Virus record (IMG/VR): IMGVR_UViG_3300042516_005475 | Location: 124,001 to 188,000 of that record | Reading direction: 5' to 3' (one strand) | DNA: 64,000 nt | Shown here: one piece after another, positions 1-64,000 of the stretch | Layout: every line of letters starts with the position of its first letter | How positions within the stretch are numbered: position 1 is the first letter of the stretch | The notes under the pieces: generated by a model | Told to the model about the DNA's origin: nothing | Database searches by the model: none | The model's input: the letters and a program-made list of their open reading frames with translations, nothing else | Program-made: the position numbers and the translations under genes

Positions 1-463
1 GATACAATCTTTTTAAAGTTGATAGTCTAGACTTAACGTCGTAATCTAATATCTTTTCTGCTTGCTGTTCAGTTAGTTCTGCAGGTTTTTGTTTGTTAAA
101 GATTTCCTCAAATTTAAACTCAGGTATAACTTTATTAAAGATAGCCTTTGATTGGTTTGTATGCTTTAGGCTATGCCCCCAACCAATAGTAGGGTCTTTA
201 GGTGCTCTATGCAACTTTTTAACTAGATTAAAATCAGAGCTACCCTCTCTCTTTTTTAGATCATGTTTAATTTTGTACATAAACTCTTCTTCAGAAGAAG
301 GTTTAATAGATTTCTGAACTATAGCTGGTTGTTCTTTTTGAGGTATTTCTTTAGCAGCTCCAGGAGCAGCAATTAAACCAGCAGCAAGAAGACTTTTCCA
401 ATCAAGCTTTTCTTCAACTTGATACTGCTTTAACACATCATTATATGTTTTAGAAAAGCTCAT
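1..463 (-). CDS. Phage lysozyme-like (GH24/T4-type) protein, runs off the window start; absent from the ORF track
   Basis: Manual translation from ATG at 463: MSFSKTYNDVLKQYQVEE...LKKREG...DPTIGWGHSL...LTEQQAEKILDYDV. EG, TIGxGH and ITxxxAxxxLxxD are muramidase hallmarks. ATGA overlap with the upstream gene. Confidence 0.75.
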   Translation of the reverse strand, partial: MSFSKTYNDVLKQYQVEEKLDWKSLLAAGLIAAPGAAKEIPQKEQPAIVQKSIKPSSEEEFMYKIKHDLKKREGSSDFNLVKKLHRAPKDPTIGWGHSLKHTNQSKAIFNKVIPEFKFEEIFNKQKPAELTEQQAEKILDYDVKSRLSTLKRLY

Positions 464-825
464 TGTGTAGGAGGTTGTGGGTTGATTGAAGCAGAGGTAA
501 ATGTAGGTTTCTTAGGACCAGGTGGTAATCCTTGAGCTTTTCTTAAAGCATCGCTTAACGAGGAAACCATTGTTTGTAAATCCTTTATTTGCTTATATGA
601 GTTCTGAACATAAGCATTAGTTTGCTGGTCAATTTTGCTTGGTTGAGCGTTTGGAGAACTATCTGTAGCAGCTTCTGTGTCTGAGTATTGAGACTTTACG
701 CTTGTTTGTGGAGCGTTGATAAGCTGTTTACCACCCGGAGCAGTTAAATTAACCTTAGGTACAGCTGGCATCGTAATACCAGGAGCTTCTTCTAAAAGGC
801 TCTTACACAATTGATCGAAAGTCAT
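460..825 (-). CDS. Hypothetical Pro/Gln-rich protein with CTS-like N-terminus (probable virion protein)
   Basis: Start moved to ATG 825 (MTFDQLCKSLLEE); ATAAATA lies 12 nt upstream. Confidence 0.6.
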   Translation of the reverse strand: MTFDQLCKSLLEEAPGITMPAVPKVNLTAPGGKQLINAPQTSVKSQYSDTEAATDSSPNAQPSKIDQQTNAYVQNSYKQIKDLQTMVSSLSDALRKAQGLPPGPKKPTFTSASINPQPPTQ

Positions 826-826
826 G

Positions 827-2533
827 TTAATATTTATTGAAGCTATTAACAATTTTGTCAACTTCTGTTTGCACTGTATCAACAGATATGCTTTTCATAC
901 AGTTTGCTCTAAACGGATTCAAATGATCTTTTATCCATTTTAAATGTTCAAAGTCTTCCTTTACTTTACCAACAATATATGTTGTAGACGGCCAAAACGC
1001 GTGATCATTATGAGCAGGAGTAACAACAATACCTTTTTTACCCATTAAGCCACACAAATGCTGAAAGAATGTATCTAAACCTAAAAAGAATCTACTAGTT
1101 ATTATTAAAGCAACTAACTCTCCAAAGCTTCTGTTAAAAAAGTATTCATTTACGTTATTAACTTTAAAATCTTCCTTAACACCTACTTGGATTATGTAAT
1201 AGCCTTTGCTTTGCAGATTAGAAACAATTTGTTCCCACCTACTAAACTCCCATGTTTTATTACTTAGCATTAACCCGTTACTTGGACCTTCTCTATTAGA
1301 AGCTGATGGAGCCAGCAATACTATCTCTTTACCAGAAAATTCGTTTCTTATTTTAGAAACATCATCTAAATTGTAAAAGTATTTCCATCTTCTATCATCA
1401 AACAGGTCTTCTTCTCCATTCATAGAGAAGTAAGCATACTCGAGTGTTTTGCTTTTATTTTCACTACCATGTTCGTAAACATTAAAACCTAACCCGTTTA
1501 ATTCCCACAAATCATATCTCATTTTTATATCACCTGATAAATCGTATAAAAATGGATAGGCTGTTCCTACAGTTAGACTATTAGTCTTTTTTAAAGATTC
1601 AAGAAGATTAAATGCACAAACGTTATCTCCAAGAGCCTCGTGAATATTAATCCATCTAGTGGAATTGTCTAATAATCTCTTTTCTTTCTTTGTTTCGAAC
1701 CTAGCTTTATCTTCTTTATGGTATTCCGGCTCACTAATTTCGTCTCCCATTCTAACTGCGAAATCGTAAATAGCCCACTCTAATGTTATATACTTAAAGT
1801 CTATACCACCAATCTTCCTAGCCTTTTTAATATCAGAAATATAAATGTATCCCTTTGTGTATTTTTTCTCAAAAGCAAATTCCTCTATGTTAAAGTCATC
1901 ATTTGTTAACAATACTTTTTTTGTTCTGCAAATGTTTATTAACTTATTCCAGTTATAAGCATTTTCATTTGTCTCATAACCTGTTTCACTGTGTCTGGTA
2001 AAAACACACGTTGTGGTGAATTTGGGTAGTTTAGACATAAAACTACCATCCATCCAAAGATGGTTATCTCCGTATATGTGGAGAGGCAAGAAAAAATTAG
2101 AAAATAGAGAGCTATTACCAATACAAGAAACAGCTTTTAATGTTTTTTGTCTGTCAATGCTGTAGACACCAACAAACATACTATCCATTTTCTTTTCTTT
2201 TCTAAAAACAAAATAGTTATATTCCTCATCACTCTCAAAGTTTATAAGGTTGGTGTTTACTTTGTATAATAAATCTGTATGATACAATACTTCATTGTAA
2301 CTTTCTTCGTGGGTTATTTTTTGTCTAATAATAAGAACACCAAATAATAGGAGTATTCTTCCAAAAGTAGATAAATCACTTTCCTGGTGAGTTATTTTTT
2401 CAAAATCAGCAAATATGAAGTTGTATTTTGGTATTAAAGGTATTTTATAGGAGCTCAACCTAGGGTACTTTAAAAGGTTTTCGCTAGTTAAGTTTAACCC
2501 TTTGCCGGTAAAATACTTACTCCAAAAGAACAT
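827..2533 (-). CDS. Glycosyltransferase with C-terminal GT9 (heptosyltransferase-like) domain
   Basis: KTWEFSRWEQIV...IIQVG...FFLGLDTFFQHL...KKGIVV...CMKSISVDTV matches the GT9 C-terminal lobe pattern. Confidence 0.65.
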   Translation of the reverse strand: MFFWSKYFTGKGLNLTSENLLKYPRLSSYKIPLIPKYNFIFADFEKITHQESDLSTFGRILLLFGVLIIRQKITHEESYNEVLYHTDLLYKVNTNLINFESDEEYNYFVFRKEKKMDSMFVGVYSIDRQKTLKAVSCIGNSSLFSNFFLPLHIYGDNHLWMDGSFMSKLPKFTTTCVFTRHSETGYETNENAYNWNKLINICRTKKVLLTNDDFNIEEFAFEKKYTKGYIYISDIKKARKIGGIDFKYITLEWAIYDFAVRMGDEISEPEYHKEDKARFETKKEKRLLDNSTRWINIHEALGDNVCAFNLLESLKKTNSLTVGTAYPFLYDLSGDIKMRYDLWELNGLGFNVYEHGSENKSKTLEYAYFSMNGEEDLFDDRRWKYFYNLDDVSKIRNEFSGKEIVLLAPSASNREGPSNGLMLSNKTWEFSRWEQIVSNLQSKGYYIIQVGVKEDFKVNNVNEYFFNRSFGELVALIITSRFFLGLDTFFQHLCGLMGKKGIVVTPAHNDHAFWPSTTYIVGKVKEDFEHLKWIKDHLNPFRANCMKSISVDTVQTEVDKIVNSFNKY

Positions 2534-2534
2534 C

Positions 2535-3128
2535 TTAATATTTCTTTAAAATAACCTCAATACAAGCCTCTACTCCATCAGCAAAATTATACGTTTGATC
2601 TACTCCTTTGCCGTACAATGAATAATCATAGTTAGAATCAATTAACTCAATTTTGCGACAAGTAACATTATTAAGCTTTTGAATGATGTCAAGTAAATTG
2701 TAATGTCTTCCTGACCAAGACATCTGCTTATATATGCTAAAAGTCTTTTTGTGGGAATTGTTAAATATAGAAGGAAAATTACCTTGCTCGTATAAGTCTT
2801 CATCAGATACTGTGAGAACAAGATGTCCTTTAGAATTAACAAAATTTAACCAGTGATTAATTACGTTAATTGGTTCATCTTCATAAAAAGCAAGATTGGT
2901 AGCATATACAAAATCAAACTCTCTATTACCCAGCTGTTCTTTTAGTGTATCTGTTTCAATTTTTGAATCTGCAGTATTAATTAAAGTAACACTTTTACAA
3001 AGCGGGTAATGGTGCTGTTTGAGTGGGTCATTACCAGGAGAAATATGTAGACCGTCTCCTTTAAATACATTAGTAAACAATCTATTATTACCTCTTCTTA
3101 AAAATGCTGCTTTAGTATTTTCGTACAT
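2535..3128 (-). CDS. Class I SAM-dependent methyltransferase-like protein
   Basis: FDFVYATN...WLNFVNSKGHLVLTVSDEDLYEQ; paralogous to 17566..18465. Confidence 0.6.
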   Translation of the reverse strand: MYENTKAAFLRRGNNRLFTNVFKGDGLHISPGNDPLKQHHYPLCKSVTLINTADSKIETDTLKEQLGNREFDFVYATNLAFYEDEPINVINHWLNFVNSKGHLVLTVSDEDLYEQGNFPSIFNNSHKKTFSIYKQMSWSGRHYNLLDIIQKLNNVTCRKIELIDSNYDYSLYGKGVDQTYNFADGVEACIEVILKKY

Positions 3129-3178
3129 ATCTTTTATAGATATTATTGATTAACTGAAAATCAAGACTAAATACTTGC

Positions 3179-3334
3179 ATGAATAAGAAAGATATTAATT
3201 CTATTGGGGATGCGTATGGCAAGGTCCCTAAGGCTCCTTACGTAAAGGTACAGGAAGATAAAGAAAAGCTAGCTAGAATGGCTCAGAAGAAAGAAAACAT
3301 TCCAAATCAACCAAAGCATACTAAAAAGGGTTAA
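3179..3334 (+). CDS. Small hypothetical protein (51 aa)
   Basis: MNKKDINSIGDAYGKVPK...; TAAATA just upstream; below the ORF-track cutoff. Confidence 0.5.
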   Translation: MNKKDINSIGDAYGKVPKAPYVKVQEDKEKLARMAQKKENIPNQPKHTKKG

Positions 3335-3573
3335 CTCAAACCTTTAAATTTGGAAATTAAATAAGTTGTTAATGCCGAGATTACCGCTACTGCTCCCATG
3401 AGTAAGTAGCGGAAATTTTCTAAGGCGCTCAAGCGGTCACTATGTTTGTCAATTTTAGAGTGTATTTCACTAACTTGTTTCTCAATATTGTCAAGTTTAT
3501 TATTCATACACCCTAACACAGCGTTCAAATCATTTGGATTGTAATTTACAGGACCAGGAGTTGAGCTTGCCAT
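3331..3573 (-). CDS. Small coiled-coil plus C-terminal TM protein (XhlA/holin-like)
   Basis: Coiled coil followed by LLMGAVAVISALTTYLI. Confidence 0.45.
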   Translation of the reverse strand: MASSTPGPVNYNPNDLNAVLGCMNNKLDNIEKQVSEIHSKIDKHSDRLSALENFRYLLMGAVAVISALTTYLISKFKGLS

Positions 3574-3601
3574 ATAGATTATTTATTTTTTCTGCTGTAT
3601 T

Positions 3602-3916
3602 TTATCTTCTTTTTTTGGTCTTTATTTTTTTGTTTCCATCAATTTTTTCTAAAAACTTTTCACTTACAATTTCAACCAATTTTAAGCCTAAAAAACCAGC
3701 AATAAACGCTACACCATTTTGATGCTTAACATTTGTTACATTAAGAGTATCAACTAAAACTGGAGTTAAAAAATTAGCTGAAGATAATCCACCAACAAGA
3801 GATAAAACAATAGATTTTACATCAGAGTTGTTGTTTCTAGAAGCCATTAATATAGCTCCAAACAAACCACTAACTAAAAACCCAATCTCAATTCCTACTT
3901 TATGAAGAGTTTCCAT
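3602..3916 (-). CDS. Putative holin (3 TM segments, basic C-tail)
   Basis: Three hydrophobic segments, AFIAGFLGLKLVE motif, KKIKTKKRR tail. Confidence 0.55.
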   Translation of the reverse strand: METLHKVGIEIGFLVSGLFGAILMASRNNNSDVKSIVLSLVGGLSSANFLTPVLVDTLNVTNVKHQNGVAFIAGFLGLKLVEIVSEKFLEKIDGNKKIKTKKRR

Positions 3917-4534
3917 TTATTTCTTTTTCTTTTTAGTTGGTTTGGTTTTAATTGGCTTATCTTCATGCTTAATAATGTATATCAGAAAAACAATTACAAA
4001 ACATAATGAATAAAGATAAATGTTTAATAGTTTTGTTTCATCTTTAATTATCTTTTCAGAGCTATCATTAATTAAGGTTCTAAATTTATCTTTGCTGTCA
4101 TATATTCTCTTTTTATAATCTAGATATTTTTCACCAAAGAATGCCTTGCTATCCATCTTTTCAAAAGCTGGTCCTTCTACATCTTTTGCTAATTCACTGC
4201 TTATATCTAAACCAACTCTAAATTCTTTCAATTCGTCTTGAGTAAGTATTTTACTAATAAAGATTTCTTCGTTAAAATATTTCTCGCGTTCTTTTAAATG
4301 ATTATTAAATTGATCTAAGAATTTCTTATCACCTGTAGCCGTATATGCAGCACCAAGATAGGTTAAATGGTCTGTAGACTTTCTAAGATATAGAGTAATA
4401 TCTCTACCGAATCTAAACCTTGTGAATCCTTTTTCTATATCTTTTAGGCTAGATATAGAAAGCATTGTTATAATGGCTACAGGAAGAGTAACCACTAACA
4501 AATATTTTTTAATATTTGTGAATATGGCATTCAT
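3917..4534 (-). CDS. Membrane protein with two TM segments flanking a periplasmic helical domain
   Basis: N- and C-terminal hydrophobic helices, Lys-rich tail. Confidence 0.5.
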   Translation of the reverse strand: MNAIFTNIKKYLLVVTLPVAIITMLSISSLKDIEKGFTRFRFGRDITLYLRKSTDHLTYLGAAYTATGDKKFLDQFNNHLKEREKYFNEEIFISKILTQDELKEFRVGLDISSELAKDVEGPAFEKMDSKAFFGEKYLDYKKRIYDSKDKFRTLINDSSEKIIKDETKLLNIYLYSLCFVIVFLIYIIKHEDKPIKTKPTKKKKK

Positions 4535-5538
4535 TAAAATCTAAATATTTTTTTAAATGTGTTTCCAATGCTATTAGCCTGGCGATCAGCTTCTGCTTTA
4601 GCAGCCTCAGCAGCTCTTTTGGTTTGTTCAGCTGCATTACGAGCAGCCTCTTCAGCAGCTCTGGCTTGACGTGCAGTTTCTTCTGCAGCCTGTTTTGCTT
4701 GACGATCAGCAGCTTCTTGAGCAGCTCTTGCTTGACGCTGTGCTTCCTCGGCTGCTTTGGATTCTGCTAAAGCCTTTGCTTGTTTTTCAGCTTCTTCTGC
4801 TGCTTTTTTAGATGCATCCTCTACTGGTTCAACATTAACAGTAACACTTGCGTTTAATTCAACACCAGCTAGTAATTTTACTTCTCCTTCTGCCCCAACT
4901 GTTACTTTATGATCTTTATATGTAGCTCCACCACCAACATCTGCTCCAGCCTGTAAACCAACACTTACCCCAGCCCCTGTAGTAGCAGATACATCTTTGT
5001 TACCAACTGTTGTACCACCTTCAACTCCAACACCAGCCCCAACTTCAGCTCCAGCATTAGCTGCTACCCCATGCTGACCTATTTGAGCATTAGCTTCTAC
5101 CCCTGCGTGAGCCTCAGCGTAAGCTCCGCCTTGAGTGCTTACTTGAACATCTCCAAAATCAGCGTTTGAACTACCTCCTACTTCTGCTCTAGTTTGTACT
5201 TTTGCGCTACCACCAACTCTTACATCTTCTCCATCAAAACCAGCACTAGCCTCAGCATCAGCACTAGCCTCAACGGATGCGTGGACCTCAGCCTCTAAAT
5301 CAATTCCATCTACTTCTGTTTGAGCTCCAACAGATGCATTTGCTCCAGCATTAGCTCCTGCACTAGCAGATACATTAGAGTCTGTTACTTCAGATATAGC
5401 AGAGGCATCTACATTGCCCTCACTTTGCGCTTTTAACTCAACATCTTTAGTAGATGATTGAGATTTAACACCAGCTTTTTTATTAACCTCTACTTCTTTT
5501 TTTGTAGATCTCTTAGATTTATTATTTTTTGTAGCCAT
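4534..5538 (-). CDS. Ala/Gly/Val-rich repetitive protein with C-terminal coiled coil
   Basis: Alternating AxAxVxAxA/GVxVxG beta-type repeats, then RQARAAxEAA repeats. Confidence 0.6.
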   Translation of the reverse strand: MATKNNKSKRSTKKEVEVNKKAGVKSQSSTKDVELKAQSEGNVDASAISEVTDSNVSASAGANAGANASVGAQTEVDGIDLEAEVHASVEASADAEASAGFDGEDVRVGGSAKVQTRAEVGGSSNADFGDVQVSTQGGAYAEAHAGVEANAQIGQHGVAANAGAEVGAGVGVEGGTTVGNKDVSATTGAGVSVGLQAGADVGGGATYKDHKVTVGAEGEVKLLAGVELNASVTVNVEPVEDASKKAAEEAEKQAKALAESKAAEEAQRQARAAQEAADRQAKQAAEETARQARAAEEAARNAAEQTKRAAEAAKAEADRQANSIGNTFKKIFRF

Positions 5539-5539
5539 A

Positions 5540-6511
5540 TTATTTGATCCATTTTTGCTCTCTTAAGATATTGTCGATAAGATTTTTTTCATCACTATCC
5601 ATTTCTTTATCAAATCTCTTTAATATTTCTGATAATGGATATACCCTATCTGGAGATTCTTTTTGCTTTTCCTTGAGTTCTTGAATAACATCGACTATCT
5701 TAACAAGAGGGGATTTAAATTCGTTTACTGTATCCTTTGAGGCATAATTTGCCATTTCAAATGCCTTTGGTGTTAAGGCCTTTACAAGAGATAGTAAAAC
5801 TGACCCAACCATATTAAAGATTGAGAAAGCAGCCCCTGCAGCGGGATGCACAGTTGCTAATAAGCGTAAAACAACGAAAATTATAACGAAAATAACTATG
5901 GTGGTTAAAGCACTAATAAAAAACTTCTTTAAACCCCAAAATACTGCATTTAATCCAAACATGCCACTCATGGAATCTAAAACAGCCTTGTTTTGATCAG
6001 CCTCTTTAGCTACCTCTTTAGCCTTATCAGTCATCTGCCATAATTCATCATCATACTTGTCTTTTAAATCAGATTTTTCTTTTTGAAGTTTGTTAATTAC
6101 TTCATCTCTCTGAGATAGTAATTCTTCACCCTTTTTGCGTTCTTCTGCTACTTGAGAGTTTAATAAATCTACTGTTGCTTTGATACGTTTAATTTCATCT
6201 ATATGCGGAGAGCCAACAATAGAAATAACTCTTTCATTAAGAGCTTTTGCTGTATCTACTTGAACTGGTGCATTTGTTATTTTATTAAGAGAGTGTTGAA
6301 TACCGATTGATAAAGAAGATGTTTGAATTCTTTTACCTTTATCAACCTTTTCAATTTCAACCATTGTATCATCAACTTTTCTCTCTTGTTTAGCTACTGC
6401 GTCTTGAGAAGTTGTTACCTGTTTTGCTGGTACAATTTTAGATGATAAACAACCGCTTAACATAAGAATAAACGATATTGCTAAGAAAATCTTCTTAATT
6501 GTTTTGGACAT
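5540..6511 (-). CDS. Lipoprotein with coiled coil and C-terminal TM segments (spanin-like topology)
   Basis: Lipobox LSGC at residues 18-21, long coiled coil, then hydrophobic segments. Confidence 0.5.
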   Translation of the reverse strand: MSKTIKKIFLAISFILMLSGCLSSKIVPAKQVTTSQDAVAKQERKVDDTMVEIEKVDKGKRIQTSSLSIGIQHSLNKITNAPVQVDTAKALNERVISIVGSPHIDEIKRIKATVDLLNSQVAEERKKGEELLSQRDEVINKLQKEKSDLKDKYDDELWQMTDKAKEVAKEADQNKAVLDSMSGMFGLNAVFWGLKKFFISALTTIVIFVIIFVVLRLLATVHPAAGAAFSIFNMVGSVLLSLVKALTPKAFEMANYASKDTVNEFKSPLVKIVDVIQELKEKQKESPDRVYPLSEILKRFDKEMDSDEKNLIDNILREQKWIK

Positions 6512-6571
6512 ATTATTATTTATTAAATGTTCCTGTTGATTATTTAGAATTGGTACGTTATAATTTTCTTA

Positions 6572-7282
6572 GTGAAGATTACGCCAAAGTTTCATTACGA
6601 ACCATACAAACGAAAGACTGTTAACGGTTCTCGTCATTATATCTGTAAGGAATATATTTTACCGTCAGTAACTACTATTTTATCTAAAACAAAGGATATG
6701 ACGGCTCTTGACGAATGGGCTGCTCGAATTGGTAAAGATAATGCGGAAGATATTAAGAATCAGGCAGCCGCTCGTGGATCAAAAATGCACAAGCACATTG
6801 AGGATTATATCACAGAAGGTAAAGAAGTCGTAGAAGATGCTAATGAAATTCATACTTCAATGGCCTTGTTGGTGCTTGAAAAAATAAAGCCCCACTTAAA
6901 AGAAATTTGGGGCTCTGAGATTAATTTGTATTATCCTGGTCAATATGCTGGAACTACTGATATTGCTGGGGTTTGGGACGGTAAACCAGCAATCGTTGAT
7001 TTTAAACAGACAAATAAGCCCAAAAAAGAGGAATGGATTGAAGACTATAAATTGCAATTAGTAAGTTACGCAGAGGCTCATAACAAGCTATTTGGTACAG
7101 AAATACAATCTGGCGTAATAGTAATGTGCAGTCAATTCCTAGACTACCAAGAATTTTACATATCTGAAACTGTATATTCATATTATAAGAAACAATGGTG
7201 GGAACGAGTTGATGAGTATTACAATTTAAAAGCCTTCCAAGACGCTCAAGATAGTTGCATCAAAGGAACCAGTTTGGACTGA
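6572..7282 (+). CDS. PD-(D/E)XK exonuclease (RecB/Cas4-like)
   Basis: LPSVTTIL, RGSKMHKHIE, SEINL, AGTTD, IVDFKQT, QLVSYA motifs. Confidence 0.9.
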   Translation: MKITPKFHYEPYKRKTVNGSRHYICKEYILPSVTTILSKTKDMTALDEWAARIGKDNAEDIKNQAAARGSKMHKHIEDYITEGKEVVEDANEIHTSMALLVLEKIKPHLKEIWGSEINLYYPGQYAGTTDIAGVWDGKPAIVDFKQTNKPKKEEWIEDYKLQLVSYAEAHNKLFGTEIQSGVIVMCSQFLDYQEFYISETVYSYYKKQWWERVDEYYNLKAFQDAQDSCIKGTSLD

Positions 7283-7417
7283 TTCAGCATTAATTGCCAA
7301 TGCTGCTAGATACTTGCGTTTAGCCTCTTTTGTACCGGTGGTACAACCAACTTTCTTACCAGAGTTCTTTTTGTAAACGCAATTTTTGTTTCCTACCTTT
7401 TTCGTTTTGTATGGCAT
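7226..7417 (-). CDS. Small basic hypothetical protein
   Basis: ORF track; phage-like composition. Confidence 0.5.
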   Translation of the reverse strand: MPYKTKKVGNKNCVYKKNSGKKVGCTTGTKEAKRKYLAALAINAESVQTGSFDATILSVLEGF

Positions 7418-7422
7418 AAAAC

Positions 7423-7800
7423 TTAGAATCTAGCCATCATTGTACCTAATCTTGGTTTAACAACAGCAACTACTGGTGTTGGAGGGGCCATTTGACCCAT
7501 TTCTTGATGTTTTCCAGCTTCATATTCAAGATAATGAGTAATAGTAGAGATATAGTCTTCTGCAAGAGTTATTTTAGACTGAACCCATGGTTCGAGTTCA
7601 TCAAAGTTAGCTACTAAACTCTTTAATCTCTCAGTATTAGTAGATAAGCTATGTAGCTGAGAGTTAATCATATTTTCAGCCTCTGCCTGGTAATCATCAT
7701 TTTGAGGTTGAGCAACAGGCCCTGGAGGCATTTGAGCCGGTCCGGTTGAAATACCTGTCATACCAACACCACATTCTTTAACAAGCTTATCAAAGTTCAT
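7423..7800 (-). CDS. Hypothetical virion-type protein (LEPWVQSKITLAEDYI motif)
   Basis: Start moved to ATG 7800 (MNFDKLVKE); ATAAATA 12 nt upstream. Confidence 0.6.
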   Translation of the reverse strand: MNFDKLVKECGVGMTGISTGPAQMPPGPVAQPQNDDYQAEAENMINSQLHSLSTNTERLKSLVANFDELEPWVQSKITLAEDYISTITHYLEYEAGKHQEMGQMAPPTPVVAVVKPRLGTMMARF

Positions 7801-7834
7801 ACTATTATTTATTATCGATAGAATAAATAATTGC

Positions 7835-9226
7835 ATGATCAAGTTTGATAACTTTTACTGTTTAATAGAAGGTGGTAATTTGAGTATTGATAACAAGTAT
7901 TTTGCAGATGAAATTAAGCTTCAATTTCTTAATCAAAAGAGCGCTACTAAGTTTGTTAATGATTTTGAGAATCTTTTAAGAGATATTAACAAAATTTACA
8001 AATCTGTATACAATGAGCCTCTCTGGGCACAGCTTGAAACATTGTTAAAGACAAATAAAATCTACGCTGGTTCTGCTAAAATATTCTTTGAATATGTAAA
8101 ACAAGGCAAGTTTGATCTATTTCGCGAGTATAAAAAGACTGTTGGAGATATTGACGTTCAATTTGGCGAAGATTGTGCAGCTAAATTGCGTGATCTTTTC
8201 TATGGGGATAAAGAAACAAACTTAAGTAACGAAACAGCTCCAAAGAGAATTGGTGAGTTCACTTTTATTGGTGAAGGTGGTACAGGAGCTATTCAAATGA
8301 ATACTTTATTTTCCTACAACTTTGGTGTTGATATGAAAACAGGTACTGAGAAAGAAAATGCTCCTACATATATTCAAATTGATTTTGAGCCTGTTGAATT
8401 CGAAAGAGGTTTACCAACTAGATTCAGCCAATTTGCTCATAGCGCTGACTTTAACGATATTCAAAACTCTATCAAAGGAGTGTTTCATAAGTTTTTGTTG
8501 CAAAGTCTTTTAGATGTTTCAAATGAGATTGTTGCTGATATTAAGCTTTATACCTCCAAAGGAAAAACTTCCACAAGAAAAGGAACCAAGCTTACAGTTT
8601 ATTCATTCTCAGTCGATAGAGGTTTTAGAGATAGGTACGTTCCTGGCTTGACTAAACCAGAGGGAGATGTTATACTCAAGAACAACGCTGGTAAGCAGGT
8701 ATATTTCGACATTTCTAAACCAGAAGAAAGAAACGAACTTAAACGCACCGGTTTTGTTACAATAGATCAAAAATCAGATTTATTTAAAGATCTAATAGGA
8801 ACTAATGAGTTAGATAACAATACTCAAATACCTATTAACGTTGAATCGTTAAAATACAGACAAGATTTAGATATTCTGTTTAGATTAATTTTCGGTGTTG
8901 ATCCTGATGATACAGATAGAGAAGGTTTTAATTCTTATACTGGTCTTTTGAATCTAATGTCTAAGTACAAAAACAACCTTAGCAACAAAAACAAAGATTT
9001 TCCATCAATGGTTTATAAGAACTTTGTTGAAAAGATTTATGGTTCAGCAGCTCAATTGCTTTACAAGAGAGACGTAAAGAACCCTAAACCTCAAATCATG
9101 ATAAAAGATTTCGAAACCAAACAATCACCTGTTAATCTTTACCAACAAATTTTTCCTGAAGTTACAAGCGCTTTCACAAAAGATCAGTTTGATAACTTAA
9201 TTAACTCCTACTATACTTCTCACTAA
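7835..9226 (+). CDS. Pol-beta-superfamily nucleotidyltransferase-like protein
   Basis: YAGSA...VGDIDVQ (GS...DxD) motif and distal FIQIDFE. Confidence 0.6.
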   Translation: MIKFDNFYCLIEGGNLSIDNKYFADEIKLQFLNQKSATKFVNDFENLLRDINKIYKSVYNEPLWAQLETLLKTNKIYAGSAKIFFEYVKQGKFDLFREYKKTVGDIDVQFGEDCAAKLRDLFYGDKETNLSNETAPKRIGEFTFIGEGGTGAIQMNTLFSYNFGVDMKTGTEKENAPTYIQIDFEPVEFERGLPTRFSQFAHSADFNDIQNSIKGVFHKFLLQSLLDVSNEIVADIKLYTSKGKTSTRKGTKLTVYSFSVDRGFRDRYVPGLTKPEGDVILKNNAGKQVYFDISKPEERNELKRTGFVTIDQKSDLFKDLIGTNELDNNTQIPINVESLKYRQDLDILFRLIFGVDPDDTDREGFNSYTGLLNLMSKYKNNLSNKNKDFPSMVYKNFVEKIYGSAAQLLYKRDVKNPKPQIMIKDFETKQSPVNLYQQIFPEVTSAFTKDQFDNLINSYYTSH

Positions 9227-9227
9227 C

Positions 9228-10211
9228 ATGAAACCGTTTTCAAAATTTATTAAAGAAACAATAGCTTCTACTACTAGAAAGAGCATCCCTCATCTTGGTG
9301 GAGATACATCTAACATTGTTGACGAGCATGTATTTTTAGACTTGCTTAACTTTATTGAGCAAAACTACAACAGTGTTATTACCCCTCAGAAGATTAACAT
9401 CACTGAGAAGTTTGATGGTTTTGGAATTAGGTTCGGTCTTGATCAAGACAAGAAATTCTTCATCGAATCTTCTAGATCCGGGCCAGTGTTTGATGCTGGT
9501 ACCTTTCGTAATTTTGCTATTAAGAAGTTTGGTTCTTCTAACCCAATCGCTGAAGGGTATGAAGACATCTTTATTACTTTGCAACAAAACCAAAAGCTAC
9601 AGAACGTCTTAAGAAAGTATTGGGAACCTTCTGGTATTAAAGTTGTTGCTGAGGCTCTTTATTTGCCTAATAAGAAAGAAGAAGGAGATGATTATGTTAT
9701 TTTTATTGCTACAAGATACAAAAAGGCAAAGTTAGGTTCTTGGGCTACATTTATTCTCTTTAATGCAACTGATGGTAATAATAAAGAGATGGAAGAAAAT
9801 AAGAAGCAGTCTTTGTTTGAGGGGTTGAAGGCTTGTTCTACTGCTGATATTAAATTTGAAACGCCTGATATTGAAGATGTTTCCGATATTGACGTTTCAA
9901 AAGAAATACAACAGGTCAAGAAGTTCATTGGTAATATTGAAAATCAATACAAGGTTAAAATCAACGACATTTTAGGTTCCAAATCAAGAAAGAAGTCTGA
10001 TATGGAAATTAAGAATGCTGTAAAGTCTAAGATTATTGAGTTTCAGAAAGTACTTGCAAATAAAATCGCCAGCAGTATAATCAAGGGAAAGCTTGGTGAC
10101 ATTGAGGGGGTCGTTTTTAAACTTGCAAATGGTCTAATGTTTAAAGTTGTGTCAGATGCCTTTAAGGAAGCTAAGAAACAGAGCAACCTTAATTATGGAA
10201 TTAAACAGTAA
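9228..10211 (+). CDS. ATP-dependent ligase-like (covalent nucleotidyltransferase fold) protein
   Basis: Motif I ITEKFDG, motif III VVAEALY, motif IV IEGVVFK, motif V FKVV. Confidence 0.6.
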   Translation: MKPFSKFIKETIASTTRKSIPHLGGDTSNIVDEHVFLDLLNFIEQNYNSVITPQKINITEKFDGFGIRFGLDQDKKFFIESSRSGPVFDAGTFRNFAIKKFGSSNPIAEGYEDIFITLQQNQKLQNVLRKYWEPSGIKVVAEALYLPNKKEEGDDYVIFIATRYKKAKLGSWATFILFNATDGNNKEMEENKKQSLFEGLKACSTADIKFETPDIEDVSDIDVSKEIQQVKKFIGNIENQYKVKINDILGSKSRKKSDMEIKNAVKSKIIEFQKVLANKIASSIIKGKLGDIEGVVFKLANGLMFKVVSDAFKEAKKQSNLNYGIKQ

Positions 10212-10761
10212 TAAACTTTTTGTAATTTCAGATACTCATTTTTGCCACAATAACATTATCAAGTACTGCAACCGACCTTTCGAAAATGCAGACCTCATGA
10301 ACGAAGTCCTTATTGACAATTGGAACAAAACTGTCAATAAGGACGATGTTATTTTACACTTAGGAGATATTACTGCTGGAGCAGGTCAGCAAAAAGATCA
10401 AAGAACTAAAGAAATTCTGGCTAGATTAAACGGTAAGAAACTTTTTATTCGTGGCAATCACGATTCAGGCATTAAATGTGTTCAGATGCTTGATGCTGTT
10501 ACTTTTAGCTGGTGTGGCATAAGAATTCACTGCACACATATTCCTGACTACAGATTCCAACCTTTTGGAGATTTTCACTTGCATGGACACATACATCAGA
10601 ATACAATAAAACTAGAGGGTAGCTTCAACTGCTCAGTTGAGAATATTAACTATACCCCAATTAGACTATCAGAAATTATAGAAAGGCATTATGACAGTAA
10701 AATTAACTCCAGAGGAAGTGACGCAGTGCGAGACCTTTGCGAAGCAGGTTGCGGAAGCTAA
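10195..10761 (+). CDS. Calcineurin-like metallophosphoesterase
   Basis: ISDTHF, HLGD, RGNHD, HGHIH motifs; start moved to ATG 10195. Confidence 0.9.
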   Translation: MELNSNKLFVISDTHFCHNNIIKYCNRPFENADLMNEVLIDNWNKTVNKDDVILHLGDITAGAGQQKDQRTKEILARLNGKKLFIRGNHDSGIKCVQMLDAVTFSWCGIRIHCTHIPDYRFQPFGDFHLHGHIHQNTIKLEGSFNCSVENINYTPIRLSEIIERHYDSKINSRGSDAVRDLCEAGCGS

Positions 10762-11158
10762 AAAAGGAACCTATGGTCCTACTTTTCTCAAGCATTTTAC
10801 TCTTGGCATCAAAGGGGAACTAGCCTATGCCAAGATTTTTAATCTTGAAACTAACTTTGCTATTTATGAGGGTAAGAAAGGTGATGGTGGTACTGATTTC
10901 GATGGTGTTAATGTTAAGACTGTCTCTAAAGGTCTCTCTTCTACTAATGATCCATGGCTCAAAGTTTCTGTTAAGCAGCACAATCGTTATCGTGGCAAGG
11001 TAAAAAAGTATGCTCTTGTAGTTGAAACAGGAGATAATGAGTTTCAATATCAGGGGAGTATCGACTATTATAATTTTGAAAAGATTAAACGCACCATTGA
11101 ATTTGGTGATGGACAAGCTTATTATGTAAAAGTAAAAGACTTGACAACCAATGTTTGA
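10691..11158 (+). CDS. Hypothetical protein, possible PD-(D/E)XK nuclease fold
   Basis: KGELAY...GDGGTDF...NVKT pattern. Confidence 0.45.
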   Translation: MTVKLTPEEVTQCETFAKQVAEAKKGTYGPTFLKHFTLGIKGELAYAKIFNLETNFAIYEGKKGDGGTDFDGVNVKTVSKGLSSTNDPWLKVSVKQHNRYRGKVKKYALVVETGDNEFQYQGSIDYYNFEKIKRTIEFGDGQAYYVKVKDLTTNV

Positions 11159-11345
11159 TATGAACATAAACGAATTTGAAAGAACTAAACCTGTTGTAAC
11201 AATGCAGAAGATTAATAATCTTCTTGAACGCATTGAAGAAGAGCGAGTTAAGACTGAAATTTTATATAAAGATAGGACTCGAAGTCTTGATGAAATAAAA
11301 AACCTCTTACAAGATGTAAAGGAAAGCTTTAAAAAAGGAGAATAA
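11151..11345 (+). CDS. Small hypothetical protein
   Basis: ORF track; coupled to neighbouring genes. Confidence 0.5.
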   Translation: MFDMNINEFERTKPVVTMQKINNLLERIEEERVKTEILYKDRTRSLDEIKNLLQDVKESFKKGE

Positions 11346-11587
11346 TGAAAGAATACGCAACTATAATTACCCGCAAACACCCAACCTTAAATTATGGGCA
11401 AACTGTTGATATAATTGACTTTAATGAAAATACTGATGAGGTAAAAATTAAGCCTCACGGTGATAAAAAGACTTACATTATGTATTTTAAAGAAGTATGG
11501 CCAAGCTATATGACACAAGACTGTAATTATGAGCAACTGAACAAAGACCTTGACCAGTTGGGAGAATTCGACTATATTAAAAAGTAA
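11345..11587 (+). CDS. Small hypothetical protein
   Basis: ORF track; TAATG overlap. Confidence 0.5.
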   Translation: MKEYATIITRKHPTLNYGQTVDIIDFNENTDEVKIKPHGDKKTYIMYFKEVWPSYMTQDCNYEQLNKDLDQLGEFDYIKK

Positions 11588-11795
11588 TATGATGATTACC
11601 CAAACATTTGTTAATGCCGAAAAGGTTCAAGAAATACTTTTCAAGTATGGTACTACCTTTGAACGACCAGTAAATTTAAACGACTTTGCAAAAGAGATTA
11701 ATAGTTGCTGCAATACTTACAGTTTGCTTAGTACGCAACAATCTAATCTCAATGGTACTGCATTTGAAGTTTCCTATACAAATGGTAACTAATGT

Positions 11796-11993
11796 ATGCC
11801 TACACTGGACCATGCATTCGAGTTAACTGAAAAGCTTGGCGAAGAAAAAATTGAGTATCTCGTTATCTGTATTCAGAAATCAAAGGATACGGATAACGCT
11901 ACTTATTTTTTAAACGTCAATGATAACACAGTCCCAACCTTAATGAAAGTTATCAAAGATGTATTGAAAGATCTTGAGAGTCGATTGGATTAA
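11796..11993 (+). CDS. Small hypothetical protein
   Basis: ORF track. Confidence 0.5.
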   Translation: MPTLDHAFELTEKLGEEKIEYLVICIQKSKDTDNATYFLNVNDNTVPTLMKVIKDVLKDLESRLD

Positions 11994-12017
11994 AAAAACT
12001 TTTTCTTAAATAAGTTT

Positions 12018-12230
12018 ATGAAAACTATACATGGTTTAAGAGAGCAACTAGCAAAAGCTGCAAGCATTTCTGAAATAGATTCACTCTTACAGAAGTGTGA
12101 GATTTACAAGGAAGCTACAATAGATACAAAGAGGCGTTGGATTAATACTGCTCGTAAGAGAGCTAACGAGCTAGAAGCTAGCAATATTGTTACTGAAAAG
12201 CCTAAAAAGGCTAAGAAGAGCAATAAATAA
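12018..12230 (+). CDS. Small hypothetical protein
   Basis: ORF track. Confidence 0.5.
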   Translation: MKTIHGLREQLAKAASISEIDSLLQKCEIYKEATIDTKRRWINTARKRANELEASNIVTEKPKKAKKSNK

Positions 12231-12234
12231 TTGT

Positions 12235-12816
12235 ATGAACAGCAATATTAACAATAGTATCTTTGAAGCCTATGTTAAGTCAAAGACTCCAATTGTAGAA
12301 AATAAACAAGATAGTCAACAAGTAATCGAAGAAGCTAAGAGCAAGAAACCTGATGCAGATAAAGACGGTGTGCCTGATTGGGCAGATAAGCACCCTGGAA
12401 AGGACGATCACGCTGGAAAGAAGAAGGGTGGAAAGAAAGGAATGAGCGCAAAGCAGGCTAAGTTTTTCGGTAAGAAGAAAAAGAAAGCAGTAAAAGAAAA
12501 CGTTAATTTAAATGCTGATCAGAAAGTACTAAAAGAAAACTTCAGAGCAATTCTACAAAAGAACGGTTTATCAGATCTAGTTACACCAAAGATTATTAAA
12601 GCAATGCTAGAGGCCTTTGCGTTAGGTAAATCAGTAAATGAGTCAAGTGATGAAAAAGCTAAGCTAAAAGCAGAACATGATGAAATAAAGAAGAACCTAG
12701 CAAGCATGAGCGATGAAAATAGAGGACATGATTATAAAAACCGTTTAGCTAAAAGACTAAAAGAAATAAAAGATAAATTAAAAAACACAGTAGGTTATAC
12801 AAACAAAGGAGAATAA
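12235..12816 (+). CDS. Lys-rich hypothetical virion protein
   Basis: Start moved to ATG 12235 (ATAAATA at 12223); PDADKDGVPDWAD EF-hand-like loop; repeated xxE sites. Confidence 0.55.
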   Translation: MNSNINNSIFEAYVKSKTPIVENKQDSQQVIEEAKSKKPDADKDGVPDWADKHPGKDDHAGKKKGGKKGMSAKQAKFFGKKKKKAVKENVNLNADQKVLKENFRAILQKNGLSDLVTPKIIKAMLEAFALGKSVNESSDEKAKLKAEHDEIKKNLASMSDENRGHDYKNRLAKRLKEIKDKLKNTVGYTNKGE

Positions 12817-12820
12817 AATT

Positions 12821-12848
12821 AACCCGCTAAGAAATTAGCGGGTTTTTT
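12821..12848 (+). terminator. Rho-independent terminator
   Basis: aacccgctaa-gaaa-ttagcgggtt followed by a T-tract. Confidence 0.85.
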
Positions 12849-12884
12849 GTAGTTGAAAATAACGAGCTTTCTATAAATCTCTAT

Positions 12885-14258
12885 GTGAGAAAGCTAGTTA
12901 ATGTATTAATTCCAATGGCAGGAGCTGGTAGCAGATTTCACCAGGCTGGATATTCTGTACCTAAACCTCTTATTAAAGTCTTTGAAAAGACAATGATAAG
13001 AACCTCTGTTGATACATTAAAGCTCAAGGGTATCGACTGTAATTACATATTTGTCGCGCGTCGCTATAAAGAGCAAGAACACAATGATGCTCTCAAGAAA
13101 GAACTTCTTAGTATAGATCCAGAAGCTACTATTGTTTACGTTAACGAGCTAACAGAAGGGTCTGCATGCACTTGTTTATATGCTAAATATGTCATGAACA
13201 AAGACTTACCGTTGTTCATCTTTAATTGTGACCAGGTTTTTAATTTCTCACAGAGAACAATTGATACAATTTATAACATTGTAAACTCTAACTTAAACGG
13301 GGCAGTAATTACATGGAAGGATACTAACCCTAAGAACAGTTTTTGTGAGGTTAGTGAAAATTGTCTTTGTTATAATTTTACTGAAAAACAACCAGTATCA
13401 GATAATGCCTTAATTGGTTTTCATTACTGGAGGAAAACGGGGGATTTTATTTCATCTGCAGAAAAGATGGTTGAACAAAAGCTAAAGTTTAACAATGAAT
13501 ACTACATTGCTCCTACTTACAACTTTCTAGATAAAATTATTAACATACCTATTACAAAAGACGAGTGCTATCTAATAGGTACTCCAGCTGATTTAGATAA
13601 CTATTTAGAGAAACCAAAAATAACAACAGTCTTGTTTGATTTAGATGGTGTTATTGCTGATACAGAAGAACTTCATACAAGAGCATTTAAACAGGCTGTA
13701 GGGGAGTTTGGGTATTGTGAAGAGTTTGTGGATTATGTTCCCTTTAATTTAACTACAGAAGAAAAAGTAGATGCTTTAGCAAATAAATTCAACAAGAGCA
13801 AATGTATATTAGACTTAAAGAAAGAAATAGTTGAGCGCAAGAGAGCTATTTACGAGGAACTCCTTTGCAGGCATACCTTTACTACTGAGGAAGAATTAGC
13901 TAAAGTATTCAGCTATCTAGAACAACAAAAGATAAACTACTATGTTGTTACTAATTCAAGTAGGTTTAGTAGTTATAAACTTCTACGAAAGTTAGGCTTT
14001 TATAGTTTGCTTAAGCATCAGATAATCTGCGCTGATGATTGTAAAATGCATAAGCCAAATGCTGAGCCTTATGTAAGAGCTATATTAAAATTTGGATTAG
14101 ATATTAATACAACTATAGCCATTGAAGATAGCGACGAAGGTTATAAGAGCGCAACCTCTGCAGGTTTACAATGTCTTAAAATAAAAGACGCTCAACAATG
14201 TACATTAAATTTTATAAAAGATACAATAGCTAATGGTAGATTCATGAGTAATTGTTGA
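12885..14258 (+). CDS. Sugar-nucleotidyltransferase (NTP transferase) fused to HAD-family phosphatase
   Basis: IPMAGAGSRF...PKPLI...GSACT; C-terminal FDLDGVI...KPNAEPY...IEDS. Confidence 0.85.
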   Translation: MRKLVNVLIPMAGAGSRFHQAGYSVPKPLIKVFEKTMIRTSVDTLKLKGIDCNYIFVARRYKEQEHNDALKKELLSIDPEATIVYVNELTEGSACTCLYAKYVMNKDLPLFIFNCDQVFNFSQRTIDTIYNIVNSNLNGAVITWKDTNPKNSFCEVSENCLCYNFTEKQPVSDNALIGFHYWRKTGDFISSAEKMVEQKLKFNNEYYIAPTYNFLDKIINIPITKDECYLIGTPADLDNYLEKPKITTVLFDLDGVIADTEELHTRAFKQAVGEFGYCEEFVDYVPFNLTTEEKVDALANKFNKSKCILDLKKEIVERKRAIYEELLCRHTFTTEEELAKVFSYLEQQKINYYVVTNSSRFSSYKLLRKLGFYSLLKHQIICADDCKMHKPNAEPYVRAILKFGLDINTTIAIEDSDEGYKSATSAGLQCLKIKDAQQCTLNFIKDTIANGRFMSNC

Positions 14259-14269
14259 TAATTACATTC

Positions 14270-14590
14270 ATGGATGTTTCACACATTTCAAAATTTACTG
14301 GTGGTTGGTTCATTGGAGATTTTGAACCATCATTGCTTAAAGGTGCTGGATTTGAGGCTAGTTTAAAACTTCATAAGAAGGGTGAGTACTGGCCAATTCA
14401 TTTTCATAAGACTGCAACCGAATACAATGTAGTAGTTGTAGGTAGAATGACTATTCAAAATGTTGAGCTTGATGCTGGTAACGTTTTTGTTCTACACCCA
14501 TACGAAATTGCTAATCCAATCTTTCACGAAGATACAATTATTGTTTGTATCAAGCACCCAGGTAAAACTAACGACAAATTTAACGTATGA
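14270..14590 (+). CDS. Cupin-fold protein
   Basis: GGWFIGDF...HFHK..TEYNVVVVG. Confidence 0.65.
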   Translation: MDVSHISKFTGGWFIGDFEPSLLKGAGFEASLKLHKKGEYWPIHFHKTATEYNVVVVGRMTIQNVELDAGNVFVLHPYEIANPIFHEDTIIVCIKHPGKTNDKFNV

Positions 14591-15105
14591 GCTACACTCT
14601 TTATGCCCACAGAGGCAATTTGTTTGGACCTAAACCTGAACTCGAGAATACTCCAGATTATATCGACCAGGCCATTAAATTTGGATTTAATGTTGAAGTA
14701 GATGTTTGGTTAAAGGATGACGGTAATTTATATCTTGGTCACGATAAACCAGACACCCTAGTTTCTTTTGAATATTTGTTTCTTAGACATGATAACTTAT
14801 TAATTCATGCTAAGAATATAGAAGCCTTACTCTACTTATCTTCAAGAACAAGATTAAATGTATTTTACCATACCGACGAACATGTTGTAATATCATCTAA
14901 CGGCAACTTAATTTTTCATCCAGATAATTACCCAGATGCAGTTACTCCTAACGATTGTATCTTTAGCATGCCAGAGCTCAGCAAAACAAAGCTCTTCCCA
15001 TATAAGAATTTAATTACAGACTACGCTGGAACATTACACACATTTTATGGTTCTAGAGATGAAGATGATAAGCGTCTATTGCCTGAAATCCTTAGATATT
15101 TCTAA
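14587..15105 (+). CDS. Glycerophosphodiester phosphodiesterase-like protein
   Basis: YAHRGN...ENT...VEVDVW...LGHD...IHAKN. Confidence 0.75.
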   Translation: MSYTLYAHRGNLFGPKPELENTPDYIDQAIKFGFNVEVDVWLKDDGNLYLGHDKPDTLVSFEYLFLRHDNLLIHAKNIEALLYLSSRTRLNVFYHTDEHVVISSNGNLIFHPDNYPDAVTPNDCIFSMPELSKTKLFPYKNLITDYAGTLHTFYGSRDEDDKRLLPEILRYF

Positions 15106-15107
15106 TA

Positions 15108-15722
15108 ATGACTGATTACGCTAATCTAGATTACCCTAACAATTTAACCCTAAAGCAAGAGTTAATTAAATTAATTGATTTGCTTAATGCTAATAAAATA
15201 CATTATTGGGTAGACTTCGCAACATTAGCTAAAATAACAAACAACTCAAAATATCTTTACTATTTAAATAGCTTTGAAATAGGGGTATTTGAAGACGTCT
15301 ATAAAGATGTAACAGACATAATTGCTAAAAATAGTTTCTATGTTTGGCAAAGCTCCGACTTACTTACAAATATTGCTAACCCTGAATTACCAGTATTAAA
15401 AACTTCAACAAAGTTTATATCTGGACCAGAAATTGTTATACAAAGCCCTTTAAAGTGGTTAACAATTTGGAATTATAAGCTCATTGAAAACAATCTTACA
15501 TCTTTAAAAACACAAAAGGATTTTGTTTACAATAAAGAAATATTTCTTGAAGTAAAAGAAGTAGAATACTGTGGTATAAAACTCAACATACCTAAGAATG
15601 TTGAGTTGCTAAACAGAATTAGGTTTACTGACCCTAAAAAGCTAATTTGGTGCCATTCTCCAAAGAAGAGAGAAAATGCTGAAAGTAATTTTGGTTATTG
15701 TAATCTCGGAAACTACAAATGA
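15108..15722 (+). CDS. LicD-like nucleotidyl/phosphotransferase (degenerate)
   Basis: LIDLLNANKIHYWVDFATL N-terminus and LNIPKN C-terminus; the DxD position is not canonical. Confidence 0.45.
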   Translation: MTDYANLDYPNNLTLKQELIKLIDLLNANKIHYWVDFATLAKITNNSKYLYYLNSFEIGVFEDVYKDVTDIIAKNSFYVWQSSDLLTNIANPELPVLKTSTKFISGPEIVIQSPLKWLTIWNYKLIENNLTSLKTQKDFVYNKEIFLEVKEVEYCGIKLNIPKNVELLNRIRFTDPKKLIWCHSPKKRENAESNFGYCNLGNYK

Positions 15723-16495
15723 AAATAGCTGTATTATTAACCGGAATGCCTAGATACCTTGATACTAATAAGGTACTGATGAAAGACTTCTTTAAAGGTC
15801 ATGAGGTTGATTACTTTTGTCATGCATGGTTTGATAAGACAAAAAAGACTGAAGAAAAGAGCTGGCATAAAACAAACATTAATATTGACCCACACACAGA
15901 AGAAAAGATTGTTGAAATTTTTAAACCTAAAAATTATCTTTTAGAACCTCAAAGACAATTTGAATTGCCTCGAAATTACAATTATAACACCGGCTTCCAG
16001 CAACCGTTTTTTATAGTTTATTCTCATTTTTATTCTGTAAAGACAGCCAATTTGCTTCGATTGGCGTATGAGAAAGAAACAGGAGTTAAATACGATGTTG
16101 TTTTTAAGTTAAGGTATGATTTGTTCATAGGAAACAAACTTCGCTGGGAAAAGTATGATTTAAACAAACTATACCTACACGACAATTGCAACACCTGGGC
16201 GGAATTATACGATAATGTTTCTTTTAATGACATGATTGCATTTTCAAAACCTGAAAATATGAATGTTTACTGCGATGTGTTCGATAATATTGATAACATG
16301 TATATGAACAATCAAATGAGATTTTCATGTGAGAATTTTGTAGCATATCAATTGTTATCTCATGATATAGATGTTGTGCCTATATATTTTACAAGAGCTT
16401 TGTTGCTTAGAGAAAATAATACATTTGATTTATCTGTAGGTATTAGATATCAAATGAATGATCTAGAAAAACTAATCTGTCATAACAATGATTAA
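15719..16495 (+). CDS. Putative glycosyltransferase-like protein
   Basis: KIAVLLTGMPR...YFCHAW...YDVVFKLRYDL...NDMIAFS. Confidence 0.6.
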   Translation: MKIAVLLTGMPRYLDTNKVLMKDFFKGHEVDYFCHAWFDKTKKTEEKSWHKTNINIDPHTEEKIVEIFKPKNYLLEPQRQFELPRNYNYNTGFQQPFFIVYSHFYSVKTANLLRLAYEKETGVKYDVVFKLRYDLFIGNKLRWEKYDLNKLYLHDNCNTWAELYDNVSFNDMIAFSKPENMNVYCDVFDNIDNMYMNNQMRFSCENFVAYQLLSHDIDVVPIYFTRALLLRENNTFDLSVGIRYQMNDLEKLICHNND

Positions 16496-17180
16496 AAACG
16501 TGACGTTAGTAGCAGTTTCTAGTATAAAACTAGAACCAACTCTATTTGCTTTAATTCATTCAAATAGGTACCTTTATTTTGATAGGGTTTTATTTTTAAC
16601 TCATGCGAAGAGAGAACAATTCTATCATGTTCCAAGTTATGTAGATATGATAGAAATACCTGAGTTAAAAAGCAAAGATGAATACTCAAAGTTCATGCTG
16701 TATGAGTTTAAAAATTATATTAACACAGAACATTGCTTAACTGTACAATATGATGGTTTTGTTTTACACCCGGATAAATGGAATAAAGAATGGCTTCAGT
16801 ATGATTATATTGGAGCTCCATGGCCACCATTCTATAGAAACAGAGAGAATACAAATAATTTAGTTCGTGTTGGTAATGGTGGTTTCTCCTTGAGATCTAA
16901 CAAGTTTATTAATACCTATACAAAACTCAATTTACCCCTAATAAATGATGGTCTTGTAGGTATAGCCGAAGACCATCAACAATGTTGCATGTATCATGAC
17001 ACATTTGTAAATAATGGCATTAACTTTGCACCAGTGGATGTTGCAAAGTTTTTTGCACATGAAAATCACGCCTTGACACCTGAAACAACAAGAGACATAA
17101 GACCTTTTGGATTTCATCAATGTCGAGGATATATAGCTATAGACGAATATGAAAGATTCCCTTACCCAACGTTTAACTGA
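16488..17180 (+). CDS. Putative glycosyltransferase (DUF5672-like)
   Basis: VQYDGFV...YDYIGAPW...VGNGGFSLRS...AEDH...AKFFAHE...FGFH. Confidence 0.75.
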   Translation: MIKNVTLVAVSSIKLEPTLFALIHSNRYLYFDRVLFLTHAKREQFYHVPSYVDMIEIPELKSKDEYSKFMLYEFKNYINTEHCLTVQYDGFVLHPDKWNKEWLQYDYIGAPWPPFYRNRENTNNLVRVGNGGFSLRSNKFINTYTKLNLPLINDGLVGIAEDHQQCCMYHDTFVNNGINFAPVDVAKFFAHENHALTPETTRDIRPFGFHQCRGYIAIDEYERFPYPTFN

Positions 17181-17206
17181 AGAAATTAACGCAGCGACTC
17201 ATTTAC

Positions 17207-17566
17207 TTGAGAGAAGTTGGAATTCTTCTTATAGAGAAGCCTATTTACAAGGTAAGATTTACGCCTATAAGAAAATGCTTGAACTTGAAGAAAAAAAGAG
17301 CTATACTAAAAAGCATGCCGATGCTGGACAATAATGAGATGTTTGATGACTATAGTGACCCAGAAAAAGACAATGTAGAAGCTACTCTATCTGTTTATGG
17401 TACTAATGTCAAGGTTGAGAAAAACACAGTTGTAATTTTTAACCACAAAAATAAATCAGGACAAGATTTTAAAAAAGAAGCTGATTTTATTGTTGAATAC
17501 CTTATAAGTGAAGGTTACGTAAATAAGAAAAAGTTCAAAGTTAAAATTATAACAACCTCTCTATAA
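17207..17566 (+). CDS. Hypothetical protein (true start probably internal)
   Basis: ORF track; IVEYLISEGY motif. Confidence 0.45.
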   Translation: MREVGILLIEKPIYKVRFTPIRKCLNLKKKRAILKSMPMLDNNEMFDDYSDPEKDNVEATLSVYGTNVKVEKNTVVIFNHKNKSGQDFKKEADFIVEYLISEGYVNKKKFKVKIITTSL

Positions 17567-18465
17567 TGGCTCAAGAAACATCAAAAGCTAATTCTTTACG
17601 CAGAAGCAAAGAAACAAATTACATAAATAAATTCTTTGTAGGTAAAGGCATTGATGTTGGAGCAGGAGCAAACCCTCTTAATTACCAAAAGATTAGTTAT
17701 AGAGATAGTGCTTTCTTTAGCAATTATAGATTTTTTAAAAATAACTCCTATTTTCCAAAGATTGACAGTGTAAAGATATATTCTAGCGACTGGGATAGCA
17801 ACAATGAGGCTGAGGCAATACTTAAAAGAGAGGGCATTAGAAAATACGATTTCTGTTACTCTTCTAATTTGCTAGAACATGTTAAAAATTTTCAGAGATC
17901 CCTTTTAGATTTTTCTTTAGTAACAAAAGCTAATGGGTATGTAATTTCTTGTGTACCGGATTTCTTATTATATGAAAAGGAAATTTGGCCCTCAATAAAA
18001 AACAAAGACCATATTTCTTGTTTTTCAATTAACAGAGATATTAATTTTGATACCCACTATAATTTATCAAAAGTTTTAAGCTATCATACAAATCTACAAG
18101 TAGTTAAACTAGAGTTAGCGGATACTTTGTATGATTATAGTGTAGATGATAAAGATATTGATCAAACAAACACTGAACCTCATGGAGCAGAGTGCTTTAT
18201 TGAGTTTGTTTGTAAAGTACTACCTGAGTCATGCTATAACAATTACGCAATTATTTCTCCGTTAGATTTCTTATCATTAGATTATAGAGATATTACACAA
18301 GACGTGTTAGTAGTTCAAGACACTCTCTCTGAAACAGAAAAACTAAGAATAGCCAATTTGCCGTATTCAGAAACTTATATCCCTTTGGCTGATAGTATTC
18401 AAAATACCTTCCCTGTGTTTATTAACAAAAACTACATAGCTAAGTTTAAGAACTCCCTTAAATAA
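17566..18465 (+). CDS. Class I SAM-dependent methyltransferase
   Basis: GIDVGAG, YDFCYSSNLLEHV; paralog of 2535..3128. Confidence 0.8.
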   Translation: MAQETSKANSLRRSKETNYINKFFVGKGIDVGAGANPLNYQKISYRDSAFFSNYRFFKNNSYFPKIDSVKIYSSDWDSNNEAEAILKREGIRKYDFCYSSNLLEHVKNFQRSLLDFSLVTKANGYVISCVPDFLLYEKEIWPSIKNKDHISCFSINRDINFDTHYNLSKVLSYHTNLQVVKLELADTLYDYSVDDKDIDQTNTEPHGAECFIEFVCKVLPESCYNNYAIISPLDFLSLDYRDITQDVLVVQDTLSETEKLRIANLPYSETYIPLADSIQNTFPVFINKNYIAKFKNSLK

Positions 18466-18470
18466 TATGT

Positions 18471-18815
18471 GTGGGCTTTCTGTATATTATTACAAATCCT
18501 AGCTTTCCTGGTTGGGTCAAAATTGGTACAACTACTAATTTTAGAACTAGGCTTCAGACTTATCAGACATCTTCCCCGTTTAGGGATTATAAAGTAGAGT
18601 TTCTCCTTGAACACCCAGATTATTTAAGAGCTGAAAAGCGCATTCATGAGACAATGAGAATGTTTTGCCTTGATCGTAAAAAAGAATGGTTTAGAGTTGA
18701 CTTCTCGGTAGCAAGAGCTAGAATAGAGGAAGATCTGAATGAGTTTTTGCATCCTGAAGATGATCCAGTAAAACAGATTATAAAAAGGAGTTGCATAAAT
18801 AAAATTTTCAATTAA
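18471..18815 (+). CDS. GIY-YIG-like T5orf172-family protein
   Basis: FLYII...WVKIGTT...RLQTYQTSSP...AEKRIH...EWF. Confidence 0.8.
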   Translation: MGFLYIITNPSFPGWVKIGTTTNFRTRLQTYQTSSPFRDYKVEFLLEHPDYLRAEKRIHETMRMFCLDRKKEWFRVDFSVARARIEEDLNEFLHPEDDPVKQIIKRSCINKIFN

Positions 18816-18842
18816 TATAAATAATAGTAAGTTCTTTGATAT

Positions 18843-19222
18843 GGGCCTGTACTGGTTTCGATTTAACAAACTAATATAGTGTTGCACGTAGATGTTGATC
18901 GGTTGGCATCTTAAAAAGCTGATCAAAAGTTAAACGCTGAATATAGCTATGACTACGAGGCTAAGGCTGACTCTTTTGAGTACGACTTCGCTTCTGAATC
19001 CGCTGTAGCCTAAGGGCTGCACCAGACCTACTCTAAACTTGTAAGGTAGAGTCTGCTATACAAGTATCTAGTTACTATGGTAGTAAGTAGCTGGATTATT
19101 GCTACCGAAAATCTGAGTTAGGTTGTTGCTTAGTAACCTCAGATTATACAAAGCAAATAAGCGTGTAGAAGCATTATAGTATTGGGTTAAAGACGCAGGT
19201 TCAACTCCTGCCAGGTCCACCA
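18843..19222 (+). ncRNA. ssrA: tmRNA
   Basis: 5' GGGCCTG pairs with 3' CAGGTCC-A-CCA including G3:U70; GGTTTCGA D-like loop; T arm GCAGG-TTCAACT-CCTGC; tag ORF 18936..19013 AEYSYDYEAKADSFEYDFASESAVA*. Confidence 0.93.
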
Positions 19223-19227
19223 ATTTC

Positions 19228-19315
19228 GGAAGGGTGGCAGAGTGGTTTAATGCAGCGGTCTTGAAAACCGCAGTGGGTAAAACCACCGGGGGTTCGAATC
19301 CCTCTCCTTCCTCCA
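19228..19315 (+). tRNA. tRNA-Ser(TGA)
   Basis: Cloverleaf with long variable arm, loop CTTGAAA, encoded CCA. Confidence 0.92.
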
Positions 19316-19316
19316 T

Positions 19317-19408
19317 GGAAAAGACGTGAATGTCGGTTTTTCACAGCAGTTTGCTAAACTGCCGAGGTGTAACAGCCTCCGTGAGTTCAACTCTCACCTT
19401 TTCCGCCA
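19317..19408 (+). tRNA. tRNA-Ser(GCT)
   Basis: GGAAAAG/CTTTTCC acceptor, loop TTGCTAA, long variable arm, CCA. Confidence 0.9.
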
Positions 19409-19415
19409 TTTCAAT

Positions 19416-19489
19416 TGGGGTATTGCATAATGGTAGTGCAGAGGTCTTTGAAGCCTCTTGCGGGAGTTCGATTCTCTCTACCCCAACCA
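19416..19489 (+). tRNA. tRNA-Gln(TTG)
   Basis: TGGGGTA/TACCCCA acceptor, loop CTTTGAA, CCA. Confidence 0.92.
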
Positions 19490-19495
19490 ATTTAT

Positions 19496-19570
19496 GGGCT
19501 GTTAGTGATAGTGGTAGCACGGGAGCTTTGCAAGCTTTAGGGAAGAGTTCGATTCTCTTACGGTCCACCA
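19496..19570 (+). tRNA. tRNA-Ala(TGC)
   Basis: G3:U70, loop TTTGCAA, CCA. Confidence 0.9.
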
Positions 19571-19583
19571 TAAATATTGTGAT

Positions 19584-19657
19584 GCGGGTATAGCTTAATG
19601 GTAAAGTGCCAGTCTTCCAAACTGGCTATGCGGGTTCGATTCCCGCTACCCGCTCCA
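19584..19657 (+). tRNA. tRNA-Gly(TCC)
   Basis: GCGGGTA/TACCCGC acceptor, loop CTTCCAA, U73, CCA. Confidence 0.93.
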
Positions 19658-19860
19658 TTTATGAATGTTTGTCATGAACTAAAAACCGTTCTTTGGCTCC
19701 CCCCAAGAACAGCAACCAGATCAATAGCCCCACAATTTAATAAATTTAATTAGGTGCTCTGATAATAAAAACTATTCAGATTACCTAAAGCACTATACAA
19801 AAAAAGAACTTGATATTGTTAGTACCAAGTTCTCTGCTCTGTTTACAAAATTAGGATATT

Positions 19861-20796
19861 CTAGTATTGTCTAAAGTTGCTTAAATCAACCTCATTAAGC
19901 TTATAACCAGGAGTTAGTGAGGCAATTGTGCTATTTACTTCATTTAAATAATTAGGTATATTAGTAGCTAACCCCGCCATATTTCCTAATGTCATATACC
20001 AACCTCCAATAACTACAATTTCATTATTAATAATTGTAGAAACAATATTGCCGCTATCTCCAACTATCAAAGGTTCAAAATATTGAGCTCTGTTAGAGTC
20101 TTTGGAAATATTTATTAATGTATTTGTTGATCCGTAAGTAGTATTAAGAAGACCATTTTCACCTATTAATGCTTTTCTTTCTTGATCAGAATATAAAATA
20201 GGAAAATTAATCTCCTTATTAAAATATTTAAGGTAATTGGTTGGCAATACTTTGTATACCTTTAATGAAGCATCAGCTTCTCTATCAAGCTCACCAATCA
20301 ATATATCGGAATTGACGACTTGTTTTGTTTTAATAATTTTATATTCGTAAGAATTATTATTTTTATCTACAAAATAAATAGTTGCTGGCAAAGATGGGTA
20401 TGGAACATGATTAGCTAATAAAACATGTTTTTTAGTTATTAATGTACCACCACCCACCCCACCTAAACCCCAAATACCGCATGAAGTGCCAGTCAAATCT
20501 AAATCTTTAGCCCAACAATTAATATTTCTTGTCCATTTTATAGGGGTCATAGTGAAGCTAGATATGAGATTTTTCTCTTTTCTATCCTTAATTAAATTAT
20601 TAAAGTTAGATGAAATATGAGCAAGCAAGTCAATTTTTTCAATAGCAGGGGTAGGCTTTGAAGGGGTAGTAGTAACTGTCGGAGTAACAGTACTTGATAA
20701 AGAAGGAACAAAAGCTGTATTTTGTTTCTTTGCTTCTATAATAATAGCATCAACTATTTGATTGAGTTGGCTTCTAAGTTTTTCTAGTTCAGTCAT
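19861..20796 (-). CDS. Trypsin/chymotrypsin-fold serine protease
   Basis: GGTLITKKHVLLANH (His), SDILIGEL (Asp), GDSG (Ser). Confidence 0.75.
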   Translation of the reverse strand: MTELEKLRSQLNQIVDAIIIEAKKQNTAFVPSLSSTVTPTVTTTPSKPTPAIEKIDLLAHISSNFNNLIKDRKEKNLISSFTMTPIKWTRNINCWAKDLDLTGTSCGIWGLGGVGGGTLITKKHVLLANHVPYPSLPATIYFVDKNNNSYEYKIIKTKQVVNSDILIGELDREADASLKVYKVLPTNYLKYFNKEINFPILYSDQERKALIGENGLLNTTYGSTNTLINISKDSNRAQYFEPLIVGDSGNIVSTIINNEIVVIGGWYMTLGNMAGLATNIPNYLNEVNSTIASLTPGYKLNEVDLSNFRQY

Positions 20797-20797
20797 A

Positions 20798-20992
20798 TTA
20801 AAAATGCTTTCTTGTTTCGGGGTTGTTAATAAGCTCCTTAAGTTCTTTCAAGGCATCTTCTGGTGAGAACACCTTTAAACCTCTACTGTCTTTATTTTCT
20901 CTCTTCTCTCCATATTTGCTATTTAGTTCTGAAAATACAGATCTAGTTAGCTCGTCATAATATGGATCTCTTATTTTTTCTACGCCAAACAT
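20798..20992 (-). CDS. Small hypothetical protein
   Basis: ORF track. Confidence 0.45.
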   Translation of the reverse strand: MFGVEKIRDPYYDELTRSVFSELNSKYGEKRENKDSRGLKVFSPEDALKELKELINNPETRKHF

Positions 20993-21033
20993 ATGTCTTG
21001 AGAATCTACTTTGAAGCCTATATAATAATATTT

Positions 21034-21240
21034 ATGGCACGCGTAAGCAAAGATGATTTTTACACTAAGAAATCTCACGACAATGAAGAGTCTTTTAAAT
21101 TACATGTAGAATGGCTTACTGGTGGCCGAAACGGTGGAACTTGTCACAGACCTGATATTGTTACTAGAGGTCCCTGTACTCCTTGCGAGTATGTAAAGTT
21201 TTGCTTGTGTCATAGTAAGAACTTAACTAAGAAGAAATGA
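21034..21240 (+). CDS. Small Cys-rich hypothetical protein
   Basis: Start moved to ATG 21034; CxxCxxxxxC near the C-terminus. Confidence 0.5.
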   Translation: MARVSKDDFYTKKSHDNEESFKLHVEWLTGGRNGGTCHRPDIVTRGPCTPCEYVKFCLCHSKNLTKKK

Positions 21241-22196
21241 AAATAGCTTTCCATAGCAATCAACTAGGTCTTAGAGGTACAGAAGTAAGTCTATATAATT
21301 ATGCCCTCTATAATGAAGAGGTATTAGGAAATGAAAGTGTTATCATTACCTTTGAGCATACTAATTTAGAAGCTAAGATGAAGTTCTCTGATAGGTTTGA
21401 AACCTTAGTTGAGCCTTGGAATAAATACGAAGAAGTTTTAAAGTCAAAGCATGTAGATTATCTCTACATGCAAAAAGCTGGTTGGAATGACGGTTACTCT
21501 CTCAGTAACATCCCAACCTTAATCCATTGTGTGTTTAGAGGTTTTCAACCTCATGGTTATAGACATGCTTTTATTTCTGACTATTTAGCAGAAGTAGAAG
21601 GTTATAACCCTAATCTATTTTCAATTCCATACCTTGTAAATGACTTACCTAAGTCTAGCTTCTCACTTAGAGAGCAATTGCATATACCTAGTAAAGACAT
21701 TGTATTAGGTTATCATGGAGGAGAAAATCAATTTAGTATCTCCTATGCTAAGAAAGCTATTGAGAGAGTCTTATGTGTTAGAGATGATATCCAATTTATT
21801 TTTCTCAACATTAAGCCTTGGATTAATCACCCTAAAGCACACTTCTTACCAGGTACTTATAACATGGATTATAAGGCTGCTTTTATAGAAGCCTGTGATG
21901 GTATGATTCATGCTAGAGCAGATGGAGAGACCTTTGGAATGTCAATTGCTGAGTTTGCAGTAAAGGATAAACCAGTAATAACTCAGGGGTTTGCTCCAGA
22001 TTGGTCTCACTTAATGATGCTTAATGATACAGGTATATATTATCATTCAGAAAAGCAGCTATACTGTATTCTAAAAGATTTTGAAAAAGTTGTAGAAGAA
22101 AAAAGAAAAGAGGTAAAGTCTTTTAGCAAGAATTACCTCAAGTATGCAGACCCATCTTATGTGATGGAGAAGTTTAAGTTTGTTTATTTGCAGTAA
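21237..22196 (+). CDS. GT4-family glycosyltransferase
   Basis: RGTEVSLYNYA...ARADGETFGMSIAEF (EX7E). Confidence 0.8.
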   Translation: MKIAFHSNQLGLRGTEVSLYNYALYNEEVLGNESVIITFEHTNLEAKMKFSDRFETLVEPWNKYEEVLKSKHVDYLYMQKAGWNDGYSLSNIPTLIHCVFRGFQPHGYRHAFISDYLAEVEGYNPNLFSIPYLVNDLPKSSFSLREQLHIPSKDIVLGYHGGENQFSISYAKKAIERVLCVRDDIQFIFLNIKPWINHPKAHFLPGTYNMDYKAAFIEACDGMIHARADGETFGMSIAEFAVKDKPVITQGFAPDWSHLMMLNDTGIYYHSEKQLYCILKDFEKVVEEKRKEVKSFSKNYLKYADPSYVMEKFKFVYLQ

Positions 22197-23125
22197 TAGT
22201 CTACTGTCTTCTTTAAATACTCTTCAAAGTTACTCTCTGTAACCTTAGGGTACCAGCCTGTTTCTAGCACGATCTTAGAGCTATCCAAGCTATATCTCTT
22301 GTCGTGTCCCTTTCTATCTTCAACAAAGGTAATAAGGTCTGATTCTCCTTCCATAATATCTAGCAACATATTTACAATGTCTAGATTGCGTTGCTCATTG
22401 CCTGACCCAATATTATAGACATTTCCTGCTTTTCCATTTAATGCAACATTAAACACAGCATGGCAATGATCTTCTACCCAGATCCACTCTCTTATGTTTT
22501 GTCCGTCACCGTAAACGGGTATCTGCTGTTTGTTTTTAATCTTTAAGATTGTATTAGGAATGAACTTCTCTTTGTTCTGGTTAGGTCCGAAGTTATTAGT
22601 ACAGCGAGTAATTCTAACGTCATAATTGTGGGTCTTATAATAAGACAAAGCTATTAGATCAGCAGCAGCCTTAGAAGAAGAATAGATAGAGCTAGGCTTT
22701 ACTTGAGAGTCTTCATCACTGCTAGCCTCTTTCCAACTAAGAGAGCCATAGACCTCATCAGTAGAAACAACAACTGTAGGAATATTATTTTCAAAACCCC
22801 AGTTGACAATGTTAAATGTACCTAGAACGTTAGACTCAATAAATGGTAAGGGAGTCTTAATTGAGTTGTCTACATGAGACTCAGCGGCAAAATGAAATAT
22901 GTAATCGAAGTTCTTTGATACAAAAGATGGCTTTCCGCAGATGTCTTCAATATAGAGCTGATATCTATCTGAGTTTCTATGTCTAGGCTTAATAAAGTTT
23001 TTATTGCTAGCGTAGGTACACTTGTCAATATTAACAACACTTTCTACTAAGTCGTTATCAAGAACATAGTTAATAAAGTTGCTACCTATAAAACCACAAC
23101 CCCCGGTTACCAATATACGTTGCAT
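22184..23125 (-). CDS. rfbB: dTDP-glucose 4,6-dehydratase
   Basis: TGGCGFIGSNF, HFAAESHVDNSI, STDEVYG, YSSSKA, RCTNNFGP, DRKGHDKRYSLD. Confidence 0.95.
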   Translation of the reverse strand: MQRILVTGGCGFIGSNFINYVLDNDLVESVVNIDKCTYASNKNFIKPRHRNSDRYQLYIEDICGKPSFVSKNFDYIFHFAAESHVDNSIKTPLPFIESNVLGTFNIVNWGFENNIPTVVVSTDEVYGSLSWKEASSDEDSQVKPSSIYSSSKAAADLIALSYYKTHNYDVRITRCTNNFGPNQNKEKFIPNTILKIKNKQQIPVYGDGQNIREWIWVEDHCHAVFNVALNGKAGNVYNIGSGNEQRNLDIVNMLLDIMEGESDLITFVEDRKGHDKRYSLDSSKIVLETGWYPKVTESNFEEYLKKTVDYYCK

Positions 23126-23165
23126 CGAACGTACTTAGTAACCAGGGGCATATTTTCAATTTAAC

Positions 23166-23360
23166 TTACCGATAATAATTCTTATACTTTAGATCTTTGC
23201 TATAGGCTTCTCGGCGATCTCCACGGTAGATGTCGATATTACCACTAGGGCCAATACTGACAGACTTAATGTCTTTGCCTTGAACAGTGCGTGTCTGAGT
23301 TCCTTTTTCATTAAAGAAAGCAACATGATCTTTACGAATCTGATAAGAAGTAATAGGCAT
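23166..23360 (-). CDS. Small hypothetical protein
   Basis: ORF track. Confidence 0.5.
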   Translation of the reverse strand: MPITSYQIRKDHVAFFNEKGTQTRTVQGKDIKSVSIGPSGNIDIYRGDRREAYSKDLKYKNYYR

Positions 23361-23366
23361 AGAAAT

Positions 23367-23392
23367 AGCCTAGTATCGCTACTAGGCTTTTT
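23367..23392. terminator. Hairpin terminator between minus-strand genes
   Basis: agcctagta-tcgc-tactaggct followed by T-tract. Confidence 0.6.
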
Positions 23393-23394
23393 GG

Positions 23395-23619
23395 TTATCG
23401 AACAGTGAGACCGTTGCTACGAGCAGCCTCGCGGAGCTCAGCAGCAGCATCACGAGCATCAACACGCTGAGTATAAGACTCAAACTGATTGACGCGCTTC
23501 ACGTACTTAGCAGCCTCAAGGTGGTAAGAACCATCGGTGTGACGAGTGAACTTCATGATCACGGTCTTGGGACGGCTATTGGGACTAAACAATTTAGTGT
23601 CATTCATATCGCCGATCAT
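23395..23619 (-). CDS. Small early hypothetical protein
   Basis: ORF track; C-ending codon bias; TTGAAC/TATAAT upstream on the minus strand. Confidence 0.6.
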   Translation of the reverse strand: MIGDMNDTKLFSPNSRPKTVIMKFTRHTDGSYHLEAAKYVKRVNQFESYTQRVDARDAAAELREAARSNGLTVR

Positions 23620-23685
23620 TATAGACGCTCTGCGCCTAGGTTCAAGGAAAAAGATTCGAAAAGTTTCTGCCTTTTTTTCCTGACT

Positions 23686-23720
23686 TTCCTGTTGCAGATT
23701 CCGGGTGCGGCAGCTATTAT
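23686..23720 (+). promoter_or_regulatory. Sigma70-like promoter with TTCCTG box
   Basis: TTCCTG-TTGCAG-17 nt-TATTAT; ATG at 23730. Confidence 0.75.
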
Positions 23721-23729
23721 AAACGGGTA

Positions 23730-24149
23730 ATGAATGCTAACAATGAAACTGTTGTGAATGTCTCTGACATTTCTGCCACCATCGAAACCATTAAGGCTGT
23801 GAAGTCTATGAATGTCTCTACCGCTACGGTTGGCCGTCCCAAGGGATCTGGCTCCACTCCGAAGCTTGTGTGTATGTTTACGGGAGCTGAGCGCTCTACT
23901 AACCTGACCTATCTCAAGGAGAAGGCAGCTAAGTACAACGTCGATCAATCTCGTATTGTTGAGTCTTACATCTCTAAGCCTGTTCTCAAGGCTCTCCGCG
24001 CAGAGATTAAGGCTGCTAGCGCTGAGGCTGTTACTGAGGATATTGTTGCCAAGGTGCATGCTCAGTTCAATCCTGCTAATGAATGGCAGGCTCCTGAAGT
24101 CAGCGATGTTGTTGATTCTCTTAACTTTAACGGTAAGCATAAGAAGTAA
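23730..24149 (+). CDS. Early protein with AT-hook-like GRPKGS motif; paralog of 29924..30478
   Basis: Shared LxCxxT...YLxxKAxKYNVD...IVxxYIS...LKxLR block. Confidence 0.65.
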   Translation: MNANNETVVNVSDISATIETIKAVKSMNVSTATVGRPKGSGSTPKLVCMFTGAERSTNLTYLKEKAAKYNVDQSRIVESYISKPVLKALRAEIKAASAEAVTEDIVAKVHAQFNPANEWQAPEVSDVVDSLNFNGKHKK

Positions 24150-24187
24150 GAATAATATCGTATTGATATAAATACATATTATTAAAT

Positions 24188-24355
24188 ATGAGCCTAAATC
24201 TAGAAGAATTGTTGGAGCGCTTGCAAAATTATAGCGACTATGAGGGTCCTCTTGATAATAAAAAGATCAAGATCCTTATTGATGGAGAGGTAGTTATCGC
24301 GAAGTCTATTATCGTTGATGACAATAATGAGTTTTTTATTAACTGCGATGAGTAA
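24188..24355 (+). CDS. Small acidic hypothetical protein (55 aa)
   Basis: Manual translation MSLNLEELLERLQ...FINCDE*. Confidence 0.5.
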   Translation: MSLNLEELLERLQNYSDYEGPLDNKKIKILIDGEVVIAKSIIVDDNNEFFINCDE

Positions 24356-24593
24356 TACTGAAAAGGCCTACGAGCAAGTTTACAGTAGGCAGAAACTGGT
24401 TGAGAGTCTTCTCAAGCTTGATGAGTCTAAGCTCGTTAAGAAACTGCAATCCATGAGTGTTGATATTTATATCAACCGATTTGGCCATATTATCTGGGAG
24501 GGTTCGGAAATTGACTATTACGAGCTTCTTGCTGAAGTTGATAGGCTCGTTGAAGACTTGCCTCAAGAAGAGGTAGAAGAATATAGTAAGTAA
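24348..24593 (+). CDS. Hypothetical protein
   Basis: Start moved to ATG 24348; followed by a terminator. Confidence 0.55.
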   Translation: MSNTEKAYEQVYSRQKLVESLLKLDESKLVKKLQSMSVDIYINRFGHIIWEGSEIDYYELLAEVDRLVEDLPQEEVEEYSK

Positions 24594-24600
24594 ACATCAC

Positions 24601-24625
24601 AGGGCGCCTAGAGCGCCCTTTTTTT
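24601..24625 (+). terminator. Rho-independent terminator
   Basis: agggcgc-ctaga-gcgccct followed by T-tract. Confidence 0.85.
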
Positions 24626-25223
24626 ATCTTTTGAGAAAACCAAACAACCCACCACTTTTTCTCAATTCATCTCCTTTTAATGTTGCTAAAAACCATCTAG
24701 GAGATAAAGGGTTCTTTTTCAACGTTTCAACTTCTGCAGTTGTATAATTATCTAAAAAGTAAAGAGTGCTAACTATTGCAAAGCCTCTTCTAGCCTTACA
24801 GATTCTGTTAATATGGAAAATGTCATCTAGAAATACATTTAACTCATCATAATCAAAATAATTCTTTACAACTTCATCGTTGCCATGCTTTTGAATAATA
24901 AACTCTTTATTTTCTGTATCAAAGTAAAATCCGTTGGGTTGGTTATCTTGAGTGAGTTTATTATGCTCTAACCAATTGAGGCTTTGTTCTCTAACTGAAT
25001 AAGTGAATCCTTTATTATAAATTAAGTTCATTACAAAGTTACCGGTAGGGTCTGTAATAGGAAACACTAAATCTTTTTTAATACCGCTAGATTCTGTTGC
25101 GGTAACAATATCTTGAATATTGGATTGCCAATCTTTTCTCTCTTCAGAGCGAGCCAAGAATCTAACATCTTTGCTAGACTTAACAGTTAATTCTTGTAAA
25201 ATGTAATAATTTGTAAAGTCCAT
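24624..25223 (-). CDS. Hypothetical protein, CTS-like N-terminus
   Basis: MDFTNYYILQE. Confidence 0.55.
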   Translation of the reverse strand: MDFTNYYILQELTVKSSKDVRFLARSEERKDWQSNIQDIVTATESSGIKKDLVFPITDPTGNFVMNLIYNKGFTYSVREQSLNWLEHNKLTQDNQPNGFYFDTENKEFIIQKHGNDEVVKNYFDYDELNVFLDDIFHINRICKARRGFAIVSTLYFLDNYTTAEVETLKKNPLSPRWFLATLKGDELRKSGGLFGFLKR

Positions 25224-25224
25224 A

Positions 25225-25815
25225 TTAGATAAAATTAGAGAAGTAGTCTTTAAAATATTTAGGTAAATTTCTGATATCTTCTTTGTTCTTTTCCAAGTTT
25301 GAGGCTATTTTATCAAATGTAGATTCATCTCCCATTCTATAAACATCTCCTAAAAATGCATACTCTTTGCCGTAAGTTTGTACAAAGTAGTTATTTACCT
25401 CTATTAAACTAGCCATTACTGCCTGTAAATCTTTTTCAGGGAATATCTTAGGTACTGCTTTACCATTTAAATAGAACACATTATATCTACCAGCCAAGTA
25501 GGCTGGGTGATTTTTATAGATTTCTCTTTGATTTCTAAATCTCTTTAATGTCTTTTCAGGTATTTCATATTTGAAGCTCTTTGGAAGAGCTTCTGCTGTT
25601 CTAGTAATAATGTAAAACAGATTTAAAAAACCGCTATCGTTTTTAGAAGGATTACCTAAGAAATATTGTATACTTGCATAATTGGAACTATTGCTTCTGG
25701 CTATATTAGCTTTGATGCTTTTATCATAATTAGCAGCGGTAAGAGGTTTTCCAAAATTACCTGCTACGAGCTTTAAAGCTCCTTCATATATTAGACATAG
25801 ATCCTGGAATCTCAT
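25225..25815 (-). CDS. Hypothetical protein, CTS-like N-terminus
   Basis: Start moved to ATG 25815 (MRFQDLCLIYE). Confidence 0.6.
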   Translation of the reverse strand: MRFQDLCLIYEGALKLVAGNFGKPLTAANYDKSIKANIARSNSSNYASIQYFLGNPSKNDSGFLNLFYIITRTAEALPKSFKYEIPEKTLKRFRNQREIYKNHPAYLAGRYNVFYLNGKAVPKIFPEKDLQAVMASLIEVNNYFVQTYGKEYAFLGDVYRMGDESTFDKIASNLEKNKEDIRNLPKYFKDYFSNFI

Positions 25816-25828
25816 AAATATATTTATG
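25813..25828. promoter_or_regulatory. Palindromic bidirectional late promoter
   Basis: Perfect 16-bp palindrome CATAAATATATTTATG containing both divergent ATGs and ATAAATA on each strand. Confidence 0.75.
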
Positions 25829-26485
25829 TCTATTAGACTTTTAAAAGAGGCTCCTGATGATTTAAAGATCAACAACTTACATTACTCTTTTAGAACACCA
25901 CCATTCCTATCATTTCACGTAGTAACAGCAGCAGAACAACGAGTAGCCTTTTATACAATTAACAAGGTACATAACTACCTTATTCAGACATTCAAAGAAT
26001 TTCTAGTAAAAGCTTTAAATGCGTATAACTTTGTAGAAGTAAAAGATGGAAGATATTCGGGCAAGTATAAGTTTAATCTTGTTCAATTCAATCAACTAAC
26101 TGAACAAGCTAAGCAAAAGCTACAAGAGGCTGGTATAGAAATAGTAGAGTTGAACAACCATAAGTTCTCTATCTACGACATCTTTTACTTTTTAGATGCA
26201 TATAACAATCGTAAAGATGTTTATATGGGTGGAAGAATATGGGATAGAGCAACGATTATTAATGAACCGTCTCAGTGGGTTAACTATCTAGCATGCTCTA
26301 TCTACAAGGTAGAGTACGGTTTCTTTAAAGAAGAGCAAACAAAAAAGACTCTCTACAAGATTTGTCAGAGAGCCTATGAGAAACAAGAGATGTTTACAGA
26401 GAACTTAGCCAGTACAAAGATGTTTGTTGAATATGATGAAGTACCAACATTTACATTGGATTTAGCTCCTATAGTTAACCGTTAA
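25826..26485 (+). CDS. Hypothetical protein, CTS-like N-terminus
   Basis: MSIRLLKEA. Confidence 0.6.
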   Translation: MSIRLLKEAPDDLKINNLHYSFRTPPFLSFHVVTAAEQRVAFYTINKVHNYLIQTFKEFLVKALNAYNFVEVKDGRYSGKYKFNLVQFNQLTEQAKQKLQEAGIEIVELNNHKFSIYDIFYFLDAYNNRKDVYMGGRIWDRATIINEPSQWVNYLACSIYKVEYGFFKEEQTKKTLYKICQRAYEKQEMFTENLASTKMFVEYDEVPTFTLDLAPIVNR

Positions 26486-26708
26486 TTACGTTTTTAGAGC
26501 AGTTCTTGCTGAGTACCAATATCTCATCAAGAGTTTCCTTGACTCTGATGCCAGTATTATTAGTCCAGCGAGTATTAATAACACTGTGCTTGCCGCTAGG
26601 ACTAGGCTCAATACTAACGATAGTATCAAGATTAAAAAGAACAGGTGTATAGTTTCTAGAGTTATCATGCGAGAGGTCTAACTGATTGAGCTTTACAAAA
26701 TGAGCCAT
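26475..26708 (-). CDS. Small hypothetical protein (flagellar FlbD-like beta pattern)
   Basis: FVKL...VLFNLDTIVSIE...VKETLDEI. Confidence 0.5.
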   Translation of the reverse strand: MAHFVKLNQLDLSHDNSRNYTPVLFNLDTIVSIEPSPSGKHSVINTRWTNNTGIRVKETLDEILVLSKNCSKNVING

Positions 26709-26743
26709 ATGGTTATTATATTGTTTATCTCATAAATATCCAT

Positions 26744-28036
26744 ATGAGAGGATGGAATTATATCCGCGAGAATTTAGAGACAAGACTGCCTATTATCCAG
26801 CAGCAAAACCCTAACGTCTCAGAACAAGAAATAAGAAGTATTAATAAACTAGGAGACCCTACAGGAGATAAGGCAACATTTACCCCATGGCTAGTAAGAA
26901 TGTTTACTAAAGGGGATTTAAAGACTGGGCAATATGGTAACATCAAGGAGATACTTTCCACCTTTCAACAATATGTTAACAGAAATATTATTAATGGAAA
27001 ATTCAGAGATATTAACTCTTATAAGAGTGTTGGAGATTTAAAAAGTACCATTTATGAGACCGCTGATAACTTTATTAATAACGTTTTACCAAAAAATATA
27101 TTGCAGTACAGAGTAAATATCAACCCTCAAACAATTATCAGCCTATTATCCGCAGATCCTACAGGTGCAAAAGCTAAATACTTACCATTTATTTTAGATA
27201 ATTACATTTCAGGAAAAATAGTTAGAGTAATGTATGAGGAAGATCTTCCAAAAATAAGAGAAGCCTTGAAGCACTATGATCACATGGTTAAAACTGGGCA
27301 ATTAAGCGCTGATGAGATTTTAGATTGGGATATCCATGACTTGTTTTTCAATGTTGAGAAAAAGAGGGGCAAGCAGCCTCTTGATGCATCTATATTAAAG
27401 TCTTTATCACAGGTCCAAATTGATAGCGCAGAGATTGATGGGAGAAATTATTCTTTCTATAAATTATCAAGAAAGAACATTGATCTTTTAGTTGAGGTAT
27501 CTCAAGATACTAACTGGTGTGTAAAGCAGGAGAGAACAGCTGATTATTATTTCTCTGGTTTATATAACGATTTAAATTTCTTTATTGTTATTACTAGCAA
27601 TAATATACCAGCCTATTTGGTTCATTATGCTACTCTTCAATTTAAAGACTCATTAGATGAAAGAGTAAAGAATAAAGACCTAGCAAGAAAGATATTAGGT
27701 AAATTATATTCAAATAATATTATGGAGCCTTGGGATAATATTTTTGATGCTAATAAAGAGAAGTTAATAAGTGTACCATTCTTTAGAATGACATATGAGG
27801 GTACATTAAAACATTATATAGAATCTTTTAAAAAGAATGAATTTAGCAAGCGAGAAGCCTCACCTTTGATAGTTAAGAATACTAAATACAACTACCCCAT
27901 GTTTGCTGAACTGTATAGTGACTTTACTGCTGTGTTAGATAATGAAGAGAGAGCAAAGTTTAAAGATCAGTGCAAAGTGTTTATAAACTCTTTACCTGAT
28001 GCTGAGCTAAGAAGTCAAATAGATATACTTTATTAA
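26744..28036 (+). CDS. Hypothetical phage protein with duplicated DPTG module and WCV motif
   Basis: GDPTGDKATFTPWL and ADPTGAKAKYLPFI repeats; DTNWCV. Confidence 0.6.
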   Translation: MRGWNYIRENLETRLPIIQQQNPNVSEQEIRSINKLGDPTGDKATFTPWLVRMFTKGDLKTGQYGNIKEILSTFQQYVNRNIINGKFRDINSYKSVGDLKSTIYETADNFINNVLPKNILQYRVNINPQTIISLLSADPTGAKAKYLPFILDNYISGKIVRVMYEEDLPKIREALKHYDHMVKTGQLSADEILDWDIHDLFFNVEKKRGKQPLDASILKSLSQVQIDSAEIDGRNYSFYKLSRKNIDLLVEVSQDTNWCVKQERTADYYFSGLYNDLNFFIVITSNNIPAYLVHYATLQFKDSLDERVKNKDLARKILGKLYSNNIMEPWDNIFDANKEKLISVPFFRMTYEGTLKHYIESFKKNEFSKREASPLIVKNTKYNYPMFAELYSDFTAVLDNEERAKFKDQCKVFINSLPDAELRSQIDILY

Positions 28037-28212
28037 TCTCTAACCCAGGCTGTTTTAGAACACTCTGGGCAAATGCAAATTGAGATTGAATCACTTTGAT
28101 GCCAGGCTTTTACGTCCCAGCCATCAAAATATGCTTCTTTAATTGAGCGAAAAACAATTGACTTTTCACATTCAGAGCATTTAACTTGTACCTTATTAGA
28201 TGTTTCTGTCAT
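28033..28212 (-). CDS. Small zinc-ribbon protein (59 aa)
   Basis: Manual translation containing CSEC...CPEC. Confidence 0.55.
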   Translation of the reverse strand: MTETSNKVQVKCSECEKSIVFRSIKEAYFDGWDVKAWHQSDSISICICPECSKTAWVRD

Positions 28213-28520
28213 TTTAGACCATTTTCATTTTTACCAACATAGCGCAAATACATGAGGATCTCTCTTGGAACAGCACCAAAGAGGTACTCTTTCATAAATT
28301 GTATCTTCTGATAGGCATCATAAAATCTAGAGTTAGCAATCATCTCAAACAAGTCCAACAAGAACTTAGTATCATCAATAATACCAGCTCTACGAGCAAA
28401 GCTAGCTCTGTTAGAGTAAACCGTCAAATTGTATTGTTGGATGTTACTAAAAAACTTATCCATAGCTATGTTAAGCTGCTCTTTACTTAGATTCATACTA
28501 ATATGTATTAGGTGTATCAA
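28209..28520 (-). CDS. Hypothetical protein
   Basis: ORF track. Confidence 0.45.
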   Translation of the reverse strand: MIHLIHISMNLSKEQLNIAMDKFFSNIQQYNLTVYSNRASFARRAGIIDDTKFLLDLFEMIANSRFYDAYQKIQFMKEYLFGAVPREILMYLRYVGKNENGLK

Positions 28521-28547
28521 AATATCAAGCCTAGAATAAATAACTAT

Positions 28548-28844
28548 ATGAGCTTTGATAGTTTAGTAACAATTTTAGAGCAAGAACATGGCCCAATAAG
28601 AATTCTTTGCTATGATAAAATGCACAAGAGAATTGTTATAGATAAGAAGTGTCACTTCAGCCCATTTAAAGTAGAACAAATGGTTAACTATATCAAAGAC
28701 GATCCAGATTTCCAAATGAAGATTGGTGAAGTTATTGACTATCCATTTGGACATCAACATGTACAAACAAAAGGGTCAACTAAGATGATGACCATAGATG
28801 ACCCTAACAGCTTGTTTAAGATTAAAGCTATTCTTAAGCAGTAA
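28548..28844 (+). CDS. Hypothetical protein, CTS-like N-terminus
   Basis: Start moved to ATG 28548 (MSFDSLVTILE); ATAAATA at 28536. Confidence 0.55.
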   Translation: MSFDSLVTILEQEHGPIRILCYDKMHKRIVIDKKCHFSPFKVEQMVNYIKDDPDFQMKIGEVIDYPFGHQHVQTKGSTKMMTIDDPNSLFKIKAILKQ

Positions 28845-29724
28845 GCATTAGCTCAATTGCATCATCTTTGCCTTTGAGCTCAATGTCCCAAATTACAGGC
28901 TTGCCAAAATCCTTAGGCTTAGAGGCAGCAAAATCAGCATGATTTCTAGTCATGCCAATGCCTTCACTATAATGAAACACTGGAGTTACATTCCATGTTT
29001 TGTAAGCCAACTCAAAAGCTTCGTTATCGCTTTCCCCGTTGTTACAAAAATTATGATGCAAGGTATCGTAAGTGACAGGGATACCAGCAACATTATAGAA
29101 ATAACTACAAAGATTTTTGATATTCCAAGTACCATTTTTGTTATCGTTAACTTCTACTACCAAACGCTTCTTTACATTGCTAGGTAAGTTGTTATAGTTA
29201 TTAATGAACCTAGTAGAAATCTCTACAGGGTCCCCTTCTTGTCTGCAATGAATATTAAGACAGTTATAATAGTCTTGCTTTAGATTAAATCGATCAAAAA
29301 TATCTGCATGGCTAATTAGATCCCTAAAGCTATTTTTAATGACTTCAGGATTCTCGCTAGTGAGACTAATGAACTCAGATGGGTGAGCCGTAATACGAAT
29401 ACCAGAGCTCTTTATTAGCTCACTTGTACTTTTGATTACACTATTCATAGTATCAAAGTCAGGCAAGTCTTCTAGCCGTAGATCAACATCTGGATGATTA
29501 ATAACAGGGGTAATATCAGAAGACAATCTATATCCTTCTAGATTCATACTAACACAATGCTCAATTGTCTTATGAGTAACAACAAAGTTGTTTAGAATGC
29601 GTTGAGACAATGTCTTAATAGCTTCTTTCTTATCTAGAGATTTGAACCTAGTATAAGTCATCTTCTGAAACTTAACACCTTTGCGGCTAAGTTTATTAGA
29701 GATGCAGCATAGAGAGTAATTCAT
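28834..29724 (-). CDS. uvsE: UV damage endonuclease (UvsE/UVDE)
   Basis: YRLSSDITP, RITAHPSEF, NIHC, LVVEVND, TYDTLHH, FHYSE, HAD, DIELKGKD. Confidence 0.92.
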   Translation of the reverse strand: MNYSLCCISNKLSRKGVKFQKMTYTRFKSLDKKEAIKTLSQRILNNFVVTHKTIEHCVSMNLEGYRLSSDITPVINHPDVDLRLEDLPDFDTMNSVIKSTSELIKSSGIRITAHPSEFISLTSENPEVIKNSFRDLISHADIFDRFNLKQDYYNCLNIHCRQEGDPVEISTRFINNYNNLPSNVKKRLVVEVNDNKNGTWNIKNLCSYFYNVAGIPVTYDTLHHNFCNNGESDNEAFELAYKTWNVTPVFHYSEGIGMTRNHADFAASKPKDFGKPVIWDIELKGKDDAIELMLTA

Positions 29725-29915
29725 TTTTTAGATTCTTCTTTTAACTGACGCAGTCGTTCTTTCGCTAGCCTGTTCATCTCGATTTTATCACTTTCTAAGC
29801 AAGAAGGCCAGCGACCAATTTCATAACTTGTTCGGCCACAACCCGTACAGACGTCTTTAAAGTTTAGTTTGCATTGACGTCTGCACGGGCTCTCCCAACT
29901 ATCACTATAGCTCAT
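29721..29915 (-). CDS. DUF1289-like small Cys protein
   Basis: SPCRRQC...CTGCGRTSYEIGRW. Confidence 0.8.
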   Translation of the reverse strand: MSYSDSWESPCRRQCKLNFKDVCTGCGRTSYEIGRWPSCLESDKIEMNRLAKERLRQLKEESKK

Positions 29916-29923
29916 AAACCTAC

Positions 29924-30478
29924 TTATTCACTCTTACCGTTGTACTGCAACAGCTTCACTTTATCAGGATGACTAACACTGTTCTTTCGCAAGAGCTTCA
30001 AACCACTTCGACTAATATAGTACTGAACAATTGTATCAAGATCGACATTGTATTTCTGAGCCTTAGTAGTCAAGTAGTTCAACGGAGCCTTGCGAGTTTG
30101 CTTAGTGATAGGACAAGTAAGAACCTTGTAAGTCTCTTCGTACTTAGCACTACGCTTTTTACCTTTCTTACTAGTCTTCTTAATCTCTTTATTCTTCTCA
30201 AGAATAGCAGCCTTAACCTTGAGATTATCTTTAGCGTCTTGCAAGGTAGTATAAGTCCAACCATGCACACCCCATTGTGAGTCGCTAGGATATACTTCAG
30301 CAGGAGCAATCTTATTACCACCAATAACATAACCGTTATGGCTAGTAATATGAATCAGTTCATAATTAGGACACTTACTACCAGGAGCAATTTTCTCGTA
30401 GACGGCCATGTCACCGTTACGGAGAATTTGTTTGAATTCGAAACCCTTCGACACGAACAACTTTTCGATTTTCTTCAT
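29924..30478 (-). CDS. Basic early protein; C-terminal block paralogous to 23730..24149
   Basis: LTCPITKQTRKAPLNYLTTKAQKYNVDLDTIVQYYISRSGLKLLR. Confidence 0.65.
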   Translation of the reverse strand: MKKIEKLFVSKGFEFKQILRNGDMAVYEKIAPGSKCPNYELIHITSHNGYVIGGNKIAPAEVYPSDSQWGVHGWTYTTLQDAKDNLKVKAAILEKNKEIKKTSKKGKKRSAKYEETYKVLTCPITKQTRKAPLNYLTTKAQKYNVDLDTIVQYYISRSGLKLLRKNSVSHPDKVKLLQYNGKSE

Positions 30479-30488
30479 TACAAAGATT

Positions 30489-30570
30489 AGTATAGACTCT
30501 GCTCAGAGGAAAGTCAACGGTTCTTTTTCCGAAACTTCTGCTTGAGGTTCCTGCCCATAGGAGCCATACT
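30489..30570. promoter_or_regulatory. Divergent pair of TTCCT-box sigma70-like promoters
   Basis: Minus: TTGACT-TTCCT..17..TATACT (30517-30489). Plus: TTGAGG-TTCCTG..17..CATACT (30542-30570). Confidence 0.8.
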
Positions 30571-30588
30571 CTTACCTGTAAATAAGAT

Positions 30589-30846
30589 ATGAATTGTATT
30601 TTCTGTAAGAATCCCTTTCATGAAGAGCGAGCTGCTCTCGGCTTTAACTACTGCGTTACCTGCGCAGGCAAGCGACCTGTTGCTGCCTACAAGGGTATCA
30701 TGGTTTTCGGTCATAAGACCGCTGGAACCATGCAGGTTGTTTCTCCGGAGAACTTTGCCGATTACCGCAAGTATAACCCGTATGGTCGCCATACTGGCCG
30801 AGGCTCGGGAATTCACCGAGTTACGAAGACGACAAGTTCGATGTAA
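30589..30846 (+). CDS. Small zinc-finger early protein
   Basis: CIFC...ERAALG...CVTC...GHKTAG. Confidence 0.65.
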   Translation: MNCIFCKNPFHEERAALGFNYCVTCAGKRPVAAYKGIMVFGHKTAGTMQVVSPENFADYRKYNPYGRHTGRGSGIHRVTKTTSSM

Positions 30847-30901
30847 AAATAAGTTGCTTTCTGCGATAAATAGTTTATATTTAGTATGTTCTTTGAATGA
30901 T

Positions 30902-30976
30902 GCTCCAATAGCTCAGCGGCAGAGCAAGCTGTTTATAACGGTTAGGCCGTAGGTTCGAATCCTACTTGGAGTACCA
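30902..30976 (+). tRNA. tRNA-Ile(TAT)
   Basis: Stem AGCTG/CGGTT, loop TT-TAT-AA, canonical T arm, A73, CCA. Confidence 0.85.
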
Positions 30977-30981
30977 TTAAT

Positions 30982-31067
30982 GCCACGGTGGTGAAATGGC
31001 AGACACAAGAGACTTAAAATCTCTAGCCGTAAAAAGCGTGCCGGTTCGAGTCCGGCCCGTGGTACCA
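30982..31067 (+). tRNA. tRNA-Leu(TAA)
   Basis: Loop CTTAAAA, long variable arm, CCA. Confidence 0.92.
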
Positions 31068-31133
31068 AATTTGAAAATAAAAGTTGCTTTCTAATAAAAA
31101 GCAGTTATTATTTAAACGTTCTTTAAATCTTAT

Positions 31134-31210
31134 GTCCTCGTAGCTCAGTTGGATAGAGCTTTCGCCTTCTAAGCGAAAAGTCACAGGTTCGACTCCTGTC
31201 GAGGACACCA
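31134..31210 (+). tRNA. tRNA-Arg(TCT)
   Basis: GTCCTCG/CGAGGAC acceptor, loop CTTCTAA, CCA. Confidence 0.92.
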
Positions 31211-31225
31211 TTTTTGTTCTTTAAC

Positions 31226-31301
31226 GGTCCATTCGTCTAATGGTTTAGGACAGCAGGTTTTCAACCTGTTAATAGGAGTTCGATTCTCCTATGGACTACC
31301 A
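31226..31301 (+). tRNA. tRNA-Glu(TTC)
   Basis: GGTCCAT/ATGGACT acceptor, loop TTTTCAA, CCA. Confidence 0.9.
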
Positions 31302-31309
31302 AATTTAAC

Positions 31310-31382
31310 TGCGGGATGGAGCAGTGGCAGCTCGTCTGGCTCATAACCACGAAGGTCGAGGGTTCGAGTCCCTCTCCCGCTA
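31310..31382 (+). tRNA. tRNA-fMet(CAT), initiator-like, lacking encoded CCA
   Basis: U1:U72 mismatch, GGAGCAG..GCTCGT initiator-like D arm, loop CTCATAA; irregular anticodon stem; followed by GAG instead of CCA. Confidence 0.82.
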
Positions 31383-32116
31383 GAGTGAGCGCAAACTACT
31401 TGCACGTAGTTCACTTGCACACCTTATTGGTGACCAAATGTTTGCAACCTAGAGTTTATTATATCAATAATAATATTGAGGTAAGTGTAACTTGATTGTT
31501 CTTTGAAATATTTTTGCTGTGTTGTATCTATAATACACAAATCAATTTTATTCGCTATACACTGATAAAATTTATTGTTATCATTTTTTTGTATTTGATT
31601 CAATATTTTGTCACCGTAAATTGATTCATAATGAAAAATACCATTCAATTCAAATGCTAATCCTAATTTAGGTAAATATATATCTAATTCAGAATATATA
31701 GCTTCTTTACTATTAAACAAAATAGTTAACTCAGGGTATTTTTCTTTTAACTTATTTTCAATCCATATCTCAAGCTTAGATCTTCTCGTGCCATGTTTTT
31801 TGTGAGTATTGTTATACCTAGCAGAGCAGTTTTTACTACAAAAAGTATTTTTTCTGGATTTGTATGGTAAAGAAATACCACACTGTTTACATTTTCGTGG
31901 TTGAGATTCATAAAATGTGTGTATTTCTGCTGTTTTTGTACTATGATACTTACCTCTACCGTTTGTGTGGTTAACAGTATTATTGTAAGAATACCAACAA
32001 CTACGTTTATGACTATTTAAAGCTAACAAATTTTTAAGTTCTTTTTTGCACTTCGAGCAGGAGACCATATAATATTATTTATGAAAAATGGATTTCAAAT
32101 CCCTCTCCCGCTACCA
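31369..32116 (-). mobile_element. Free-standing endonuclease cassette bounded by a 14-bp direct repeat of the tRNA-fMet 3' end
   Basis: TCCCTCTCCCGCTA at 31369..31382 and at 32100..32113; the second copy is preceded by TTCAAA and followed by CCA. Confidence 0.75.
31424..32068 (-). CDS. Zinc-finger plus Vsr-like PD-(D/E)XK homing endonuclease
   Basis: CSKC..HxxxC, CKQC..FCSKNC; SKLE...ELDIYLPKLGLAFELNGIFHY. Confidence 0.8.
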   Translation of the reverse strand: MVSCSKCKKELKNLLALNSHKRSCWYSYNNTVNHTNGRGKYHSTKTAEIHTFYESQPRKCKQCGISLPYKSRKNTFCSKNCSARYNNTHKKHGTRRSKLEIWIENKLKEKYPELTILFNSKEAIYSELDIYLPKLGLAFELNGIFHYESIYGDKILNQIQKNDNNKFYQCIANKIDLCIIDTTQQKYFKEQSSYTYLNIIIDIINSRLQTFGHQ

Positions 32117-32209
32117 ATGTGAGTTTGTCAGTGAGTACTCATTAAAAACTGAATGGTGGAGGTGGCTAGAAATAGCCTCTAGAGTTAAGATTCTCTTTAA
32201 AAAATCTAT

Positions 32210-32286
32210 GGCTCTTTGGTGAAATTGGATTATCATAAGACCCTACGAAGGTCCTGTTCTAGGTTCAAATCCTAGAGGAGCCACCA
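32210..32286 (+). tRNA. tRNA-Arg(ACG)
   Basis: Loop CTACGAA, T arm CTAGG-TTCAAAT-CCTAG, CCA. Confidence 0.9.
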
Positions 32287-32343
32287 ATTTAAAACCGTAA
32301 GTAACATAAATACTTACAGTTCATTGACAATTTTAAGAATTTC

Positions 32344-32429
32344 GGGGTATTATACCGCTAAAGAGACGGTCCAGACTGTAAATCTGGCGCTTAACAGCTC
32401 GGTAGGAGCATTACCTACATACCCCACCA
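32344..32429 (+). tRNA. tRNA-Tyr(GTA) with non-canonical T loop
   Basis: GGGGTAT/ATACCCC acceptor, CCAGA-CTGTAAA-TCTGG, long variable arm, T loop AGCATTA, CCA. Confidence 0.82.
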
Positions 32430-32431
32430 CT

Positions 32432-32507
32432 CCACTGATAGCTCAGATGGTAGAGCGTCTCCCTGAAGAGGTGAAGGTCGCAAGCTCGAAACTTGCTCAG
32501 TGGACCA
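32432..32507 (+). tRNA. tRNA-Phe(GAA)
   Basis: CCACTGA/TCAGTGG acceptor, loop CTGAAGA, T loop CTCGAAA, CCA. Confidence 0.82.
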
Positions 32508-32515
32508 TTTTTTGC

Positions 32516-32592
32516 GGGGTTGTAGCTTAATTGGTTAAAGCATCAGTCTGTCACATTGAAGAGTGCGGGTTCGAGTCCCGTCAATCCCGCCA
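32516..32592 (+). tRNA. tRNA-Asp(GTC)
   Basis: Loop CTGTCAC, G73, CCA. Confidence 0.9.
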
Positions 32593-32728
32593 TAACTTTA
32601 AAGTAGGTATCAACGTGCTGTGTTGGTATTAAAAAGCTAACCTACTTTTTTGAGGTTCACACAGTATTACATAGCCGCGATCGAGGCCATAATGATGTAT
32701 TAACTGATTGGCTCAGACGACCTCATAT

Positions 32729-32806
32729 ATCCGGGAATGTTCCAAGGCTAGGCGACAGAGTCTCCAAAACTCAGTGAGGTAAGTTCGATTCTTACCCCGG
32801 ATGCCA
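32729..32806 (+). tRNA. tRNA-Trp(CCA)
   Basis: ATCCGGG/CCCGGAT acceptor, loop CTCCAAA, G73, CCA. Confidence 0.85.
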
Positions 32807-32811
32807 TTTTC

Positions 32812-32886
32812 GGTACAGTAGCACAGTGGTAGTGCAGAGTCTTGATAAGGCTAAGGTCGCAGGTTCAATCCCTGCCTGTACCACCA
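32812..32886 (+). tRNA. tRNA-Ile(GAT)
   Basis: GGTACAG/CTGTACC acceptor, loop TTGATAA, CCA. Confidence 0.9.
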
Positions 32887-32920
32887 AATTTTTAACATAC
32901 AGATGAAGGCGACAAGCTAG

Positions 32921-32992
32921 TATATGTAGAGCGGTTCTCCACCCTAACATTTACCCGGGCGGGTGATCTCGGTTCGACTCCAAGAACATATA
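32921..32992 (+). ncRNA. tRNA-like cloverleaf with 16-nt anticodon loop, no CCA
   Basis: TATATGT/ACATATA acceptor, GAG/CTC mini D arm, CACCC/GGGTG stem, T arm CTCGG-TTCGACT-CCAAG. Confidence 0.5.
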
Positions 32993-33109
32993 TTATGCAA
33001 CGAAGTAGTAACTGTATGGGACACTGATAGACGACTGTATTTAAAGTGTAACCGGAACAATTAGAATACAGTTGGAACGTTTCGTGAAGTCCAGTAAACA
33101 CTTTTCAAC

Positions 33110-33185
33110 TCCAGAGTAGCTCAATGGTAGTAGCGACGCGCTGTTAACGCGTAGGTTGTAGGTTCGAGTCCTACCTCTGGAGCCA
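33110..33185 (+). tRNA. tRNA-Asn(GTT)
   Basis: TCCAGAG/CTCTGGA acceptor, loop CTGTTAA, G73, CCA. Confidence 0.92.
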
Positions 33186-33315
33186 ATTTTTTGTTTAGTG
33201 TCAGCAGGCTCATGATGCTGAAGAAAGACGCAAATAGCGCAACTTGCGGTCGTGGAGAATGAGTAGGTCTTAACACCTTGTATGGTACCTTTAAACCAAC
33301 ATTAAACATATTTTC

Positions 33316-33399
33316 GGGCTTGTGATGAAATGGCAGACATAGCGGTCTTAGAAGCCGTTGCTGAAAAGCGTGGAGGTTCAAGTCCTCTCGAGCCCACCA
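33316..33399 (+). tRNA. tRNA-Leu(TAG)
   Basis: Loop CTTAGAA, long variable arm, CCA. Confidence 0.92.
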
Positions 33400-33407
33400 A
33401 ATTCAAC

Positions 33408-33484
33408 GGTGCATGTAGCTCAATTGGTAGAGCCTTGGCTTGTGGAGCCAATTGTTACGGGTTCGAGCCCCGTCATGCACACCA
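33408..33484 (+). tRNA. tRNA-His(GTG)
   Basis: Encoded G-1, GTGCATG/CATGCAC acceptor, loop TTGTGGA, A73, CCA. Confidence 0.9.
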
Positions 33485-33488
33485 TTTC

Positions 33489-33565
33489 GCGCCAAGACGG
33501 AGCTGGGTAACTGAGCAGTCTGCAAAACTGTTAAATGGTGGGTTCGATTCCCACTTGGCGCTCCA
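33489..33565 (+). tRNA. tRNA-Cys(GCA)
   Basis: GCGCCAA/TTGGCGC acceptor, loop CTGCAAA, U73, CCA. Confidence 0.9.
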
Positions 33566-33605
33566 TTTTTCTTGATCTTCTCTTAAATCAATCTAATATT
33601 ATTAC

Positions 33606-34352
33606 ATGAAGCTTAGCTCAGCTAACAAGAAAATTGTTGTGTTCTCTGATGTACACAATGAAATTAACAAAACAAAAAAGATCATAGAAAAGGAGAGTGC
33701 AGATTATAACATTTGCCTAGGGGATTGGTTTGATAGTTTTTATTTAGATAACACCTATCATTACAAGCTTGCTGCAGAGTATCTTGTAAATGAGTTTTTA
33801 CCTAAACAGAACAATATTTCTCTTTTCGGTAATCACGACCTTCATTATTTCTTTAAAAATCAATACACCATGTGTAGCGGTTTTGAGCGTCGCAAACATG
33901 AAGCAATTAGTGAGATTATAAATTATTCTTTTGTAGATAAGTTCAAATGGTACATTTGGATTGATAACTACCTATGTACTCACGCTGGTCTGCACCCTAA
34001 TTTCATTGATCCTACATGTAAGAATAATGAAGATATTGATATCTTTCTACAAAAAGAGTCTGAGCGAGCTGATTCAGCTCTTATTGATCAACAGGAGCAT
34101 TGGTTTTACGGTGCTGGTTTTTCTCGTGGTGGTAAATATCGCCAAGGGGGCATTGTTTGGTTAGACTTCAACGATGAGTTTGAATGTGTTGAAAACCTTA
34201 ATCAGATTGTTGGTCACACTAATCAGCGCAATAATAATTGTTCAATTTTAATTAAAGACAATTCCGATAATATCTGTATTGATTGCCATCAGAACCAATA
34301 CCTAGTTATTCAAAACGAAAAAATTAATATTAAAAATTACATTGATTTGTGA
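33606..34352 (+). CDS. Calcineurin-like metallophosphoesterase
   Basis: FSDVHN, CLGDWFD, FGNHD, THAG, QIVGHT. Confidence 0.9.
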   Translation: MKLSSANKKIVVFSDVHNEINKTKKIIEKESADYNICLGDWFDSFYLDNTYHYKLAAEYLVNEFLPKQNNISLFGNHDLHYFFKNQYTMCSGFERRKHEAISEIINYSFVDKFKWYIWIDNYLCTHAGLHPNFIDPTCKNNEDIDIFLQKESERADSALIDQQEHWFYGAGFSRGGKYRQGGIVWLDFNDEFECVENLNQIVGHTNQRNNNCSILIKDNSDNICIDCHQNQYLVIQNEKINIKNYIDL

Positions 34353-34376
34353 CCGTAGTTTAGATAATATCTTTAT

Positions 34377-34637
34377 ATGCAAAAAGACCTATATGTTAAG
34401 GAGCCGTTTCCAGTTCGGCATGATGATCTAAAGTTTGATGGTAACAATATTGTTATTCCTTTTTACTGGGCATGTTCTATTGAGGATTATCTTAGCAAAG
34501 TTAATACTAATCAAATGGAAGAAGCAGATGTAGAAGAGCTTAAGGAGCTAAAGGCTTTTATCTCTGATGTGCTCGACTATCGTAACGATCCAAATAACTA
34601 TAAACCTTCTTCCTACCACTTCGAAGGGACTAACTAA
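34377..34637 (+). CDS. Acidic hypothetical protein
   Basis: ORF track. Confidence 0.55.
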   Translation: MQKDLYVKEPFPVRHDDLKFDGNNIVIPFYWACSIEDYLSKVNTNQMEEADVEELKELKAFISDVLDYRNDPNNYKPSSYHFEGTN

Positions 34638-34638
34638 T

Positions 34639-35235
34639 ATGGGAATGTTTGATTACGTTGATGTTCAGTATCCAGTGCCAATGCCAAAAGACCCAAAGGG
34701 GTACACTGGAACTCATAGCTTTGGTTATCAAACCAAGGATCTAGAAAATTGTCTTACTTCTTACCAGATTCGTAAAGATGGTTCTGTGTGGTGGAAGCAA
34801 GTTAAGTCAAAGTATGTGGCTGGAAATGAAAATTCAGATAGTATCTTTGGTCGTTTAGGTCGCATGGAACCTATTAGCTCCAAGTGGGTTCGTGTTGAAA
34901 ATATACCCAAGTCTATTAATGTTTACGATTATAATGAGAGCGAAAAGGGAGACTTTGACTATTTTATTGAATATGAAATCTCTTTTGCAAAGGGTAGAGT
35001 GAAAAAAGTTAAGCTTGTTAAGTTTGAGGCTAATGATAATTCAGGTCGCAAGGCGCGTACTGCTGAGTGGCAAAAGAAATGGGAACAGCGTGACAAGTTT
35101 TGTAGCAAGTGGTATTTCAAATATATTTTATCTCATTGGAATAAGTTCATTTGTAAGTCTGAAAGGATGATTCATAAAATGTTAACCTTTGCGACCAGTA
35201 ATTTATATAATACTAGTAGACGTTTGAAGTTCTAA
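34639..35235 (+). CDS. Conserved phage hypothetical protein (MGMFDY...QTKDL family)
   Basis: Start moved to ATG 34639; MGMFDYV, YQTKDLEN. Confidence 0.6.
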   Translation: MGMFDYVDVQYPVPMPKDPKGYTGTHSFGYQTKDLENCLTSYQIRKDGSVWWKQVKSKYVAGNENSDSIFGRLGRMEPISSKWVRVENIPKSINVYDYNESEKGDFDYFIEYEISFAKGRVKKVKLVKFEANDNSGRKARTAEWQKKWEQRDKFCSKWYFKYILSHWNKFICKSERMIHKMLTFATSNLYNTSRRLKF

Positions 35236-35284
35236 TAATACCTAAGGTTATACATTACTACACGTTCCTCTGAAATTTCCCGGT

Positions 35285-35319
35285 TCCTCCTTGCAGTTCC
35301 TGGAGAAACCGCCTATATT
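35285..35319 (+). promoter_or_regulatory. TTCCT-box sigma70-like promoter
   Basis: TTCCTCC-TTGCAG-TTCCTG..17..TATATT; ATG at 35329. Confidence 0.78.
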
Positions 35320-35328
35320 AAATGGGTA

Positions 35329-35508
35329 ATGAATAAGAACTTCAAGTCTCAGTACACCGAAACTCTCACCGAGAAGCAGTCTGCCAACCTCGCTGCCTGG
35401 CAGCGTTGGGGTGAGAAGATGAAGATGATGCGTTCCATTCACGTGGAACTCGGCCGTGTTAACGAGGCTGTTGTTGAAATTACTGAAACCGAAAATGAAC
35501 AAAACTAA
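35329..35508 (+). CDS. Small early protein (59 aa), absent from the ORF track
   Basis: MNKNFKSQYTETLTEKQSANLAAWQRWGEK...; early-type codon usage. Confidence 0.6.
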   Translation: MNKNFKSQYTETLTEKQSANLAAWQRWGEKMKMMRSIHVELGRVNEAVVEITETENEQN

Positions 35509-36268
35509 AGGAATTATTTTGGCTGGGGGTAATGGCTCAAGGCTTTACCCCCTTACATATGCTACATCTAAACAGCTCTTGCCTGTTTATGATAAGCCTA
35601 TGATCCACTATCCTGTTTCTCTTATGTTACAGGGAGGAATTAGAGATATCTTGATTATTGTTTCAAATGAATATTATATCCCTTTGTTCAAGAGGGCCCT
35701 AATCAAGGCTAATGCTAATATTTCTTATATTGTCCAAGAAGCTCCGTTGGGATTGGCTCACGCCTTTATTCTAGGAGAGGAGTTTATTGGTGATAGCAAT
35801 GTATGTCTAATGCTAGGAGATAATATCTTTCATGGAGAAGGTGTTAAGCAAATTGTTTACACAGCAAACAAAAATATGATTTATGGTGTCGAGGTTAAAA
35901 ACCCGAGTGACTATGGAGTCATGAAGTTTACAAAAACTATGGGGTGTGATTATCTCGAATATAATCACCTTGAAGAAATTGTAGAGAAGCCAAAAGATTA
36001 TGTTTCTAGTTACGCTGTACCTGGTCTTTATTTCTTTGATAATACTGTAGTAGAGAGAGCTAAGGCAGTTAAGCCGTCTGCTCGAGGCGAGCTTGAGATT
36101 GTTGATGTCATTAATTCTTATCTTAAAGAAGATAAGATGGCTTTTGATTTTCTAGATAATATCATATGGTTCGATTGTGGTACTCACGACCATTTGCTAG
36201 CAGCTGGTAACTATGTACAAGCTGTTCAGCAACGTACAACTCAAATCATAGGAGATGTAAACATTTAA
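35495..36268 (+). CDS. rfbA: Glucose-1-phosphate thymidylyltransferase
   Basis: GIILAGGNGSRLYPLT..SKQLLPVYDKPMIHYP, LGDNIF, EKPK, PSARGELEI, WFDCGT. Confidence 0.95.
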   Translation: MNKTKGIILAGGNGSRLYPLTYATSKQLLPVYDKPMIHYPVSLMLQGGIRDILIIVSNEYYIPLFKRALIKANANISYIVQEAPLGLAHAFILGEEFIGDSNVCLMLGDNIFHGEGVKQIVYTANKNMIYGVEVKNPSDYGVMKFTKTMGCDYLEYNHLEEIVEKPKDYVSSYAVPGLYFFDNTVVERAKAVKPSARGELEIVDVINSYLKEDKMAFDFLDNIIWFDCGTHDHLLAAGNYVQAVQQRTTQIIGDVNI

Positions 36269-36387
36269 TATGAACGGAAAAGGAGACAAACCTCGTAATT
36301 GCTTCAGTAAAGACTACAAGAGCAACTACGATGAAATTAACTGGAATACTAGCTCAGAGAGTAACTTTAAAGATAGCAAGGAAACCA

Positions 36388-37113
36388 ATGTACAAGATAA
36401 ACGTAATCTACAGAACGTGCAGCCAACCGAACAGGGACGTAAAGAGACCTGAATGGATGGACAATAACGGCTTCAGGCCGCATTGGTTTAACAAAGAAAA
36501 GTGCTATAACTCTATCCACAATGGGTTGGACACTTATGATAGTATTCATGTACTATTTGATGGAAATAAAAAAGATGTCCCTAAGTACATTATTCCAGAA
36601 ACTGTAGAGAATCTAGAATTCTTTCATGGAGGTAGTGATGCTCATAGCTACAACTATGTTCTTGATTATATTAAGAACAATTTTAGTGAACGAGATCTTA
36701 TCTACATTGTAGAAGACGATTATTTGCATTTGCCAACCTGGTCTAAAGCCCTCAGAGAAGGAGCTGAACTCGATTATACTGAGTATTGGACTCTTTACGA
36801 TCACCCAGACAAGTACTTTAGGGAATGTAAGCCGTGTAAGTTGTATGTAACTTATAACTACCATTGGCGTACTGCTGAATCTACAACTAACACTGTAGCT
36901 TTTAAATATCAGACCTTAATGAAGCATTGGGACATTCACAAGAAGTTCTGTGACCTTGATGCTGGTATGACCTGGGATCATGCAAAGTTCTTGGAACTAA
37001 AGGACAAGTATAATGCAGATGTCTCCTACCCTATTCAAGGATACTCAACTCATTGTGATAGTAGAGCTCTAGCTCCTAATATAGATTGGGAACATTTTAA
37101 TAAAAAGGTATGA
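36388..37113 (+). CDS. GT-A fold glycosyltransferase-like protein
   Basis: IYIVEDDYLH DxD-type motif; start moved to ATG 36388. Confidence 0.7.
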   Translation: MYKINVIYRTCSQPNRDVKRPEWMDNNGFRPHWFNKEKCYNSIHNGLDTYDSIHVLFDGNKKDVPKYIIPETVENLEFFHGGSDAHSYNYVLDYIKNNFSERDLIYIVEDDYLHLPTWSKALREGAELDYTEYWTLYDHPDKYFRECKPCKLYVTYNYHWRTAESTTNTVAFKYQTLMKHWDIHKKFCDLDAGMTWDHAKFLELKDKYNADVSYPIQGYSTHCDSRALAPNIDWEHFNKKV

Positions 37114-37490
37114 GCAAATTATTTGTACATCCTAATCTTTATGTTTCTCTTTCCCCTATTCACGGTTATGGAGTATTCACTGATAGTTTTATACCTGCTA
37201 ATACTATCATTGAAGAGTGTCATTTCATTGATGTTTGTAATGTTAATGAAGACAGTAAAACTTGTATCCGGTATCGTTTTTGCTATCCGATGCAAAACCC
37301 TGTGAAGATGGTGTTGCCATTAGGCATGGGTTGCATCTATAATCATAGCAACGAGGCCAATGCTTCTTGGAGTATTAACTTTGAGAAGAATGTATTTGTC
37401 TTTAAAACAATCAAAAATATATTTGCAAATCAAGAGATTTGTACTTATTATGGTGATGGGGAGTATTGGAAAAATACTAACGGGATATAA
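37110..37490 (+). CDS. SET-domain protein (lysine methyltransferase fold)
   Basis: SPIHGYGVFT, GCIYNHS, KNIFANQEICTYYG. Confidence 0.88.
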   Translation: MSKLFVHPNLYVSLSPIHGYGVFTDSFIPANTIIEECHFIDVCNVNEDSKTCIRYRFCYPMQNPVKMVLPLGMGCIYNHSNEANASWSINFEKNVFVFKTIKNIFANQEICTYYGDGEYWKNTNGI

Positions 37491-37501
37491 ATAATAACAA
37501 T

Positions 37502-37576
37502 GCCGGGTTAGCTCAGCGGTAGAGCAGCTGATTTGTAATCAGCAGGTCGTCGGTTCAAGCCCGACACCCGGCTCCA
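37502..37576 (+). tRNA. tRNA-Thr(TGT)
   Basis: GCCGGGT/ACCCGGC acceptor, loop TTTGTAA, CCA. Confidence 0.93.
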
Positions 37577-37713
37577 CTTTTAATTGAACAGTTTATGGGT
37601 AAGTCATACAAGCAAGGTAAGAATCGCGAAAAGTATAGCAACGAAATTAAGAAGAAGACTAAAAATAAGAACTACTCAATTCAGCCGTTTCTTGAAGTAG
37701 TAGATAAGGAAAA

Positions 37714-38052
37714 ATGAATCTATTAATTGGACTGATTTTATCAGTCTTTGTTTACATAGTTGGCTGGCATCAATTATACGGTCAATTTATTCATGAATTC
37801 TATCGTAAACACCAACATTGGCTAATATTATTAAGTATTCCAAGTACTTATTTAGCTATATACGCTAACAAACTTACTACTGAGTATTTTGATGGTAAGG
37901 TATGGCCAAATAGAATTATCTCCTTGTGTATTGGGTTGGTTGGTTTCTACATCTTATCATCTGTATATTTTGATGAAAAACCAACAATAAAAACAATTGT
38001 AGTTATGTCCTTGGCTATAGCAGCTGTGGTATTACAGATATTCTGGAAATAA
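37714..38052 (+). CDS. Small 4-TM membrane protein (SMR/EamA-like)
   Basis: Four hydrophobic segments. Confidence 0.55.
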   Translation: MNLLIGLILSVFVYIVGWHQLYGQFIHEFYRKHQHWLILLSIPSTYLAIYANKLTTEYFDGKVWPNRIISLCIGLVGFYILSSVYFDEKPTIKTIVVMSLAIAAVVLQIFWK

Positions 38053-38130
38053 TCTGTTTTAATGTATTATCATTCAATTTAAAATTAAATTGATTTAAAC
38101 CTGTTTGTAAGATTGAATCCTAATATTTTA

Positions 38131-38820
38131 TTAAAGGTTTATTTCTCGTGACATATAATGCCAATTGCCTTTATACTTATAAAAATCTAAACCGGAGTAA
38201 TATTCTTGTATTCTATTTACATTTGAACCGTAGGGATTTGGTATTATTGAAGTTATTCTTATTTCTGTTTGAAGGCTTTCTGTATTTTTAATACAATTAT
38301 CTTCATTCTGATAAGCTAACTCTTTTTGACGTTTCATTGATTGTTCAGATAAGTCTAAATTTTTTTCTGGGAGTAGATCTATAGCTCGCTGCTTTATTAA
38401 GAAAAAATCACTCCTATAAAGACCAATATCCATTGAAGCGCCATCACTTGTTAATCTATAATTTGTAGCATTCTTTTCAAATTCTTCTTTTGAACTATAT
38501 TTCTTTATTATTGAGTCTAGAGAAGCTCTAATTTTATTAAAAAATTGAGGGCCAAAATAAGATGTATCATGTGTATAAAAATAAAAGAATTTATCTTCTA
38601 CTATTTCTGGATGGTCGTTTATACACAATAATGAAGTAAACACTGTGTTGTCGTAATTTACAAAATGGTAGTTTACATTCCCTTTAACTTCCTTTTTGTA
38701 TTCCCATGGAGAACCACCTATTATAACTTCTATATTATGTTCGTTTTCTGGAATACTTGGAAGTATAACAGGTAAGGATTTTTCGTAGAATCTAAAATTA
38801 CTATTAATTACTATCCTCAT
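38131..38820 (-). CDS. GT-like hypothetical protein, tandem paralog A
   Basis: YTHDT motif; shares IGGSPWEYKKE and NPYGSNVxRIxEYYSxLDFYKYK with 38820..39518. Confidence 0.6.
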   Translation of the reverse strand: MRIVINSNFRFYEKSLPVILPSIPENEHNIEVIIGGSPWEYKKEVKGNVNYHFVNYDNTVFTSLLCINDHPEIVEDKFFYFYTHDTSYFGPQFFNKIRASLDSIIKKYSSKEEFEKNATNYRLTSDGASMDIGLYRSDFFLIKQRAIDLLPEKNLDLSEQSMKRQKELAYQNEDNCIKNTESLQTEIRITSIIPNPYGSNVNRIQEYYSGLDFYKYKGNWHYMSREINL

Positions 38821-39518
38821 TATAAATTAACCTCTATATTATGTCTTGATAAATCAAAATTGCTTTTGTACTTATAAAAGTCTAGATCAGAATAATACTC
38901 TTCTATTCTTTTTACATTAGAACCATAAGGGTTTGTTACAAGATTAACTGTTCTACCTACCTTAGTTAGAGAAAGATTACTTTCTTTTAAAAACATATCC
39001 TCGTTTTTTAAACTATAAATTTTTGAATCCATTTTACCTTTTTCAGATAAATCAGTATTTTTTATAGAGGCTAGTAATGCCTTTGTTTTTTCCTCTCTAA
39101 AAAAATCTGCTCTATATAAACCCATATTCATAGAAAACCCCTCACACGTTAATTTGATATGTTTAGTATTAGCTATAAAATCTTCTTTTGAACTATATTT
39201 TTTAGCATTAAAATTAATTGCTTCTAATAATTTAACAAAAAAAGTAGGTCCTAATTTAGTGGTATCATGGATATAAAGAAAAAAGTTATTATTTTGAATA
39301 ACTTCATTATGTTCACTTGCAAAAATTAAACTAGTTAAACAAAAATTATTGTAATTAACATAGTGGTAATTTATTCCAGCTTTTTCTTCTTTTTTATACT
39401 CCCAAGGAGACCCACCAATTATTATTTCAATGTTATGAGTTTTTTCAGTAATACTAGGTAGTAGTACTGCTAGAGATTTTTCGTAAAAGTTGTAAGCGCT
39501 ATTAATTAAAATTTTCAT
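38820..39518 (-). CDS. GT-like hypothetical protein, tandem paralog B
   Basis: YIHDT motif; same shared blocks as 38131..38820. Confidence 0.6.
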   Translation of the reverse strand: MKILINSAYNFYEKSLAVLLPSITEKTHNIEIIIGGSPWEYKKEEKAGINYHYVNYNNFCLTSLIFASEHNEVIQNNNFFLYIHDTTKLGPTFFVKLLEAINFNAKKYSSKEDFIANTKHIKLTCEGFSMNMGLYRADFFREEKTKALLASIKNTDLSEKGKMDSKIYSLKNEDMFLKESNLSLTKVGRTVNLVTNPYGSNVKRIEEYYSDLDFYKYKSNFDLSRHNIEVNL

Positions 39519-39536
39519 TTTGTTAACCGATTTTTG

Positions 39537-39905
39537 TTATAGTTCTTTACTTTTTAAGTAAGACTCACCATAGGCCTCTAGCTCTCCAGTAATTTTTTGA
39601 AAGTCATTCTGAGACATTTTATGCCAGTTCTTAAGCATTTTAACCAACTCATCTGCTCTTTCTTTACATCCCTCTAATGGTTCATCATTATCGCGAGCCT
39701 TGGCGTGTTTAATAGCCTGAGTGTATGGAACTCTTTTAGCCTTGAAATGAGTTGCTGTTAAAAGAGAAAACCCACCCTTCTCTTTGGCGCTTTTAGCAAT
39801 TTTCTCTGCACCAGCTTTTCTTGTTTCTAAAAACTCAGGTAAGGTAGCAGGAGCCTCGCTTGTGGACTTCTCTAGTAATAGATTTATCTTATTGTCAAAA
39901 TTCAT
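39537..39905 (-). CDS. Hypothetical protein, CTS-like N-terminus
   Basis: Start moved to ATG 39905 (MNFDNKINLLLE); ATAAATA 12 nt upstream. Confidence 0.6.
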   Translation of the reverse strand: MNFDNKINLLLEKSTSEAPATLPEFLETRKAGAEKIAKSAKEKGGFSLLTATHFKAKRVPYTQAIKHAKARDNDEPLEGCKERADELVKMLKNWHKMSQNDFQKITGELEAYGESYLKSKEL

Positions 39906-39913
39906 ATAGTTAT

Positions 39914-40132
39914 TTATCCGCAATGGCCACACTTGCTATCTTCTATAGCGGTTACTTTCTTGTTATCTACTAATCCATATAATTCAGTATATAGATTGTT
40001 AACTAGCTTATCTATCTTTTTAATAGTTTTAGGTATATATGTATTATCCTCTTTAGCCATTAAGTTGTTTAACTGTTCTGTAAAGAAGAAGACCTTATCT
40101 TGAATATTATTATTTAACTCCTGCTTGTTCAT
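39914..40132 (-). CDS. Small hypothetical protein
   Basis: ORF track. Confidence 0.45.
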   Translation of the reverse strand: MNKQELNNNIQDKVFFFTEQLNNLMAKEDNTYIPKTIKKIDKLVNNLYTELYGLVDNKKVTAIEDSKCGHCG

Positions 40133-40580
40133 ATGTAACCTTTACCTCCTTTCTATCAATTAAAATCTTACGATTCTTTTTGTGTTCATCAGCAACATTA
40201 AGCTTATTTTCTCCAAGGTACTTTACTGCATAATTATTAGAGATAAGCTCTTCATTAAGTACTTTGCGAGTCTTAGGATTAACAATTTCACCTAAAAGTC
40301 TGCCAAACTTCTCTCTACCATTTCCGTCTACATCGTCTGAAAGATGAGTTCTAATTATGACTGTGTCTTCACAATCTTTAACGAATTTTTTGACGTAATC
40401 TTTACTAGCTAAACCGAAGATTTTCTCAATTTTATCAGAGGTTCTGCTCTCAGGAGTATCTATCCCGAGCAATCTAACCTTCTGATTAGTTAATTTAATG
40501 TCGAAACCTAAATCGATATCAATGACAATTGTGTCACCGTCGACTACCTCTACTACCTTCGCATGATATTCAAATGGCAT
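40110..40580 (-). CDS. Thermonuclease (staphylococcal nuclease-like)
   Basis: VVDGDTI, VRLLGIDTPE, EKFGRLLG. Confidence 0.92.
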   Translation of the reverse strand: MPFEYHAKVVEVVDGDTIVIDIDLGFDIKLTNQKVRLLGIDTPESRTSDKIEKIFGLASKDYVKKFVKDCEDTVIIRTHLSDDVDGNGREKFGRLLGEIVNPKTRKVLNEELISNNYAVKYLGENKLNVADEHKKNRKILIDRKEVKVTYEQAGVK

Positions 40581-40634
40581 ACTTTTTTATTTATTCCTGT
40601 TGCATTTAGTTTATTTAGAGAATATCATATTCAT

Positions 40635-40835
40635 ATGAACGTTCACGTTAGCGAAGAAATTCGCAAGAAATACCCTAATATGGAGTTCAGAGGCAAACCT
40701 AGAGAGAGGAATGGTCGCCTCGTTATTGAGGCTCGTATGGATGCTCAAGATCAAACTTTCTGGTATAGCTTCGATGAAGACTTTTTCTGGCAATCTACTT
40801 GTGAGATGCCAGAGTACAAACTACCTAAACTATAA
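40635..40835 (+). CDS. Small hypothetical protein
   Basis: Start moved to ATG 40635; TTCCTG-TTGCAT-17-TATCAT promoter at 40594..40628. Confidence 0.55.
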   Translation: MNVHVSEEIRKKYPNMEFRGKPRERNGRLVIEARMDAQDQTFWYSFDEDFFWQSTCEMPEYKLPKL

Positions 40836-40841
40836 TTTCTT

Positions 40842-40917
40842 GGGTCATTAACTCAAAGGTTAGAGTAAGGGCCTCATAAGCCCCTAGTTGTAGGTTCGAA
40901 TCCTACATGGCCCACCA
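40842..40917 (+). tRNA. tRNA with CAT anticodon (elongator Met or Ile2)
   Basis: GGGTCAT/ATGGCCC acceptor, loop CTCATAA, A73, CCA; Met versus Ile2 not resolvable by eye. Confidence 0.88.
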
Positions 40918-40923
40918 TTTCTC

Positions 40924-41121
40924 ATGATACAAAACAAATTGTTTCTCACCCTTGCTAGGACTATCGACCATCGTGTTGGTTACACAGATGAGTGCAAGCC
41001 TGATGTGCCTGTACTCCCTGTAAACTATGCTCTTGCAAGTTTCATTTTTCGATTTATAATCGTCTTTGTGAATTTTGTTACTTGTGGGTTCATTATTACA
41101 AACATTATTCATCACTGGTAA
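40924..41121 (+). CDS. Small membrane protein
   Basis: ORF track; hydrophobic C-terminal half. Confidence 0.5.
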   Translation: MIQNKLFLTLARTIDHRVGYTDECKPDVPVLPVNYALASFIFRFIIVFVNFVTCGFIITNIIHHW

Positions 41122-41375
41122 TGAAAATTAATCTCGAACAAGCAGGTTCGATTAAAGATCTCTATTTCCACGCTAAGATTAACGGGAATTTCATTGGAAA
41201 TATCTATAGAGAGGTAGACGGTTTTTATTACTTTGAACCTCTCCCTGATAAAGGAGGTTGCTATAGCGAGGAGCTTCTTGGAGCCTTGTTATTTGAGTTA
41301 CAGCAACTAAATGCTCCTTGGAAAGAAAATATTCGACAGTACTTTGAGAATGAATCAAACAAGCAACAAGATTGA
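41121..41375 (+). CDS. Hypothetical protein
   Basis: IYREVDGFYYF...LNAPW pattern. Confidence 0.55.
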   Translation: MKINLEQAGSIKDLYFHAKINGNFIGNIYREVDGFYYFEPLPDKGGCYSEELLGALLFELQQLNAPWKENIRQYFENESNKQQD

Positions 41376-41874
41376 CGATAGATATTTCAGAGTTAACGAA
41401 TGTGTGTTTCCTTATTTTAAGAACCCATTCAATAATGCTAGTAAAAATGAGAGAACTGTAGAAGTACCTCTAGGAGAGTTCTTTATTAACAACTTTGGTT
41501 ATGGTATTACTGAAATTAATGTTGTAATGGCTACTTACGGATTTAACTGTGGGGAGTGCTTAACAACTCAAGATGCACTAGTACAGGATATGAGTAATAA
41601 GAACATTCTTTCCATTGGCAATACTAACTCTGATCTAGTTAAAAAGATTGTATCGCAGGCTAACAATTATTTGATTACATGGGCTATAGGTTTTAGTAGC
41701 GAATTAGATAATTTTGCTAAAGAAAGCTCTATTCAAAAATTTACAATGAAGAGAATTTCTGAAAATAATAAATGGATCAAAGAAAGTGAGATTAACTTTC
41801 AGCACAAATATAATGAACCATACGAATATGGTAATGGTATTTGCTGTGTAACTAACTTAGAGGTATTGCTATGA
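41350..41874 (+). CDS. Hypothetical glycan-modification protein
   Basis: NERTVEVPLG motif; context among methyltransferases. Confidence 0.5.
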   Translation: MNQTSNKIDDRYFRVNECVFPYFKNPFNNASKNERTVEVPLGEFFINNFGYGITEINVVMATYGFNCGECLTTQDALVQDMSNKNILSIGNTNSDLVKKIVSQANNYLITWAIGFSSELDNFAKESSIQKFTMKRISENNKWIKESEINFQHKYNEPYEYGNGICCVTNLEVLL

Positions 41875-42479
41875 ATCTTGAGTTAGTTAAAAAGTATTTC
41901 TCTCCTAGCTCAATACTTGATATTGGAGCCCATGTAGGGGAATTCTATACATTGGCTAAGAGTGTTTTTCCAGATGCTGAAATTATATCTGTTGAAGCAG
42001 AACCCTCATGTTCAACAGAACTATTGAATGTTAACCCAAACTCTATTATTGCTCTCTTAGCAAAAGACAATGCAATTTACAATTGGTATAAAACTACTGA
42101 GAATAGTATTTGTACGGGTAACTCTATATATAGAGAAATTTCTGACCATTTCTCTAATGAAAAGCTCATCATCGAGGAAAGAATTGGTGTTAAACTAAGC
42201 GATTTATTTAAGCACAATCAATTTGATCTAATTAAACTAGATACTCAAGGCTCTGAGTTAGATATTATACAGGGTGGTATGGATATATGTAAAGCAGCCA
42301 AAGGCATTATTATTGAAACCTCTATCAACAAATACAATGATGGAGCTCCTTTATACGTGCAAGTAGTAGTGTTTATGAATAGTATAGGTTTTGAGCAGCG
42401 AGAAGAAATCGACATTTTCCACTATGGAAATGTTTATCAAAAAGACATTCTTTTCATTAAGAAAGGCTTGAATTCGTAA
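41871..42479 (+). CDS. FkbM-family methyltransferase
   Basis: ILDIGAHVG...VEA...IKLDTQGSELDIIQG. Confidence 0.9.
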   Translation: MNLELVKKYFSPSSILDIGAHVGEFYTLAKSVFPDAEIISVEAEPSCSTELLNVNPNSIIALLAKDNAIYNWYKTTENSICTGNSIYREISDHFSNEKLIIEERIGVKLSDLFKHNQFDLIKLDTQGSELDIIQGGMDICKAAKGIIIETSINKYNDGAPLYVQVVVFMNSIGFEQREEIDIFHYGNVYQKDILFIKKGLNS

Positions 42480-42502
42480 AAAAATCAGTTAAAATAAGTG
42501 TA

Positions 42503-43177
42503 ATGAAAAACAAAGTCGAGTTGCTTGGATTTTACGGAAATGACCAGGTGCATGCCTGTTCTGCCTGGACATCAACTAGTCGAAACTTATCAGATGAAAA
42601 AATTGAAAGAATTCCTAAATTGCTCAAGATGCTTGCTGACGCAGGTCACCATACTCCTTTTGAAAAGTCTACTCTACACTTTTTGGTGGATACTGATATT
42701 GCTAGTCACATTCATCTCCTTAAGCATCGTATCGGTGTATCTATTAATGGAGAGTCTGCTCGGTACAAGGAAATAAAGGAAGACAAGTATCTTATTCCAG
42801 AAGATTGGAAAGATATTGAATCTAATTTTGTAGATGGAGATAGTAATAAGTTAGGTGTTCAAAATGATAAATGGGCAAAAATTCTTGAACATTATACTGA
42901 ACTTGGCAATACTCTTTATCATCAATGCGTTAAAGACCTTGAGCCAACTTTAGGGCGCAAGCGAGCTAAGGAATCTGCTCGATTCTTCAAAACTTACAAC
43001 TCTCAGATTCAGGCTGATATTTCCTTTAATTGGCGAAGCTTTTATCACTTCCTTCAGCTTCGCAACAAGCCTGATGCACAGCTAGAGATTCGAGAAATTG
43101 CTGCAGAGATGTTGAATCAAGTTAAGAACATTGACGGCAATCCGTTCGAACATACCATTGCTGCATTTGAACTGTAA
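42503..43177 (+). CDS. thyX: FAD-dependent thymidylate synthase
   Basis: GHHTPFE, HLLKHRIGVSINGESARY, NWRSFYHFLQLR...AQLEIR. Confidence 0.93.
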   Translation: MKNKVELLGFYGNDQVHACSAWTSTSRNLSDEKIERIPKLLKMLADAGHHTPFEKSTLHFLVDTDIASHIHLLKHRIGVSINGESARYKEIKEDKYLIPEDWKDIESNFVDGDSNKLGVQNDKWAKILEHYTELGNTLYHQCVKDLEPTLGRKRAKESARFFKTYNSQIQADISFNWRSFYHFLQLRNKPDAQLEIREIAAEMLNQVKNIDGNPFEHTIAAFEL

Positions 43178-43178
43178 T

Positions 43179-43712
43179 ATGAATAAACCAGAAGAAATTA
43201 TTGTTGAATTGCCTGAATTTTACCGAACTACTAAGCTCGGTGATAAACTGCTTGATATTATTCCATACGGGTGGCGTATGTATTACAAGTATCAAGACTT
43301 GCAGCATTGGATTATTAAGACTTATCAAAAGCTTCGCTATGGAGTTTCTGAAAGTGAGTGTTGGAATCTTAGCACAACAATCACCAGCTTTGTATTGCCT
43401 CGTCTCAAGCATTTTAAGAAGATGCAGAGATATGCTTATCCTCCTGATATAACTCCAGAGCAATGGGAAGAGATCATTGATGAGTTGATCTGGACATTTG
43501 AGTTCATGAATAACGAAGGAGAGGTTCTCAATCCTTTCCCAGATGTATGGAAGAATGAAGAAGAAGAGCTATGGGAATACTGCCAGAGGAAGAAAACTCC
43601 TGAAGAGAAAGAGGCTATTAATAAATGGTATGCTAAGCAACTTGAACTTAATGAGCGTAAGAGAAGGGGTCTCGAGTTATTTGCTAAGTACTATGATGCT
43701 CTTTGGGACTAA
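43179..43712 (+). CDS. Conserved phage hypothetical protein
   Basis: ECWNL...PRLKHFK...WEEIIDELIWTF...GLELFAKYYDALWD. Confidence 0.6.
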   Translation: MNKPEEIIVELPEFYRTTKLGDKLLDIIPYGWRMYYKYQDLQHWIIKTYQKLRYGVSESECWNLSTTITSFVLPRLKHFKKMQRYAYPPDITPEQWEEIIDELIWTFEFMNNEGEVLNPFPDVWKNEEEELWEYCQRKKTPEEKEAINKWYAKQLELNERKRRGLELFAKYYDALWD

Positions 43713-43930
43713 ATAACTTTATGAATCAAAACATTATTAGAGAGAACAATGATTTCTCAGTAGATTATAAGGATACCTGTGTAGCCTGTAATGGTCCTTC
43801 AGAGGAGAACAAGAGTACCAATGTTACTTTACGCAAATTTTATGTAGAAGGTTCTGGGCAATTGTGTAGGAAGTGTTATTTTAATGTTTTTCCAGAGAAA
43901 CCCTATTCAAATTATTCGAATCTTGGATAA
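43703..43930 (+). CDS. Small zinc-finger protein
   Basis: CVAC...YVEGSGQLCRKC. Confidence 0.6.
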   Translation: MGLNNFMNQNIIRENNDFSVDYKDTCVACNGPSEENKSTNVTLRKFYVEGSGQLCRKCYFNVFPEKPYSNYSNLG

Positions 43931-43938
43931 ATACCTAT

Positions 43939-46035
43939 GTGAAGTTTCAAGATTATCTCATTGAGTCCTGGAAAGATTATAAAGTAAGTAACAGCCCCAA
44001 AGTACTTTTGTACGACTTTTACTTGCTTAGTTATCTTTCCTCTCTTATTTTAGATCCAGGTACCAGAAAAGATGTTGGTTTAACAGGTGTTGGTTATTCT
44101 GGTAAATTCTTTGGAAGAGAAGGTAAAGAGCTCGATGAAGATATTCAAAACGCACAGAGAAAGCTATTACCATTCTTAGGTAACAAGCTATCTCAGGCTT
44201 TATTTTTAGCCGTTTGCGCAGAGCTACGCCATGTATTAGATAGAAATCAACAATGGAGTGAGTTTAAGCATACAAAGAACAAAACATTTAGAAACTATAT
44301 AAGAAACTTAGAGTTCATGAATAATAAAGAACTCAAAGATTTCCAATCTAAAAGAAACATAGAAAATCCAAGATTACAGGTTCAAAGCCAAGGTTATAAA
44401 ACATCTTACCAGGCTGCAAAGAAGTCTATCAAAGAAACAGGTGGCAATGTAATTGACTTTGCCAGAATGGCTGCAGACGCCTTTGAAGATTTAAACTGGT
44501 CAGCATCATACGGAGGAGATAAGTGGGCTGAAATTGCTAAAGGTTATGTAGATTTGCGCCTGGCTCTCAACAATTATAATCCTGAGGCTCCCAGCCCTTC
44601 TTCTGAGTCAGCAGAAAGGTTAATTGCTGCTATTGATCATGCATTTGATTTAGAGCACAATACTGGTACAGTATTAAACAAAGTAAAGTACTTTGATGTT
44701 AAGGGATATGATTGGATTAAGACTGCCTTGGATGATAAGAGAGATGCTAACATGTATGACATAGCCAAGAAGGCTAGTAGCGACATGAGAAAGCTAGGTC
44801 AAGAAGTGTTAAAGGTGGCTGGTATGCAGGATAAGCAGATGAAAAAAGTACCTGCAGAGGCTGGTATTCCAACAAAGAAAATAAAGCTGGCTGGGTTTAC
44901 CTCGAAGAAATATGAAGGTGAACATATTAAAGATCTCAGCAGTCTTCCTATAGGTAGTCTCATAACAGATGATTATAGCGAGTATGTAGCTAAAGTTTTA
45001 AATATAAAAAATGCAGAGAAAAAGGTTACGGTTAAATTTATAGCTATAAAAAATAAAAATGATGAAAAATGGTTAGGAAAAACTCATAGATATAGTTTTA
45101 ACTATATTAAAGAAAAATTACACATAGTTAAAAAACAAGATGAGGCTAATCTCTTAAAAGATTACTTTGTAGATCCTAGTTATAAACCGGAAGTTACTAG
45201 CACTTCATCTGCCATAAAAATTGGTGACACAGTAAAAGTTAAGAATAATAACATGGAGGGTACTGTAGAATTAATTAATAATGAGGGAGATAATGAAGCA
45301 CCCTTAGTTCAAATTAAAGTAATTAAAGCTATTCACCCTGAGCTTGTAGGTATTAAAACCTGGTACCCAGCAGACCATCTTGAGAAGATATCTCCATCAA
45401 AGGTAGTTAAGCTACAAGGTTTTGGTAGTAAAAAGCCAGCAAAAAATGAGGCATTATTATTTTCAACAGAAATTGAAAGCCCATATATGTTAACTATAGG
45501 TTCAATTCTAATTAATATCCATAGTTCTGATCTATATATTGTTCAAATGGTTAATGGGCCTGGAAATTATATAAAGATAAAATTAGTTGCATCGAACGAC
45601 GCTTTGGAGTTTCCTAATTATACTGAACCTGAATTATACAATGGTGCTACAATTGCGAGAGATTTTAGATTAATAAAAAACAAAGATAAGGAAAGAGCCT
45701 TTGCTTCATATGAGTTTATAAAATTATCTTCTGCGAGTAGAGAAGCATCTAAGGCTGCCAAGGCAGATGAGCCAGCCCCTAGAGAAAGAGATGAAAATTT
45801 AAAAGTTGGTTTTTACTTTGTAATTAATAATGAAACAAACATTGTTCAAATAACAGCTCTTCCAAGAGGTTATGTTGAATATAAAATAGTAGCAGCTACT
45901 AAAAAATATAAAGAGTTGGAAGGTGTTTCTAGCGGTATGCCTAAAGATATGTTCATAGATTCAATTGACTTTGCTATTAATCCTAAATCAACTGAATTTA
46001 ATTACTATATTAGACAATTCAAAAATAAACGTTGA
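43939..46035 (+). CDS. Large putative head-packaged protein; N-domain paralogous to 50814..54314
   Basis: MKFQDYLIE; LYDFYLLS, SYGGDKWAEIAKGY, AIDHAFDLEHNTG. Confidence 0.65.
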   Translation: MKFQDYLIESWKDYKVSNSPKVLLYDFYLLSYLSSLILDPGTRKDVGLTGVGYSGKFFGREGKELDEDIQNAQRKLLPFLGNKLSQALFLAVCAELRHVLDRNQQWSEFKHTKNKTFRNYIRNLEFMNNKELKDFQSKRNIENPRLQVQSQGYKTSYQAAKKSIKETGGNVIDFARMAADAFEDLNWSASYGGDKWAEIAKGYVDLRLALNNYNPEAPSPSSESAERLIAAIDHAFDLEHNTGTVLNKVKYFDVKGYDWIKTALDDKRDANMYDIAKKASSDMRKLGQEVLKVAGMQDKQMKKVPAEAGIPTKKIKLAGFTSKKYEGEHIKDLSSLPIGSLITDDYSEYVAKVLNIKNAEKKVTVKFIAIKNKNDEKWLGKTHRYSFNYIKEKLHIVKKQDEANLLKDYFVDPSYKPEVTSTSSAIKIGDTVKVKNNNMEGTVELINNEGDNEAPLVQIKVIKAIHPELVGIKTWYPADHLEKISPSKVVKLQGFGSKKPAKNEALLFSTEIESPYMLTIGSILINIHSSDLYIVQMVNGPGNYIKIKLVASNDALEFPNYTEPELYNGATIARDFRLIKNKDKERAFASYEFIKLSSASREASKAAKADEPAPRERDENLKVGFYFVINNETNIVQITALPRGYVEYKIVAATKKYKELEGVSSGMPKDMFIDSIDFAINPKSTEFNYYIRQFKNKR

Positions 46036-46065
46036 TTCTGCATAGAACCCCGTTATAATACAGAA

Positions 46066-46458
46066 ATGAGCTATTATCTCTTTTTGGACGATGAACGCTT
46101 CCCTCAAGATGTCACTTGGGTGAAGCTCCCACCCCACAACTGGACCATTGTTCGCAACTATGCTGACTTTGTGCGAACCATTGAGAACAAAGGTTTGCCT
46201 GTGGAAATTGCCTTTGATCATGACTTGGGACACGAGCATTATCAGGCCTATCATGCCGCTGCTAAGCCTGGACATGGAGTCATTGATTACAGCAGCTTCA
46301 AGGAGAAGACTGGTCTCGACTGCGCCAAGTGGCTCATTGAACATTGTAACGAGAAGAATTTGCCGTTCCCCAAGTATTATGTTCACTCCATGAACCCCAT
46401 TGGCAAGCAGAATATCATCAACGCTGTCAATTCCTTCAAAAGATATTTGCAAAAGTAG
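46066..46458 (+). CDS. Cyclic-phosphate-processing receiver (cREC) domain protein
   Basis: LFLDDERFP, VRNY, IAFDHDLG, TGLDCAKWL, VHSMNPIG; TTGATT-16-TATAAT promoter at 46032..46059. Confidence 0.8.
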   Translation: MSYYLFLDDERFPQDVTWVKLPPHNWTIVRNYADFVRTIENKGLPVEIAFDHDLGHEHYQAYHAAAKPGHGVIDYSSFKEKTGLDCAKWLIEHCNEKNLPFPKYYVHSMNPIGKQNIINAVNSFKRYLQK

Positions 46459-46601
46459 TGGCGTTCCTTCAAAAAAGCAGCCATAATGATTGTAGAAAAT
46501 TTAGAACGGTAGTAACGTTCAACAGGTGCTGACAATACGTAGAAAAAGATAGTGTTGGCTAAGTGCGAGTTGTAGTGCCTCCAGCCTGTGTTCTTTTCAA
46601 T

Positions 46602-46920
46602 GCGATCGTAGCTCAACGGTAGAGCATCGGCCTTTAATAGGAGCGCTTATAGAGTGATCTATAAGATGAACCGAGCCATATGCGGGGACCTCCTTAGAGC
46701 CTTGAGTACCGTAAGGTAAAAATCTCAAGGATTGGACAATCCGCAGGAAACCAGTAGATTAGTACGCTGTTGGTCATAAATTGGGATCCTCAGAGACTTT
46801 ACGCTTGGCATCTCTAAAAGAGATGATGATAAAGTCCAGACTACAACGGAAACGGCTAGTGAAAACTAGAGTAGTAAGTTAAGCCGGGTGTTGTGGATTC
46901 GAATTCCACCGGTCGCACCA
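46602..46920 (+). tRNA. tRNA-Lys(TTT) interrupted by a group I intron (exons 46602..46634 and 46879..46920)
   Basis: Acceptor GCGATCG/CGGTCGC, A73, CCA; anticodon stem TCGGC/GCCGG; spliced loop CTT|TTAA; 75-nt mature tRNA. Confidence 0.88.
46635..46878 (+). ncRNA. Group I self-splicing intron, 244 nt, no internal ORF
   Basis: P1 CUU/GAG with U.G; P2 hairpin; P3 CCGAGC/GCTTGG; P TGCGGGGA; Q AATCCGCAGG; R TCAGAGACT; P7 GACTTT/AAAGTC; P8 CATCTCT/AGAGATG; P9; terminal G at 46878. Confidence 0.92.
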
Positions 46921-47020
46921 TATTTGCCAACAGGGCTCAGCTTGATGCTTTGGACAGATAACAAAGTCTGATAGAGAGGCTAGTGCAGAAAATCCTGTAT
47001 AAACTGCACATTAATTTTTC

Positions 47021-47098
47021 GGCAAGAGTCCTGATCAGACATGGTAAAGTGCCTGCAGAGGGCACGAGGCAGGTTCAAGTCCTCCATCTTGCCGTTCA
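47021..47098 (+). ncRNA. Degenerate tRNA-like element
   Basis: GGCAAGA/TCTTGCC acceptor, GTGCC-TGCAGAG-GGCAC arm, GGTTCAAGTCC T loop, no CCA. Confidence 0.5.
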
Positions 47099-47216
47099 AT
47101 TTAGTTCTTTTACATTTGAGTTGGAGCTGTATCCGCAAGGACAGCATGGTGTTAGTGAAAGCATTGGAAATGCAGTCTTTCACCGGACTACGACGGTTCC
47201 ATCCAACTCTTTAAAT

Positions 47217-47361
47217 TTATCTGTAGCTCAGCGGTAAGAGCAGAGTTCCTAACTATGGGTAAAGCCCTTAAAAATCTTATGTTAGGTCGTAAAATTGCCT
47301 TGTACTGATATTTTACAAGTTGTAAAAGTAGCCGTTGGTTCGATTCCAACCAGATGAACAA
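47217..47361 (+). ncRNA. tRNA-like RNA with a ~90-nt structured insert replacing the anticodon arm
   Basis: TTATCTG/CAGATGA acceptor, GCTC-AGCGGTAA-GAGC D arm, GTTGG-TTCGATT-CCAAC T arm, ends ACAA. Confidence 0.6.
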
Positions 47362-47454
47362 TTACGCCCGGAGAATACCCGATAAATAGGACACTTAATT
47401 TGGTTCCCCATCAGAGGATTAAAACGCCAATTAAAAGACCGGCGACAATTTTAT

Positions 47455-47586
47455 GCCAGGAGAGCGCGAGTAATACGCCTTCAGCTAGATGTAGTAATTA
47501 GCGTCTAGCAACGAGAAGAACAAAGGAAACCGAAGTAATTACCGGCTAACCTTTTATAGGTGGATAAAGAACCACCCCTGACACCA
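47455..47586 (+). ncRNA. CCA-terminated structured RNA of unknown class
   Basis: GCCAGG/CCTGAC-A-CCA closing stem, GGTGG/CCACC terminal arm, three internal elements carrying AGTAAT. Confidence 0.45.
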
Positions 47587-47590
47587 ATTT

Positions 47591-47725
47591 AACAAGACAG
47601 ATAGACGTGTAAGTAAGCTTTGGAAGCCACCCATAAGTGGGTGACTGGGTTCGATTCCCAGGAGCTTATTAGGGAACAAACTGCCATCTCGACGAGAGAG
47701 CGTAGGTGAAATCCTGAAACTTGTT
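47591..47725 (+). ncRNA. Structured RNA containing a D-armless tRNA-like domain (47614..47668)
   Basis: AACAAG/CTTGTT closing stem; TAAGCTT/GAGCTTA; CACCCA-TAAG-TGGGTG; CTGGG-TTCGATT-CCCAG. Confidence 0.5.
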
Positions 47726-47736
47726 TCAAATTTTAT

Positions 47737-47765
47737 TTGCAGTTCCTGTTACTTTCAGTTAAACT
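47737..47765 (+). promoter_or_regulatory. TTCCTG-box sigma70-like promoter
   Basis: TTGCAG-TTCCTG..17..TAAACT. Confidence 0.75.
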
Positions 47766-47786
47766 AAACGTAGTAAAAATAAAAAA

Positions 47787-48089
47787 ATGAACAAAGAAAT
47801 CGTTAACATCGTTCGGGACCGCAAGGGTAATCCTCGTGGTTATGTTGTCGCTACTAAGCTCGAGAATGGTAAGGTTGGCCTTGGCTGGTCTTATGTTAAT
47901 GTTAAGGCTGGAGATCGCTTCGACAAGTATCTCGGCCAAAAGATCGCCATGAATCGAGCCTTTACTGGTACTGATAAGTTTGTGCCTCGTGACGTGATGA
48001 AGGTGATTGATCGGGTGTCTTCTCGCGCTGTGAAGTACTTCAAGGCTCCTATTGATGCCTACCCTCAGCAAGTTGTTACTGTTGCGTAA
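47787..48089 (+). CDS. Early hypothetical protein
   Basis: ORF track; strong C/T-ending codon bias. Confidence 0.65.
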   Translation: MNKEIVNIVRDRKGNPRGYVVATKLENGKVGLGWSYVNVKAGDRFDKYLGQKIAMNRAFTGTDKFVPRDVMKVIDRVSSRAVKYFKAPIDAYPQQVVTVA

Positions 48090-48104
48090 ACAATTGCTAA
48101 TGTT

Positions 48105-48311
48105 ATGATTAAAATCCTTGTTGATCTCGATACTGAAGGTGACAGCTTCAGAGGTAATATGTCTGGAGAAGTCACCAAGATCTCTAGGGATATTGGTGAA
48201 ATGATCTTGGAAGTAATTAGCAAAGATGCTACTTGTGTATCGCGAGATATCATCGATGCTGGAGATAATAAAATTGGTGTAGTAACTATTACTAATCCTT
48301 GGAGGGAATAA
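48105..48311 (+). CDS. Small hypothetical protein
   Basis: ORF track. Confidence 0.55.
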   Translation: MIKILVDLDTEGDSFRGNMSGEVTKISRDIGEMILEVISKDATCVSRDIIDAGDNKIGVVTITNPWRE

Positions 48312-48333
48312 CTAAAAGGGCATAAATATCTTT

Positions 48334-49731
48334 ATGCCTGTTAACAGTAATGTAACAACTCCTAATTACCAAACTTTAGAGTATCAAAAGTTTGTCCAAA
48401 TATATAATGATACTAGATTCCCTCCAATAACAAGTGTAAGATCTGACTATTATAGCGGTACACAGATTGAGATATATGATAAGTATGCTGTATTAACTTT
48501 TGATATTGGGCAAAATGCAGCTCTAGGACCAGCTAATACGTTGCCGTTTGGAGATAATGCTGCTAGTGATGCCTTTGGTAGACTGAGAGTTTCTCTCCCA
48601 TCTACCTTATTTAACTCTAAACAAAATAATGATAGTAATTCTTTACTCTATAGCACAGCAACTGTAAATACAGGTAGTTGGTATTTTGATAACAATAATG
48701 CCTGTACAGTCTTATCTGTTTCAGCAACAGGAGATGTTGCTATAAAGCAGTCAAAAAAGTATATGAATTATCAGCCTGGCAAATCCCAGCTGATATTCGA
48801 AACCTTTGTAATGCCTAACACAGCAGGCATAGTTAACAGAGTTGGTTTATTTGATAGCTCAACAACTTCTCCATATAGCAATAATATTGAGGGTTATTAT
48901 TTTCAATGTAATAATGGAGTAAATTCTTTCCATATTGCTAATGTTGGTGACGAGCCAAGCCAAAGCGCTTTACAATCTGAATGGAACATAGACAAGCTTA
49001 ACGGTACAGGTTTATCTGGTATAACATTAGATGTTACAAAAACCCAGATTTTAGTAATAGATTACGAGTGGTTAGGGGTAGGGAGAGTTAGAATGGGGTT
49101 CTGTATTAATGGTATTATATTTTATTGTCATCAATTCGTTCATGCAAATGAAGTCTCTCTTCCTTATCTCCAAGATCCAAACAAACCTATTAGATATGAA
49201 ATTAGAAGCACAGGTGGAATAGGTTCATTAAAACAAATATGCGCTAGTGTTATGAGTGAAGGTGGAAGTGTTGATAACGCTATCCCGTTATCTATTGATA
49301 CTGGGTTTGACAGTATTGGTAATATTTCAAGCAATACATTATGGCCAGCTATAACTGTTAGACTAAAAGATTCTTTTAAGAGTGTAGATATACAATTAAA
49401 AGACTTTGCTGCAATGGCTTTCTCAACTACTAATACTCTTGTAAGAGTAGTATCAAATGGTGTTATTTCTAATTCAGCAGCCTTTGTTGATATGAGCTCT
49501 GGGGCCTTGGAATATAGTATAGGCACTACTTCTACTACTCTTACTGGAGGTGTTATATTATTCAGCTCTTTTTTTAATAAGGCCAGCAATACTATTAGTC
49601 AATTAGGAGAGTCTTTATATAGTTTAGGTAGCAACATAAACGGCACCAAAGATACATTATCATTAGTATTAGTTCCATGTGGAGGAAATGAAAAGTATTT
49701 TGCTGCAATGAACTTCAAACAGTACCTATAA
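48334..49731 (+). CDS. Probable virion structural beta-rich protein
   Basis: SDAFGRLRVS, YQPGKSQL, DYEWLGVGRVRMG; Ser/Thr/Asn-rich; ATAAATA 12 nt upstream. Confidence 0.6.
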   Translation: MPVNSNVTTPNYQTLEYQKFVQIYNDTRFPPITSVRSDYYSGTQIEIYDKYAVLTFDIGQNAALGPANTLPFGDNAASDAFGRLRVSLPSTLFNSKQNNDSNSLLYSTATVNTGSWYFDNNNACTVLSVSATGDVAIKQSKKYMNYQPGKSQLIFETFVMPNTAGIVNRVGLFDSSTTSPYSNNIEGYYFQCNNGVNSFHIANVGDEPSQSALQSEWNIDKLNGTGLSGITLDVTKTQILVIDYEWLGVGRVRMGFCINGIIFYCHQFVHANEVSLPYLQDPNKPIRYEIRSTGGIGSLKQICASVMSEGGSVDNAIPLSIDTGFDSIGNISSNTLWPAITVRLKDSFKSVDIQLKDFAAMAFSTTNTLVRVVSNGVISNSAAFVDMSSGALEYSIGTTSTTLTGGVILFSSFFNKASNTISQLGESLYSLGSNINGTKDTLSLVLVPCGGNEKYFAAMNFKQYL

Positions 49732-49736
49732 TTTAG

Positions 49737-49765
49737 TTGCCTTTCCTGTTCAGGTAAATTATACT
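49737..49765 (+). promoter_or_regulatory. TTCCTG-box sigma70-like promoter
   Basis: TTGCCT-TTCCTG..17..TATACT; ATG at 49777. Confidence 0.78.
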
Positions 49766-49776
49766 GTAGGAAGAAT

Positions 49777-50793
49777 ATGGAACGTAAACTTGCTAGTGTT
49801 CGTAAGATTCAAGAAATTAAGCTCATCGAAGGTGCTGACAAGATTTGCGCCTACCGAGTTGATGGTTGGTGGGTTGTAGATAGTATTAATAAGTATAATG
49901 TTGGTGATCTTGTGGTCTACTACGAGATTGATAGCTTTCTACCAATCACTCCTCAATTTGAGTTTCTCCGCAAGTCTTCATTCAAGAAGATGGGTGAACG
50001 TGAAGGCTTTAGGCTCAAGACTATTAAGCTCAAGGGCCAGCTCAGCCAAGGTCTCTTGACTAAAATTCCAATTGGTCTCATTGTACCTCCTAAGGAAAAT
50101 GATGACATGACTGAGTTGCTCGGCATTATCAAGTATGAGCCTCCTATTCCTGCTGAGCTAGCTGGTGAGATCAAGGGTTCGTTCCCTAGCTTCATCCCTA
50201 AGACTGATGAGGTTCGTATTCAGAACTTTGAAAGGGAAGTTGGGGTTTCTATCGCTAATGAGCGAGTTTACGCTACTGAGAAGGTTGATGGTACTAGCTT
50301 TACTTGTTATGTTAACAATGGTGAGTTTGGTGTTTGTGGTCGCAATTGGGAGTTGAAGGAGACTCAAGGTAACTCTCTTTGGCGAATGGCTAACAAGCTC
50401 AATCTTCGTGAGAAGCTCTTGAGTCTCAATCTTAACATTGCCTTGCAGGGTGAGTTGTTTGGTAGTGGAATTAATGGTAATTGGTACAAGCTCAATGATC
50501 ACCGACTCATGTTCTTTACTGGATATGATATTGATAATCAAAAGCGATTGCAGTTTAATGAGTTAATGAACTTGTTGGATAGTTTGCAGTTGGAAAGTGT
50601 TCCTGTTATTGATTATATTGCTACTATTCCAGATGGTACTATGGCTGAGATCGTTGAGTGGTCTTTGTTGTATGCTGAGTCTGAGAGTAATATTAATGCT
50701 GCTGTAGAGAACGAAGGTGTTGTTATTCGTGGTCTTGAGAAGGAGTTTAGCTTCAAGGCTATTAGTAACAAGTGGCTCCTTAGTGAAAAGTAA
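49777..50793 (+). CDS. RNA ligase (Rnl2-like, DRB0094-type with N-terminal tRNA-binding/OB domain)
   Basis: RKLASVRKI..IEGAD, YYEIDS, LKGQLSQG, PKTDEVRIQN, TEKVDGTS, QGELFG, EGVVIR, FKAISNKWLL. Confidence 0.9.
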   Translation: MERKLASVRKIQEIKLIEGADKICAYRVDGWWVVDSINKYNVGDLVVYYEIDSFLPITPQFEFLRKSSFKKMGEREGFRLKTIKLKGQLSQGLLTKIPIGLIVPPKENDDMTELLGIIKYEPPIPAELAGEIKGSFPSFIPKTDEVRIQNFEREVGVSIANERVYATEKVDGTSFTCYVNNGEFGVCGRNWELKETQGNSLWRMANKLNLREKLLSLNLNIALQGELFGSGINGNWYKLNDHRLMFFTGYDIDNQKRLQFNELMNLLDSLQLESVPVIDYIATIPDGTMAEIVEWSLLYAESESNINAAVENEGVVIRGLEKEFSFKAISNKWLLSEK

Positions 50794-50813
50794 GGAGAGT
50801 TAATAAATATTCA

Positions 50814-53800
50814 GTGATGACACTGAGCAATTTCTTAACCGAGGCAGCAGTAAATTACAAGATTGGTAGTGGTAACCCAGAGAAGATGCTCTATGACTTT
50901 TATGTCTTGAGCTTCATCTCTACCATTAACTTAACACCTGAGAAGGCCAAGACTGGAACCTTTGGAGATCTTGGATTCCAGGGTGGGTTTCTCGGTAAAT
51001 CTGATAGAGTCAAGGAGGACATTGAGTACGCTCAAGATGTCCTCCTTCCTGTGTTAAAAGAGAAGCTAGTAAAAGGTTTGTTTGTATCTATCTGTGCTGA
51101 AATCAGACACATAAAAGATAGACCACAAAGCTATAAAGACACACCATTAGCAACATCCAAGGTATTCAGAGACTACTATCGCAATTATACTTTAATAGAT
51201 AAAAGTTTACCAAAAGAGTTTGAGATAAAGAGATTAAGAGAGCCTAAAAGCGCTATTCCAAAGTCTGAAGCTTACAAGAGATCCTATCAGGCGGCAACAA
51301 AGGCTATTAAAGACACAAATTCTACTCCATATGAGTTTGTTCAGATGTGTGAATATGCCTTTAAGAACATGTCATGGGCTGCTAGTTACGGTGGTAAGAA
51401 CTGGGCTGCTATTTGCGCTGGGTACAGATTGTTAGTAGATTCTAAGTCAAAGGATCAGGTATCTGTAGCTATTGACCATGCATATGACCTTGAGCATAAC
51501 ACAGGTGCGGCTCTTAACAAGGTAAAGGATTTCTACATTACTGATAAAAATGGTAGAGAAGACTTTGATTGGATGGGCAAAGCATTGGATCTCAAGCGCG
51601 ACGCTAAGTCCATGAACAAGCTCATTGACAAGTGTAGCGGTGATATGAAGAGATTAGCCTTGCAGGCTATGGCCTTATCTCCAATTGACTACATGAAGAA
51701 GAAGACTCCAGCTCCAGAGACTGTGATGCAGCAAACAGCATCTAAAGTAGGTGGAGAGTACTTAAATGCCTTTAATGAAGGAGCACCTAAGAAGTATAGA
51801 ACAAAAGAAACTAAAAAGGAAGAGAAGGCTGATTTAAGTGAAGTAAAGGTAGTTCCAGGCCCTAAGCATGGATTAACAGCAGTAACCAAATATCAAGAAG
51901 ATAATGTTTATTATGATGAGTATTTAAAAACCTATGTGTATGTTGTTAAGAAAGTGCCAGAAACAAAATCTGGAATAATTGTAAAATTAGCTGCTATAAC
52001 AAAAGAAACCCCTAAAGAGATTTTAAAGAAGCAAATTGATCTACACAACAAAGGAAATAATACTTATGTTAGTATCGACATGAACTTATTAAATTTAAGT
52101 CCAACAGATTTAGCTAACTTTTTTAATGAGGAAATACCAGTAACATCAAACGTAACAAAATTTAAATTAGCTCCTGCGCCTAAAGACTCTTCACATGCTC
52201 CTTACATTTTTCAAAAAAACAAATATTATTATGATAGTTTTTTAAATGTTTATGTAGAGTTTATTAAACCAGACCCTGATTCTAAACTTGGAATAATTGT
52301 TTCTTTAGTAGCAGTTACTCCAAATTCTGCTATTTCTCTACTTCAAAATAAAATTAAGGCCTATAATAAAGAACATGCTTATTTGAATACCTATGTCGCT
52401 GCGGAAAACGACCTTATGGGAGTTAGCCCAAAGGATGAAGAATCCTTAAAAGCTGCTGTATCTGGTAAGACTCCAATTAAATCACCAGAAGATCAATACG
52501 AAAGAGAGGAAAAGCAGTCAAAAGAGTATATTAGCAAGCTAGTACCTAATGCTCCTATGCCTATCACTGGTAGTAAGGTTAATAAGTTTAGTGATGATAA
52601 AATTTATTATGACAGCAAGACAAAGGCTTATGTAAAATATAAACATAAGAGTGGCTGGACAGATCCTAAAATAATGGAATTGTATGCAACAACATATTTT
52701 TCGGATACAGCTTTATTAAAAAGAAAAATTGAACTGTTTAAAAAGGAATTTGGTCAAAATAAACAATATGTAGCTGCAATAAAAGATATTATTGAGATTG
52801 ATGAATCTGATACAAACAAAGTAAAACAAGTAGTAGATGGAGAGAAGTCTGAGGTTAAGAAGCCTAATTTAGATGTATATTTCGCAAAGTATAAATTTGG
52901 TGATAAGGTCTTTTTAGATGTTAAAAAATCTGTATCTGGTCAAGTAATAGAGAACTTTTTTGAAGATAATGATGAGTATTACAAAATTAAAGTAATTGAT
53001 AATGCATCATATACTGGCGCTAGTTCTCCTTATGGAATAGGTAAAATCTTTACAAAAACTGCAAAGTATATAGATGACTTAAACCCAAAATACAAAGTAA
53101 CTGACAGAGTAATTTTAATACAATCCGGTAGTGAAGGTATTATTGTTCAGACCCCATTCAAGCAAGACGCTACATCTAATTATCTTATTAAGATTACAAA
53201 AGCAGGAGAGTCAAATGCCTTTAAAAAAGGAGAAGAAATTGTAGTTAATACCAGCCGTATCGCCCCTTTGAAGAGGGAGAATGCTAGCGCAAGAACTAAT
53301 GCTATTAAGAAGCAGAGTGCTCCAGGTAATATACCGTCAGAGGCCTGGGATAAAATGAGCGAAAAAGTAAAGAACATCTTTGCTCCATATAAGAAAAACA
53401 AAAACACTTCTTATGTTTATTATACTGAGAAAGGAGGCAGACAATTAGGTTTGTATGGTGTAATTGAAAAATTTTACTACAGTCAGGTTGGCGGTACAGA
53501 ATTACTTACAGTAGAATTTAGATATTTTGTTTCTGCTGCATCTCAAGCTTCTTTTACAACAATATCTGAGAATAATTTTAATAAACTACAAGATTACAAA
53601 TCTGCTTTAGAAAGTGTAAATGATTCACCTCTTTACAATGCTCCTTCTCAAAACTTAGATTCTGCATTAATGCTAAAAGACTATCAAACTGATATTAATG
53701 GAGAGGTATTTTATCATATACCAGCTCAGCAATATGTAAAGGTTAAGTCAAAAGGGGCTGGAATTCATACAGGTATATACTTTTCAGTTGTTCCAGTAGC

Positions 53801-54314
53801 AAAGACTAAATTCACCCCAGCTTATTATACATTTAACTGGGCAGAAATAACAGCAACAACTAAAGATTTGCAAGAATTATCTATCAAGGCAATAGAATAT
53901 TTGAAAAAACACTCTGGTGATATTGTTAAAGAGTTAATGCCAAAAGAAAACCCAGATGAAGTTAAAACACCTGGAAAAGTAAAGCCTGTTGAGATGAATG
54001 CATATGAAAAGGAAATACCTGTTCATTATATAAAGAATGAAGACTTCTTAGAATTAATTGATGCTCAGGCACTATCTTCTCAGTCTGAAATCAGAAGAGA
54101 TCAATTTTATTATGATGTTACAACAAAGTTAGTAGTAAGTCCAATAACTTCTAAAAAGCAATTTGGTGATGCTAGTAAGACTTTAGATGTAGCACCATAT
54201 GAAAAGATTTTAATTAACTATTCAGGAGAGAAAACACCTAGAGGAGAGAAAATTATAGTACCTAAAACAATGTCTGTGTATGTGACTGATTTGCATAAAA
54301 TCCTAGATTATTAG
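50814..54314 (+). CDS. Very large putative head-packaged protein; conserved N-domain plus repeated C-terminal modules
   Basis: MTLSNFLTE; LYDFYVLS, SYGGKNWAAICAGY, AIDHAYDLEHNTG; repeated YYD...YV modules. Confidence 0.65.
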   Translation: MMTLSNFLTEAAVNYKIGSGNPEKMLYDFYVLSFISTINLTPEKAKTGTFGDLGFQGGFLGKSDRVKEDIEYAQDVLLPVLKEKLVKGLFVSICAEIRHIKDRPQSYKDTPLATSKVFRDYYRNYTLIDKSLPKEFEIKRLREPKSAIPKSEAYKRSYQAATKAIKDTNSTPYEFVQMCEYAFKNMSWAASYGGKNWAAICAGYRLLVDSKSKDQVSVAIDHAYDLEHNTGAALNKVKDFYITDKNGREDFDWMGKALDLKRDAKSMNKLIDKCSGDMKRLALQAMALSPIDYMKKKTPAPETVMQQTASKVGGEYLNAFNEGAPKKYRTKETKKEEKADLSEVKVVPGPKHGLTAVTKYQEDNVYYDEYLKTYVYVVKKVPETKSGIIVKLAAITKETPKEILKKQIDLHNKGNNTYVSIDMNLLNLSPTDLANFFNEEIPVTSNVTKFKLAPAPKDSSHAPYIFQKNKYYYDSFLNVYVEFIKPDPDSKLGIIVSLVAVTPNSAISLLQNKIKAYNKEHAYLNTYVAAENDLMGVSPKDEESLKAAVSGKTPIKSPEDQYEREEKQSKEYISKLVPNAPMPITGSKVNKFSDDKIYYDSKTKAYVKYKHKSGWTDPKIMELYATTYFSDTALLKRKIELFKKEFGQNKQYVAAIKDIIEIDESDTNKVKQVVDGEKSEVKKPNLDVYFAKYKFGDKVFLDVKKSVSGQVIENFFEDNDEYYKIKVIDNASYTGASSPYGIGKIFTKTAKYIDDLNPKYKVTDRVILIQSGSEGIIVQTPFKQDATSNYLIKITKAGESNAFKKGEEIVVNTSRIAPLKRENASARTNAIKKQSAPGNIPSEAWDKMSEKVKNIFAPYKKNKNTSYVYYTEKGGRQLGLYGVIEKFYYSQVGGTELLTVEFRYFVSAASQASFTTISENNFNKLQDYKSALESVNDSPLYNAPSQNLDSALMLKDYQTDINGEVFYHIPAQQYVKVKSKGAGIHTGIYFSVVPVAKTKFTPAYYTFNWAEITATTKDLQELSIKAIEYLKKHSGDIVKELMPKENPDEVKTPGKVKPVEMNAYEKEIPVHYIKNEDFLELIDAQALSSQSEIRRDQFYYDVTTKLVVSPITSKKQFGDASKTLDVAPYEKILINYSGEKTPRGEKIIVPKTMSVYVTDLHKILDY

Positions 54315-54348
54315 TTGATTCTTAAAAATCATTGGTTATAATAATTAC

Positions 54349-54696
54349 ATGACTGTTGAACAATTAGCGAGAGATTATAAGCAGCTAATGGCTGTGACTA
54401 ATTCTCTCGCTTCTGCCTTGCAGAGCATTGATATCTTTCAGAAGTATAACGAAGAATCTACATTAGCTACTCGTAGAATCTGGAGCAATTATAACTGTTG
54501 GCTATACAAAGGTGAGGCTATTGCCAATGTTAATGCAGAACAGATAGAACTTTCAGTTGCAAAGTTTGAAGATTTAATGCATACTGTTAACAGCAACCAA
54601 GAGCTTAAAATGCTCTTGCAAGGCATTGAAATTGAAAAGATAAACGAACCTGATATTCAAGATGAAGCACCAAATAGATACGATGACATCTATTAA
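54349..54696 (+). CDS. Hypothetical protein
   Basis: ORF track; TTGATT..TATAAT upstream. Confidence 0.55.
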   Translation: MTVEQLARDYKQLMAVTNSLASALQSIDIFQKYNEESTLATRRIWSNYNCWLYKGEAIANVNAEQIELSVAKFEDLMHTVNSNQELKMLLQGIEIEKINEPDIQDEAPNRYDDIY

Positions 54697-54929
54697 TAAC
54701 CTCGTTAAAGGATATGAGAATACCATTGGTATGCTTAGGATTCAAAACGAGCAATTGCGAATAGATTTAGACGAACTACGTAAAGAAAATCTATTGTTGA
54801 GAGTAGAATTGTCTGAAATAACTAAAAAGAGAAAGAAGAAGGTTTTGAGCTTCCATTGAAGAATGCCTTGTTTCTTGACACATCTTGGTACGGAATAGAT
54901 TTGTGTGCCAAAAGAATTCTGAATTTCTC

Positions 54930-54958
54930 TGGACTTTCCTCTGCAGGTCCTTCATAAT
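54930..54958 (+). promoter_or_regulatory. TTCCT-box sigma70-like promoter
   Basis: TGGACT-TTCCT..17..CATAAT; ATG at 54966. Confidence 0.7.
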
Positions 54959-54965
54959 CTCTTTA

Positions 54966-55064
54966 ATGAATGAGATGCTTGATGCTCAGGATAGCCTCTA
55001 CGATGTTGCTTTCGTCTCTGCAGAAGAGTATTATGAGGAAATGCAGCCGTTAGATTTAAACTAA
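54966..55064 (+). CDS. 32-aa acidic peptide, absent from the ORF track
   Basis: MNEMLDAQDSLYDVAFVSAEEYYEEMQPLDLN*, directly after a promoter. Confidence 0.5.
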   Translation: MNEMLDAQDSLYDVAFVSAEEYYEEMQPLDLN

Positions 55065-55116
55065 TTTTAAACTACGTTATTTGTATTTTATTTGTATTTA
55101 GATTAAATATAACTGT

Positions 55117-55419
55117 ATGTTTTGCCGCATTTTAAGCCTTTTTAGATCGAAGCAGATATTGTTTCTGAATGTTGATTCTTTTAAAGAAATTAGTAAGCAG
55201 AACATACAAATCTTAGAAAACCAAAAAACAATTATGGCAGCTATCGATAACCTCAATGAAGCACTACAACGCCTAGCAAAGGCAACTGACACCGCAGTGA
55301 CTGTTCTCAATACTCCTCACCCAACCGAGGAAGCTATTCAGGCTGCTGCTGACCTAGTTCAAGCTCAGGCTCAACGTCTCGAGTCTGCAAGCGATAATGA
55401 TCCTAGCACAATCGCCTAA
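55117..55419 (+). CDS. Ala-rich coiled-coil hypothetical protein
   Basis: ORF track; followed by a terminator. Confidence 0.55.
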   Translation: MFCRILSLFRSKQILFLNVDSFKEISKQNIQILENQKTIMAAIDNLNEALQRLAKATDTAVTVLNTPHPTEEAIQAAADLVQAQAQRLESASDNDPSTIA

Positions 55420-55425
55420 ATCGTA

Positions 55426-55454
55426 GCCGCTGGAGAAATCTGGCGGCATTTTTT
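55426..55454 (+). terminator. Rho-independent terminator
   Basis: gccgctgga-gaaa-tctggcggc followed by T-tract. Confidence 0.8.
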
Positions 55455-55886
55455 ATGTTCAAAAATAAAGGGTTTACAATATTAGAGATACTCTTAACAG
55501 TAGCCCTTTTAGCAACATTAATTGGTGTAGTGTCCTTTAACTTCAATAGTTTATCAGATTCTGCTCAATACAAAGAAGCCAAAGAGAATCTAAAGACTCA
55601 CTTAATAAGTCAGAAGTATAAGGCTGCTTATGAGCAGAAGGAGATTGAAGTTGATCTGAGTGTGGCAACAAATGATCTTAACATAGTAGATGCCACTAAG
55701 ATAGTATTCTTCTCTGATGGTTCAGTTGAAGAGAGCTATATAATAGTAAGCTCTTTAGATGGTAAATATACTAACAAGATAGTAATTAATGTTATAGGTT
55801 ATGTATCAGAGCAAGATACTTTCGATATTCTACCTATTGAGTCTAAAGACAGGTTACCGATAGAAAATTATGAAGAGTCTTTTTAA
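55455..55886 (+). CDS. Prepilin-type (type IV pilin/pseudopilin-like) protein
   Basis: KNKG^FTILEILLTVALL class III signal with Glu5. Confidence 0.85.
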   Translation: MFKNKGFTILEILLTVALLATLIGVVSFNFNSLSDSAQYKEAKENLKTHLISQKYKAAYEQKEIEVDLSVATNDLNIVDATKIVFFSDGSVEESYIIVSSLDGKYTNKIVINVIGYVSEQDTFDILPIESKDRLPIENYEESF

Positions 55887-56030
55887 ATGGATAAAGTGGC
55901 ATTGCTATGATATATTTGTTTGTGAGCACGTCAAAGGAGAAGGTATTCTCGTTGACGTTGGACGTAACAAATGTTGGTGGTGTACTAAATGCGGTTTATT
56001 AATCGAAACTTGTAACGGACCTTTTTTCTT

Positions 56031-56387
56031 ATGGAAATTGACGAATTTATTGAAACGGAAACTGGCAAAAAAGCCATAAAGGCAATTGAAGAGCAAAAGA
56101 AAGAACTCTATGATAATTGGGGGTACACTAAAGAAGAGCTCGATCACATTGAGTTGTGTATGCTTAGGATTACTAATGAGATGTATCTAACATCAGAAGA
56201 GTGGGAAGAAGATGCTAGGCATTACCTTAAGATTATTGATAAGTATCGCAAGCTATTACTTCAGATTGCTAATGCTGCAGGTGTAAAGAGTCCAGTTGTT
56301 GATAGTACAACTGTAATGGAAGAAGCTATGTTTTATACTTTGCCTCAAGAAGTTAGGCAGATAAAAGAAAGAGCAGACTGGAATTAG
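56031..56387 (+). CDS. Hypothetical protein
   Basis: ORF track. Confidence 0.55.
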   Translation: MEIDEFIETETGKKAIKAIEEQKKELYDNWGYTKEELDHIELCMLRITNEMYLTSEEWEEDARHYLKIIDKYRKLLLQIANAAGVKSPVVDSTTVMEEAMFYTLPQEVRQIKERADWN

Positions 56388-56393
56388 ACGAGG

Positions 56394-56429
56394 TTCCTGC
56401 TGGCGGTTCCTACGGTTTGCAGCCATAAT
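56394..56429 (+). promoter_or_regulatory. TTCCT-box sigma70-like promoter
   Basis: TTCCTGC-TGGCGG-TTCCT..17..CATAAT; ATG at 56439. Confidence 0.7.
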
Positions 56430-56438
56430 CTTTACACA

Positions 56439-56651
56439 ATGAAGACGATGCAAATGGAAAAAGCCCTCGACTCAATCTCCGAGCAGCTGTTTGATCGTAG
56501 CCGCTCGCTTTCAATGTTCAATCTCGAATGCCCTACTTGCGGTGGAACCATCAGCAAGTTTCGAGACGAACTCTCTGAGCGCGAATACCGTATCTCGGGT
56601 ATGTGCCAAAAGTGTCAGGATGAAGTCTTTTCCGAGATTCCTGAAGAATAA
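56439..56651 (+). CDS. Small zinc-ribbon early protein
   Basis: CPTC...FRDELSEREYRISGMCQKCQD. Confidence 0.7.
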   Translation: MKTMQMEKALDSISEQLFDRSRSLSMFNLECPTCGGTISKFRDELSEREYRISGMCQKCQDEVFSEIPEE

Positions 56652-56653
56652 GC

Positions 56654-56682
56654 TTGAGGTTCCTGAGCTTTCGGCCTATACT
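56654..56682 (+). promoter_or_regulatory. TTCCTG-box sigma70-like promoter
   Basis: TTGAGG-TTCCTG..17..TATACT. Confidence 0.78.
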
Positions 56683-56700
56683 GATTATAGAAAATAAGAT

Positions 56701-56940
56701 ATGAACTTGTTTACTTACAACGAAACTGAAAACTGGTACGAGTACTTTGACAAAGTCAATCTGCAGCTCACAGTTTACTCTGTGGAAGTTGAAAGCAACT
56801 GTGTAACTGTTCTTAATGGTCGTTCACCTATTCTTCAGAAGAGTATGGAGATGGCTAAGTCTAATATTAACTGGACTAAAGAAGAATCTTTCGGTATTGA
56901 GTTCATTAAAATGTTGAATCACGCTATTTCTAATAACTAA
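56701..56940 (+). CDS. Small hypothetical protein
   Basis: ORF track. Confidence 0.55.
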   Translation: MNLFTYNETENWYEYFDKVNLQLTVYSVEVESNCVTVLNGRSPILQKSMEMAKSNINWTKEESFGIEFIKMLNHAISNN

Positions 56941-56941
56941 A

Positions 56942-57166
56942 ATGACATCTATTATTACTGATGATTTTCTCCAAGAGAAGATCTGGCAGAACGAATCATT
57001 CGAAAACGCAAAGGCTGAGTTTATCAACCTTATTAAGTCAGTCAATATCAATCAAAAGGATAAGATGAAGATGGTGCGAGAGGCTATGAATGTCTCTACA
57101 AAAATAAAGCTTGATCAGTATGCTTTGAATGCCAAGTTTAAGTTTGAAGGTTTGGGGGTTATCTAA
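56942..57166 (+). CDS. Small hypothetical protein
   Basis: ORF track. Confidence 0.55.
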   Translation: MTSIITDDFLQEKIWQNESFENAKAEFINLIKSVNINQKDKMKMVREAMNVSTKIKLDQYALNAKFKFEGLGVI

Positions 57167-57167
57167 T

Positions 57168-57365
57168 ATGAAGAATCTTTTATATATGTTAGCGGTCGCG
57201 ATTGTAGTATTCCTAATAGAGGCTTTACTCATTAAGTACTTGTGGAACTTGTTGTTTCCAGAAATGTTTAATGCTCCATTCTTGGATTTCTGGCAGGCCT
57301 TGAGTATTCTGTTGTTATGTAACATCTTGTTTAAGACTCACTCAATAAAGAAATCAGAAGATTGA
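57168..57365 (+). CDS. Small 2-TM membrane protein
   Basis: LWNLLFPEMF...FWQALSILLL pattern. Confidence 0.6.
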   Translation: MKNLLYMLAVAIVVFLIEALLIKYLWNLLFPEMFNAPFLDFWQALSILLLCNILFKTHSIKKSED

Positions 57366-57369
57366 GAAT

Positions 57370-57395
57370 GGCTACAGAGAAATCTGTAGCCTTTT
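57370..57395 (+). terminator. Rho-independent terminator
   Basis: ggctacaga-gaaa-tctgtagcc followed by T-tract. Confidence 0.8.
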
Positions 57396-57419
57396 ATTTT
57401 TTACATATAAATATCTAGT

Positions 57420-58007
57420 ATGATTGATGATGTTTTAACAAGAAGCTCTTATAAAAACATTTGCCTACAGCAAAGAGAAGAGGTTAAAAACGTGTTCCCT
57501 GTATTGTTAAATAACATACTACCAAATAGAATTATTGAAGTAGGTACTGGACATGGTGGTTTAACATTGTTCTTAAGGGATAATTTACCATCAACCTCAG
57601 ATGTTTATTCTTTTGATATTGTTGAAAGTGTTTATCATAAAGATTTAAGAGATAATAAAATTAATATTTTTAATGGAAATATTTTTGAAGAAAAAACAGA
57701 TTGGAATGAATTTATTTTAAAACAAGAATGGGAGCATTTATTTAACGTTAGCCCCAAAATTGTTATATGTGATGGAGGTTTCAAGCGAGGAGAGTTTAAT
57801 GGTTTAGCAAAATATTTAAATATTGGGGATATTATAATGCTGCATGATTATAGTACTGATAGAGAGTCTTTTGAAAAGTTAAACGTTTGGAATTGGTTAG
57901 AGTGTCAATATTCAGAAATTAAAAAAAGCTGTGAAACTTATAACCTAATACCTTACATGCACGAAGAATTTCTAAATGTAGCGTGGGGATGTTTTCAAAA
58001 AAAATAA
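57420..58007 (+). CDS. SAM-dependent methyltransferase (CmcI/Methyltransf_24-like)
   Basis: IIEVGTGHGG...YSFDI...ICDGG...GDIIMLHD. Confidence 0.75.
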   Translation: MIDDVLTRSSYKNICLQQREEVKNVFPVLLNNILPNRIIEVGTGHGGLTLFLRDNLPSTSDVYSFDIVESVYHKDLRDNKINIFNGNIFEEKTDWNEFILKQEWEHLFNVSPKIVICDGGFKRGEFNGLAKYLNIGDIIMLHDYSTDRESFEKLNVWNWLECQYSEIKKSCETYNLIPYMHEEFLNVAWGCFQKK

Positions 58008-58008
58008 T

Positions 58009-58626
58009 ATGTCTTTACAATTAATAAAAAAACACATTACCCCTCTTTCAATTCTTGATATTGGAGCTAATCACGGCCAATTTTATTGTGAAGCAAGAAA
58101 GATTTTTCCAGATAGTTATTTTTATTTAATAGAGGGTAACCCATACTGCGAACCTGCTCTTAAAGGTTTTGAGATAGATTACACTATAGCTCTCTTAAGT
58201 GATAAAGAAAAAGAAGTAGATTTTTTTATAAGAAATGGAGAAACAAGTTGTACAGGAAATTCTATTTATAAAGAAGATTCTGATTTTTATAAAGAGGGAA
58301 GCTACTTTAAAAAACAACTTTTCACTAAAACTTTAGACTCTGTATTACAAGAGAAAAGATTCGACTTAATAAAATTAGATGTACAAGGATCAGAATTAGA
58401 TATAATAAGAGGTGGTTTAGATATAGTTAAAGCAGCAAAAGCCTTGCTTTTAGAGGTAGCAGTAACCGATTTTAACATAGGTGCACCTAAAAAAGAAGAA
58501 GTTTTTCAATACCTCGCTTCTATTGGTTTTGAGCCAGTAGAAAAAATAGCTGATTTAAACCATCCTATTTTGCATACTTTAGTACAGCAGGATTTTTTAT
58601 TCTTAAATAAATCATATGATAAATAA
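58009..58626 (+). CDS. FkbM-family methyltransferase
   Basis: ILDIGANHG...IEGN...IKLDVQGSELDIIRG; paralog of 41871..42479. Confidence 0.9.
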   Translation: MSLQLIKKHITPLSILDIGANHGQFYCEARKIFPDSYFYLIEGNPYCEPALKGFEIDYTIALLSDKEKEVDFFIRNGETSCTGNSIYKEDSDFYKEGSYFKKQLFTKTLDSVLQEKRFDLIKLDVQGSELDIIRGGLDIVKAAKALLLEVAVTDFNIGAPKKEEVFQYLASIGFEPVEKIADLNHPILHTLVQQDFLFLNKSYDK

Positions 58627-59302
58627 TATTTCTATTGTAAGTGTTCTTTTCGACTATCCTGAGCACTATTACCCTACTTTTTATAATAACGCTAAAAAGT
58701 ACTTTCCGCTGGAAAATATTCATGTTGCGAGATACTCAAAGCTAATGGAGTTTATTTGTTATTACGATAAGCTTTATTTTTATAAAATTGAAAAACTTCT
58801 AGAATATGTAAAAGATAACATAAAAACAGAATATATGTTATTTTTAGATGCTACAGATACAAATTTTTTAAAAGACCCATCAAATTTAGAAACAGATTTT
58901 AAAAACTATAACTGTTCAATTTTATTTTGTGCAGAAAGGGGCTTGTGGCCACCTACAGATTATAATCACTTATATAGTAATAAGAGAGTAATTTCAGAAA
59001 AGAAATATTTAAACTCTGGAGCTTATTTTGGGTATACAAAAAAAATTATTGAGTGTTTGGAAGAGATAATTCAAGACCCTAGAGCTCATAAAGATGATCA
59101 AGCAAAATGGGCTATACAATATTTACACAAAGAAGATATAGTAATAGATCAAGAATGTAATATTTTCTTTAGTTCTTATTTAAACAAGAACGATGTAATT
59201 TTTCATGACACCCACCCTAGTTTAAATAATTTAAATGCTTATATTGTTCATGATAACGGCGGTTATACTGAAGATACTTTAAAATTGGTACCTTTCTTTT
59301 AA
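58616..59302 (+). CDS. GT-A glycosyltransferase (PLOD GT-domain-like)
   Basis: LFLDATD, FCAERGLWP, YLNSGAYFG, DDQ, IDQECNIF, IVHDNG. Confidence 0.75.
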   Translation: MINNISIVSVLFDYPEHYYPTFYNNAKKYFPLENIHVARYSKLMEFICYYDKLYFYKIEKLLEYVKDNIKTEYMLFLDATDTNFLKDPSNLETDFKNYNCSILFCAERGLWPPTDYNHLYSNKRVISEKKYLNSGAYFGYTKKIIECLEEIIQDPRAHKDDQAKWAIQYLHKEDIVIDQECNIFFSSYLNKNDVIFHDTHPSLNNLNAYIVHDNGGYTEDTLKLVPFF

Positions 59303-59305
59303 ATT

Positions 59306-60289
59306 ATGAAAACAATTAGAATTACTCGGCAAGGCTTCCCAAATCATGGTCAACACAGCTGGCCATCCTACTTTAAATTTATTTTATCAAAAAAGTATAA
59401 TGTTATTTTAGATCCTATAAACCCTGATATAATTATTCAAACGGATCTATGTAATGATAGTACAAAAGTAGATTCCTATACTAATCATTTACCTACTTAT
59501 TTTAATGCTTCTGACAAAAATAAGAAATTTATTTACATCTCAGGAGAAGCTGCTGATTTTCATAGTGGTTTAATTAATAACGATAACTGTTGGTCTTTAG
59601 GCTATCAAAAATTTTCTCACCCTCGTTATTTAAGACAACCTTCCTGTGTACTTGATGTTTGGACCCTTTTTGATGAGGCTAGGGTTGTAGACTCTCCTTT
59701 GAATTGGCTGACTCAAAAGAGAAATTTTGAGCAAATTTCCAAGAGAAATAATAAATTTTGCTGTATAACTCAATCAAGTAATGTTGAATATAGAGGCAAA
59801 GTATTCGATAAACTTACTGAATATAAAACTGTAGACTCCTCAGGACCTTGGAGACAAAACCTATCAGGTAACGAAACTCTTAATAAGTACCAATGGATTA
59901 ACCCTATTTATACAGGCAGAATGGATGGTTTAACATACAGAGAAAAAATAGAGTTCTTTAAAAAATACAAATTTAATATTGCAATACATTTAACTAACAC
60001 TGATTATATTGTTCAAGAAAAAATATACCATTCATTTTTTAGTGGTTGTATACCAATATTTTTTGGTAATAAATACATTCTTGAAGAGGGTTTTAACCCA
60101 GATAGTTTTATAAATTTACATGATTACTCTGATTTAAATTCTTTTCTAGAGCTTGTAAAAAATATAGACAACGATCAGAATCTATATAAAAAGTATATTG
60201 AATCTCCAATTTTTATAAATAATAAGTTACCAGAGTATTTTGACTTTGATTACACATTATCATTTTTAGAAAAAATTATAGAAGCCTAA
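59306..60289 (+). CDS. GT10 alpha-1,3-fucosyltransferase-like protein
   Basis: YISGE, KFCC, KIEFFKKYKFNIA, YIVQEKIYHSF...CIPIFFG, FNPDSFIN. Confidence 0.82.
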   Translation: MKTIRITRQGFPNHGQHSWPSYFKFILSKKYNVILDPINPDIIIQTDLCNDSTKVDSYTNHLPTYFNASDKNKKFIYISGEAADFHSGLINNDNCWSLGYQKFSHPRYLRQPSCVLDVWTLFDEARVVDSPLNWLTQKRNFEQISKRNNKFCCITQSSNVEYRGKVFDKLTEYKTVDSSGPWRQNLSGNETLNKYQWINPIYTGRMDGLTYREKIEFFKKYKFNIAIHLTNTDYIVQEKIYHSFFSGCIPIFFGNKYILEEGFNPDSFINLHDYSDLNSFLELVKNIDNDQNLYKKYIESPIFINNKLPEYFDFDYTLSFLEKIIEA

Positions 60290-61056
60290 TGAAATATTGC
60301 TTTACCACCTTAGCTGTAGGAGAACCTTACGAATCTAAAACTAAAGAGTTCTTTTCAAATTTAATAACTCGTACTAGTAATTGTGATTTTTTTGTTACTA
60401 CTACTAATACAGAACTATCTCATGAAAGCGATAGAGTTAAAATAAATGTTATAAATCCACCATCTTTAAGAACTACTCATGATAGGCTTGGTTTTAACTT
60501 TCATTTAAATTTAAAATGTTTATCTCTTAAACATGTATTAAATCACCAAAAAGAAATGTTAAAACAGGATACTTCCTTTGAAAATTATGATTTTGTTATA
60601 TTTTGCGACGGAGATTGGTCGATGCATGAGGAATTTTCTGAAGAAAAAATCCTTTCAATGCTAGAACGTTTAAAAAATGAAGATATTGATTTTCTCTTTG
60701 AAAGACCAGCTGGGATAGGGGGAGCAAAAAGTGACCCACAGCAATGTTTTTTTAGAAATAAATTAGAGGATTATGATGTTTTCTCTCATAACAAGTGGGA
60801 TGAGGCTCATGTACCTAATGAACAGTTTCTAGTTTTTAAAAATAACAACAAGTTTAAGTTTTTTGTACAAAGATGGGAAATGTTCCTTTGGTACTGTATT
60901 GCTAATGATATTACTAGTTACCCTGATGGGTTTGAGATTGGTGTTTCAGCGCACGAGGCTGATATGAAATATGCTTATTACGGTTATTTTAATTACCATT
61001 TAACAAACTGTTTTTCTTTTTTAAACAAATACGGAGATAAAAGTATTAGATTTTAA
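60289..61056 (+). CDS. Glycosyltransferase-like hypothetical protein
   Basis: IFCDGD DxD-type motif, NEQFLVF, DGFEIG. Confidence 0.55.
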   Translation: MKYCFTTLAVGEPYESKTKEFFSNLITRTSNCDFFVTTTNTELSHESDRVKINVINPPSLRTTHDRLGFNFHLNLKCLSLKHVLNHQKEMLKQDTSFENYDFVIFCDGDWSMHEEFSEEKILSMLERLKNEDIDFLFERPAGIGGAKSDPQQCFFRNKLEDYDVFSHNKWDEAHVPNEQFLVFKNNNKFKFFVQRWEMFLWYCIANDITSYPDGFEIGVSAHEADMKYAYYGYFNYHLTNCFSFLNKYGDKSIRF

Positions 61057-61994
61057 AGCCAATTATTTAAATTTAATATACTGTATGTCTTATCTAAAGA
61101 AGGTTTTAGAGAAAGATTCTTTTCATAATATTCTCTAGCATTTTTAGAAATAAAAGCTAATAATCTCTCATTAGATATAACTTCAAAATATTTCTCCATA
61201 AATTTATCAGCATGTTCTTTTGTACCTGTTCTATAAAGAGTCATATCATGAGGTCTAGGTATAGATATATAATGATAGTTTGGGATTAACGGCTCACTTA
61301 AAATAGATTCATATTCATACCTAATTATAGGTACCCCGCACCCAAAACATTCTACATCTCTATAACAAAACTCACCCCTACCGTCTATAGAAATAGCGAG
61401 TTTGTGAGTAATCAATTGATTAAAATAATCATTAGGGTTAGTAGGAGCAAAATCAGTTACATAATTTTTATCTAAGTGGGATAAAAATGATCTATCTTGA
61501 ATAGATGTTCCTTTAAAAAATAAAGTATTGCTCTTTTCTTTAATATATTGTCTCTTATAATAAAACATATCTAAATTATCAAAAAGAGACTGAAAATATA
61601 TCCAAGGTTTATATTTGTAAAAGAATTCCCCTGCATGGGATTTTACCTTGCTAGGATTAAATTGAGAAAACAATATAGACTTACAAAATGGGTTTTCTTT
61701 CTCATTTAAAGAGGCGTGAGAGAAATCATCAGATACTGAAATAACATGAAACTCTCCTGTGTCTGCGTTTTCAATTACATACTCACACTCTAACAAGAGA
61801 AAGTTGTTTGAAATACTGTTTTTTAATTGCACTTGCCATCTTTCTCTATCAGCTCCCTCAAAATATCTATTTTCTTCAACCTCAAAATTTTTTTTTAAAA
61901 AATGAGTAAAACTATCCCAGAAAAAATTATAATTTCTAAAATATCTTGTTTTTTCATTGCAAGGATTATGTACTATAATTTTAGGTTTACCCAT
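61053..61994 (-). CDS. GT-B glycosyltransferase-like protein
   Basis: LFFKG...LAISIDGRGEFCYRDVECFGCGVP...LIPNYHY. Confidence 0.6.
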   Translation of the reverse strand: MGKPKIIVHNPCNEKTRYFRNYNFFWDSFTHFLKKNFEVEENRYFEGADRERWQVQLKNSISNNFLLLECEYVIENADTGEFHVISVSDDFSHASLNEKENPFCKSILFSQFNPSKVKSHAGEFFYKYKPWIYFQSLFDNLDMFYYKRQYIKEKSNTLFFKGTSIQDRSFLSHLDKNYVTDFAPTNPNDYFNQLITHKLAISIDGRGEFCYRDVECFGCGVPIIRYEYESILSEPLIPNYHYISIPRPHDMTLYRTGTKEHADKFMEKYFEVISNERLLAFISKNAREYYEKNLSLKPSLDKTYSILNLNNWL

Positions 61995-62072
61995 AATAAT
62001 ACTGATACTTATATTAAGCCTATATTTTTCAAGCTAAGTTGATTATTTAAAATAAAGGACTATAATATTCCT

Positions 62073-62282
62073 ATGACCAAGGTAGAACATCAGGAGCTAA
62101 TTAACAAACTTGCCATGATTGGCTATCATGCTGATGGAGAGGATAAAGATGCAGTATTCTTAGCCATTGCTGCTTCTTATTCATTACCTTATGAAAAGTT
62201 AGATATATTAAAACAGCATGCAGAAGAGGTGGTCAACAATCAAACACTCTTGAATGTAGATCTAATTCTTGAAACCATCTAA
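62073..62282 (+). CDS. Small hypothetical protein
   Basis: ORF track; TTGATT-16-TATAAT upstream. Confidence 0.55.
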   Translation: MTKVEHQELINKLAMIGYHADGEDKDAVFLAIAASYSLPYEKLDILKQHAEEVVNNQTLLNVDLILETI

Positions 62283-62499
62283 ATTAAAAGTATATCCAGG
62301 GTGTAAGATTAAGTTTGATCTAAAACACTCTCCTTACTTAAAGGGTTTGGGTACAATATTAGAAATTTATACTGGGGTAGGCATACCTTGTATCTATTCT
62401 GTTGAGATAGAAGAAGTAGAGGGGCACTACATTTATCAAGCCGGGGATAGTATTTTTGTGTTTCAGCACGAAATTGAAAAACTAGTTTATTTTGTTTAA
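62269..62499 (+). CDS. Small SH3/KOW-like hypothetical protein
   Basis: ORF track. Confidence 0.5.
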   Translation: MKPSKLKVYPGCKIKFDLKHSPYLKGLGTILEIYTGVGIPCIYSVEIEEVEGHYIYQAGDSIFVFQHEIEKLVYFV

Positions 62500-62538
62500 C
62501 CTTCTTGATTCTTTATTTTCTCTCTATAAAATTATTTT

Positions 62539-62730
62539 ATGAACAAATTCGAATACTATTGTTGTTGGCTAGATGTTTTTAATGCTCAATCTCTGCAAGA
62601 GTTCCTCGATGAAAAGGGCTCTCAGGGATGGCAAATCGATAGAACTTTACCAAGTAAAGACCCTAACGATTATAAGACTCTGTTTATATTTAAAAAAGAA
62701 CTGCGGGAAATAATTGATGTAATTACATGA
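62539..62730 (+). CDS. DUF4177-like small protein
   Basis: FEY...LDEKGSQGWQI...FIFKK. Confidence 0.6.
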   Translation: MNKFEYYCCWLDVFNAQSLQEFLDEKGSQGWQIDRTLPSKDPNDYKTLFIFKKELREIIDVIT

Positions 62731-62912
62731 TTAAAGAAGATATTGAACAATTAAAGTCTTATAGAGCTATGCTATCTAAGATTAGTGAGGTAGTAGAAGA
62801 GTTCTGTGATACAGAAGAAAGTACTACTCTCGATTGTATTTTAGAGATGAAGGCTCAGCTTTTCGAGGCAAAGGCTCAGCTTCTCCGCAAAAGAAAAACG
62901 ATTCAATTCTGA
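62727..62912 (+). CDS. Small hypothetical protein
   Basis: ORF track. Confidence 0.5.
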   Translation: MIKEDIEQLKSYRAMLSKISEVVEEFCDTEESTTLDCILEMKAQLFEAKAQLLRKRKTIQF

Positions 62913-62920
62913 AGAAAGGC

Positions 62921-62972
62921 TTGCCGTTCCTGGCAGGAACCTGTATACTTTTTGTAGAAAAATTAATAAATA
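62921..62972 (+). promoter_or_regulatory. Tandem TTCCTG-box promoter and late ATAAATA element
   Basis: TTGCCG-TTCCTG..17..TATACT (62921-62949); ATAAATA 62966-62972; ATG 62978. Confidence 0.75.
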
Positions 62973-62977
62973 ATTGT

Positions 62978-63247
62978 ATGCCTTACAATAACGATTTCAA
63001 CCGTATTTCTAAGAGCTATACTTCTCTTAAGGAGAACGAGGCTGCAATGAAGATGCTGTTTGAGAATTTTGATATTACTGAAGAAGAATTTAAGAATGCT
63101 CCTCTTATCTCTACAATTGAAGAAATGAACACGCTGCTAGAAAAGCGAGGCGATATTTCTTGTAGTGTTTCTATTAACGAGAGCAATGGTAAAGATACAT
63201 CAGTTGTTACTTTGAAGTACTTGGCACAAGGAGAAGATATTGTATGA
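62978..63247 (+). CDS. Acidic hypothetical protein
   Basis: Start moved to ATG 62978. Confidence 0.55.
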   Translation: MPYNNDFNRISKSYTSLKENEAAMKMLFENFDITEEEFKNAPLISTIEEMNTLLEKRGDISCSVSINESNGKDTSVVTLKYLAQGEDIV

Positions 63248-63687
63248 GTATTATTTTAGAGGCAGTTAAAGAGAGTATCTCCTTTAATTATAACAAAGGG
63301 GATAGAATCACGGTAACTAGTGCTTTCTTAAAAGACAAACGAAAACTAGATCCAAAGATTAGAGCTGATTTGCAGAGACTACTTCGTACCTGGCAGCGCA
63401 GAGGGGGAGTAGATTTTCCTATTTTCGAATTTAAGAACCGTAGAAAGTTTCCAATGGACTTTGGAGATAGCAGAGGAATAGTTAAATCTTGTATGCCTCA
63501 ATATGGCATTGAATTGCGTAAGAGAGTACCTCCAGTACATCTTAACGTGTTTATTACTGAAACTAATCCTATCTTTGGTAACCCAAAGACTCCTAACCCC
63601 AAGGGTAAGCTATTCATTTTTGACCGAATTTTCGATAATTACGACAAATATAGGAATTATATCTCAGAAAAATACGAAGGCTGCTAA
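63244..63687 (+). CDS. Hypothetical protein
   Basis: ORF track. Confidence 0.5.
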   Translation: MSIILEAVKESISFNYNKGDRITVTSAFLKDKRKLDPKIRADLQRLLRTWQRRGGVDFPIFEFKNRRKFPMDFGDSRGIVKSCMPQYGIELRKRVPPVHLNVFITETNPIFGNPKTPNPKGKLFIFDRIFDNYDKYRNYISEKYEGC

Positions 63688-63690
63688 CTT

Positions 63691-63725
63691 TTCCTGTTGC
63701 AGTTCCTGTCCGAGGCATCTATACT
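63691..63725 (+). promoter_or_regulatory. TTCCTG-box sigma70-like promoter
   Basis: TTCCTG-TTGCAG-TTCCTG..17..TATACT. Confidence 0.8.
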
Positions 63726-63744
63726 GAATACAGAAAATAAAATT

Positions 63745-64000
63745 ATGAACAACGACGAAGTTATTATCCACGGTGAGTGCATGGTGTTTAAGAGCTCCAT
63801 CCCTCAGAAGGCTAAGAAGATGAAGACTGCTGCTCAGCCTTATGTTATTGTGGCACCTAGCGAGACTACTGGTAACCACCACGTGGTCGACCTCAAGCCT
63901 GGTGTCGCATTCTACGAGTACGAAGACGTTCTCTTCATGGAGAACGAAGTCGAGACTACTATTCGCTGCGTGGTTGCTGATCGCCACGACGAGATTACTC
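63745..64000 (+). CDS. Early hypothetical phage protein (HGE...ETTGNHH motif), runs off the window end
   Basis: Manual translation MNNDEVIIHGECMVF...SETTGNHHVV...RHDEIT. Confidence 0.65.
   Translation, partial: MNNDEVIIHGECMVFKSSIPQKAKKMKTAAQPYVIVAPSETTGNHHVVDLKPGVAFYEYEDVLFMENEVETTIRCVVADRHDEIT

Follow-up and report, generated by a model that had tools for sequence, protein, structure and literature searches.

[quoted passage not shown] The cassette, which we interpret as selfish DNA, belongs to a large undescribed family that occupies the ends of phage tRNA genes. The window analyzed is a stretch of 64,000 nucleotides, bases 124001-188000 of a 230-kb IMG/VR virus record (IMGVR_UViG_3300042516_005475) that is rated complete and derives from lake-water metagenomes. 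It carries a tmRNA gene and 21 tRNA genes in arrays and has no close relative among GenBank phages, as blastn returned only tRNA-level matches and tblastn with the ORF returned nothing.

Both ARAGORN and Rfam (52.9 bits) call the tRNA-Met(cat), which ends in ...TTCGAGTCCCTCTCCCGCTA and is followed by GAG, whereas the 20 other tRNAs in the window all end in an encoded CCA. The 14-mer TCCCTCTCCCGCTA occurs exactly twice in the 64 kb, and 0 of 100 shuffles gave two matches. The 20-nt stretches 31363-31382 and 32094-32113 are 90% identical. The second copy is preceded by a T-loop-like TTCAAAT but not by a T-stem 5' strand, making it an orphan 3' fragment, and a single ORF lies between the copies. 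The observation made in the initial annotation, a CCA-less tRNA separated from an orphan copy of its 3' end by an antisense endonuclease-like gene, is therefore confirmed. The label 'fMet' used there is not established, as the 1:72 position is an initiator-like T.T mismatch but the anticodon stem lacks the three G-C pairs. The features of the locus are compiled in the table.

Table. Features of the tRNA-Met locus and its cassette, in window coordinates.
Position	Strand	Feature	Details
31310..31382	+	tRNA-Met(CAT), complete	73 nt, ending at discriminator A31382; no encoded CCA; identical over 73/73 nt to the tRNA of empty-site contigs L239 and L241
31369..31382	+	Left copy of the 14-bp exact direct repeat	tRNA T60 to A73; the imperfect 20-nt repeat starts at 31363 (T54)
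31383..31445	+	HDV-like (theta-type) double-pseudoknot ribozyme, tRNA-sense strand	Predicted cut between A31382 and G31383; P1 31383-88/31411-16 (G1.U wobble); P2 31391-96/31440-45; P3 31398-400/31408-10; L3 31401-07; P1.1 31402-03/31417-18; P4 31420-23/31429-32; J4/2 31433-39, with candidate catalytic C31434
31424..32068	-	ORF, 214 aa, putative homing endonuclease	N-terminal C2HC-type finger; FCS-type zinc finger (C60, C63, C77, C81); C-terminal Vsr/DUF559-like PD-(D/E)XK nuclease domain (residues 95-214; invariant E100, E127, D129, E140, H146); last 7 codons and stop codon overlap ribozyme P4/J4/2/P2 on the other strand
32069..32099	+	AT-rich right end of the cassette	Small hairpin (TGAAA 32082-86 / TTTCA 32093-97) that pairs with the T-loop-like TTCAAAT (32094-32100); other cassettes have equivalent hairpins built on their local T loop
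32100..32116	+	Right copy of the direct repeat (32100-32113) followed by CCA (32114-32116)	Orphan 3' end, continuous with the native trailer that directly follows the tRNA in empty alleles
31383..32113		Insertion, 731 bp	Absent from relatives L237, L239, L240 and L241; placed here by convention, register ambiguous within the 14-bp repeat

Comparison with cassette-free relatives reveals that the 731 bp are an insertion. A search of IMG/VR with a 35-nt junction pattern found nothing, but a metagenome scan for the predicted junction returned five hits, one of which (L238) is an unrelated tRNA-Met. The other four contigs (L237, L239, L240 and L241) share the tRNA order of the window (Ile-tat, Leu, Arg-tct, Glu, Met, Arg-acg, Phe, Asp and so on) and lack the ORF. 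Each carries one intact tRNA-Met ending in ...CGCTACCA, joined directly to the sequence that follows the orphan in the window. Relatives retaining both repeat copies without the ORF had been named in the initial annotation as an outcome that would refute its interpretation, and these relatives carry only one. The empty alleles come from relatives that are 73-90% identical to the window in coding flanks, whereas around the site identity is about 99% for 400 nt to the left and 96-98% for about 650 nt to the right, spacers included, against about 83% or less further out. This gradient resembles a recently exchanged block centered on the site, although tRNA conservation contributes to it and the signature is suggestive only. 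A second filled/empty pair, cassette-bearing L210 and empty L242, shows the same geometry at another tRNA-Met in another phage, with a 20/20-nt repeat. A search for an empty site of the cassette at a cta-anticodon tRNA (L235) found nothing.

The cassette is fixed in the population of the window. At least 19 contigs are about 100% identical to it, and contigs carrying the same neighboring metallophosphatase all carry the cassette. Logan contigs, the only form in which the sequencing runs were examined, show the filled form without a precise 731-bp deletion, and the RNA run barely covers the ORF, so these data are uninformative on excision and expression and ongoing mobility is not shown here. 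A sigma-70-like promoter using the complement of the orphan T loop as its -35 box was considered and set aside, because it would start transcription inside the ORF and such matches are no more frequent than in shuffles.

The interpretation offered in the initial annotation is partly supported. A free-standing Vsr-like nuclease gene has invaded the 3' end of tRNA-Met with a duplication of that end, as proposed. The proposal further held that the cassette entered at the T loop and rebuilt the tRNA with a variant, possibly cleavage-immune T loop, leaving the orphan as the displaced original end, which predicts an empty allele reading TTCAAAT and ending in CCA. No such allele was found. All four empty alleles, from lineages 73-99% identical in the flanks, read ...TTCGAGTCCCTCTCCCGCTACCA and carry TTCGAGT, the T loop of the complete tRNA, and the variant TTCAAAT belongs to the orphan. 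The idea of a tRNA rebuilt with an immune T loop thus has no support; if any copy is altered, it is the orphan. In addition, the orphan T loop of the closest sister cassette, TTTAAAT, lacks the conserved C56 and is not a pristine resident T loop, and the two sister orphans share AAAT, suggesting that this part travels with the cassette or was changed afterwards. The geometry remains compatible with the proposal, diverged orphans at two other family loci (L230 and L177) could be displaced resident ends, and the TTCGAGT alleles could in principle be revertants formed by recombination between the repeats inside the exchanged block, but we consider this version doubtful. The initial annotation did not identify the ribozyme or the size and tRNA range of the family.

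A tRNA 3'-end duplication flanking an insert is also the classic att geometry of integrase-type islands, in which a tyrosine or serine recombinase acting in trans would create attL and attR and the nuclease would be mere cargo. This reading is very unlikely, as the insert holds one nuclease-like ORF and no recombinase, the same single-ORF cassette recurs at many isotypes and in hundreds of phages, and the repeat sequence differs with each target, whereas an attP core is fixed. A chance repeat was likewise rejected.

The 214-aa protein combines zinc fingers with a Vsr-like PD-(D/E)XK fold supported at moderate strength. The AlphaFold model (pLDDT 82.9) places the C-terminal domain closest to the DUF559 protein 3hrl (Z 9.7), the I-Bth0305I catalytic domain (3r3p, Z 9.4), Vsr (1cw0, Z 8.9) and PvuRts1I/AbaSI (about 8.2), with all matches over residues 94-214 and scores only moderately above background. 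The family alignment shows the four invariant cysteines of the FCS-type finger and a conserved core, SKLE...SELDIY.P.L.LAFELNGxxHYE...ND..K...C...D. Membership in the EDxHD homing endonucleases is not supported, since the alignment shows S-E-L-D and F-E-L-N-G-x-x-H in place of the EDxHD motif of the one characterized Vsr-like homing enzyme and a PDB sequence search gave no hit to 3r3p, finding only the FCS zinc finger. NCBIfam gave no meaningful hit and PHROGs only weak 'HNH/homing endonuclease' profile hits.

A word search found 3,335 relatives of the protein, almost all unnamed, and IMG/VR holds 266 stretches, with up to three copies in one contig. In 41 of 65 distinct loci, an antisense tRNA gene abuts the stop codon, at -65 to +140 nt. 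These tRNAs span 16 isotype classes: Met (most often), Glu, Gly, Ser, Arg, His, Thr, Lys, Leu, Pro, Gln, Trp, Ile, Asn, Cys and the cta-anticodon tRNA. Some ORFs run into the antisense tRNA, giving C-termini such as GIRT or GLEP. Isotype labels are scattered on the protein tree (37 changes against 39 when shuffled), although the tree is poorly resolved.

Just upstream of the start codon, at a fixed distance, many loci carry a copy of the last 13-20 nt of the same tRNA. Orphans matching 11-13 of the last 13 nt are present in 11 distinct loci (p<=0.005 against shuffled queries). Identity is 20/20 in L210 (Met), L227 (His) and L235 (cta), near-perfect in L183, L232, L204, L166, L194 (Lys) and L215, and recognizable but allele-like divergent in L230, L177 (Pro) and L159 (Thr). 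It begins at T54 at the earliest and always ends at N73, after which the complete tRNA continues into the cassette and the orphan into a native-looking trailer. The closest relative of the window protein (72% aa identity), in an unrelated tRNA array with a different tRNA order (L136), has the same layout on its own tRNA-Met, and its repeat follows that tRNA, including compensatory T-stem differences.

The origin of the repeat is unresolved. Ordinary homing would copy positions 54-73 of the donor into the left copy, yet both copies match the resident allele in several different isotypes, and this model does not explain how the repeat forms at new targets. Three accounts fit the data: repeated loss-and-reinvasion cycles between near-identical alleles, a staggered cut 20 nt apart followed by fill-in, and template switching at the shared T loop. 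In the transposon-like form of the second account, which competes only over how the repeat arises, the nuclease would cut between positions 53 and 54 on one strand and between 73 and 74 on the other, the cassette would be joined or copied in, and fill-in would create a true 20-bp target-site duplication, later eroded to 14 bp here. The sharp and constant limits (T54 to N73) in tRNA-Met, His, Lys and the cta-anticodon tRNA favor it, as do the identity of the complete tRNA to the empty allele and the match of both copies to the resident allele even in closely related cassettes on different tRNAs, for example L232 (Met) and L235 (cta). However, no known Vsr-like or homing enzyme makes 20-nt staggered cuts or performs strand transfer, we saw no terminal inverted repeats, and some orphans (L230, L177 and L159) look like intact 3' halves of a different allele, which fits donor/recipient mixing better than a duplication that later decayed. 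We regard this account as possible but unlikely.

The first 63 nt or so of the insert are far more conserved than a spacer should be. Aligned over 19 cassettes, they fold as a nested double pseudoknot in the HDV order, P1-P2-P3-(L3)-P3'-P1'-P1.1-P4-J4/2-P2', with all five helices present. In this alignment, 92.3% of cells pair against 70.4% in shuffles (0/500), 20 of 22 pairs show changes on both sides, and controls with slid partners pair at 26-50%. P3 is CG:10/UA:9, and the two base pairs of P1.1 (columns 24-41, GC:14/CG:5, and 25-40, CG:19) are 100% paired. G.U pairs outnumber A.C 42 to 10, which places the RNA on the tRNA-sense strand. The core ACY-T-SC-ACGT-RGT and J4/2 CTAA match the published theta ribozymes, and an earlier assignment of P3 as CTAC/GTAG was replaced by the theta-type ACY/RGT on comparison with the published descriptor. 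A near-invariant C sits in ACTAA, corresponding to C31434 within ACCAAAT of the window; its catalytic role was not assayed. The first pair of P1 is a G.T wobble in the window (G31383.T31416) but AU:7, GU:6 and GC:3 across the family; the expected G1.U closure of the cleavage site is undecided, and actual cleavage was not tested. The window copy could be weaker, as its J4/2 reads CCAA rather than CTAA and its P1 has 6 bp. The stop codon of the nuclease gene sits in L4. Rfam did not flag the RNA, and the covariance model hits only beside these ORFs, once in the 230-kb genome and never in empty loci. About a third of the sampled family loci have this ribozyme and the rest abut the tRNA directly, so the ribozyme is not obligatory.

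Together, these observations support a mobile cassette of about 0.73 kb docked exactly behind the discriminator base, a model we hold with reasonable confidence. The analysis itself demonstrates the insertion polymorphism, the repeat of the resident tRNA tail, the covariation-supported ribozyme fold, the nuclease fold and the family-wide architecture, whereas self-cleavage, DNA cleavage and its position, homing and the origin of the repeat are inferences; neither the protein nor the RNA was assayed for activity, including cleavage of empty over filled alleles and self-scission in vitro. In this model, the endonuclease cuts cassette-free alleles in or near the segment from the T loop to the 3' end, and break repair copies the cassette in. 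The ribozyme, whose first nucleotide follows A73, should cleave itself off the tRNA-array transcript and leave a tRNA ending at position 73, which would explain the missing CCA. Host enzymes would then heal this end and add CCA; no phage CCA-adding enzyme was found. The insertion would thus stay nearly harmless, much as a self-splicing intron makes an intron-borne endonuclease gene harmless. The repeat of tRNA positions 54/61-73, joined to the native CCA and trailer, would mark the interval between the cut and the insertion point, serve as the right-hand homology arm for homing into any phage with the same tRNA, and allow precise loss. The two G-to-A changes in the orphan T loop may protect the orphan from the enzyme, transferring the immunity idea to the other copy, or may be inherited with the cassette, since the sister orphan shares AAAT.

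A non-selfish role, in which ribozyme and nuclease form a tRNA-maturation or anti-defence module that serves the phage, for example by controlling tRNA-Met supply or cutting host DNA or RNA, and is patchily distributed by ordinary recombination, appears unlikely. Theta ribozymes have been proposed to regulate tRNA maturation, the cassette is fixed in this population, and RAP/FASTK Vsr-like domains, among the fold hits, act on RNA. However, presence/absence at exactly the tRNA end with a duplicated target, multiple copies in one contig, scattered isotypes and the antisense orientation fit a mobile element better.

A bolder reading, about as likely as not, is that the cassette represents a previously unrecognized class of mobile element, in which a free-standing Vsr-like endonuclease gene is coupled to an HDV-like ribozyme acting as a 'half-intron'. 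It would invade the exact 3' end of many different phage tRNA genes and duplicate positions 54-73 of whichever target it enters, while the ribozyme trims the tRNA so that the host gene stays functional. At least part of the tRNA-associated theta/HDV-like ribozymes of phages would then exist as the harm-limiting module of selfish endonuclease cassettes and not primarily as regulators of recoding. If this holds, it gives a selfish-element explanation for HDV-like ribozymes at the ends of phage tRNA genes, a question left open when theta ribozymes were described in 2024. It would also add, beside self-splicing introns and inteins, a third way for an endonuclease gene to invade an essential RNA gene without killing it: a single self-cleavage plus a duplicated gene end. 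Finally, it would name a function and a target class for more than 3,300 unannotated proteins in large uncultured phages, helping annotation of tRNA arrays in which orphan fragments, odd-length tRNAs and CCA-less tRNAs would otherwise look like errors. Filled and empty alleles and a short ribozyme make every step accessible in vitro, and if the enzymes read the near-universal T-loop box and cut at a fixed distance, they may also be useful tRNA-gene-directed nucleases.

Each part of the cassette has precedents: theta/HDV-like ribozymes at phage tRNA ends, Vsr-like homing enzymes, endonuclease genes in tRNA arrays, ribozyme-assisted mobile elements (group I introns, R2) and tRNA-end duplications (att sites). 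We found no paper linking an HDV-like ribozyme to a phage homing-type endonuclease or to a tRNA-tail duplication, and there is a fair chance that the element deserves its own class. Among the closest known systems are the theta ribozymes, minimal HDV-like ribozymes at the 3' ends of phage tRNAs (Kienbeck et al. 2024, PMC10879173), which are reported to self-cleave in vitro with a cleavage site within +/-5 nt of the tRNA 3' end, on tRNAs of which only 4.5% encode CCA. The RNA described here shares their position, with G1 directly after N73 in most aligned cassettes, their fold order P1-P2-P3-P1.1-J4/2, and their conserved L3 and J4/2 letters. The core (ACC-T-CC-ACGT-GGT and CTAA) is identical to the commonest theta sequence except for CC versus GC in P1.1. 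It differs in bearing a 4-7-bp P4 hairpin with covariation (4 pairs, all with double changes) where theta has a 6-nt L4, making it a P4-bearing relative that the published descriptor would miss and not a member of the minimal motif as defined. It also comes from lake-water and not gut phages, overlaps the 3' end of an antisense nuclease gene, and is part of an insertion with a target repeat; the main text of that paper never mentions an endonuclease. The founding minimal ribozyme, drz-Mtgn-1, has neither a tRNA nor this ORF at its 37 IMG/VR loci and is absent from INPHARED.

I-Bth0305I of the EDxHD family (PMC3239194) is likewise phage-borne and multidomain with a Vsr-like catalytic fold, but it is intron-encoded in recA, and the protein described here has zinc-finger DNA-binding modules and ELD...ELNGxxH, as in DUF559. 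Group I introns with homing endonucleases in tRNA genes, such as I-Ssp6803I in cyanobacterial tRNA-fMet, follow the same logic of an endonuclease gene riding with a ribozyme that removes the effect of the insertion from the host RNA, and share the PD-(D/E)XK class and a tRNA-Met-type target. The parallel with I-Ssp6803I, drawn in the initial annotation, is only an analogy, since Rfam finds no intron at E<=10, a single 3'-end cleavage replaces two-step splicing, and the insertion lies behind position 73 with a target duplication and not in the anticodon loop. SegB of phage T4/T6 (PMC13096335) is a free-standing endonuclease gene inside a phage tRNA array that acts on the tRNA region of relatives. 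It belongs to a different nuclease family, GIY-YIG, and has no ribozyme, and no precise docking at N73 or tRNA 3'-end repeat is known for it. The R2 and L1Tc retrotransposons (PMC3414825, PMC3383444) illustrate a mobile element in a structural-RNA gene that uses a 5' HDV-like ribozyme to separate itself from the host co-transcript. These are eukaryotic retroelements with reverse transcriptase whose ribozyme frees the element's RNA, whereas here the element is DNA-based and the beneficiary is the upstream tRNA. In mitochondrial mobile ORFs that duplicate the 3' end of the invaded gene, such as Allomyces atp6, an endonuclease ORF also enters the end of a gene, preceded by a functional end and followed by a displaced copy, but the hosts are protein-coding genes with in-frame fusion and no ribozyme.

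The phage-encoded tmRNA gene of the window, with tag peptide AEYSYDYEAKADSFEYDFASESAVA, is followed directly by five tRNA genes, and several related cassette loci (L124, L127, and L128) also carry tmRNA genes next to their tRNA arrays. A UvdE-like endonuclease gene lies just upstream of the tRNA array in the window, which includes a tRNA-Ile with the unusual anticodon TAT. The tRNAs next to the cassettes are often duplicated within the array (Trp ×2, Val ×2, Glu ×2, Asp ×2, and Pro ×2), with one copy being oddly long (84-92 nt for Trp, Pro, Met, and Lys), as if it carries an insertion in the variable region. Three copies of the nuclease family (loci L170, L173, and L224) lie in a single 34-kb viral contig, IMGVR_UViG_3300050015_000530, consistent with spread within a genome.

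Coordinates of features observed in the window and in related loci
Sequence	Position	Strand	Feature
Window	18843-19657		tmRNA gene, followed directly by five tRNA genes
Window	28834-29724		UvdE-like endonuclease gene
Window	30902-30976		tRNA-Ile, anticodon TAT
Window	32082-32097		Right-end hairpin of the cassette
Window	32098-32069	minus	Sigma-70-like promoter match
Window	32150-32175		Trailer hairpin between the orphan and tRNA-Arg
L157/L158	281-364		Oddly long tRNA next to the cassette
L177	1972-2063		Oddly long tRNA next to the cassette
L166	2036-2120		Oddly long tRNA next to the cassette
L194	1985-2070		Oddly long tRNA next to the cassette
L210, L183, L230, L177	Right ends, about 25 nt upstream of the orphan	tRNA-sense	T4-late-promoter-like motif
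L184	About 60-130 nt past the ORF stop		tRNA-like 3' end followed by an HDV-like variant candidate

The right end of the cassette always contains a short segment complementary to the local orphan, the downstream copy of the tRNA 3' end, pairing with its T loop or T stem to form a hairpin that changes with the target. Examples are TTCGAAAA...TTTTCGAA and, in the window, TGAAA...TTTCA; such hairpins were seen at the right ends of the window's cassette and of the cassette loci L159, L177, L235, and L204, and their function is unknown. At the right ends of four cassette loci, a T4-late-promoter-like TATAAATA motif points outwards towards the orphan and the downstream genes. The cassette may restart transcription of the downstream tRNAs. 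The window and the related cassette locus L136 lack the motif in that orientation. The window contains a sigma-70-like promoter match (TTGAAA-18-TATTAT, 10/12), with its -35 box formed by the complement of the orphan's variant T loop. This match would start transcription inside the ORF, and such matches are not enriched over shuffles. Beyond the orphan, comparison of the window with the cassette-free contigs L237, L239, L240, and L241 reveals that the trailer hairpin differs between filled (GGCTAGAAATAGCC) and empty (GGCGAAAGCCC) alleles, with the stem kept and the loop changed.

At locus L184, a tRNA-like 3' end is followed by GATTAAC...CCACGAG...GCTAA, which looks like a further HDV-like variant that our covariance model did not score. 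Among the published theta ribozymes, the commonest occurs as two convergent tRNA-Leu-ribozyme units about 180 nt apart on single reads such as ERR2738447.1213775 (Supplementary Data 1 of PMC10879173), an inverted arrangement for which we have no explanation. Suppressor-type tRNAs with anticodon CTA, called 'Pyl' by ARAGORN, occur beside or near the cassettes at L235 (tRNA cta), L126/L165, and L132/L190. This hints that some host phages read TAG as a sense codon, as reported for phages that carry theta ribozymes.

What the first reader, a model, noticed from the sequence alone, without database searches (positions are those of the whole stretch)
46066..50793. Candidate tRNA-protection/RNA-repair island: cREC, intron-split tRNA-Lys, tRNA-mimic array and RNA ligase
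Seen: within about 4.7 kb on one strand lie a cyclic-phosphate-processing receiver protein (46066), the intron-containing tRNA-Lys, about 800 bp of tRNA-like RNAs and an Rnl2/DRB0094-type RNA ligase (49777). Two calcineurin-like phosphoesterases lie elsewhere, one directly after the main tRNA array (33606). Known: T4 Pnk/Rnl1 heal and seal PrrC-cut tRNA-Lys, and cREC domains were predicted as 2',3'-cyclic-phosphate end-healers in RNA-repair neighbourhoods. Inference: a layered counter-defence against host anticodon nucleases, combining repair, a hidden substrate and decoys.
Basis: partly seen in the sequence, partly recalled or inferred. Interest (0 to 1): 0.8.

Follow-up and report, generated by a model that had tools for sequence, protein, structure and literature searches.

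The report
Phage RNA-repair genes bracketing tRNA-like RNAs
A lake-water jumbo phage has a predicted RNA-end-healing enzyme and an RNA ligase on either side of its tRNA-Lys gene (split here by a recently acquired self-splicing intron) and a cassette of conserved tRNA-shaped and other structured RNAs; the enzyme pairing was already predicted in the literature, while the intron in a phage tRNA and the RNA cassette look new.

Summary
These are cREC (46066-46458), tRNA-Lys(UUU) split by a 244-nt group I intron (46635-46878), three tRNA-shaped RNAs plus other conserved structured RNAs (46921-47786), and an RNA ligase (49777-50793). The ligase is Rnl5/NgrRnl-type, not Rnl2.

The gene order cREC - RNAs - two small ORFs - ligase holds in about a dozen related metagenomic phage loci. 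A second lineage has a ligase - P-loop kinase - cREC operon about 4 kb from the same RNA family. This supports a heal-and-seal RNA-repair module, a pairing already predicted by Iyer, Burroughs and Aravind.

Three parts of the "layered defence" reading fail:
- The intron is absent from 9 relatives, and one of these is identical in both exons. It behaves as a selfish insertion, not a shield.
- The tRNA-like RNAs lack a Lys-type anticodon loop and an encoded CCA, so they are poor anticodon-nuclease decoys.
- The kinase that lies downstream of the ligase in every relative whose sequence reaches that far (five) is reduced to a 31-aa remnant here.

A virion structural gene also interrupts the "island". 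The RNA modules are the best-conserved part of the locus and show covariation. Their function is unknown.

The parts
46066..46458 (+). cREC (cyclic-phosphate-processing receiver) protein, 130 aa
   Evidence: Pfam PF20274 E 2.8e-23. phrog_1479. Invariant FLDDER and FDHD. 81-92% nt identity in relatives.
46459..46601 (+). E0: conserved structured leader upstream of tRNA-Lys
   Evidence: 77-94% identical in 8 relatives. Hairpins change on both strands together in the alignment as read by eye; this was not formally counted.
46602..46634 (+). tRNA-Lys(UUU) 5' exon, ending at wobble U34
   Evidence: ARAGORN -i. Identical to the intronless L011 746-778.
46635..46878 (+). Group I intron, 244 nt, no ORF, inserted between anticodon nucleotides 34 and 35
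   Evidence: Rfam RF00028 70.9 bits. U precedes the 5' splice site and G ends the intron. Absent from 9 relatives.
46879..46920 (+). tRNA-Lys(UUU) 3' exon with encoded CCA
46921..47019 (+). E2: spacer element. Other relatives carry a second tRNA at this position: Lys-CUU in L005, L021, L024 and L029, and Thr-AGU in L019 and L030.
   Evidence: 100% identical to L011 821-919. Alternative tRNAs at this position.
47020..47094 (+). E3: tRNA-shaped RNA. It has an acceptor stem, an anticodon-like stem and a T arm. Its 7-nt loop varies and lacks U33, and no CCA is encoded.
   Evidence: Alignments and compensatory changes. T-loop motif at 47073. No CCA.
47118..47209 (+). E4: structured RNA closed by a 7-bp stem (GAGTTGG/CCAACTC). 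It is present, absent or relocated among relatives.
   Evidence: An E4-like copy occurs in L039 and lineage B.
47217..47358 (+). E5: tRNA-like RNA with canonical acceptor, D and T arms. An ~86-nt two-hairpin domain replaces the anticodon arm, and no CCA is encoded.
   Evidence: Rfam tRNA 36.4 bits. 96.9% of cells paired against 31-46% in slid controls. 7 pairs changed on both sides against 2.0+-1.1 in shuffles, 0 of 500 reaching the observed value. ARAGORN assigns a different anticodon in each relative.
47359..47440 (+). E6a: conserved ends (CGCCCGG ... CCGGCG) around a variable middle
47455..47582 (+). E6b: ~130-nt multi-hairpin RNA with the invariant core GGAGAGNGCGAGTAATACGCC
   Evidence: 34 predicted pairs, 6 with compensatory changes. 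The core occurs in 9 further IMG/VR contigs.
47614..47668 (+). E7: tRNA-like RNA without a D arm (acceptor stem, one hairpin, T arm)
   Evidence: Weak mascRNA-like Rfam hit. T-loop at 47649. One compensatory change in L015. No CCA.
47671..47786 (+). E8: conserved 5' leader of the next gene
   Evidence: 94-100% identical in 7 relatives and 78% in L030.
47787..48089 (+). p100: small conserved phage protein of unknown function
   Evidence: 76-96% aa identity in relatives. 560 remote homologues and no Pfam family. Confident model, pLDDT 93.8, with no significant PDB match; the best hint is Acb4 at TM about 0.4.
48105..48311 (+). p68: small conserved ORF of unknown function
   Evidence: Present in every relative that spans this position. 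No Pfam or PHROG hit.
48334..49731 (+). 465-aa virion structural protein. It is an indel within the locus and not part of any repair function.
   Evidence: phrog_1645 E 2.5e-79. More than 7000 homologues. Absent from L019/L020, L021/L022 and L027.
49777..50793 (+). Rnl5-type (NgrRnl/DraRnl) ATP-dependent RNA ligase, 338 aa
   Evidence: PF21189 plus PF09414. 5COT E 1.8e-65 over the full length, with EKVDG aligned to the KLDG adenylylation motif.
54844..54936 (+). 31-aa remnant of the APS-kinase/KTI12-like P-loop kinase. The kinase is intact downstream of the ligase in relatives.
   Evidence: tblastn 71% over 31 aa. Intact in L005, L020, L021, L027 and L011.

Best explanation
This is a conserved accessory locus of a clade of freshwater jumbo phages.

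Two RNA-end enzymes bracket a cassette of stable-RNA genes. One is cREC, predicted to open 2',3'-cyclic phosphates. The other is an Rnl5 ligase, which seals 3'-OH/5'-phosphate breaks.

The cassette starts with tRNA-Lys(UUU), the only tRNA-Lys in the window. It continues with at least six modular structured RNAs. Three of these are tRNA-shaped but cannot decode.

The most likely working is as follows:
- The proteins belong to the already predicted phage heal-and-seal RNA repair pathway: cyclic phosphodiesterase, 5' kinase, then ligase.
- In this genome the pathway has lost its linked kinase.
- The RNAs are co-expressed stable RNAs that are cut out like tRNAs, as with RNAC and RNAD of the T4 tRNA region.
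- The group I intron is a recent selfish insertion that must splice out for tRNA-Lys to work. It is not a protective device.

Shown here: the identities of the genes and RNAs, the exon junction, conservation, covariation and synteny.

Inferred: all enzyme activities, transcription and processing of the RNAs, and any link between the RNAs and the enzymes.
For: Identities.

Synteny: the order big protein - cREC - RNAs - p100 - p68 - (p465) - ligase - big protein holds in all related loci long enough to show it. The kinase lies downstream in 5 of them.

Independent lineage B (L035-L038): the same E6b RNA family plus a tRNA-like RNA, followed by an Rnl1-like ligase. An Rnl5 - AAA_33 kinase - cREC set with overlapping stops and starts lies about 4 kb away.

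Conservation: the RNA modules are 95-100% identical in nucleotides in relatives whose flanking coding DNA is 68-93% identical.

Covariation.

Expression hint: short contigs from four RNA libraries cover E0 to E6.

Intron: it is sporadic, and L011 is 100% identical over both exons and E2.

Literature: the cREC-RNA ligase linkage was published as a prediction (PMC7824862, PMC9503650). T4 makes two small RNAs of unknown role from its tRNA region (PMC3014915).
Against: No kinase is present in the 64-kb window, so the pathway is incomplete here unless a kinase lies elsewhere in the 230-kb genome.

From my own knowledge of DraRnl and NgrRnl, Rnl5 enzymes prefer nicks in duplex RNA. A broken anticodon loop is not their obvious substrate.

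cREC has never been assayed and is also predicted to act on ADP-ribose-derived cyclic phosphates.

All close relatives belong to one clade, so their synteny may be simple descent.

In GenBank phages, cREC and this ligase family have largely different host distributions. Three cREC neighbourhoods I inspected had no RNA ligase within 6 kb, and in LR756501 the two genes are 130 kb apart.

Three other contigs with E6b (L032, L034, L039) have no cREC or Rnl5 in the DNA fetched around it, which ranges from about 1 to 9 kb per side.

The RNA-library contigs may be contaminating DNA, and they come from relatives.
Confidence: 0.5

Rival explanations
1. One reading: a layered counter-defence against anticodon nucleases. 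cREC and the ligase repair cut tRNA-Lys, the intron hides the tRNA-Lys anticodon loop, and the tRNA-like RNAs act as decoy substrates.
For: tRNA-Lys is a classic target of anticodon nucleases (PrrC), and it heads the RNA cassette in every relative that spans that position. cREC, ligase and, in relatives, a kinase are linked. The tRNA-like RNAs are strongly conserved.
Against: The intron is absent from 9 relatives. It is present as a different intron, one nucleotide away, in L026. The spliced tRNA has an ordinary CUUUUAA loop, so nothing stays hidden. E3, E5 and E7 have no UUU anticodon loop: the E3 loop varies (CAG, AAG, AAA, with a purine at position 33) and E5 has an 86-nt insert in its place. 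Lineage B has the RNAs and the enzymes but no tRNA-Lys nearby. The kinase is lost here.
Confidence: 0.1
2. The co-location is incidental. This is a hypervariable accessory region between two paralogous large genes, where tRNA genes, small RNAs, mobile introns, endonuclease genes and unrelated accessory genes pile up. cREC acts on nucleotide signals (cyclic ADP-ribose-type or 2',3'-cyclic nucleotides), not on RNA ends, and the ligase works independently.
For: The locus is riddled with indels: p465, a KaiC-like ATPase plus a ~100-aa ORF, a 211-aa ORF and a 248-aa Cys-rich ORF. RNA modules are shuffled, lost or replaced between relatives. The cREC literature also predicts ADP-ribose derivatives as substrates, and fusions to Nudix. 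There is no consistent cREC-ligase adjacency in GenBank phages. p100 resembles a cyclic-nucleotide sponge only weakly.
Against: Lineage B has Rnl5 - kinase - cREC with overlapping reading frames, which is hard to explain without a shared RNA-end function. The same RNA family lies near these genes in two lineages that differ in gene order.
Confidence: 0.25
3. The structured RNAs are themselves the clients or cofactors of the enzymes. They could be cut and re-joined, circularised or matured by cREC and the ligase. Alternatively they could serve as a scaffold for repair, as tRNA-like Y RNAs do with Ro60 next to RtcB in bacteria.
For: The RNA family and the repair genes are linked in two lineages. 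The RNAs are the best-conserved part of the locus. Bacterial and phage tRNA-like Y RNAs are a precedent, and they are RNase P and CCA-adding substrates (PMC4201824).
Against: No Ro60/TROVE hit was found among the window ORFs scanned, which cover most ORFs of 100 aa or more. YrlA scores are far below threshold and fall on true tRNAs. An RNA-library contig carries E5 with its insert intact, so there is no sign of excision. Three E6b-bearing contigs lack the enzymes in the DNA fetched.
Confidence: 0.12

Closest known systems
Predicted cREC-centred RNA-repair neighbourhoods of jumbo phages (Iyer, Anantharaman, Krishnan, Burroughs, Aravind 2021, PMC7824862; 2022, PMC9503650)
   Same: A stand-alone cREC is linked to an ATP-dependent RNA ligase. 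In relatives and in lineage B a P-loop kinase is linked too. Calcineurin-like phosphoesterases occur in the same genome.
   Different: Here the two genes are separated by a 1.3-kb cassette of tRNA-Lys and structured RNAs, and by a structural gene. There is no sirtuin, KptA, Nudix or 2H partner in the window. The kinase is degraded.
T4 Pnkp + Rnl1 repair of PrrC-cut tRNA-Lys
   Same: The logic is the same: open the cyclic phosphate, phosphorylate the 5' end, seal. tRNA-Lys is involved in both.
   Different: There is no Pnkp and no Rnl1 homologue in the window. The ligase is Rnl5, a duplex-nick sealer. T4 repairs the host's tRNA-Lys, whereas this phage encodes its own.
Naegleria gruberi / Deinococcus radiodurans Rnl5 ligases (5COT; DRB0094)
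   Same: Full-length similarity, N-terminal OB plus nucleotidyltransferase architecture, and the KxDG motif.
   Different: The biological substrate is unknown in all of them. In the phage the ligase sits next to cREC and RNA genes.
Bacterial group I introns in tRNA anticodon loops (cyanobacterial tRNA-Leu(UAA), Azoarcus tRNA-Ile)
   Same: A small ORF-less group I intron in the anticodon loop. From my own knowledge, the cyanobacterial tRNA-Leu intron also lies between nucleotides 34 and 35.
   Different: The host gene is a phage tRNA-Lys. A 2014 review states that all phage group I introns known then were in protein-coding genes (PMC3984707). A second, divergent intron occupies the neighbouring phosphodiester in relative L026.
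T4 RNAC/RNAD, and bacterial or phage Y RNAs (YrlA) next to Ro60/RtcB
   Same: Small stable RNAs with tRNA-like features, encoded in tRNA regions or beside RNA-repair genes. Their role is unknown or accessory.
   Different: No sequence or Rfam match. No Ro60 was found among the ORFs scanned. The tRNA-like ends here are the true 5' and 3' ends, whereas in YrlA the tRNA-like module is internal.

Membership tests
cREC (PF20274) | Profile match above the curated cut-off | tested here: met
   82.8 bits against a cut-off of 27, E 2.8e-23
cREC (PF20274) | Receiver-type acidic pocket (paired Asp after strand 1, Asp after strand 3) | tested here: met
   FLDDER and FDHD are invariant across 6 homologues at 43-85% identity. 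Mapping these residues to the pocket is inferred.
cREC (PF20274) | Hydrolysis of 2',3'-cyclic phosphate | not testable with these tools
   The papers that defined the domain describe it as uncharacterised.
Rnl5 RNA ligase (NgrRnl/DraRnl) | N-terminal OB domain followed by a nucleotidyltransferase domain, similar to NgrRnl over the full length | tested here: met
   PF21189 at residues 5-95 and PF09414 at 163-328. 5COT E 1.8e-65, residues 3-335.
Rnl5 RNA ligase (NgrRnl/DraRnl) | Lysine adenylylation motif KxDG | tested here: met
   EKVDGTS aligns with VKLDGSS of 5COT.
Rnl5 RNA ligase (NgrRnl/DraRnl) | Sealing of 3'-OH/5'-phosphate RNA nicks | not testable with these tools
   Requires a biochemical assay.
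Group I intron | Covariance-model match above the gathering score | tested here: met
   RF00028 70.9 bits against 50
Group I intron | U before the 5' splice site, terminal G, and precise exon junction | tested here: met
   ...GGCCTT|TAATAGG ... GTAGTAAG|TTAAGCC. The intronless L011 allele equals exon 1 plus exon 2 exactly.
Group I intron | Self-splicing | tested here: inconclusive
   The only joint found in RNA libraries (46634 to 46879) comes from an L011-like intronless relative, not from spliced RNA of this phage.
Canonical decoding tRNA (for E3, E5, E7) | 5-bp anticodon stem, 7-nt loop with U33, and a fixed anticodon | tested here: not met
   The E3 loop varies and has G or A at position 33. 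E5 has an 86-nt insert, and ARAGORN names a different anticodon in each relative. E7 has no D arm.
Canonical decoding tRNA (for E3, E5, E7) | Encoded 3' CCA, as in this phage's own tRNAs | tested here: not met
   18 of 19 tRNAs and tRNA-Lys encode CCA. E3, E5 and E7 do not.
Canonical decoding tRNA (for E3, E5, E7) | Acceptor stem and T arm with the T-loop motif | tested here: met
T4-type heal-and-seal (Pnkp + Rnl1) | Polynucleotide 5' kinase | tested here: not met
   No GxxxxGK[ST] motif in any window ORF of 80 aa or more, and only a 31-aa remnant at 54844-54936. The kinase is intact in relatives and in lineage B.
T4-type heal-and-seal (Pnkp + Rnl1) | Rnl1-type ligase | tested here: not met
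   The lineage B Rnl1-like protein has no hit in the window.
Ro60/Y-RNA with RtcB | Ro60 (TROVE) gene and a YrlA-type RNA | tested here: not met
   No TROVE hit in 57 window ORFs scanned. YrlA hits score 26-29 bits against a cut-off of 69 and lie over true tRNAs.

The most novel reading that the evidence does not exclude
The tRNA-shaped RNAs (E3, E5, E7) and the E4 and E6b structured RNAs form a new family of phage non-coding RNAs that work together with cREC, a kinase and RNA ligases. They could be scaffolds or guides for RNA repair. Alternatively they could be sponges for host enzymes or toxins that recognise the tRNA elbow or acceptor end. Either way this would be an RNA-protein counter-defence system with no described equivalent in phages.
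Probability: 0.2. Interest if true: 0.8.

Novelty: new variant of a known kind. Interest (0 to 1): 0.5.

Why it matters
cREC is a widespread phage domain whose predicted chemistry has never been tested. The lineage B operon (ligase - kinase - cREC) and this locus provide compact, clonable sets for a direct test.

I found no earlier report of a self-splicing intron in a phage tRNA gene. Two different introns at adjacent positions of tRNA-Lys in sister phages give a natural before-and-after pair for studying intron gain.

The RNA cassette adds several covariation-supported RNA motifs that are absent from Rfam. One of them is shared by at least six further viral contigs. Their repeated position near RNA-repair genes makes it possible to test the old question of what phage tRNA-region small RNAs, such as T4 RNAC and RNAD, are for.

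Tried and rejected
- Megablast of the 5-kb region against GenBank phages found nothing. Distant blastn found only a 70-nt intron-core match in Acinetobacter and Pseudomonas phages.
- IMG/VR scans with the p465, cREC and p100 proteins, and with the E5 and E3 DNA cores, returned only the source contig or marginal hits.
- I rejected ARAGORN's 'tRNA-Pyl(CUA) with 56-nt intron' call for E5, which would imply a suppressor tRNA. The same element is called Thr, Trp, Val or Gly in relatives. The short ORF inside the insert is not conserved.
- I rejected the 'skips 244' joint in RNA run X21 as proof of splicing. Its flanking letters match the intronless L011-type allele.
- I looked for sequence in the RNAs complementary to the tRNA-Lys anticodon stem-loop, which could act as a splint. 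By eye I found only an A-rich loop in E5, and it varies between relatives, so I did not pursue it.
- p100: no Pfam hit and no significant PDB or BFVD annotation. The Acb4 resemblance (TM about 0.4) is too weak to use.
- The N-terminal domain shared by the two flanking large proteins gave nothing in the protein atlas.
- The recurrent spacer motif TWKTTCTTTW is not specific to the RNA cassette.
- Promoter and terminator scans gave only consensus-level matches.

Full report
**Source and setting**

The window is part of IMG/VR contig IMGVR_UViG_3300042516_005475, which is 230 kb long. About 18 lake-water metagenome runs hold 76-98% of the sampled words of a 1.4-kb stretch of it. No GenBank phage is close to it: megablast finds nothing. 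The window also carries a tmRNA and 21 tRNA genes found with default settings. It is therefore a tRNA-rich jumbo phage from fresh water.

**Check of the observation**

All the listed features are real.

- **cREC.** The 130-aa ORF at 46066-46458 matches Pfam cREC_REC (E 2.8e-23). It keeps FLDDER and FDHD, which are invariant in homologues down to 43% identity.
- **tRNA-Lys and intron.** Rfam finds a group I intron at 46624-46859 (70.9 bits, gathering score 50).
- **Splice sites.** The junction reads ...GGCCTT|TAATAGG...GTAGTAAG|TTAAGCC. A U precedes the 5' site and a G ends the intron. Relative L011 has an intronless gene that equals exon 1 plus exon 2 letter for letter, which fixes the boundaries.
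- **Ligase.** The ORF at 49777-50793 has the PHA02142 OB domain followed by the RNA_ligase domain. It aligns over its full length with Naegleria gruberi RNA ligase 5COT (E 1.8e-65), including the KxDG lysine motif. It is an Rnl5 enzyme, the family of DRB0094, not Rnl2.
- **Phosphoesterases.** Two calcineurin-like phosphoesterases exist at 33606-34352 and 10147-10761.
- **Correction.** Between the RNAs and the ligase lie two small ORFs (p100, p68) and a 465-aa virion structural protein (phrog_1645, E 2.5e-79).

**The 1.3-kb non-coding gap (46459-47786)**

The gap is a cassette of separate RNA modules. In order they are:

- **E0 (46459-46601):** a conserved leader.
- **tRNA-Lys** with its intron.
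- **E2 (46921-47019):** a spacer element.
- **E3 (47020-47094):** tRNA-shaped.
- **E4 (47118-47209):** a multi-hairpin RNA closed by a 7-bp stem.
- **E5 (47217-47358):** normal acceptor, D and T arms, with an ~86-nt two-hairpin domain in place of the anticodon arm.
- **E6a (47359-47440).**
- **E6b (47455-47582):** a multi-hairpin RNA with the invariant core GGAGAGNGCGAGTAATACGCC.
- **E7 (47614-47668):** tRNA-like without a D arm.
- **E8 (47671-47786):** the conserved leader of the next gene.

The T-loop motif GTTCRANTCC occurs 17 times in the window against 0.58 expected. Three of these copies lie in E3, E5 and E7.

These three RNAs are not decoding tRNAs:
- The 7-nt loop of E3 changes between relatives (CAG, AAG, AAA) and has a purine at position 33.
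- ARAGORN gives E5 a different 'anticodon' in each relative: CUA, UGU, CCA, AAC, CCC.
- 18 of 19 canonical tRNAs and tRNA-Lys encode the 3' CCA, but none of E3, E5 and E7 does.

**Related loci**

Exact-protein look-ups and one metagenome scan gave about a dozen distinct related loci: L005, L011-L013, L015-L017 and L019-L030. Every locus long enough to show it has the same order:

- large protein
- cREC
- (optional inserts)
- RNA cassette
- p100
- p68
- (p465, present or absent)
- Rnl5 ligase
- large paralogous protein

An APS-kinase/KTI12-like P-loop kinase follows downstream in L005, L011, L020, L021 and L027. In the window that kinase is reduced to a 31-aa remnant at 54844-54936. No window ORF of 80 aa or more has a Walker A motif.

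The locus is mosaic:
- p465 is missing from L019/L020, L021/L022 and L027.
- A KaiC-like ATPase plus a ~100-aa ORF lies after cREC in L024 and L027, and a 211-aa ORF in L029.
- A 248-aa Cys-rich ORF splits the cassette in L015.
- RNA modules are present, absent or moved between relatives.

**The intron**

The window's intron is found in none of the relatives. Nine loci carry an intronless tRNA-Lys(UUU): L005, L011, L019, L021, L024, L027, L029, L030 and L022. L011 is 100% identical to the window over both exons and the 99-nt E2, so the gain or loss is very recent.

L026 has a different intron in its tRNA-Lys(UUU), of about 390 nt. It has weak but specific group I core signals (23.5 bits, E 7e-4). 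If it ends in G, as group I introns do, it sits one phosphodiester upstream, between positions 33 and 34.

This pattern fits mobile, selfish introns that repeatedly target the anticodon loop. It does not fit a conserved 'hidden substrate'. Splicing would restore an ordinary CUUUUAA loop.

One RNA-library contig shows the joint 46634 to 46879. Its upstream letters match the intronless L011-type allele, so it does not show splicing.

A 2014 review states that all phage group I introns known then lay in protein-coding genes, despite the many phage tRNA genes (PMC3984707). My searches of later literature found no counter-example.

**Are the RNAs real?**

- **Conservation.** In relatives whose flanking coding DNA is 68-93% identical to the window, E3, E4, E5, E6b and E8 are 95-100% identical.
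- **E5.** 96.9% of alignment cells form pairs, against 31-46% when partners are slid. Seven pairs changed on both sides, against 2.0+-1.1 in shuffles, with 0 of 500 shuffles reaching the observed value.
- **E3.** Compensatory changes occur in the acceptor and anticodon-like stems (L027, L011).
- **E6b.** 34 pairs are predicted, six with double changes.
- **E6b elsewhere.** Its core occurs in nine more IMG/VR contigs, including a divergent copy (L032) with further compensatory changes.
- **Expression hint.** Short contigs (136-237 nt) from four metatranscriptome runs cover E0 through E6, and one carries E5 with its insert intact. This is only a hint. DNA carry-over cannot be excluded, and the contigs come from relatives.

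**An independent lineage**

L035-L038 are one phage, which I call lineage B. Its cREC is 49% and its Rnl5 34% identical to the window's. In L037 the arrangement is as follows:

- A 500-nt non-coding cluster at 5920-6419. It holds an E4-like RNA, E6b, and a tRNA-like RNA with an 8-bp acceptor stem and a T arm.
- An Rnl1-like ligase (RNA_lig_T4_1, E 1.2e-15) directly after the cluster.
- About 2.5 kb further on, Rnl5 (10179-11198), an AAA_33/KTI12/Zeta-type P-loop kinase (11201-11656, E 4e-31) and cREC (11653-12033). The kinase stop overlaps the cREC start, and the kinase starts 3 nt after the Rnl5 stop.

This is the strongest evidence here that cREC works with a kinase and a ligase on RNA ends. 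It also shows that the RNA family tends to sit near such genes.

The link is not universal. L032, L034 and L039 carry E6b without cREC or Rnl5 in the DNA fetched around it, which ranges from about 1 to 9 kb per side. In GenBank phages the cREC family (160 records) and this ligase family (339 records) have largely different host distributions. Three inspected cREC neighbourhoods had no RNA ligase, and in LR756501 the two genes are 130 kb apart.

**Interpretation**

The cREC-ligase pairing is not new. Iyer and colleagues named the domain and reported operonic links to RNA ligases, kinases and calcineurin-like phosphoesterases in jumbo phages. They also note that it remains uncharacterised (PMC7824862, PMC9503650).

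I therefore read the protein part as a member of that predicted heal-and-seal repair kind, here without its kinase.

From my own knowledge, Rnl5 enzymes seal nicks in duplex RNA, whereas T4 Rnl1 is the anticodon-loop specialist. The natural substrate of this ligase is therefore open. Lineage B carries both ligase types.

The RNAs are best compared with two precedents. One is T4 RNAC and RNAD, small RNAs from the tRNA region with unknown roles (PMC3014915). The other is the tRNA-like Y RNAs of bacteria and phages, which are RNase P and CCA-adding substrates (PMC4201824). From my own knowledge, in Salmonella these lie in the same operon as RtcB.

No Ro60 gene was found among the 57 window ORFs scanned, and no Rfam family beyond tRNA reaches threshold in the RNA gap.

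The decoy idea is weak for anticodon nucleases, because the RNAs lack a Lys-type loop. It stays open for host factors that recognise the tRNA elbow or acceptor end.

**Verdict**

- The repair pairing is a new member of an already predicted kind.
- The 'hidden substrate' layer is refuted as a conserved feature.
- The 'decoy' layer is unsupported in the form stated.
- Two things appear new: group I introns in a phage tRNA gene, and a covariation-supported family of tRNA-shaped and other structured RNAs that recurs near RNA-repair genes.

Noticed in passing
window 54844-54936; L005 15936-16394: An APS-kinase/KTI12-like P-loop kinase lies downstream of the ligase in five relatives. In the window it is reduced to a 31-aa C-terminal remnant.
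   Followed up: yes
L026 185-650: A sister phage carries a different, ~390-nt group I-like intron in tRNA-Lys(UUU). It probably lies between positions 33 and 34. Its 3' end resembles that of the window's intron.
   Followed up: partly
L037 5920-12033 (also L035, L036, L038): A second phage lineage has an E4-like RNA, E6b and a tRNA-like RNA cluster, then an Rnl1-like ligase, then an Rnl5 - AAA_33 kinase - cREC operon in which the kinase stop overlaps the cREC start.
   Followed up: yes
L039 6866-9739: A 104.9-kb viral contig has a ~2.9-kb stretch with no ORF of 100 aa or more. It contains E4-like and E6b RNAs, which suggests a larger array of structured RNAs.
   Followed up: no
window 32287-32431, 32593-32728, 32887-33109, 33186-33315: The gaps in the main tRNA array are 130-220 nt long. 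At least one holds an uncalled tRNA-like element, with a T-loop motif at 32972. tRNA-like RNAs are therefore not confined to the island.
   Followed up: partly
window 43939-46035 and 50814-54314: The two large proteins that flank the locus are paralogues. They share an N-terminal domain of ~300-320 aa (36-39% identity, phrog_20946) of unknown function, and their C-terminal parts are repetitive and variable.
   Followed up: partly
L015 229-975 (minus strand): A 248-aa Cys-rich ORF with no Pfam hit is inserted between E6b and E7 in a 93%-identical relative. It may be a free-standing homing endonuclease.
   Followed up: partly
L024 1729-3032; L027 4370-5645; L019 4880-5185: A ~100-aa ORF and a KaiC/DnaB-like P-loop ATPase are inserted between cREC and the RNA cassette in some relatives.
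   Followed up: partly
window 47787-48089: p100 is the most conserved protein of the locus. It gives a confident model (pLDDT 93.8) with no significant structural match. There is a faint resemblance (TM about 0.4) to the phage SPO1 Acb4 cyclic-nucleotide sponge.
   Followed up: partly
window 18843-19222: A phage-encoded tmRNA (113 bits) lies directly upstream of a five-tRNA array.
   Followed up: no
window 49777-50793 compared with relatives: The ligase gene has two strongly diverged alleles in the clade. It is 94% identical in nucleotides in L011-L013 but about 70% in most others, whereas neighbouring genes show the opposite pattern. This indicates recombination within the locus.
   Followed up: partly
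window 28834-29724, 37110-37490, 40110-40580, 42503-43177: Other accessory genes in the window include a UvdE UV endonuclease, a SET-domain protein, a staphylococcal-nuclease homologue and ThyX.
   Followed up: no

What the first reader, a model, noticed from the sequence alone, without database searches (positions are those of the whole stretch)
46602..46920. Phage tRNA-Lys(UUU) split in its anticodon by a self-splicing group I intron
Seen: two tRNA halves (46602-46634, 46879-46920) separated by 244 nt that carry the whole group I core. This includes P1 CUU/GAG with the U.G pair at the splice site, P3 CCGAGC/GCTTGG, P/Q TGCGGGGA/AATCCGCAGG, R/S forming P7 GACTTT/AAAGTC, P8, P9 and a terminal G. 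Joining at these sites gives a 75-nt tRNA with loop CUU|UUAA and A73, and it supplies the Lys isotype otherwise missing from this window's tRNAs. Known: bacterial tRNA group I introns occur in Leu(UAA) at the same 34/35 position with the same 3-bp CUU/GAG P1, and in fMet, Ile(CAU) and Arg(CCU); plastid trnK carries a group II intron. I do not recall a group I intron in tRNA-Lys, or in a phage tRNA. Inference: tRNA-Lys(UUU) is the classic target of the anticodon nuclease PrrC, so the unspliced precursor may be a nuclease-proof reservoir. Automated tRNA callers would probably miss or mis-call it.
Basis: partly seen in the sequence, partly recalled or inferred. Interest (0 to 1): 0.92.

Follow-up and report, generated by a model that had tools for sequence, protein, structure and literature searches.

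The report
Self-splicing intron splits phage tRNA-Lys
A large phage carries a lysine tRNA gene split in its anticodon by a 244-base self-splicing group I intron, which has lost the DNA-cutting gene that spreads its relatives; such introns had been reported only in phage protein genes, and standard tRNA finders miss it.

Summary
Rfam's group I model hits 46624-46859 (70.9 bits, E about 1e-16). The joined exons give a canonical 75-nt tRNA-Lys(UUU).

The intron is not a one-off. Homologous introns sit at the same site of tRNA-Lys(UUU) genes in at least six other IMG/VR contigs and about 15 metagenome contigs. Most are about 665 nt long and carry a PD-(D/E)XK endonuclease ORF (PF11645; best solved relative 2OST) in the P6 region. 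Related phages hold ORF-bearing, ORF-less (this window) and intron-less alleles.

Of 74 intron base pairs, 24 show compensatory changes, and P1 (CUU/GAG with U.G) is invariant.

Best reading: a mobile group I intron of the bacterial tRNA-intron type, here without its homing endonuclease, that probably still self-splices.

I found no published description of real group I introns in phage tRNA genes or in tRNA-Lys(UUU), so I rate it a new member of a known kind.

The parts
46602..46634 (+). tRNA-Lys(UUU) exon 1: acceptor 5' strand, D arm, anticodon-stem 5' strand, and loop nt C32 U33 U34
   Evidence: ARAGORN -i. Identical over nt 8-34 to the intron-less gene in L041. Matches the intron-less L021 allele up to L021:2400.
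46635..46878 (+). ORF-less group I intron, 244 nt, ending in G46878 (omega-G)
   Evidence: Rfam RF00028 at 70.9 bits. All helices are complementary. 24 of 74 pairs covary across 6 homologues.
46879..46920 (+). tRNA-Lys(UUU) exon 2: U35 U36 A37 A38, anticodon-stem 3' strand, variable loop, T arm, acceptor 3' strand, A73, CCA
   Evidence: ARAGORN on the spliced sequence. Matches L021 from position 2400 onward.
46638..46643 (+). Internal guide sequence UAG|GAG. GAG pairs with exon CUU 46632-46634 (P1, U34.G46641). UAG pairs with exon UUA 46879-46881 (P10).
   Evidence: P1 is invariant in 6 homologues. P10 is UAG (window) or UAA (homologues), which pairs either way.
46646..46665 (+). P2, 8 bp with a GUGA tetraloop
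   Evidence: 5 of 8 pairs show compensatory changes.
46671..46676 (+). P3 5' strand (pairs with 46803-46808)
   Evidence: 3 of 6 pairs are compensatory.
46681..46745 (+). P4 (46681-86 / 46740-45), P5 (46691-93 / 46734-36), P5a (46700-06 / 46724-30), P5b (46707-18, GUAA loop), A-rich bulge 46719-46723
   Evidence: About 82% identical to introns of Acinetobacter and Pseudomonas phages.
46746..46789 (+). P6 (46746-47 / 46788-89) with the P6a hairpin 46750-46774. In relatives, the body of the endonuclease ORF (about 420 nt) lies between 46774 and 46781.
   Evidence: Alignment. P6a is the least conserved helix.
46795..46836 (+). P7 5' strand 46795-800, P3 3' strand 46803-08, P8 hairpin 46809-25, J8/7 46826-30, P7 3' strand 46831-36 (catalytic core; P3/P7 pseudoknot)
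   Evidence: P7 is invariant in all homologues. In relatives the core also encodes the C-terminal 25 aa of the endonuclease; tblastn gives 81% identity at 46786-46863.
46840..46875 (+). P9 domain: P9 46840-44 / 46871-75, P9a 46847-54 (GAAA loop), P9b 46856-69 (GAAA loop)
   Evidence: All 5 pairs of P9b are compensatory.

Best explanation
The window holds a real phage tRNA-Lys(UUU) gene interrupted between wobble U34 and U35 by a compact, ORF-less group I intron.

Proposed mechanism:
1. The gene is transcribed as a 319-nt precursor.
2. The intron's guide sequence (UAG-GAG) pairs with the last three exon-1 bases (CUU, P1, with U.G at the splice site) and the first three exon-2 bases (UUA, P10).
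3. An exogenous guanosine cleaves after U34.
4. The freed U34 3'-OH attacks after the terminal G46878.
5. This yields a 75-nt tRNA-Lys(UUU) and a free intron.

The intron belongs to a mobile family that targets the anticodon stem-loop of tRNA-Lys(UUU) genes of large aquatic phages. Relatives carry an I-Ssp6803I-type PD-(D/E)XK homing endonuclease in the P6 region. The window copy has lost that ORF. It therefore persists as a passenger that must splice for the phage to have this tRNA.

Shown: the intron and tRNA anatomy, homology, covariation, the endonuclease family, and the allele distribution. Inferred: splicing activity, homing, and the direction of ORF loss.
For: **Intron and tRNA in the window**
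- Rfam group I hit at 70.9 bits, E about 1e-16.
- ARAGORN finds the tRNA-Lys(ttt) precursor and the canonical spliced tRNA.
- All of P1-P10 are complementary.

**Homologous introns at the same site**
- Viral contigs: L194, L196, L179, L191, L185 (two copies) and L190/L181.
- Metagenome: 17 of 18 hits are tRNA 3' halves preceded by G|UUAA.
- All seven in-silico spliced genes are called tRNA-Lys(ttt).

**Covariation**
- 432 of 451 pair cells are paired.
- 24 of 74 pairs show compensatory double changes.
- P1, P4 and P7 are invariant.

**Endonuclease in relatives**
- The ORF matches PF11645 PDDEXK_5 at E 1e-18 to 1e-21.
- The best solved relative is 2OST, E 7e-5.
- The ORF is inserted after P6a and reads through the core.

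**Allele distribution**
- Phages sharing 4-7 proteins with the window (ThyX 79-83% identity) carry ORF-bearing (L194, L196, L179) or intron-less (L041, L016) alleles.
- The empty site is seen in L021, where the two exon halves abut at position 2400.

**ORF decay and loss**
- L185b/L181 have a broken ORF.
- A second ORF-less copy (L307) has a different deletion junction.
- The window keeps 81% identity to the last 25 codons of the ORF.

**Demand for the tRNA**
- It is the only Lys tRNA in the window, and Lys is 9.3% of codons, with AAA more frequent than AAG.
Against: - No experiment or transcript data show splicing.
- P1 is only 3 bp. That is normal for tRNA introns at this site, but splicing probably depends on the anticodon stem.
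- P6a is poorly conserved, and the deletion that removed the ORF could have impaired folding.
- Calling the state 'ORF lost' rather than 'never had an ORF' rests on two different deletion junctions and the retained ORF tail, not on a rooted tree.
- The other 166 kb of the contig were not examined and might hold another tRNA-Lys.
- The host is unknown.
Confidence: 0.82

Rival explanations
1. Counter-defence device. The unspliced precursor hides U33-U34 inside P1 and so serves as a store of tRNA-Lys that anticodon nucleases such as PrrC cannot cut. Splicing then releases fresh tRNA during infection.
For: - PrrC cleaves tRNA-Lys(UUU) just 5' of the wobble base (established knowledge). The intron sits one nucleotide away, and the loop is not formed in the precursor.
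- The phage encodes RNA-repair-type proteins nearby: cREC_REC 46066-46458, RNA ligase 49777-50793, and a metallophosphoesterase 33606-34352.
- Other tRNAs carry introns in related giant phages (Leu, Tyr).
Against: - The mature product has the standard CUUUUAA loop, so it is as exposed as any tRNA-Lys once spliced.
- Close relatives do well without the intron (L041, L021 and others). They carry the same repair genes.
- The endonuclease ORF, its decay and its repeated loss fit selfish spread, not selection for a shield.
- Nothing suggests slow or regulated splicing.
Confidence: 0.07
2. Dead element. The intron no longer splices, so the tRNA-Lys gene is a pseudogene left after invasion and loss of the endonuclease.
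For: - The ORF deletion removed about 420 nt from P6, and P6a pairs are the least conserved.
- Neighbouring tRNA-like elements look degenerate (47217-47359 and 47021-47094).
Against: - Every core helix, the U.G pair, the guide sequence, the terminal G and three GNRA loops are intact.
- Differences from homologues are compensatory.
- The exons are undamaged and identical over 57 nt to an uninterrupted gene (L041).
- No other Lys tRNA is in the window, although Lys codons are abundant.
Confidence: 0.09
3. Assembly chimera or contaminating bacterial fragment, rather than a phage gene.
For: The contig is a metagenome assembly with no close relative among GenBank phages.
Against: - The same gene-in-pieces arrangement occurs in more than 20 independent contigs from different samples.
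- The flanks are phage-like: a virion protein about 35% identical to T4-like cyanophage proteins, tRNA arrays and ThyX.
- The sequence downstream of exon 2 is 92-94% identical to the intron-less relative L021.
Confidence: 0.01

Closest known systems
[quoted passage not shown]
   Same: - Inserted between nt 34 and 35 of the anticodon loop.
- The 5' exon ends in CUU and pairs with GAG in a 3-bp P1.
- Small, ORF-less and self-splicing; the exon anticodon stem persists in the precursor.
- Viral and Clostridia tRNA-Leu(UAA) introns fetched here share the P7-P3'-P8-P7' core motif with the window intron.
   Different: - The host gene is tRNA-Lys(UUU), so the 3' exon starts UUAA rather than AAAA, with a matching P10.
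- Overall identity to the Leu introns is only 53-62%.
- It resides in a phage genome.
- Relatives carry an endonuclease ORF, which the Leu introns seen here lack.
Synechocystis tRNA-fMet group I intron encoding I-Ssp6803I
   Same: - A group I intron in a tRNA anticodon loop.
- Its homing endonuclease is of the PD-(D/E)XK fold (PF11645). Relatives of the window intron encode that family, and 2OST is their best solved match. That 2OST is I-Ssp6803I is from my memory.
- The anticodon stem-loop DNA is a natural pseudo-palindromic target.
   Different: - Different tRNA (Lys, not fMet) and a different genome type. PMC3384342 states that close homologues of I-Ssp6803I are generally cyanobacterial.
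- Protein identity is low (E 7e-5).
- The window copy has no ORF at all.
Azoarcus tRNA-Ile(CAU) and Agrobacterium tRNA-Arg(CCU) introns
   Same: Compact bacterial tRNA group I introns, about 200-250 nt, ORF-less, with GNRA loops on P2 and P9 and no P7.1/P7.2.
   Different: - Their insertion sites and tRNAs differ (from memory).
- The window intron has a longer P5 extension with an A-rich bulge.
- Membership of the same subgroup was not established here.
Phage group I introns in protein-coding genes (T4 td/nrdB/nrdD, Twort, SPO1, Bastille)
   Same: - Phage-borne, self-splicing, and spread by homing endonucleases, with patchy distribution among related phages.
- The P4-P6 domain of the window intron is about 82% identical to introns near the terminase or portal genes of Acinetobacter and Pseudomonas phages.
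   Different: - Those interrupt ORFs; this one interrupts a tRNA.
- None of 116 other IMG/VR loci sharing the P4-P6 motif was in a tRNA gene.
- There is no P7.1/P7.2, which typifies the IA introns of T-even phages.
PrrC anticodon nuclease versus T4 Pnkp/Rnl1 repair of tRNA-Lys
   Same: It concerns the same tRNA species, and the phage carries RNA ligase and end-processing genes.
   Different: Nothing here links the intron to that conflict. The repair genes are shared with intron-less relatives.

Membership tests
Group I intron (Rfam RF00028) | Covariance-model score above the curated threshold | tested here: met
   70.9 bits against a gathering score of 50; E 5.6e-16.
Group I intron (Rfam RF00028) | P1 formed by the 5' exon end and an internal guide, with U.G at the 5' splice site | tested here: met
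   C46632-G46643, U46633-A46642, U46634.G46641. Invariant in 6 homologues.
Group I intron (Rfam RF00028) | Terminal guanosine (omega-G) at the 3' splice site, and P10 with the 3' exon | tested here: met
   G46878. P10 is 46638-40 / 46879-81. All homologues end in G before UUAA.
Group I intron (Rfam RF00028) | Conserved core: P3-P8 and P4-P6 domains with the P3/P7 pseudoknot | tested here: met
   All helices are complementary. 24 of 74 pairs are compensatory and 96% of cells are paired.
Group I intron (Rfam RF00028) | Guanosine-dependent self-splicing | not testable with these tools
   Needs in vitro transcription with GTP and Mg2+, or transcript data.
Bacterial-type tRNA-Lys(UUU) | Cloverleaf with a 7-nt anticodon loop (U33, anticodon UUU, A37) after exon joining | tested here: met
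   ARAGORN calls a 75-nt tRNA-Lys(ttt). Identical over nt 8-66 to the uninterrupted gene in L041.
Bacterial-type tRNA-Lys(UUU) | Charging by LysRS and use in translation | not testable with these tools
   U35, U36 and A73 are present in the sequence. There is no functional data.
Mobile group I intron with homing endonuclease | Endonuclease ORF inside the intron | tested here: not met
   The window intron has no ORF, and no free-standing copy lies in the window; only the last 25 codons survive in the core. Relatives L194, L196 and L185a carry a 163-164-aa PF11645 ORF.
Mobile group I intron with homing endonuclease | Intron-plus and intron-less alleles of the same gene in related genomes | tested here: met
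   Intron-less: L041, L021, L016 and others. Intron-plus: L194, L196, L179. All share proteins with the window.
Subgroup IC3 (bacterial tRNA introns) | P2 present; no P7.1/P7.2; no full P5abc; sequence affinity to tRNA-Leu/Ile/Arg introns | tested here: inconclusive
   - The junction J7/3 is 2 nt, so there is no P7.1/P7.2, and P2 is present.
- There is a P5a/P5b extension with an A-rich bulge.
- Identity to tRNA-Leu introns is only 53-62%.
- No subgroup-specific model was available.
Anti-anticodon-nuclease (PrrC) counter-defence | Confers protection of tRNA-Lys function under nuclease attack | not testable with these tools
   Only circumstantial context is available. The repair genes are shared with intron-less relatives.

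The most novel reading that the evidence does not exclude
Intron-split tRNA genes are a selected feature of large aquatic phages rather than mere parasites.
- Several tRNAs (Lys, Leu, Tyr) carry introns in the same giant genomes.
- The introns or their endonucleases may serve phage-phage competition by cutting the tRNA genes of co-infecting rivals.
- Or they may gate or shield the supply of nuclease-targeted tRNAs during infection.
- In that case the ORF-less window copy would be retained for its RNA-level role.
Probability: 0.1. Interest if true: 0.8.

Novelty: new member of a known kind. Interest (0 to 1): 0.55.

Why it matters
- **It overturns a reviewed generalisation.** A 2014 review (PMC3984707) noted that phage group I introns are always in protein-coding genes, despite phages having many tRNA genes. 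Phage tRNA genes are in fact invaded, and in some giant phages repeatedly.
- **It adds a new target and a new habitat.** It adds tRNA-Lys(UUU) to the short list of intron-bearing bacterial-type tRNAs. It also extends the I-Ssp6803I-type endonuclease family from cyanobacteria to phages.
- **It exposes an annotation gap.**
  - Default tRNA callers miss these genes.
  - With introns allowed, ARAGORN found the window gene but mis-called several homologues as Arg, Asn or Stop.
  - Phage tRNA repertoires and apparent suppressor tRNAs may therefore be mis-counted.
- **It offers a natural series for study.** ORF-bearing, broken-ORF, two independently ORF-less, and empty-site alleles together illustrate the homing cycle. 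The 244-nt ribozyme is small, with rich comparative data.

Tried and rejected
- **GenBank phages.** The 20-kb surroundings gave only a tRNA-Thr match. The locus itself matched only in P4-P6.
- **Close relatives through neighbouring proteins in IMG/VR.** This returned only the source contig or distant hits.
- **P4-P6 motif scan.** It gave 116 other loci, none in a tRNA, with similarity confined to P4-P6. The domain is shared with protein-gene introns and did not lead to relatives.
- **Exon-gap-exon scan of metagenomes.** It found nothing, because relatives have a different anticodon stem and a longer intron.
- **L034 and L036.** These hold a tRNA-Lys 5' half followed by unrelated sequence and have no group I hit. 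I did not pursue them.
- **Short inserts in giant-virus tRNA-Lys genes.** These 10-40-nt inserts lie after nt 37. I judged them to be ordinary eukaryote-type tRNA introns and irrelevant here.
- **Rfam's P1 register.** I rejected it in favour of the register that gives a terminal G and a 7-nt loop.
- **Subgroup assignment.** I attempted it by structure and by identity to tRNA-Leu introns, but left it open.
- **The odd tRNA at 47217-47359.** Two ARAGORN models conflict, and no homologue of the insert was found. It remains unexplained.
- **Literature.** Seven searches found no report of a real group I intron in a phage tRNA gene. The library lacks most subscription journals.

Full report
**1. The observation**

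The sequence at 46602-46920 reads as the first-stage reader described.
- Rfam's group I model matches 46624-46859 on the + strand at 70.9 bits. The curated threshold is 50. E is 5.6e-16 for the whole window and 1.2e-17 locally.
- ARAGORN in default mode lists 21 tRNAs and a tmRNA but not this gene. The Rfam tRNA model misses it too.
- With introns allowed, ARAGORN calls tRNA-Lys(ttt) at exactly 46602-46920 with a 244-nt intron after nt 34.
- Joining 46602-46634 to 46879-46920 gives a canonical 75-nt tRNA-Lys(UUU) with loop CUUUUAA, A73 and an encoded CCA.

A script confirmed the complementarity of every helix:
- P1: CUU 46632-34 with GAG 46641-43, with U34.G at the splice site.
- P10: UAG 46638-40 with exon UUA 46879-81.
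- P2: 8 bp with a GUGA loop.
- P3: 46671-76 / 46803-08.
- P4: 46681-86 / 46740-45.
- P5, P5a and P5b, with a GUAA loop and a 5-nt A-rich bulge.
- P6 and P6a.
- P7: 46795-800 / 46831-36.
- P8: 46809-25.
- A three-helix P9 domain with two GAAA loops.
- The terminal G at 46878.

Only 2 nt separate P7 from the P3 3' strand, so the P7.1/P7.2 helices typical of T-even phage introns are absent. The intron holds no ORF.

**2. The splice junction**

Rfam's alignment places P1 one base out of register. The run of T's allows two placements that give the same product, but only the 34|35 placement leaves a terminal G on the intron. Three further lines fix that junction:
- Homologues whose intron begins with A have no such ambiguity (L194-type, CCUU|AGGUAA).
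- Uninterrupted genes exist. L041 is identical to the spliced product over 57 nt, from nt 8 to 66.
- In L021 the two exon halves of the window abut at position 2400. The sequence downstream of exon 2 is 92-94% identical to L021.

**3. A family, not a singleton**

The window is part of IMGVR_UViG_3300042516_005475, a 230-kb contig.

A scan of IMG/VR with a P7-to-P7' pattern gave 26 other loci. In six other contigs the pattern lies in a tRNA-Lys(UUU) gene, at the same site as in the window:
- L194, L196, L179, L191.
- L185, with two such genes.
- The 388-kb contig of L190/L181, also with two.

A stricter pattern found 18 stretches in the metagenome collection. In 17 of them a G|UUAA junction is followed by a tRNA 3' half. 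One hit is a Global Ocean Sampling record, AACY020179381.

All seven genes that I spliced in silico are called tRNA-Lys(ttt) by default ARAGORN.

Identity of the window precursor (ORF removed) to these copies is 69-80%. It is 53-62% to tRNA-Leu(UAA) introns and 60% to a tRNA-Lys intron in a Gemmatales MAG.

**4. Structure is under selection**

I aligned the window with six homologues.
- 432 of 451 intron pair cells are standard pairs.
- 24 of 74 pairs carry compensatory double changes. For example, all five pairs of P9b covary, five of eight in P2, three of six in P3 and five of seven in P5a.
- P1, P4 and P7 never vary.
- P10 is UAG in the window and UAA elsewhere; both pair with UUA.
- The tRNA stems covary as well.
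- The only poorly supported helix is P6a, next to the ORF insertion point.

**5. The endonuclease**

Most relatives are 663-669 nt long because a 163-164-codon ORF lies after the P6a hairpin. It reads on through P6', P7, P3', P8, P7' and P9 to a stop in P9b.
- The protein matches Pfam PF11645 (PD-(D/E)XK endonuclease) at E 1e-18 to 1e-21.
- Its best solved relative is 2OST at E 7e-5. From memory, 2OST is I-Ssp6803I, the homing endonuclease of the Synechocystis tRNA-fMet intron. PMC3384342 says close homologues of that enzyme are generally cyanobacterial.
- The window lacks the body of the ORF but keeps 81% identity to its last 25 codons, which double as the ribozyme core. No free-standing copy lies in the window.

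Three observations point to decay and repeated loss of the ORF, the usual course of a homing cycle:
- One copy in L185/L181 has a broken ORF.
- A second ORF-less copy (L307, 243 nt) has a different deletion junction. It lacks the P6a hairpin that the window keeps, and it keeps 3' ORF remnants that the window lacks.
- The window retains the ORF tail.

This polarity is inferred, not proven by a rooted tree.

**6. Distribution among related phages**

L194, L196, L179, L041 and L016 share 4-7 proteins with the window within 7-14 kb. ThyX is 79-83% identical and the cREC_REC protein 41-55%. This loose clade holds ORF-bearing introns (L194, L196, L179), an ORF-less intron (the window) and empty sites (L041, L016, L021).

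The virion protein 48334-49731 is about 35% identical to proteins of T4-like cyanophages. The host is unknown.

No cultured phage in GenBank carries the intron or a close homologue of the endonuclease.

**7. Wider context**

Other tRNA genes in viral contigs carry group I introns:
- tRNA-Leu(UAA) in L173 (197 nt, 67.9 bits) and in L185/L190 (218 nt, 58.4 bits).
- tRNA-Tyr(GUA) in L190 has a 650-nt insert with an HNH-motif ORF. I did not verify that this insert is a group I intron.

In the genome collection the same core pattern occurs 94 times.
- ARAGORN places 18 of these in tRNAs: Leu(UAA) in Clostridia MAGs, and also Arg, Gly, Glu and others. I did not verify these calls.
- One is a tRNA-Lys(UUU) in a GC-rich Gemmatales MAG, with a 248-nt intron at 34/35. 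Rfam scores it 47 bits, just under threshold.

**8.

The PrrC link is a reasonable association. The intron lies one nucleotide from the PrrC cleavage site, and the phage has RNA-repair-type genes: cREC_REC at 46066-46458, RNA ligase at 49777-50793 and a metallophosphoesterase at 33606-34352.

Four points count against it:
- Those genes are also present in the intron-less relative L041.
- The spliced tRNA has an ordinary loop.
- Relatives thrive without the intron.
- The endonuclease biology explains the distribution without any benefit to the phage.

I give the shield idea about 7%.

What selection probably does require is that the intron keeps splicing. This is the only Lys tRNA in the window, and Lys is 9.3% of codons, with 479 AAA against 356 AAG.

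**9. Novelty**

- The 2014 review PMC3984707 states that all phage introns observed to date are in protein-coding genes, despite many phage-encoded tRNA genes.
- Seven searches found no later report of a group I intron in a phage tRNA gene.
[quoted passage not shown] Those inserts are 22-49 nt and cannot be group I ribozymes (PMC5733544).
- The searchable library omits most subscription journals, so prior description cannot be excluded.

Mechanistically this is the known kind: a tRNA-anticodon group I intron with a PD-(D/E)XK homing endonuclease. What is new is the tRNA and the type of genome. I therefore rate it a new member of a known kind, of moderate interest.

Noticed in passing
window 47217-47359 (+): A second odd tRNA. 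The acceptor, D and T arms are good (Rfam tRNA 36.4 bits), but the anticodon arm is replaced by about 86 nt. ARAGORN gives two conflicting intron models: CUA with a 56-nt intron, and UUU with a 62-nt intron. It sits where relatives have tRNA-Met(CAU) and is followed by the same downstream motif. No homologue of the insert was found, and no ribozyme family matches.
   Followed up: partly
window 47021-47094 (+); L194 10251-10319; L297 2407-2475: A conserved tRNA-like RNA. It has a 7-bp terminal stem, a GGTTCAAGTCC T-loop and a hairpin with loop UGCAGAG. It is 84-86% identical in two related phages, with compensatory changes in the terminal stem. Neither ARAGORN nor Rfam calls it.
   Followed up: partly
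window 47614-47670 (+): A tRNA-like minihelix: an acceptor-like stem, one hairpin and a canonical T arm, with no D arm. It has a weak mascRNA-like Rfam hit (20.5 bits). The whole 1.3-kb stretch 46459-47786 has no credible ORF and is densely structured.
   Followed up: no
window 18843-19222 and the tRNA clusters at 19228-19657, 30902-33565, 37502-37576 and 40842-40917: A phage-encoded tmRNA (113 bits; tag peptide ending SESAVA) plus 21 canonical tRNAs. Pro, Val and Tyr are absent from the window.
   Followed up: no
window 46066-46458, 49777-50793, 33606-34352: RNA-repair-type genes: a cREC_REC cyclic-phosphate-processing receiver domain protein, an RNA ligase (PF09414 plus PF21189), and a calcineurin-like phosphoesterase. 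Homologues of the cREC_REC and phosphoesterase genes are present in the intron-less relative L041.
   Followed up: partly
L190 c[12660,13392]; L185 c[2048,2350]; L173 5025-5295: Other intron-bearing tRNA genes in viral contigs. tRNA-Tyr(GUA) has a 650-nt insert holding an HNH-motif ORF, and I did not verify that this insert is a group I intron. tRNA-Leu(UAA) genes have 218-nt and 197-nt group I introns (Rfam 58.4 and 67.9 bits). One 388-kb phage contig holds at least four split tRNA genes.
   Followed up: partly
L280 (Gemmatales MAG JBBRPS010000704.1), Rfam hit 3864-4095 (-): A GC-rich bacterial tRNA-Lys(UUU) gene with a 248-nt group I intron at the same 34/35 site. Rfam scores it 47 bits, and it is about 60% identical to the phage family. 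ARAGORN -i mis-calls it as tRNA-Asn.
   Followed up: partly
L194 8273-8764; L196 4866-5357 (-); L185 2482-2976 (-): In relatives the endonuclease ORF runs through the catalytic core (P6' to P9b). The same bases therefore serve as ribozyme helices and as the last 25 or so codons.
   Followed up: yes
L007, L017, L018, L026, L028-L030, L033, L035, L037, L039, L042, L047-L049: One tRNA-Lys(UUU) gene family, seen in viral contigs of which only some are labelled as giant-virus bins, carries 10-40-nt inserts after nt 37. I judged these to be eukaryote-type tRNA introns.
   Followed up: no
L185 c[1887,2043]; L181 c[5432,5588]; L300: A 155-157-nt tRNA-like gene with a 73-83-nt insert lies beside the intron-bearing tRNAs of another phage lineage. 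It resembles window element 47217-47359 in kind but is not related to it in sequence.
   Followed up: no
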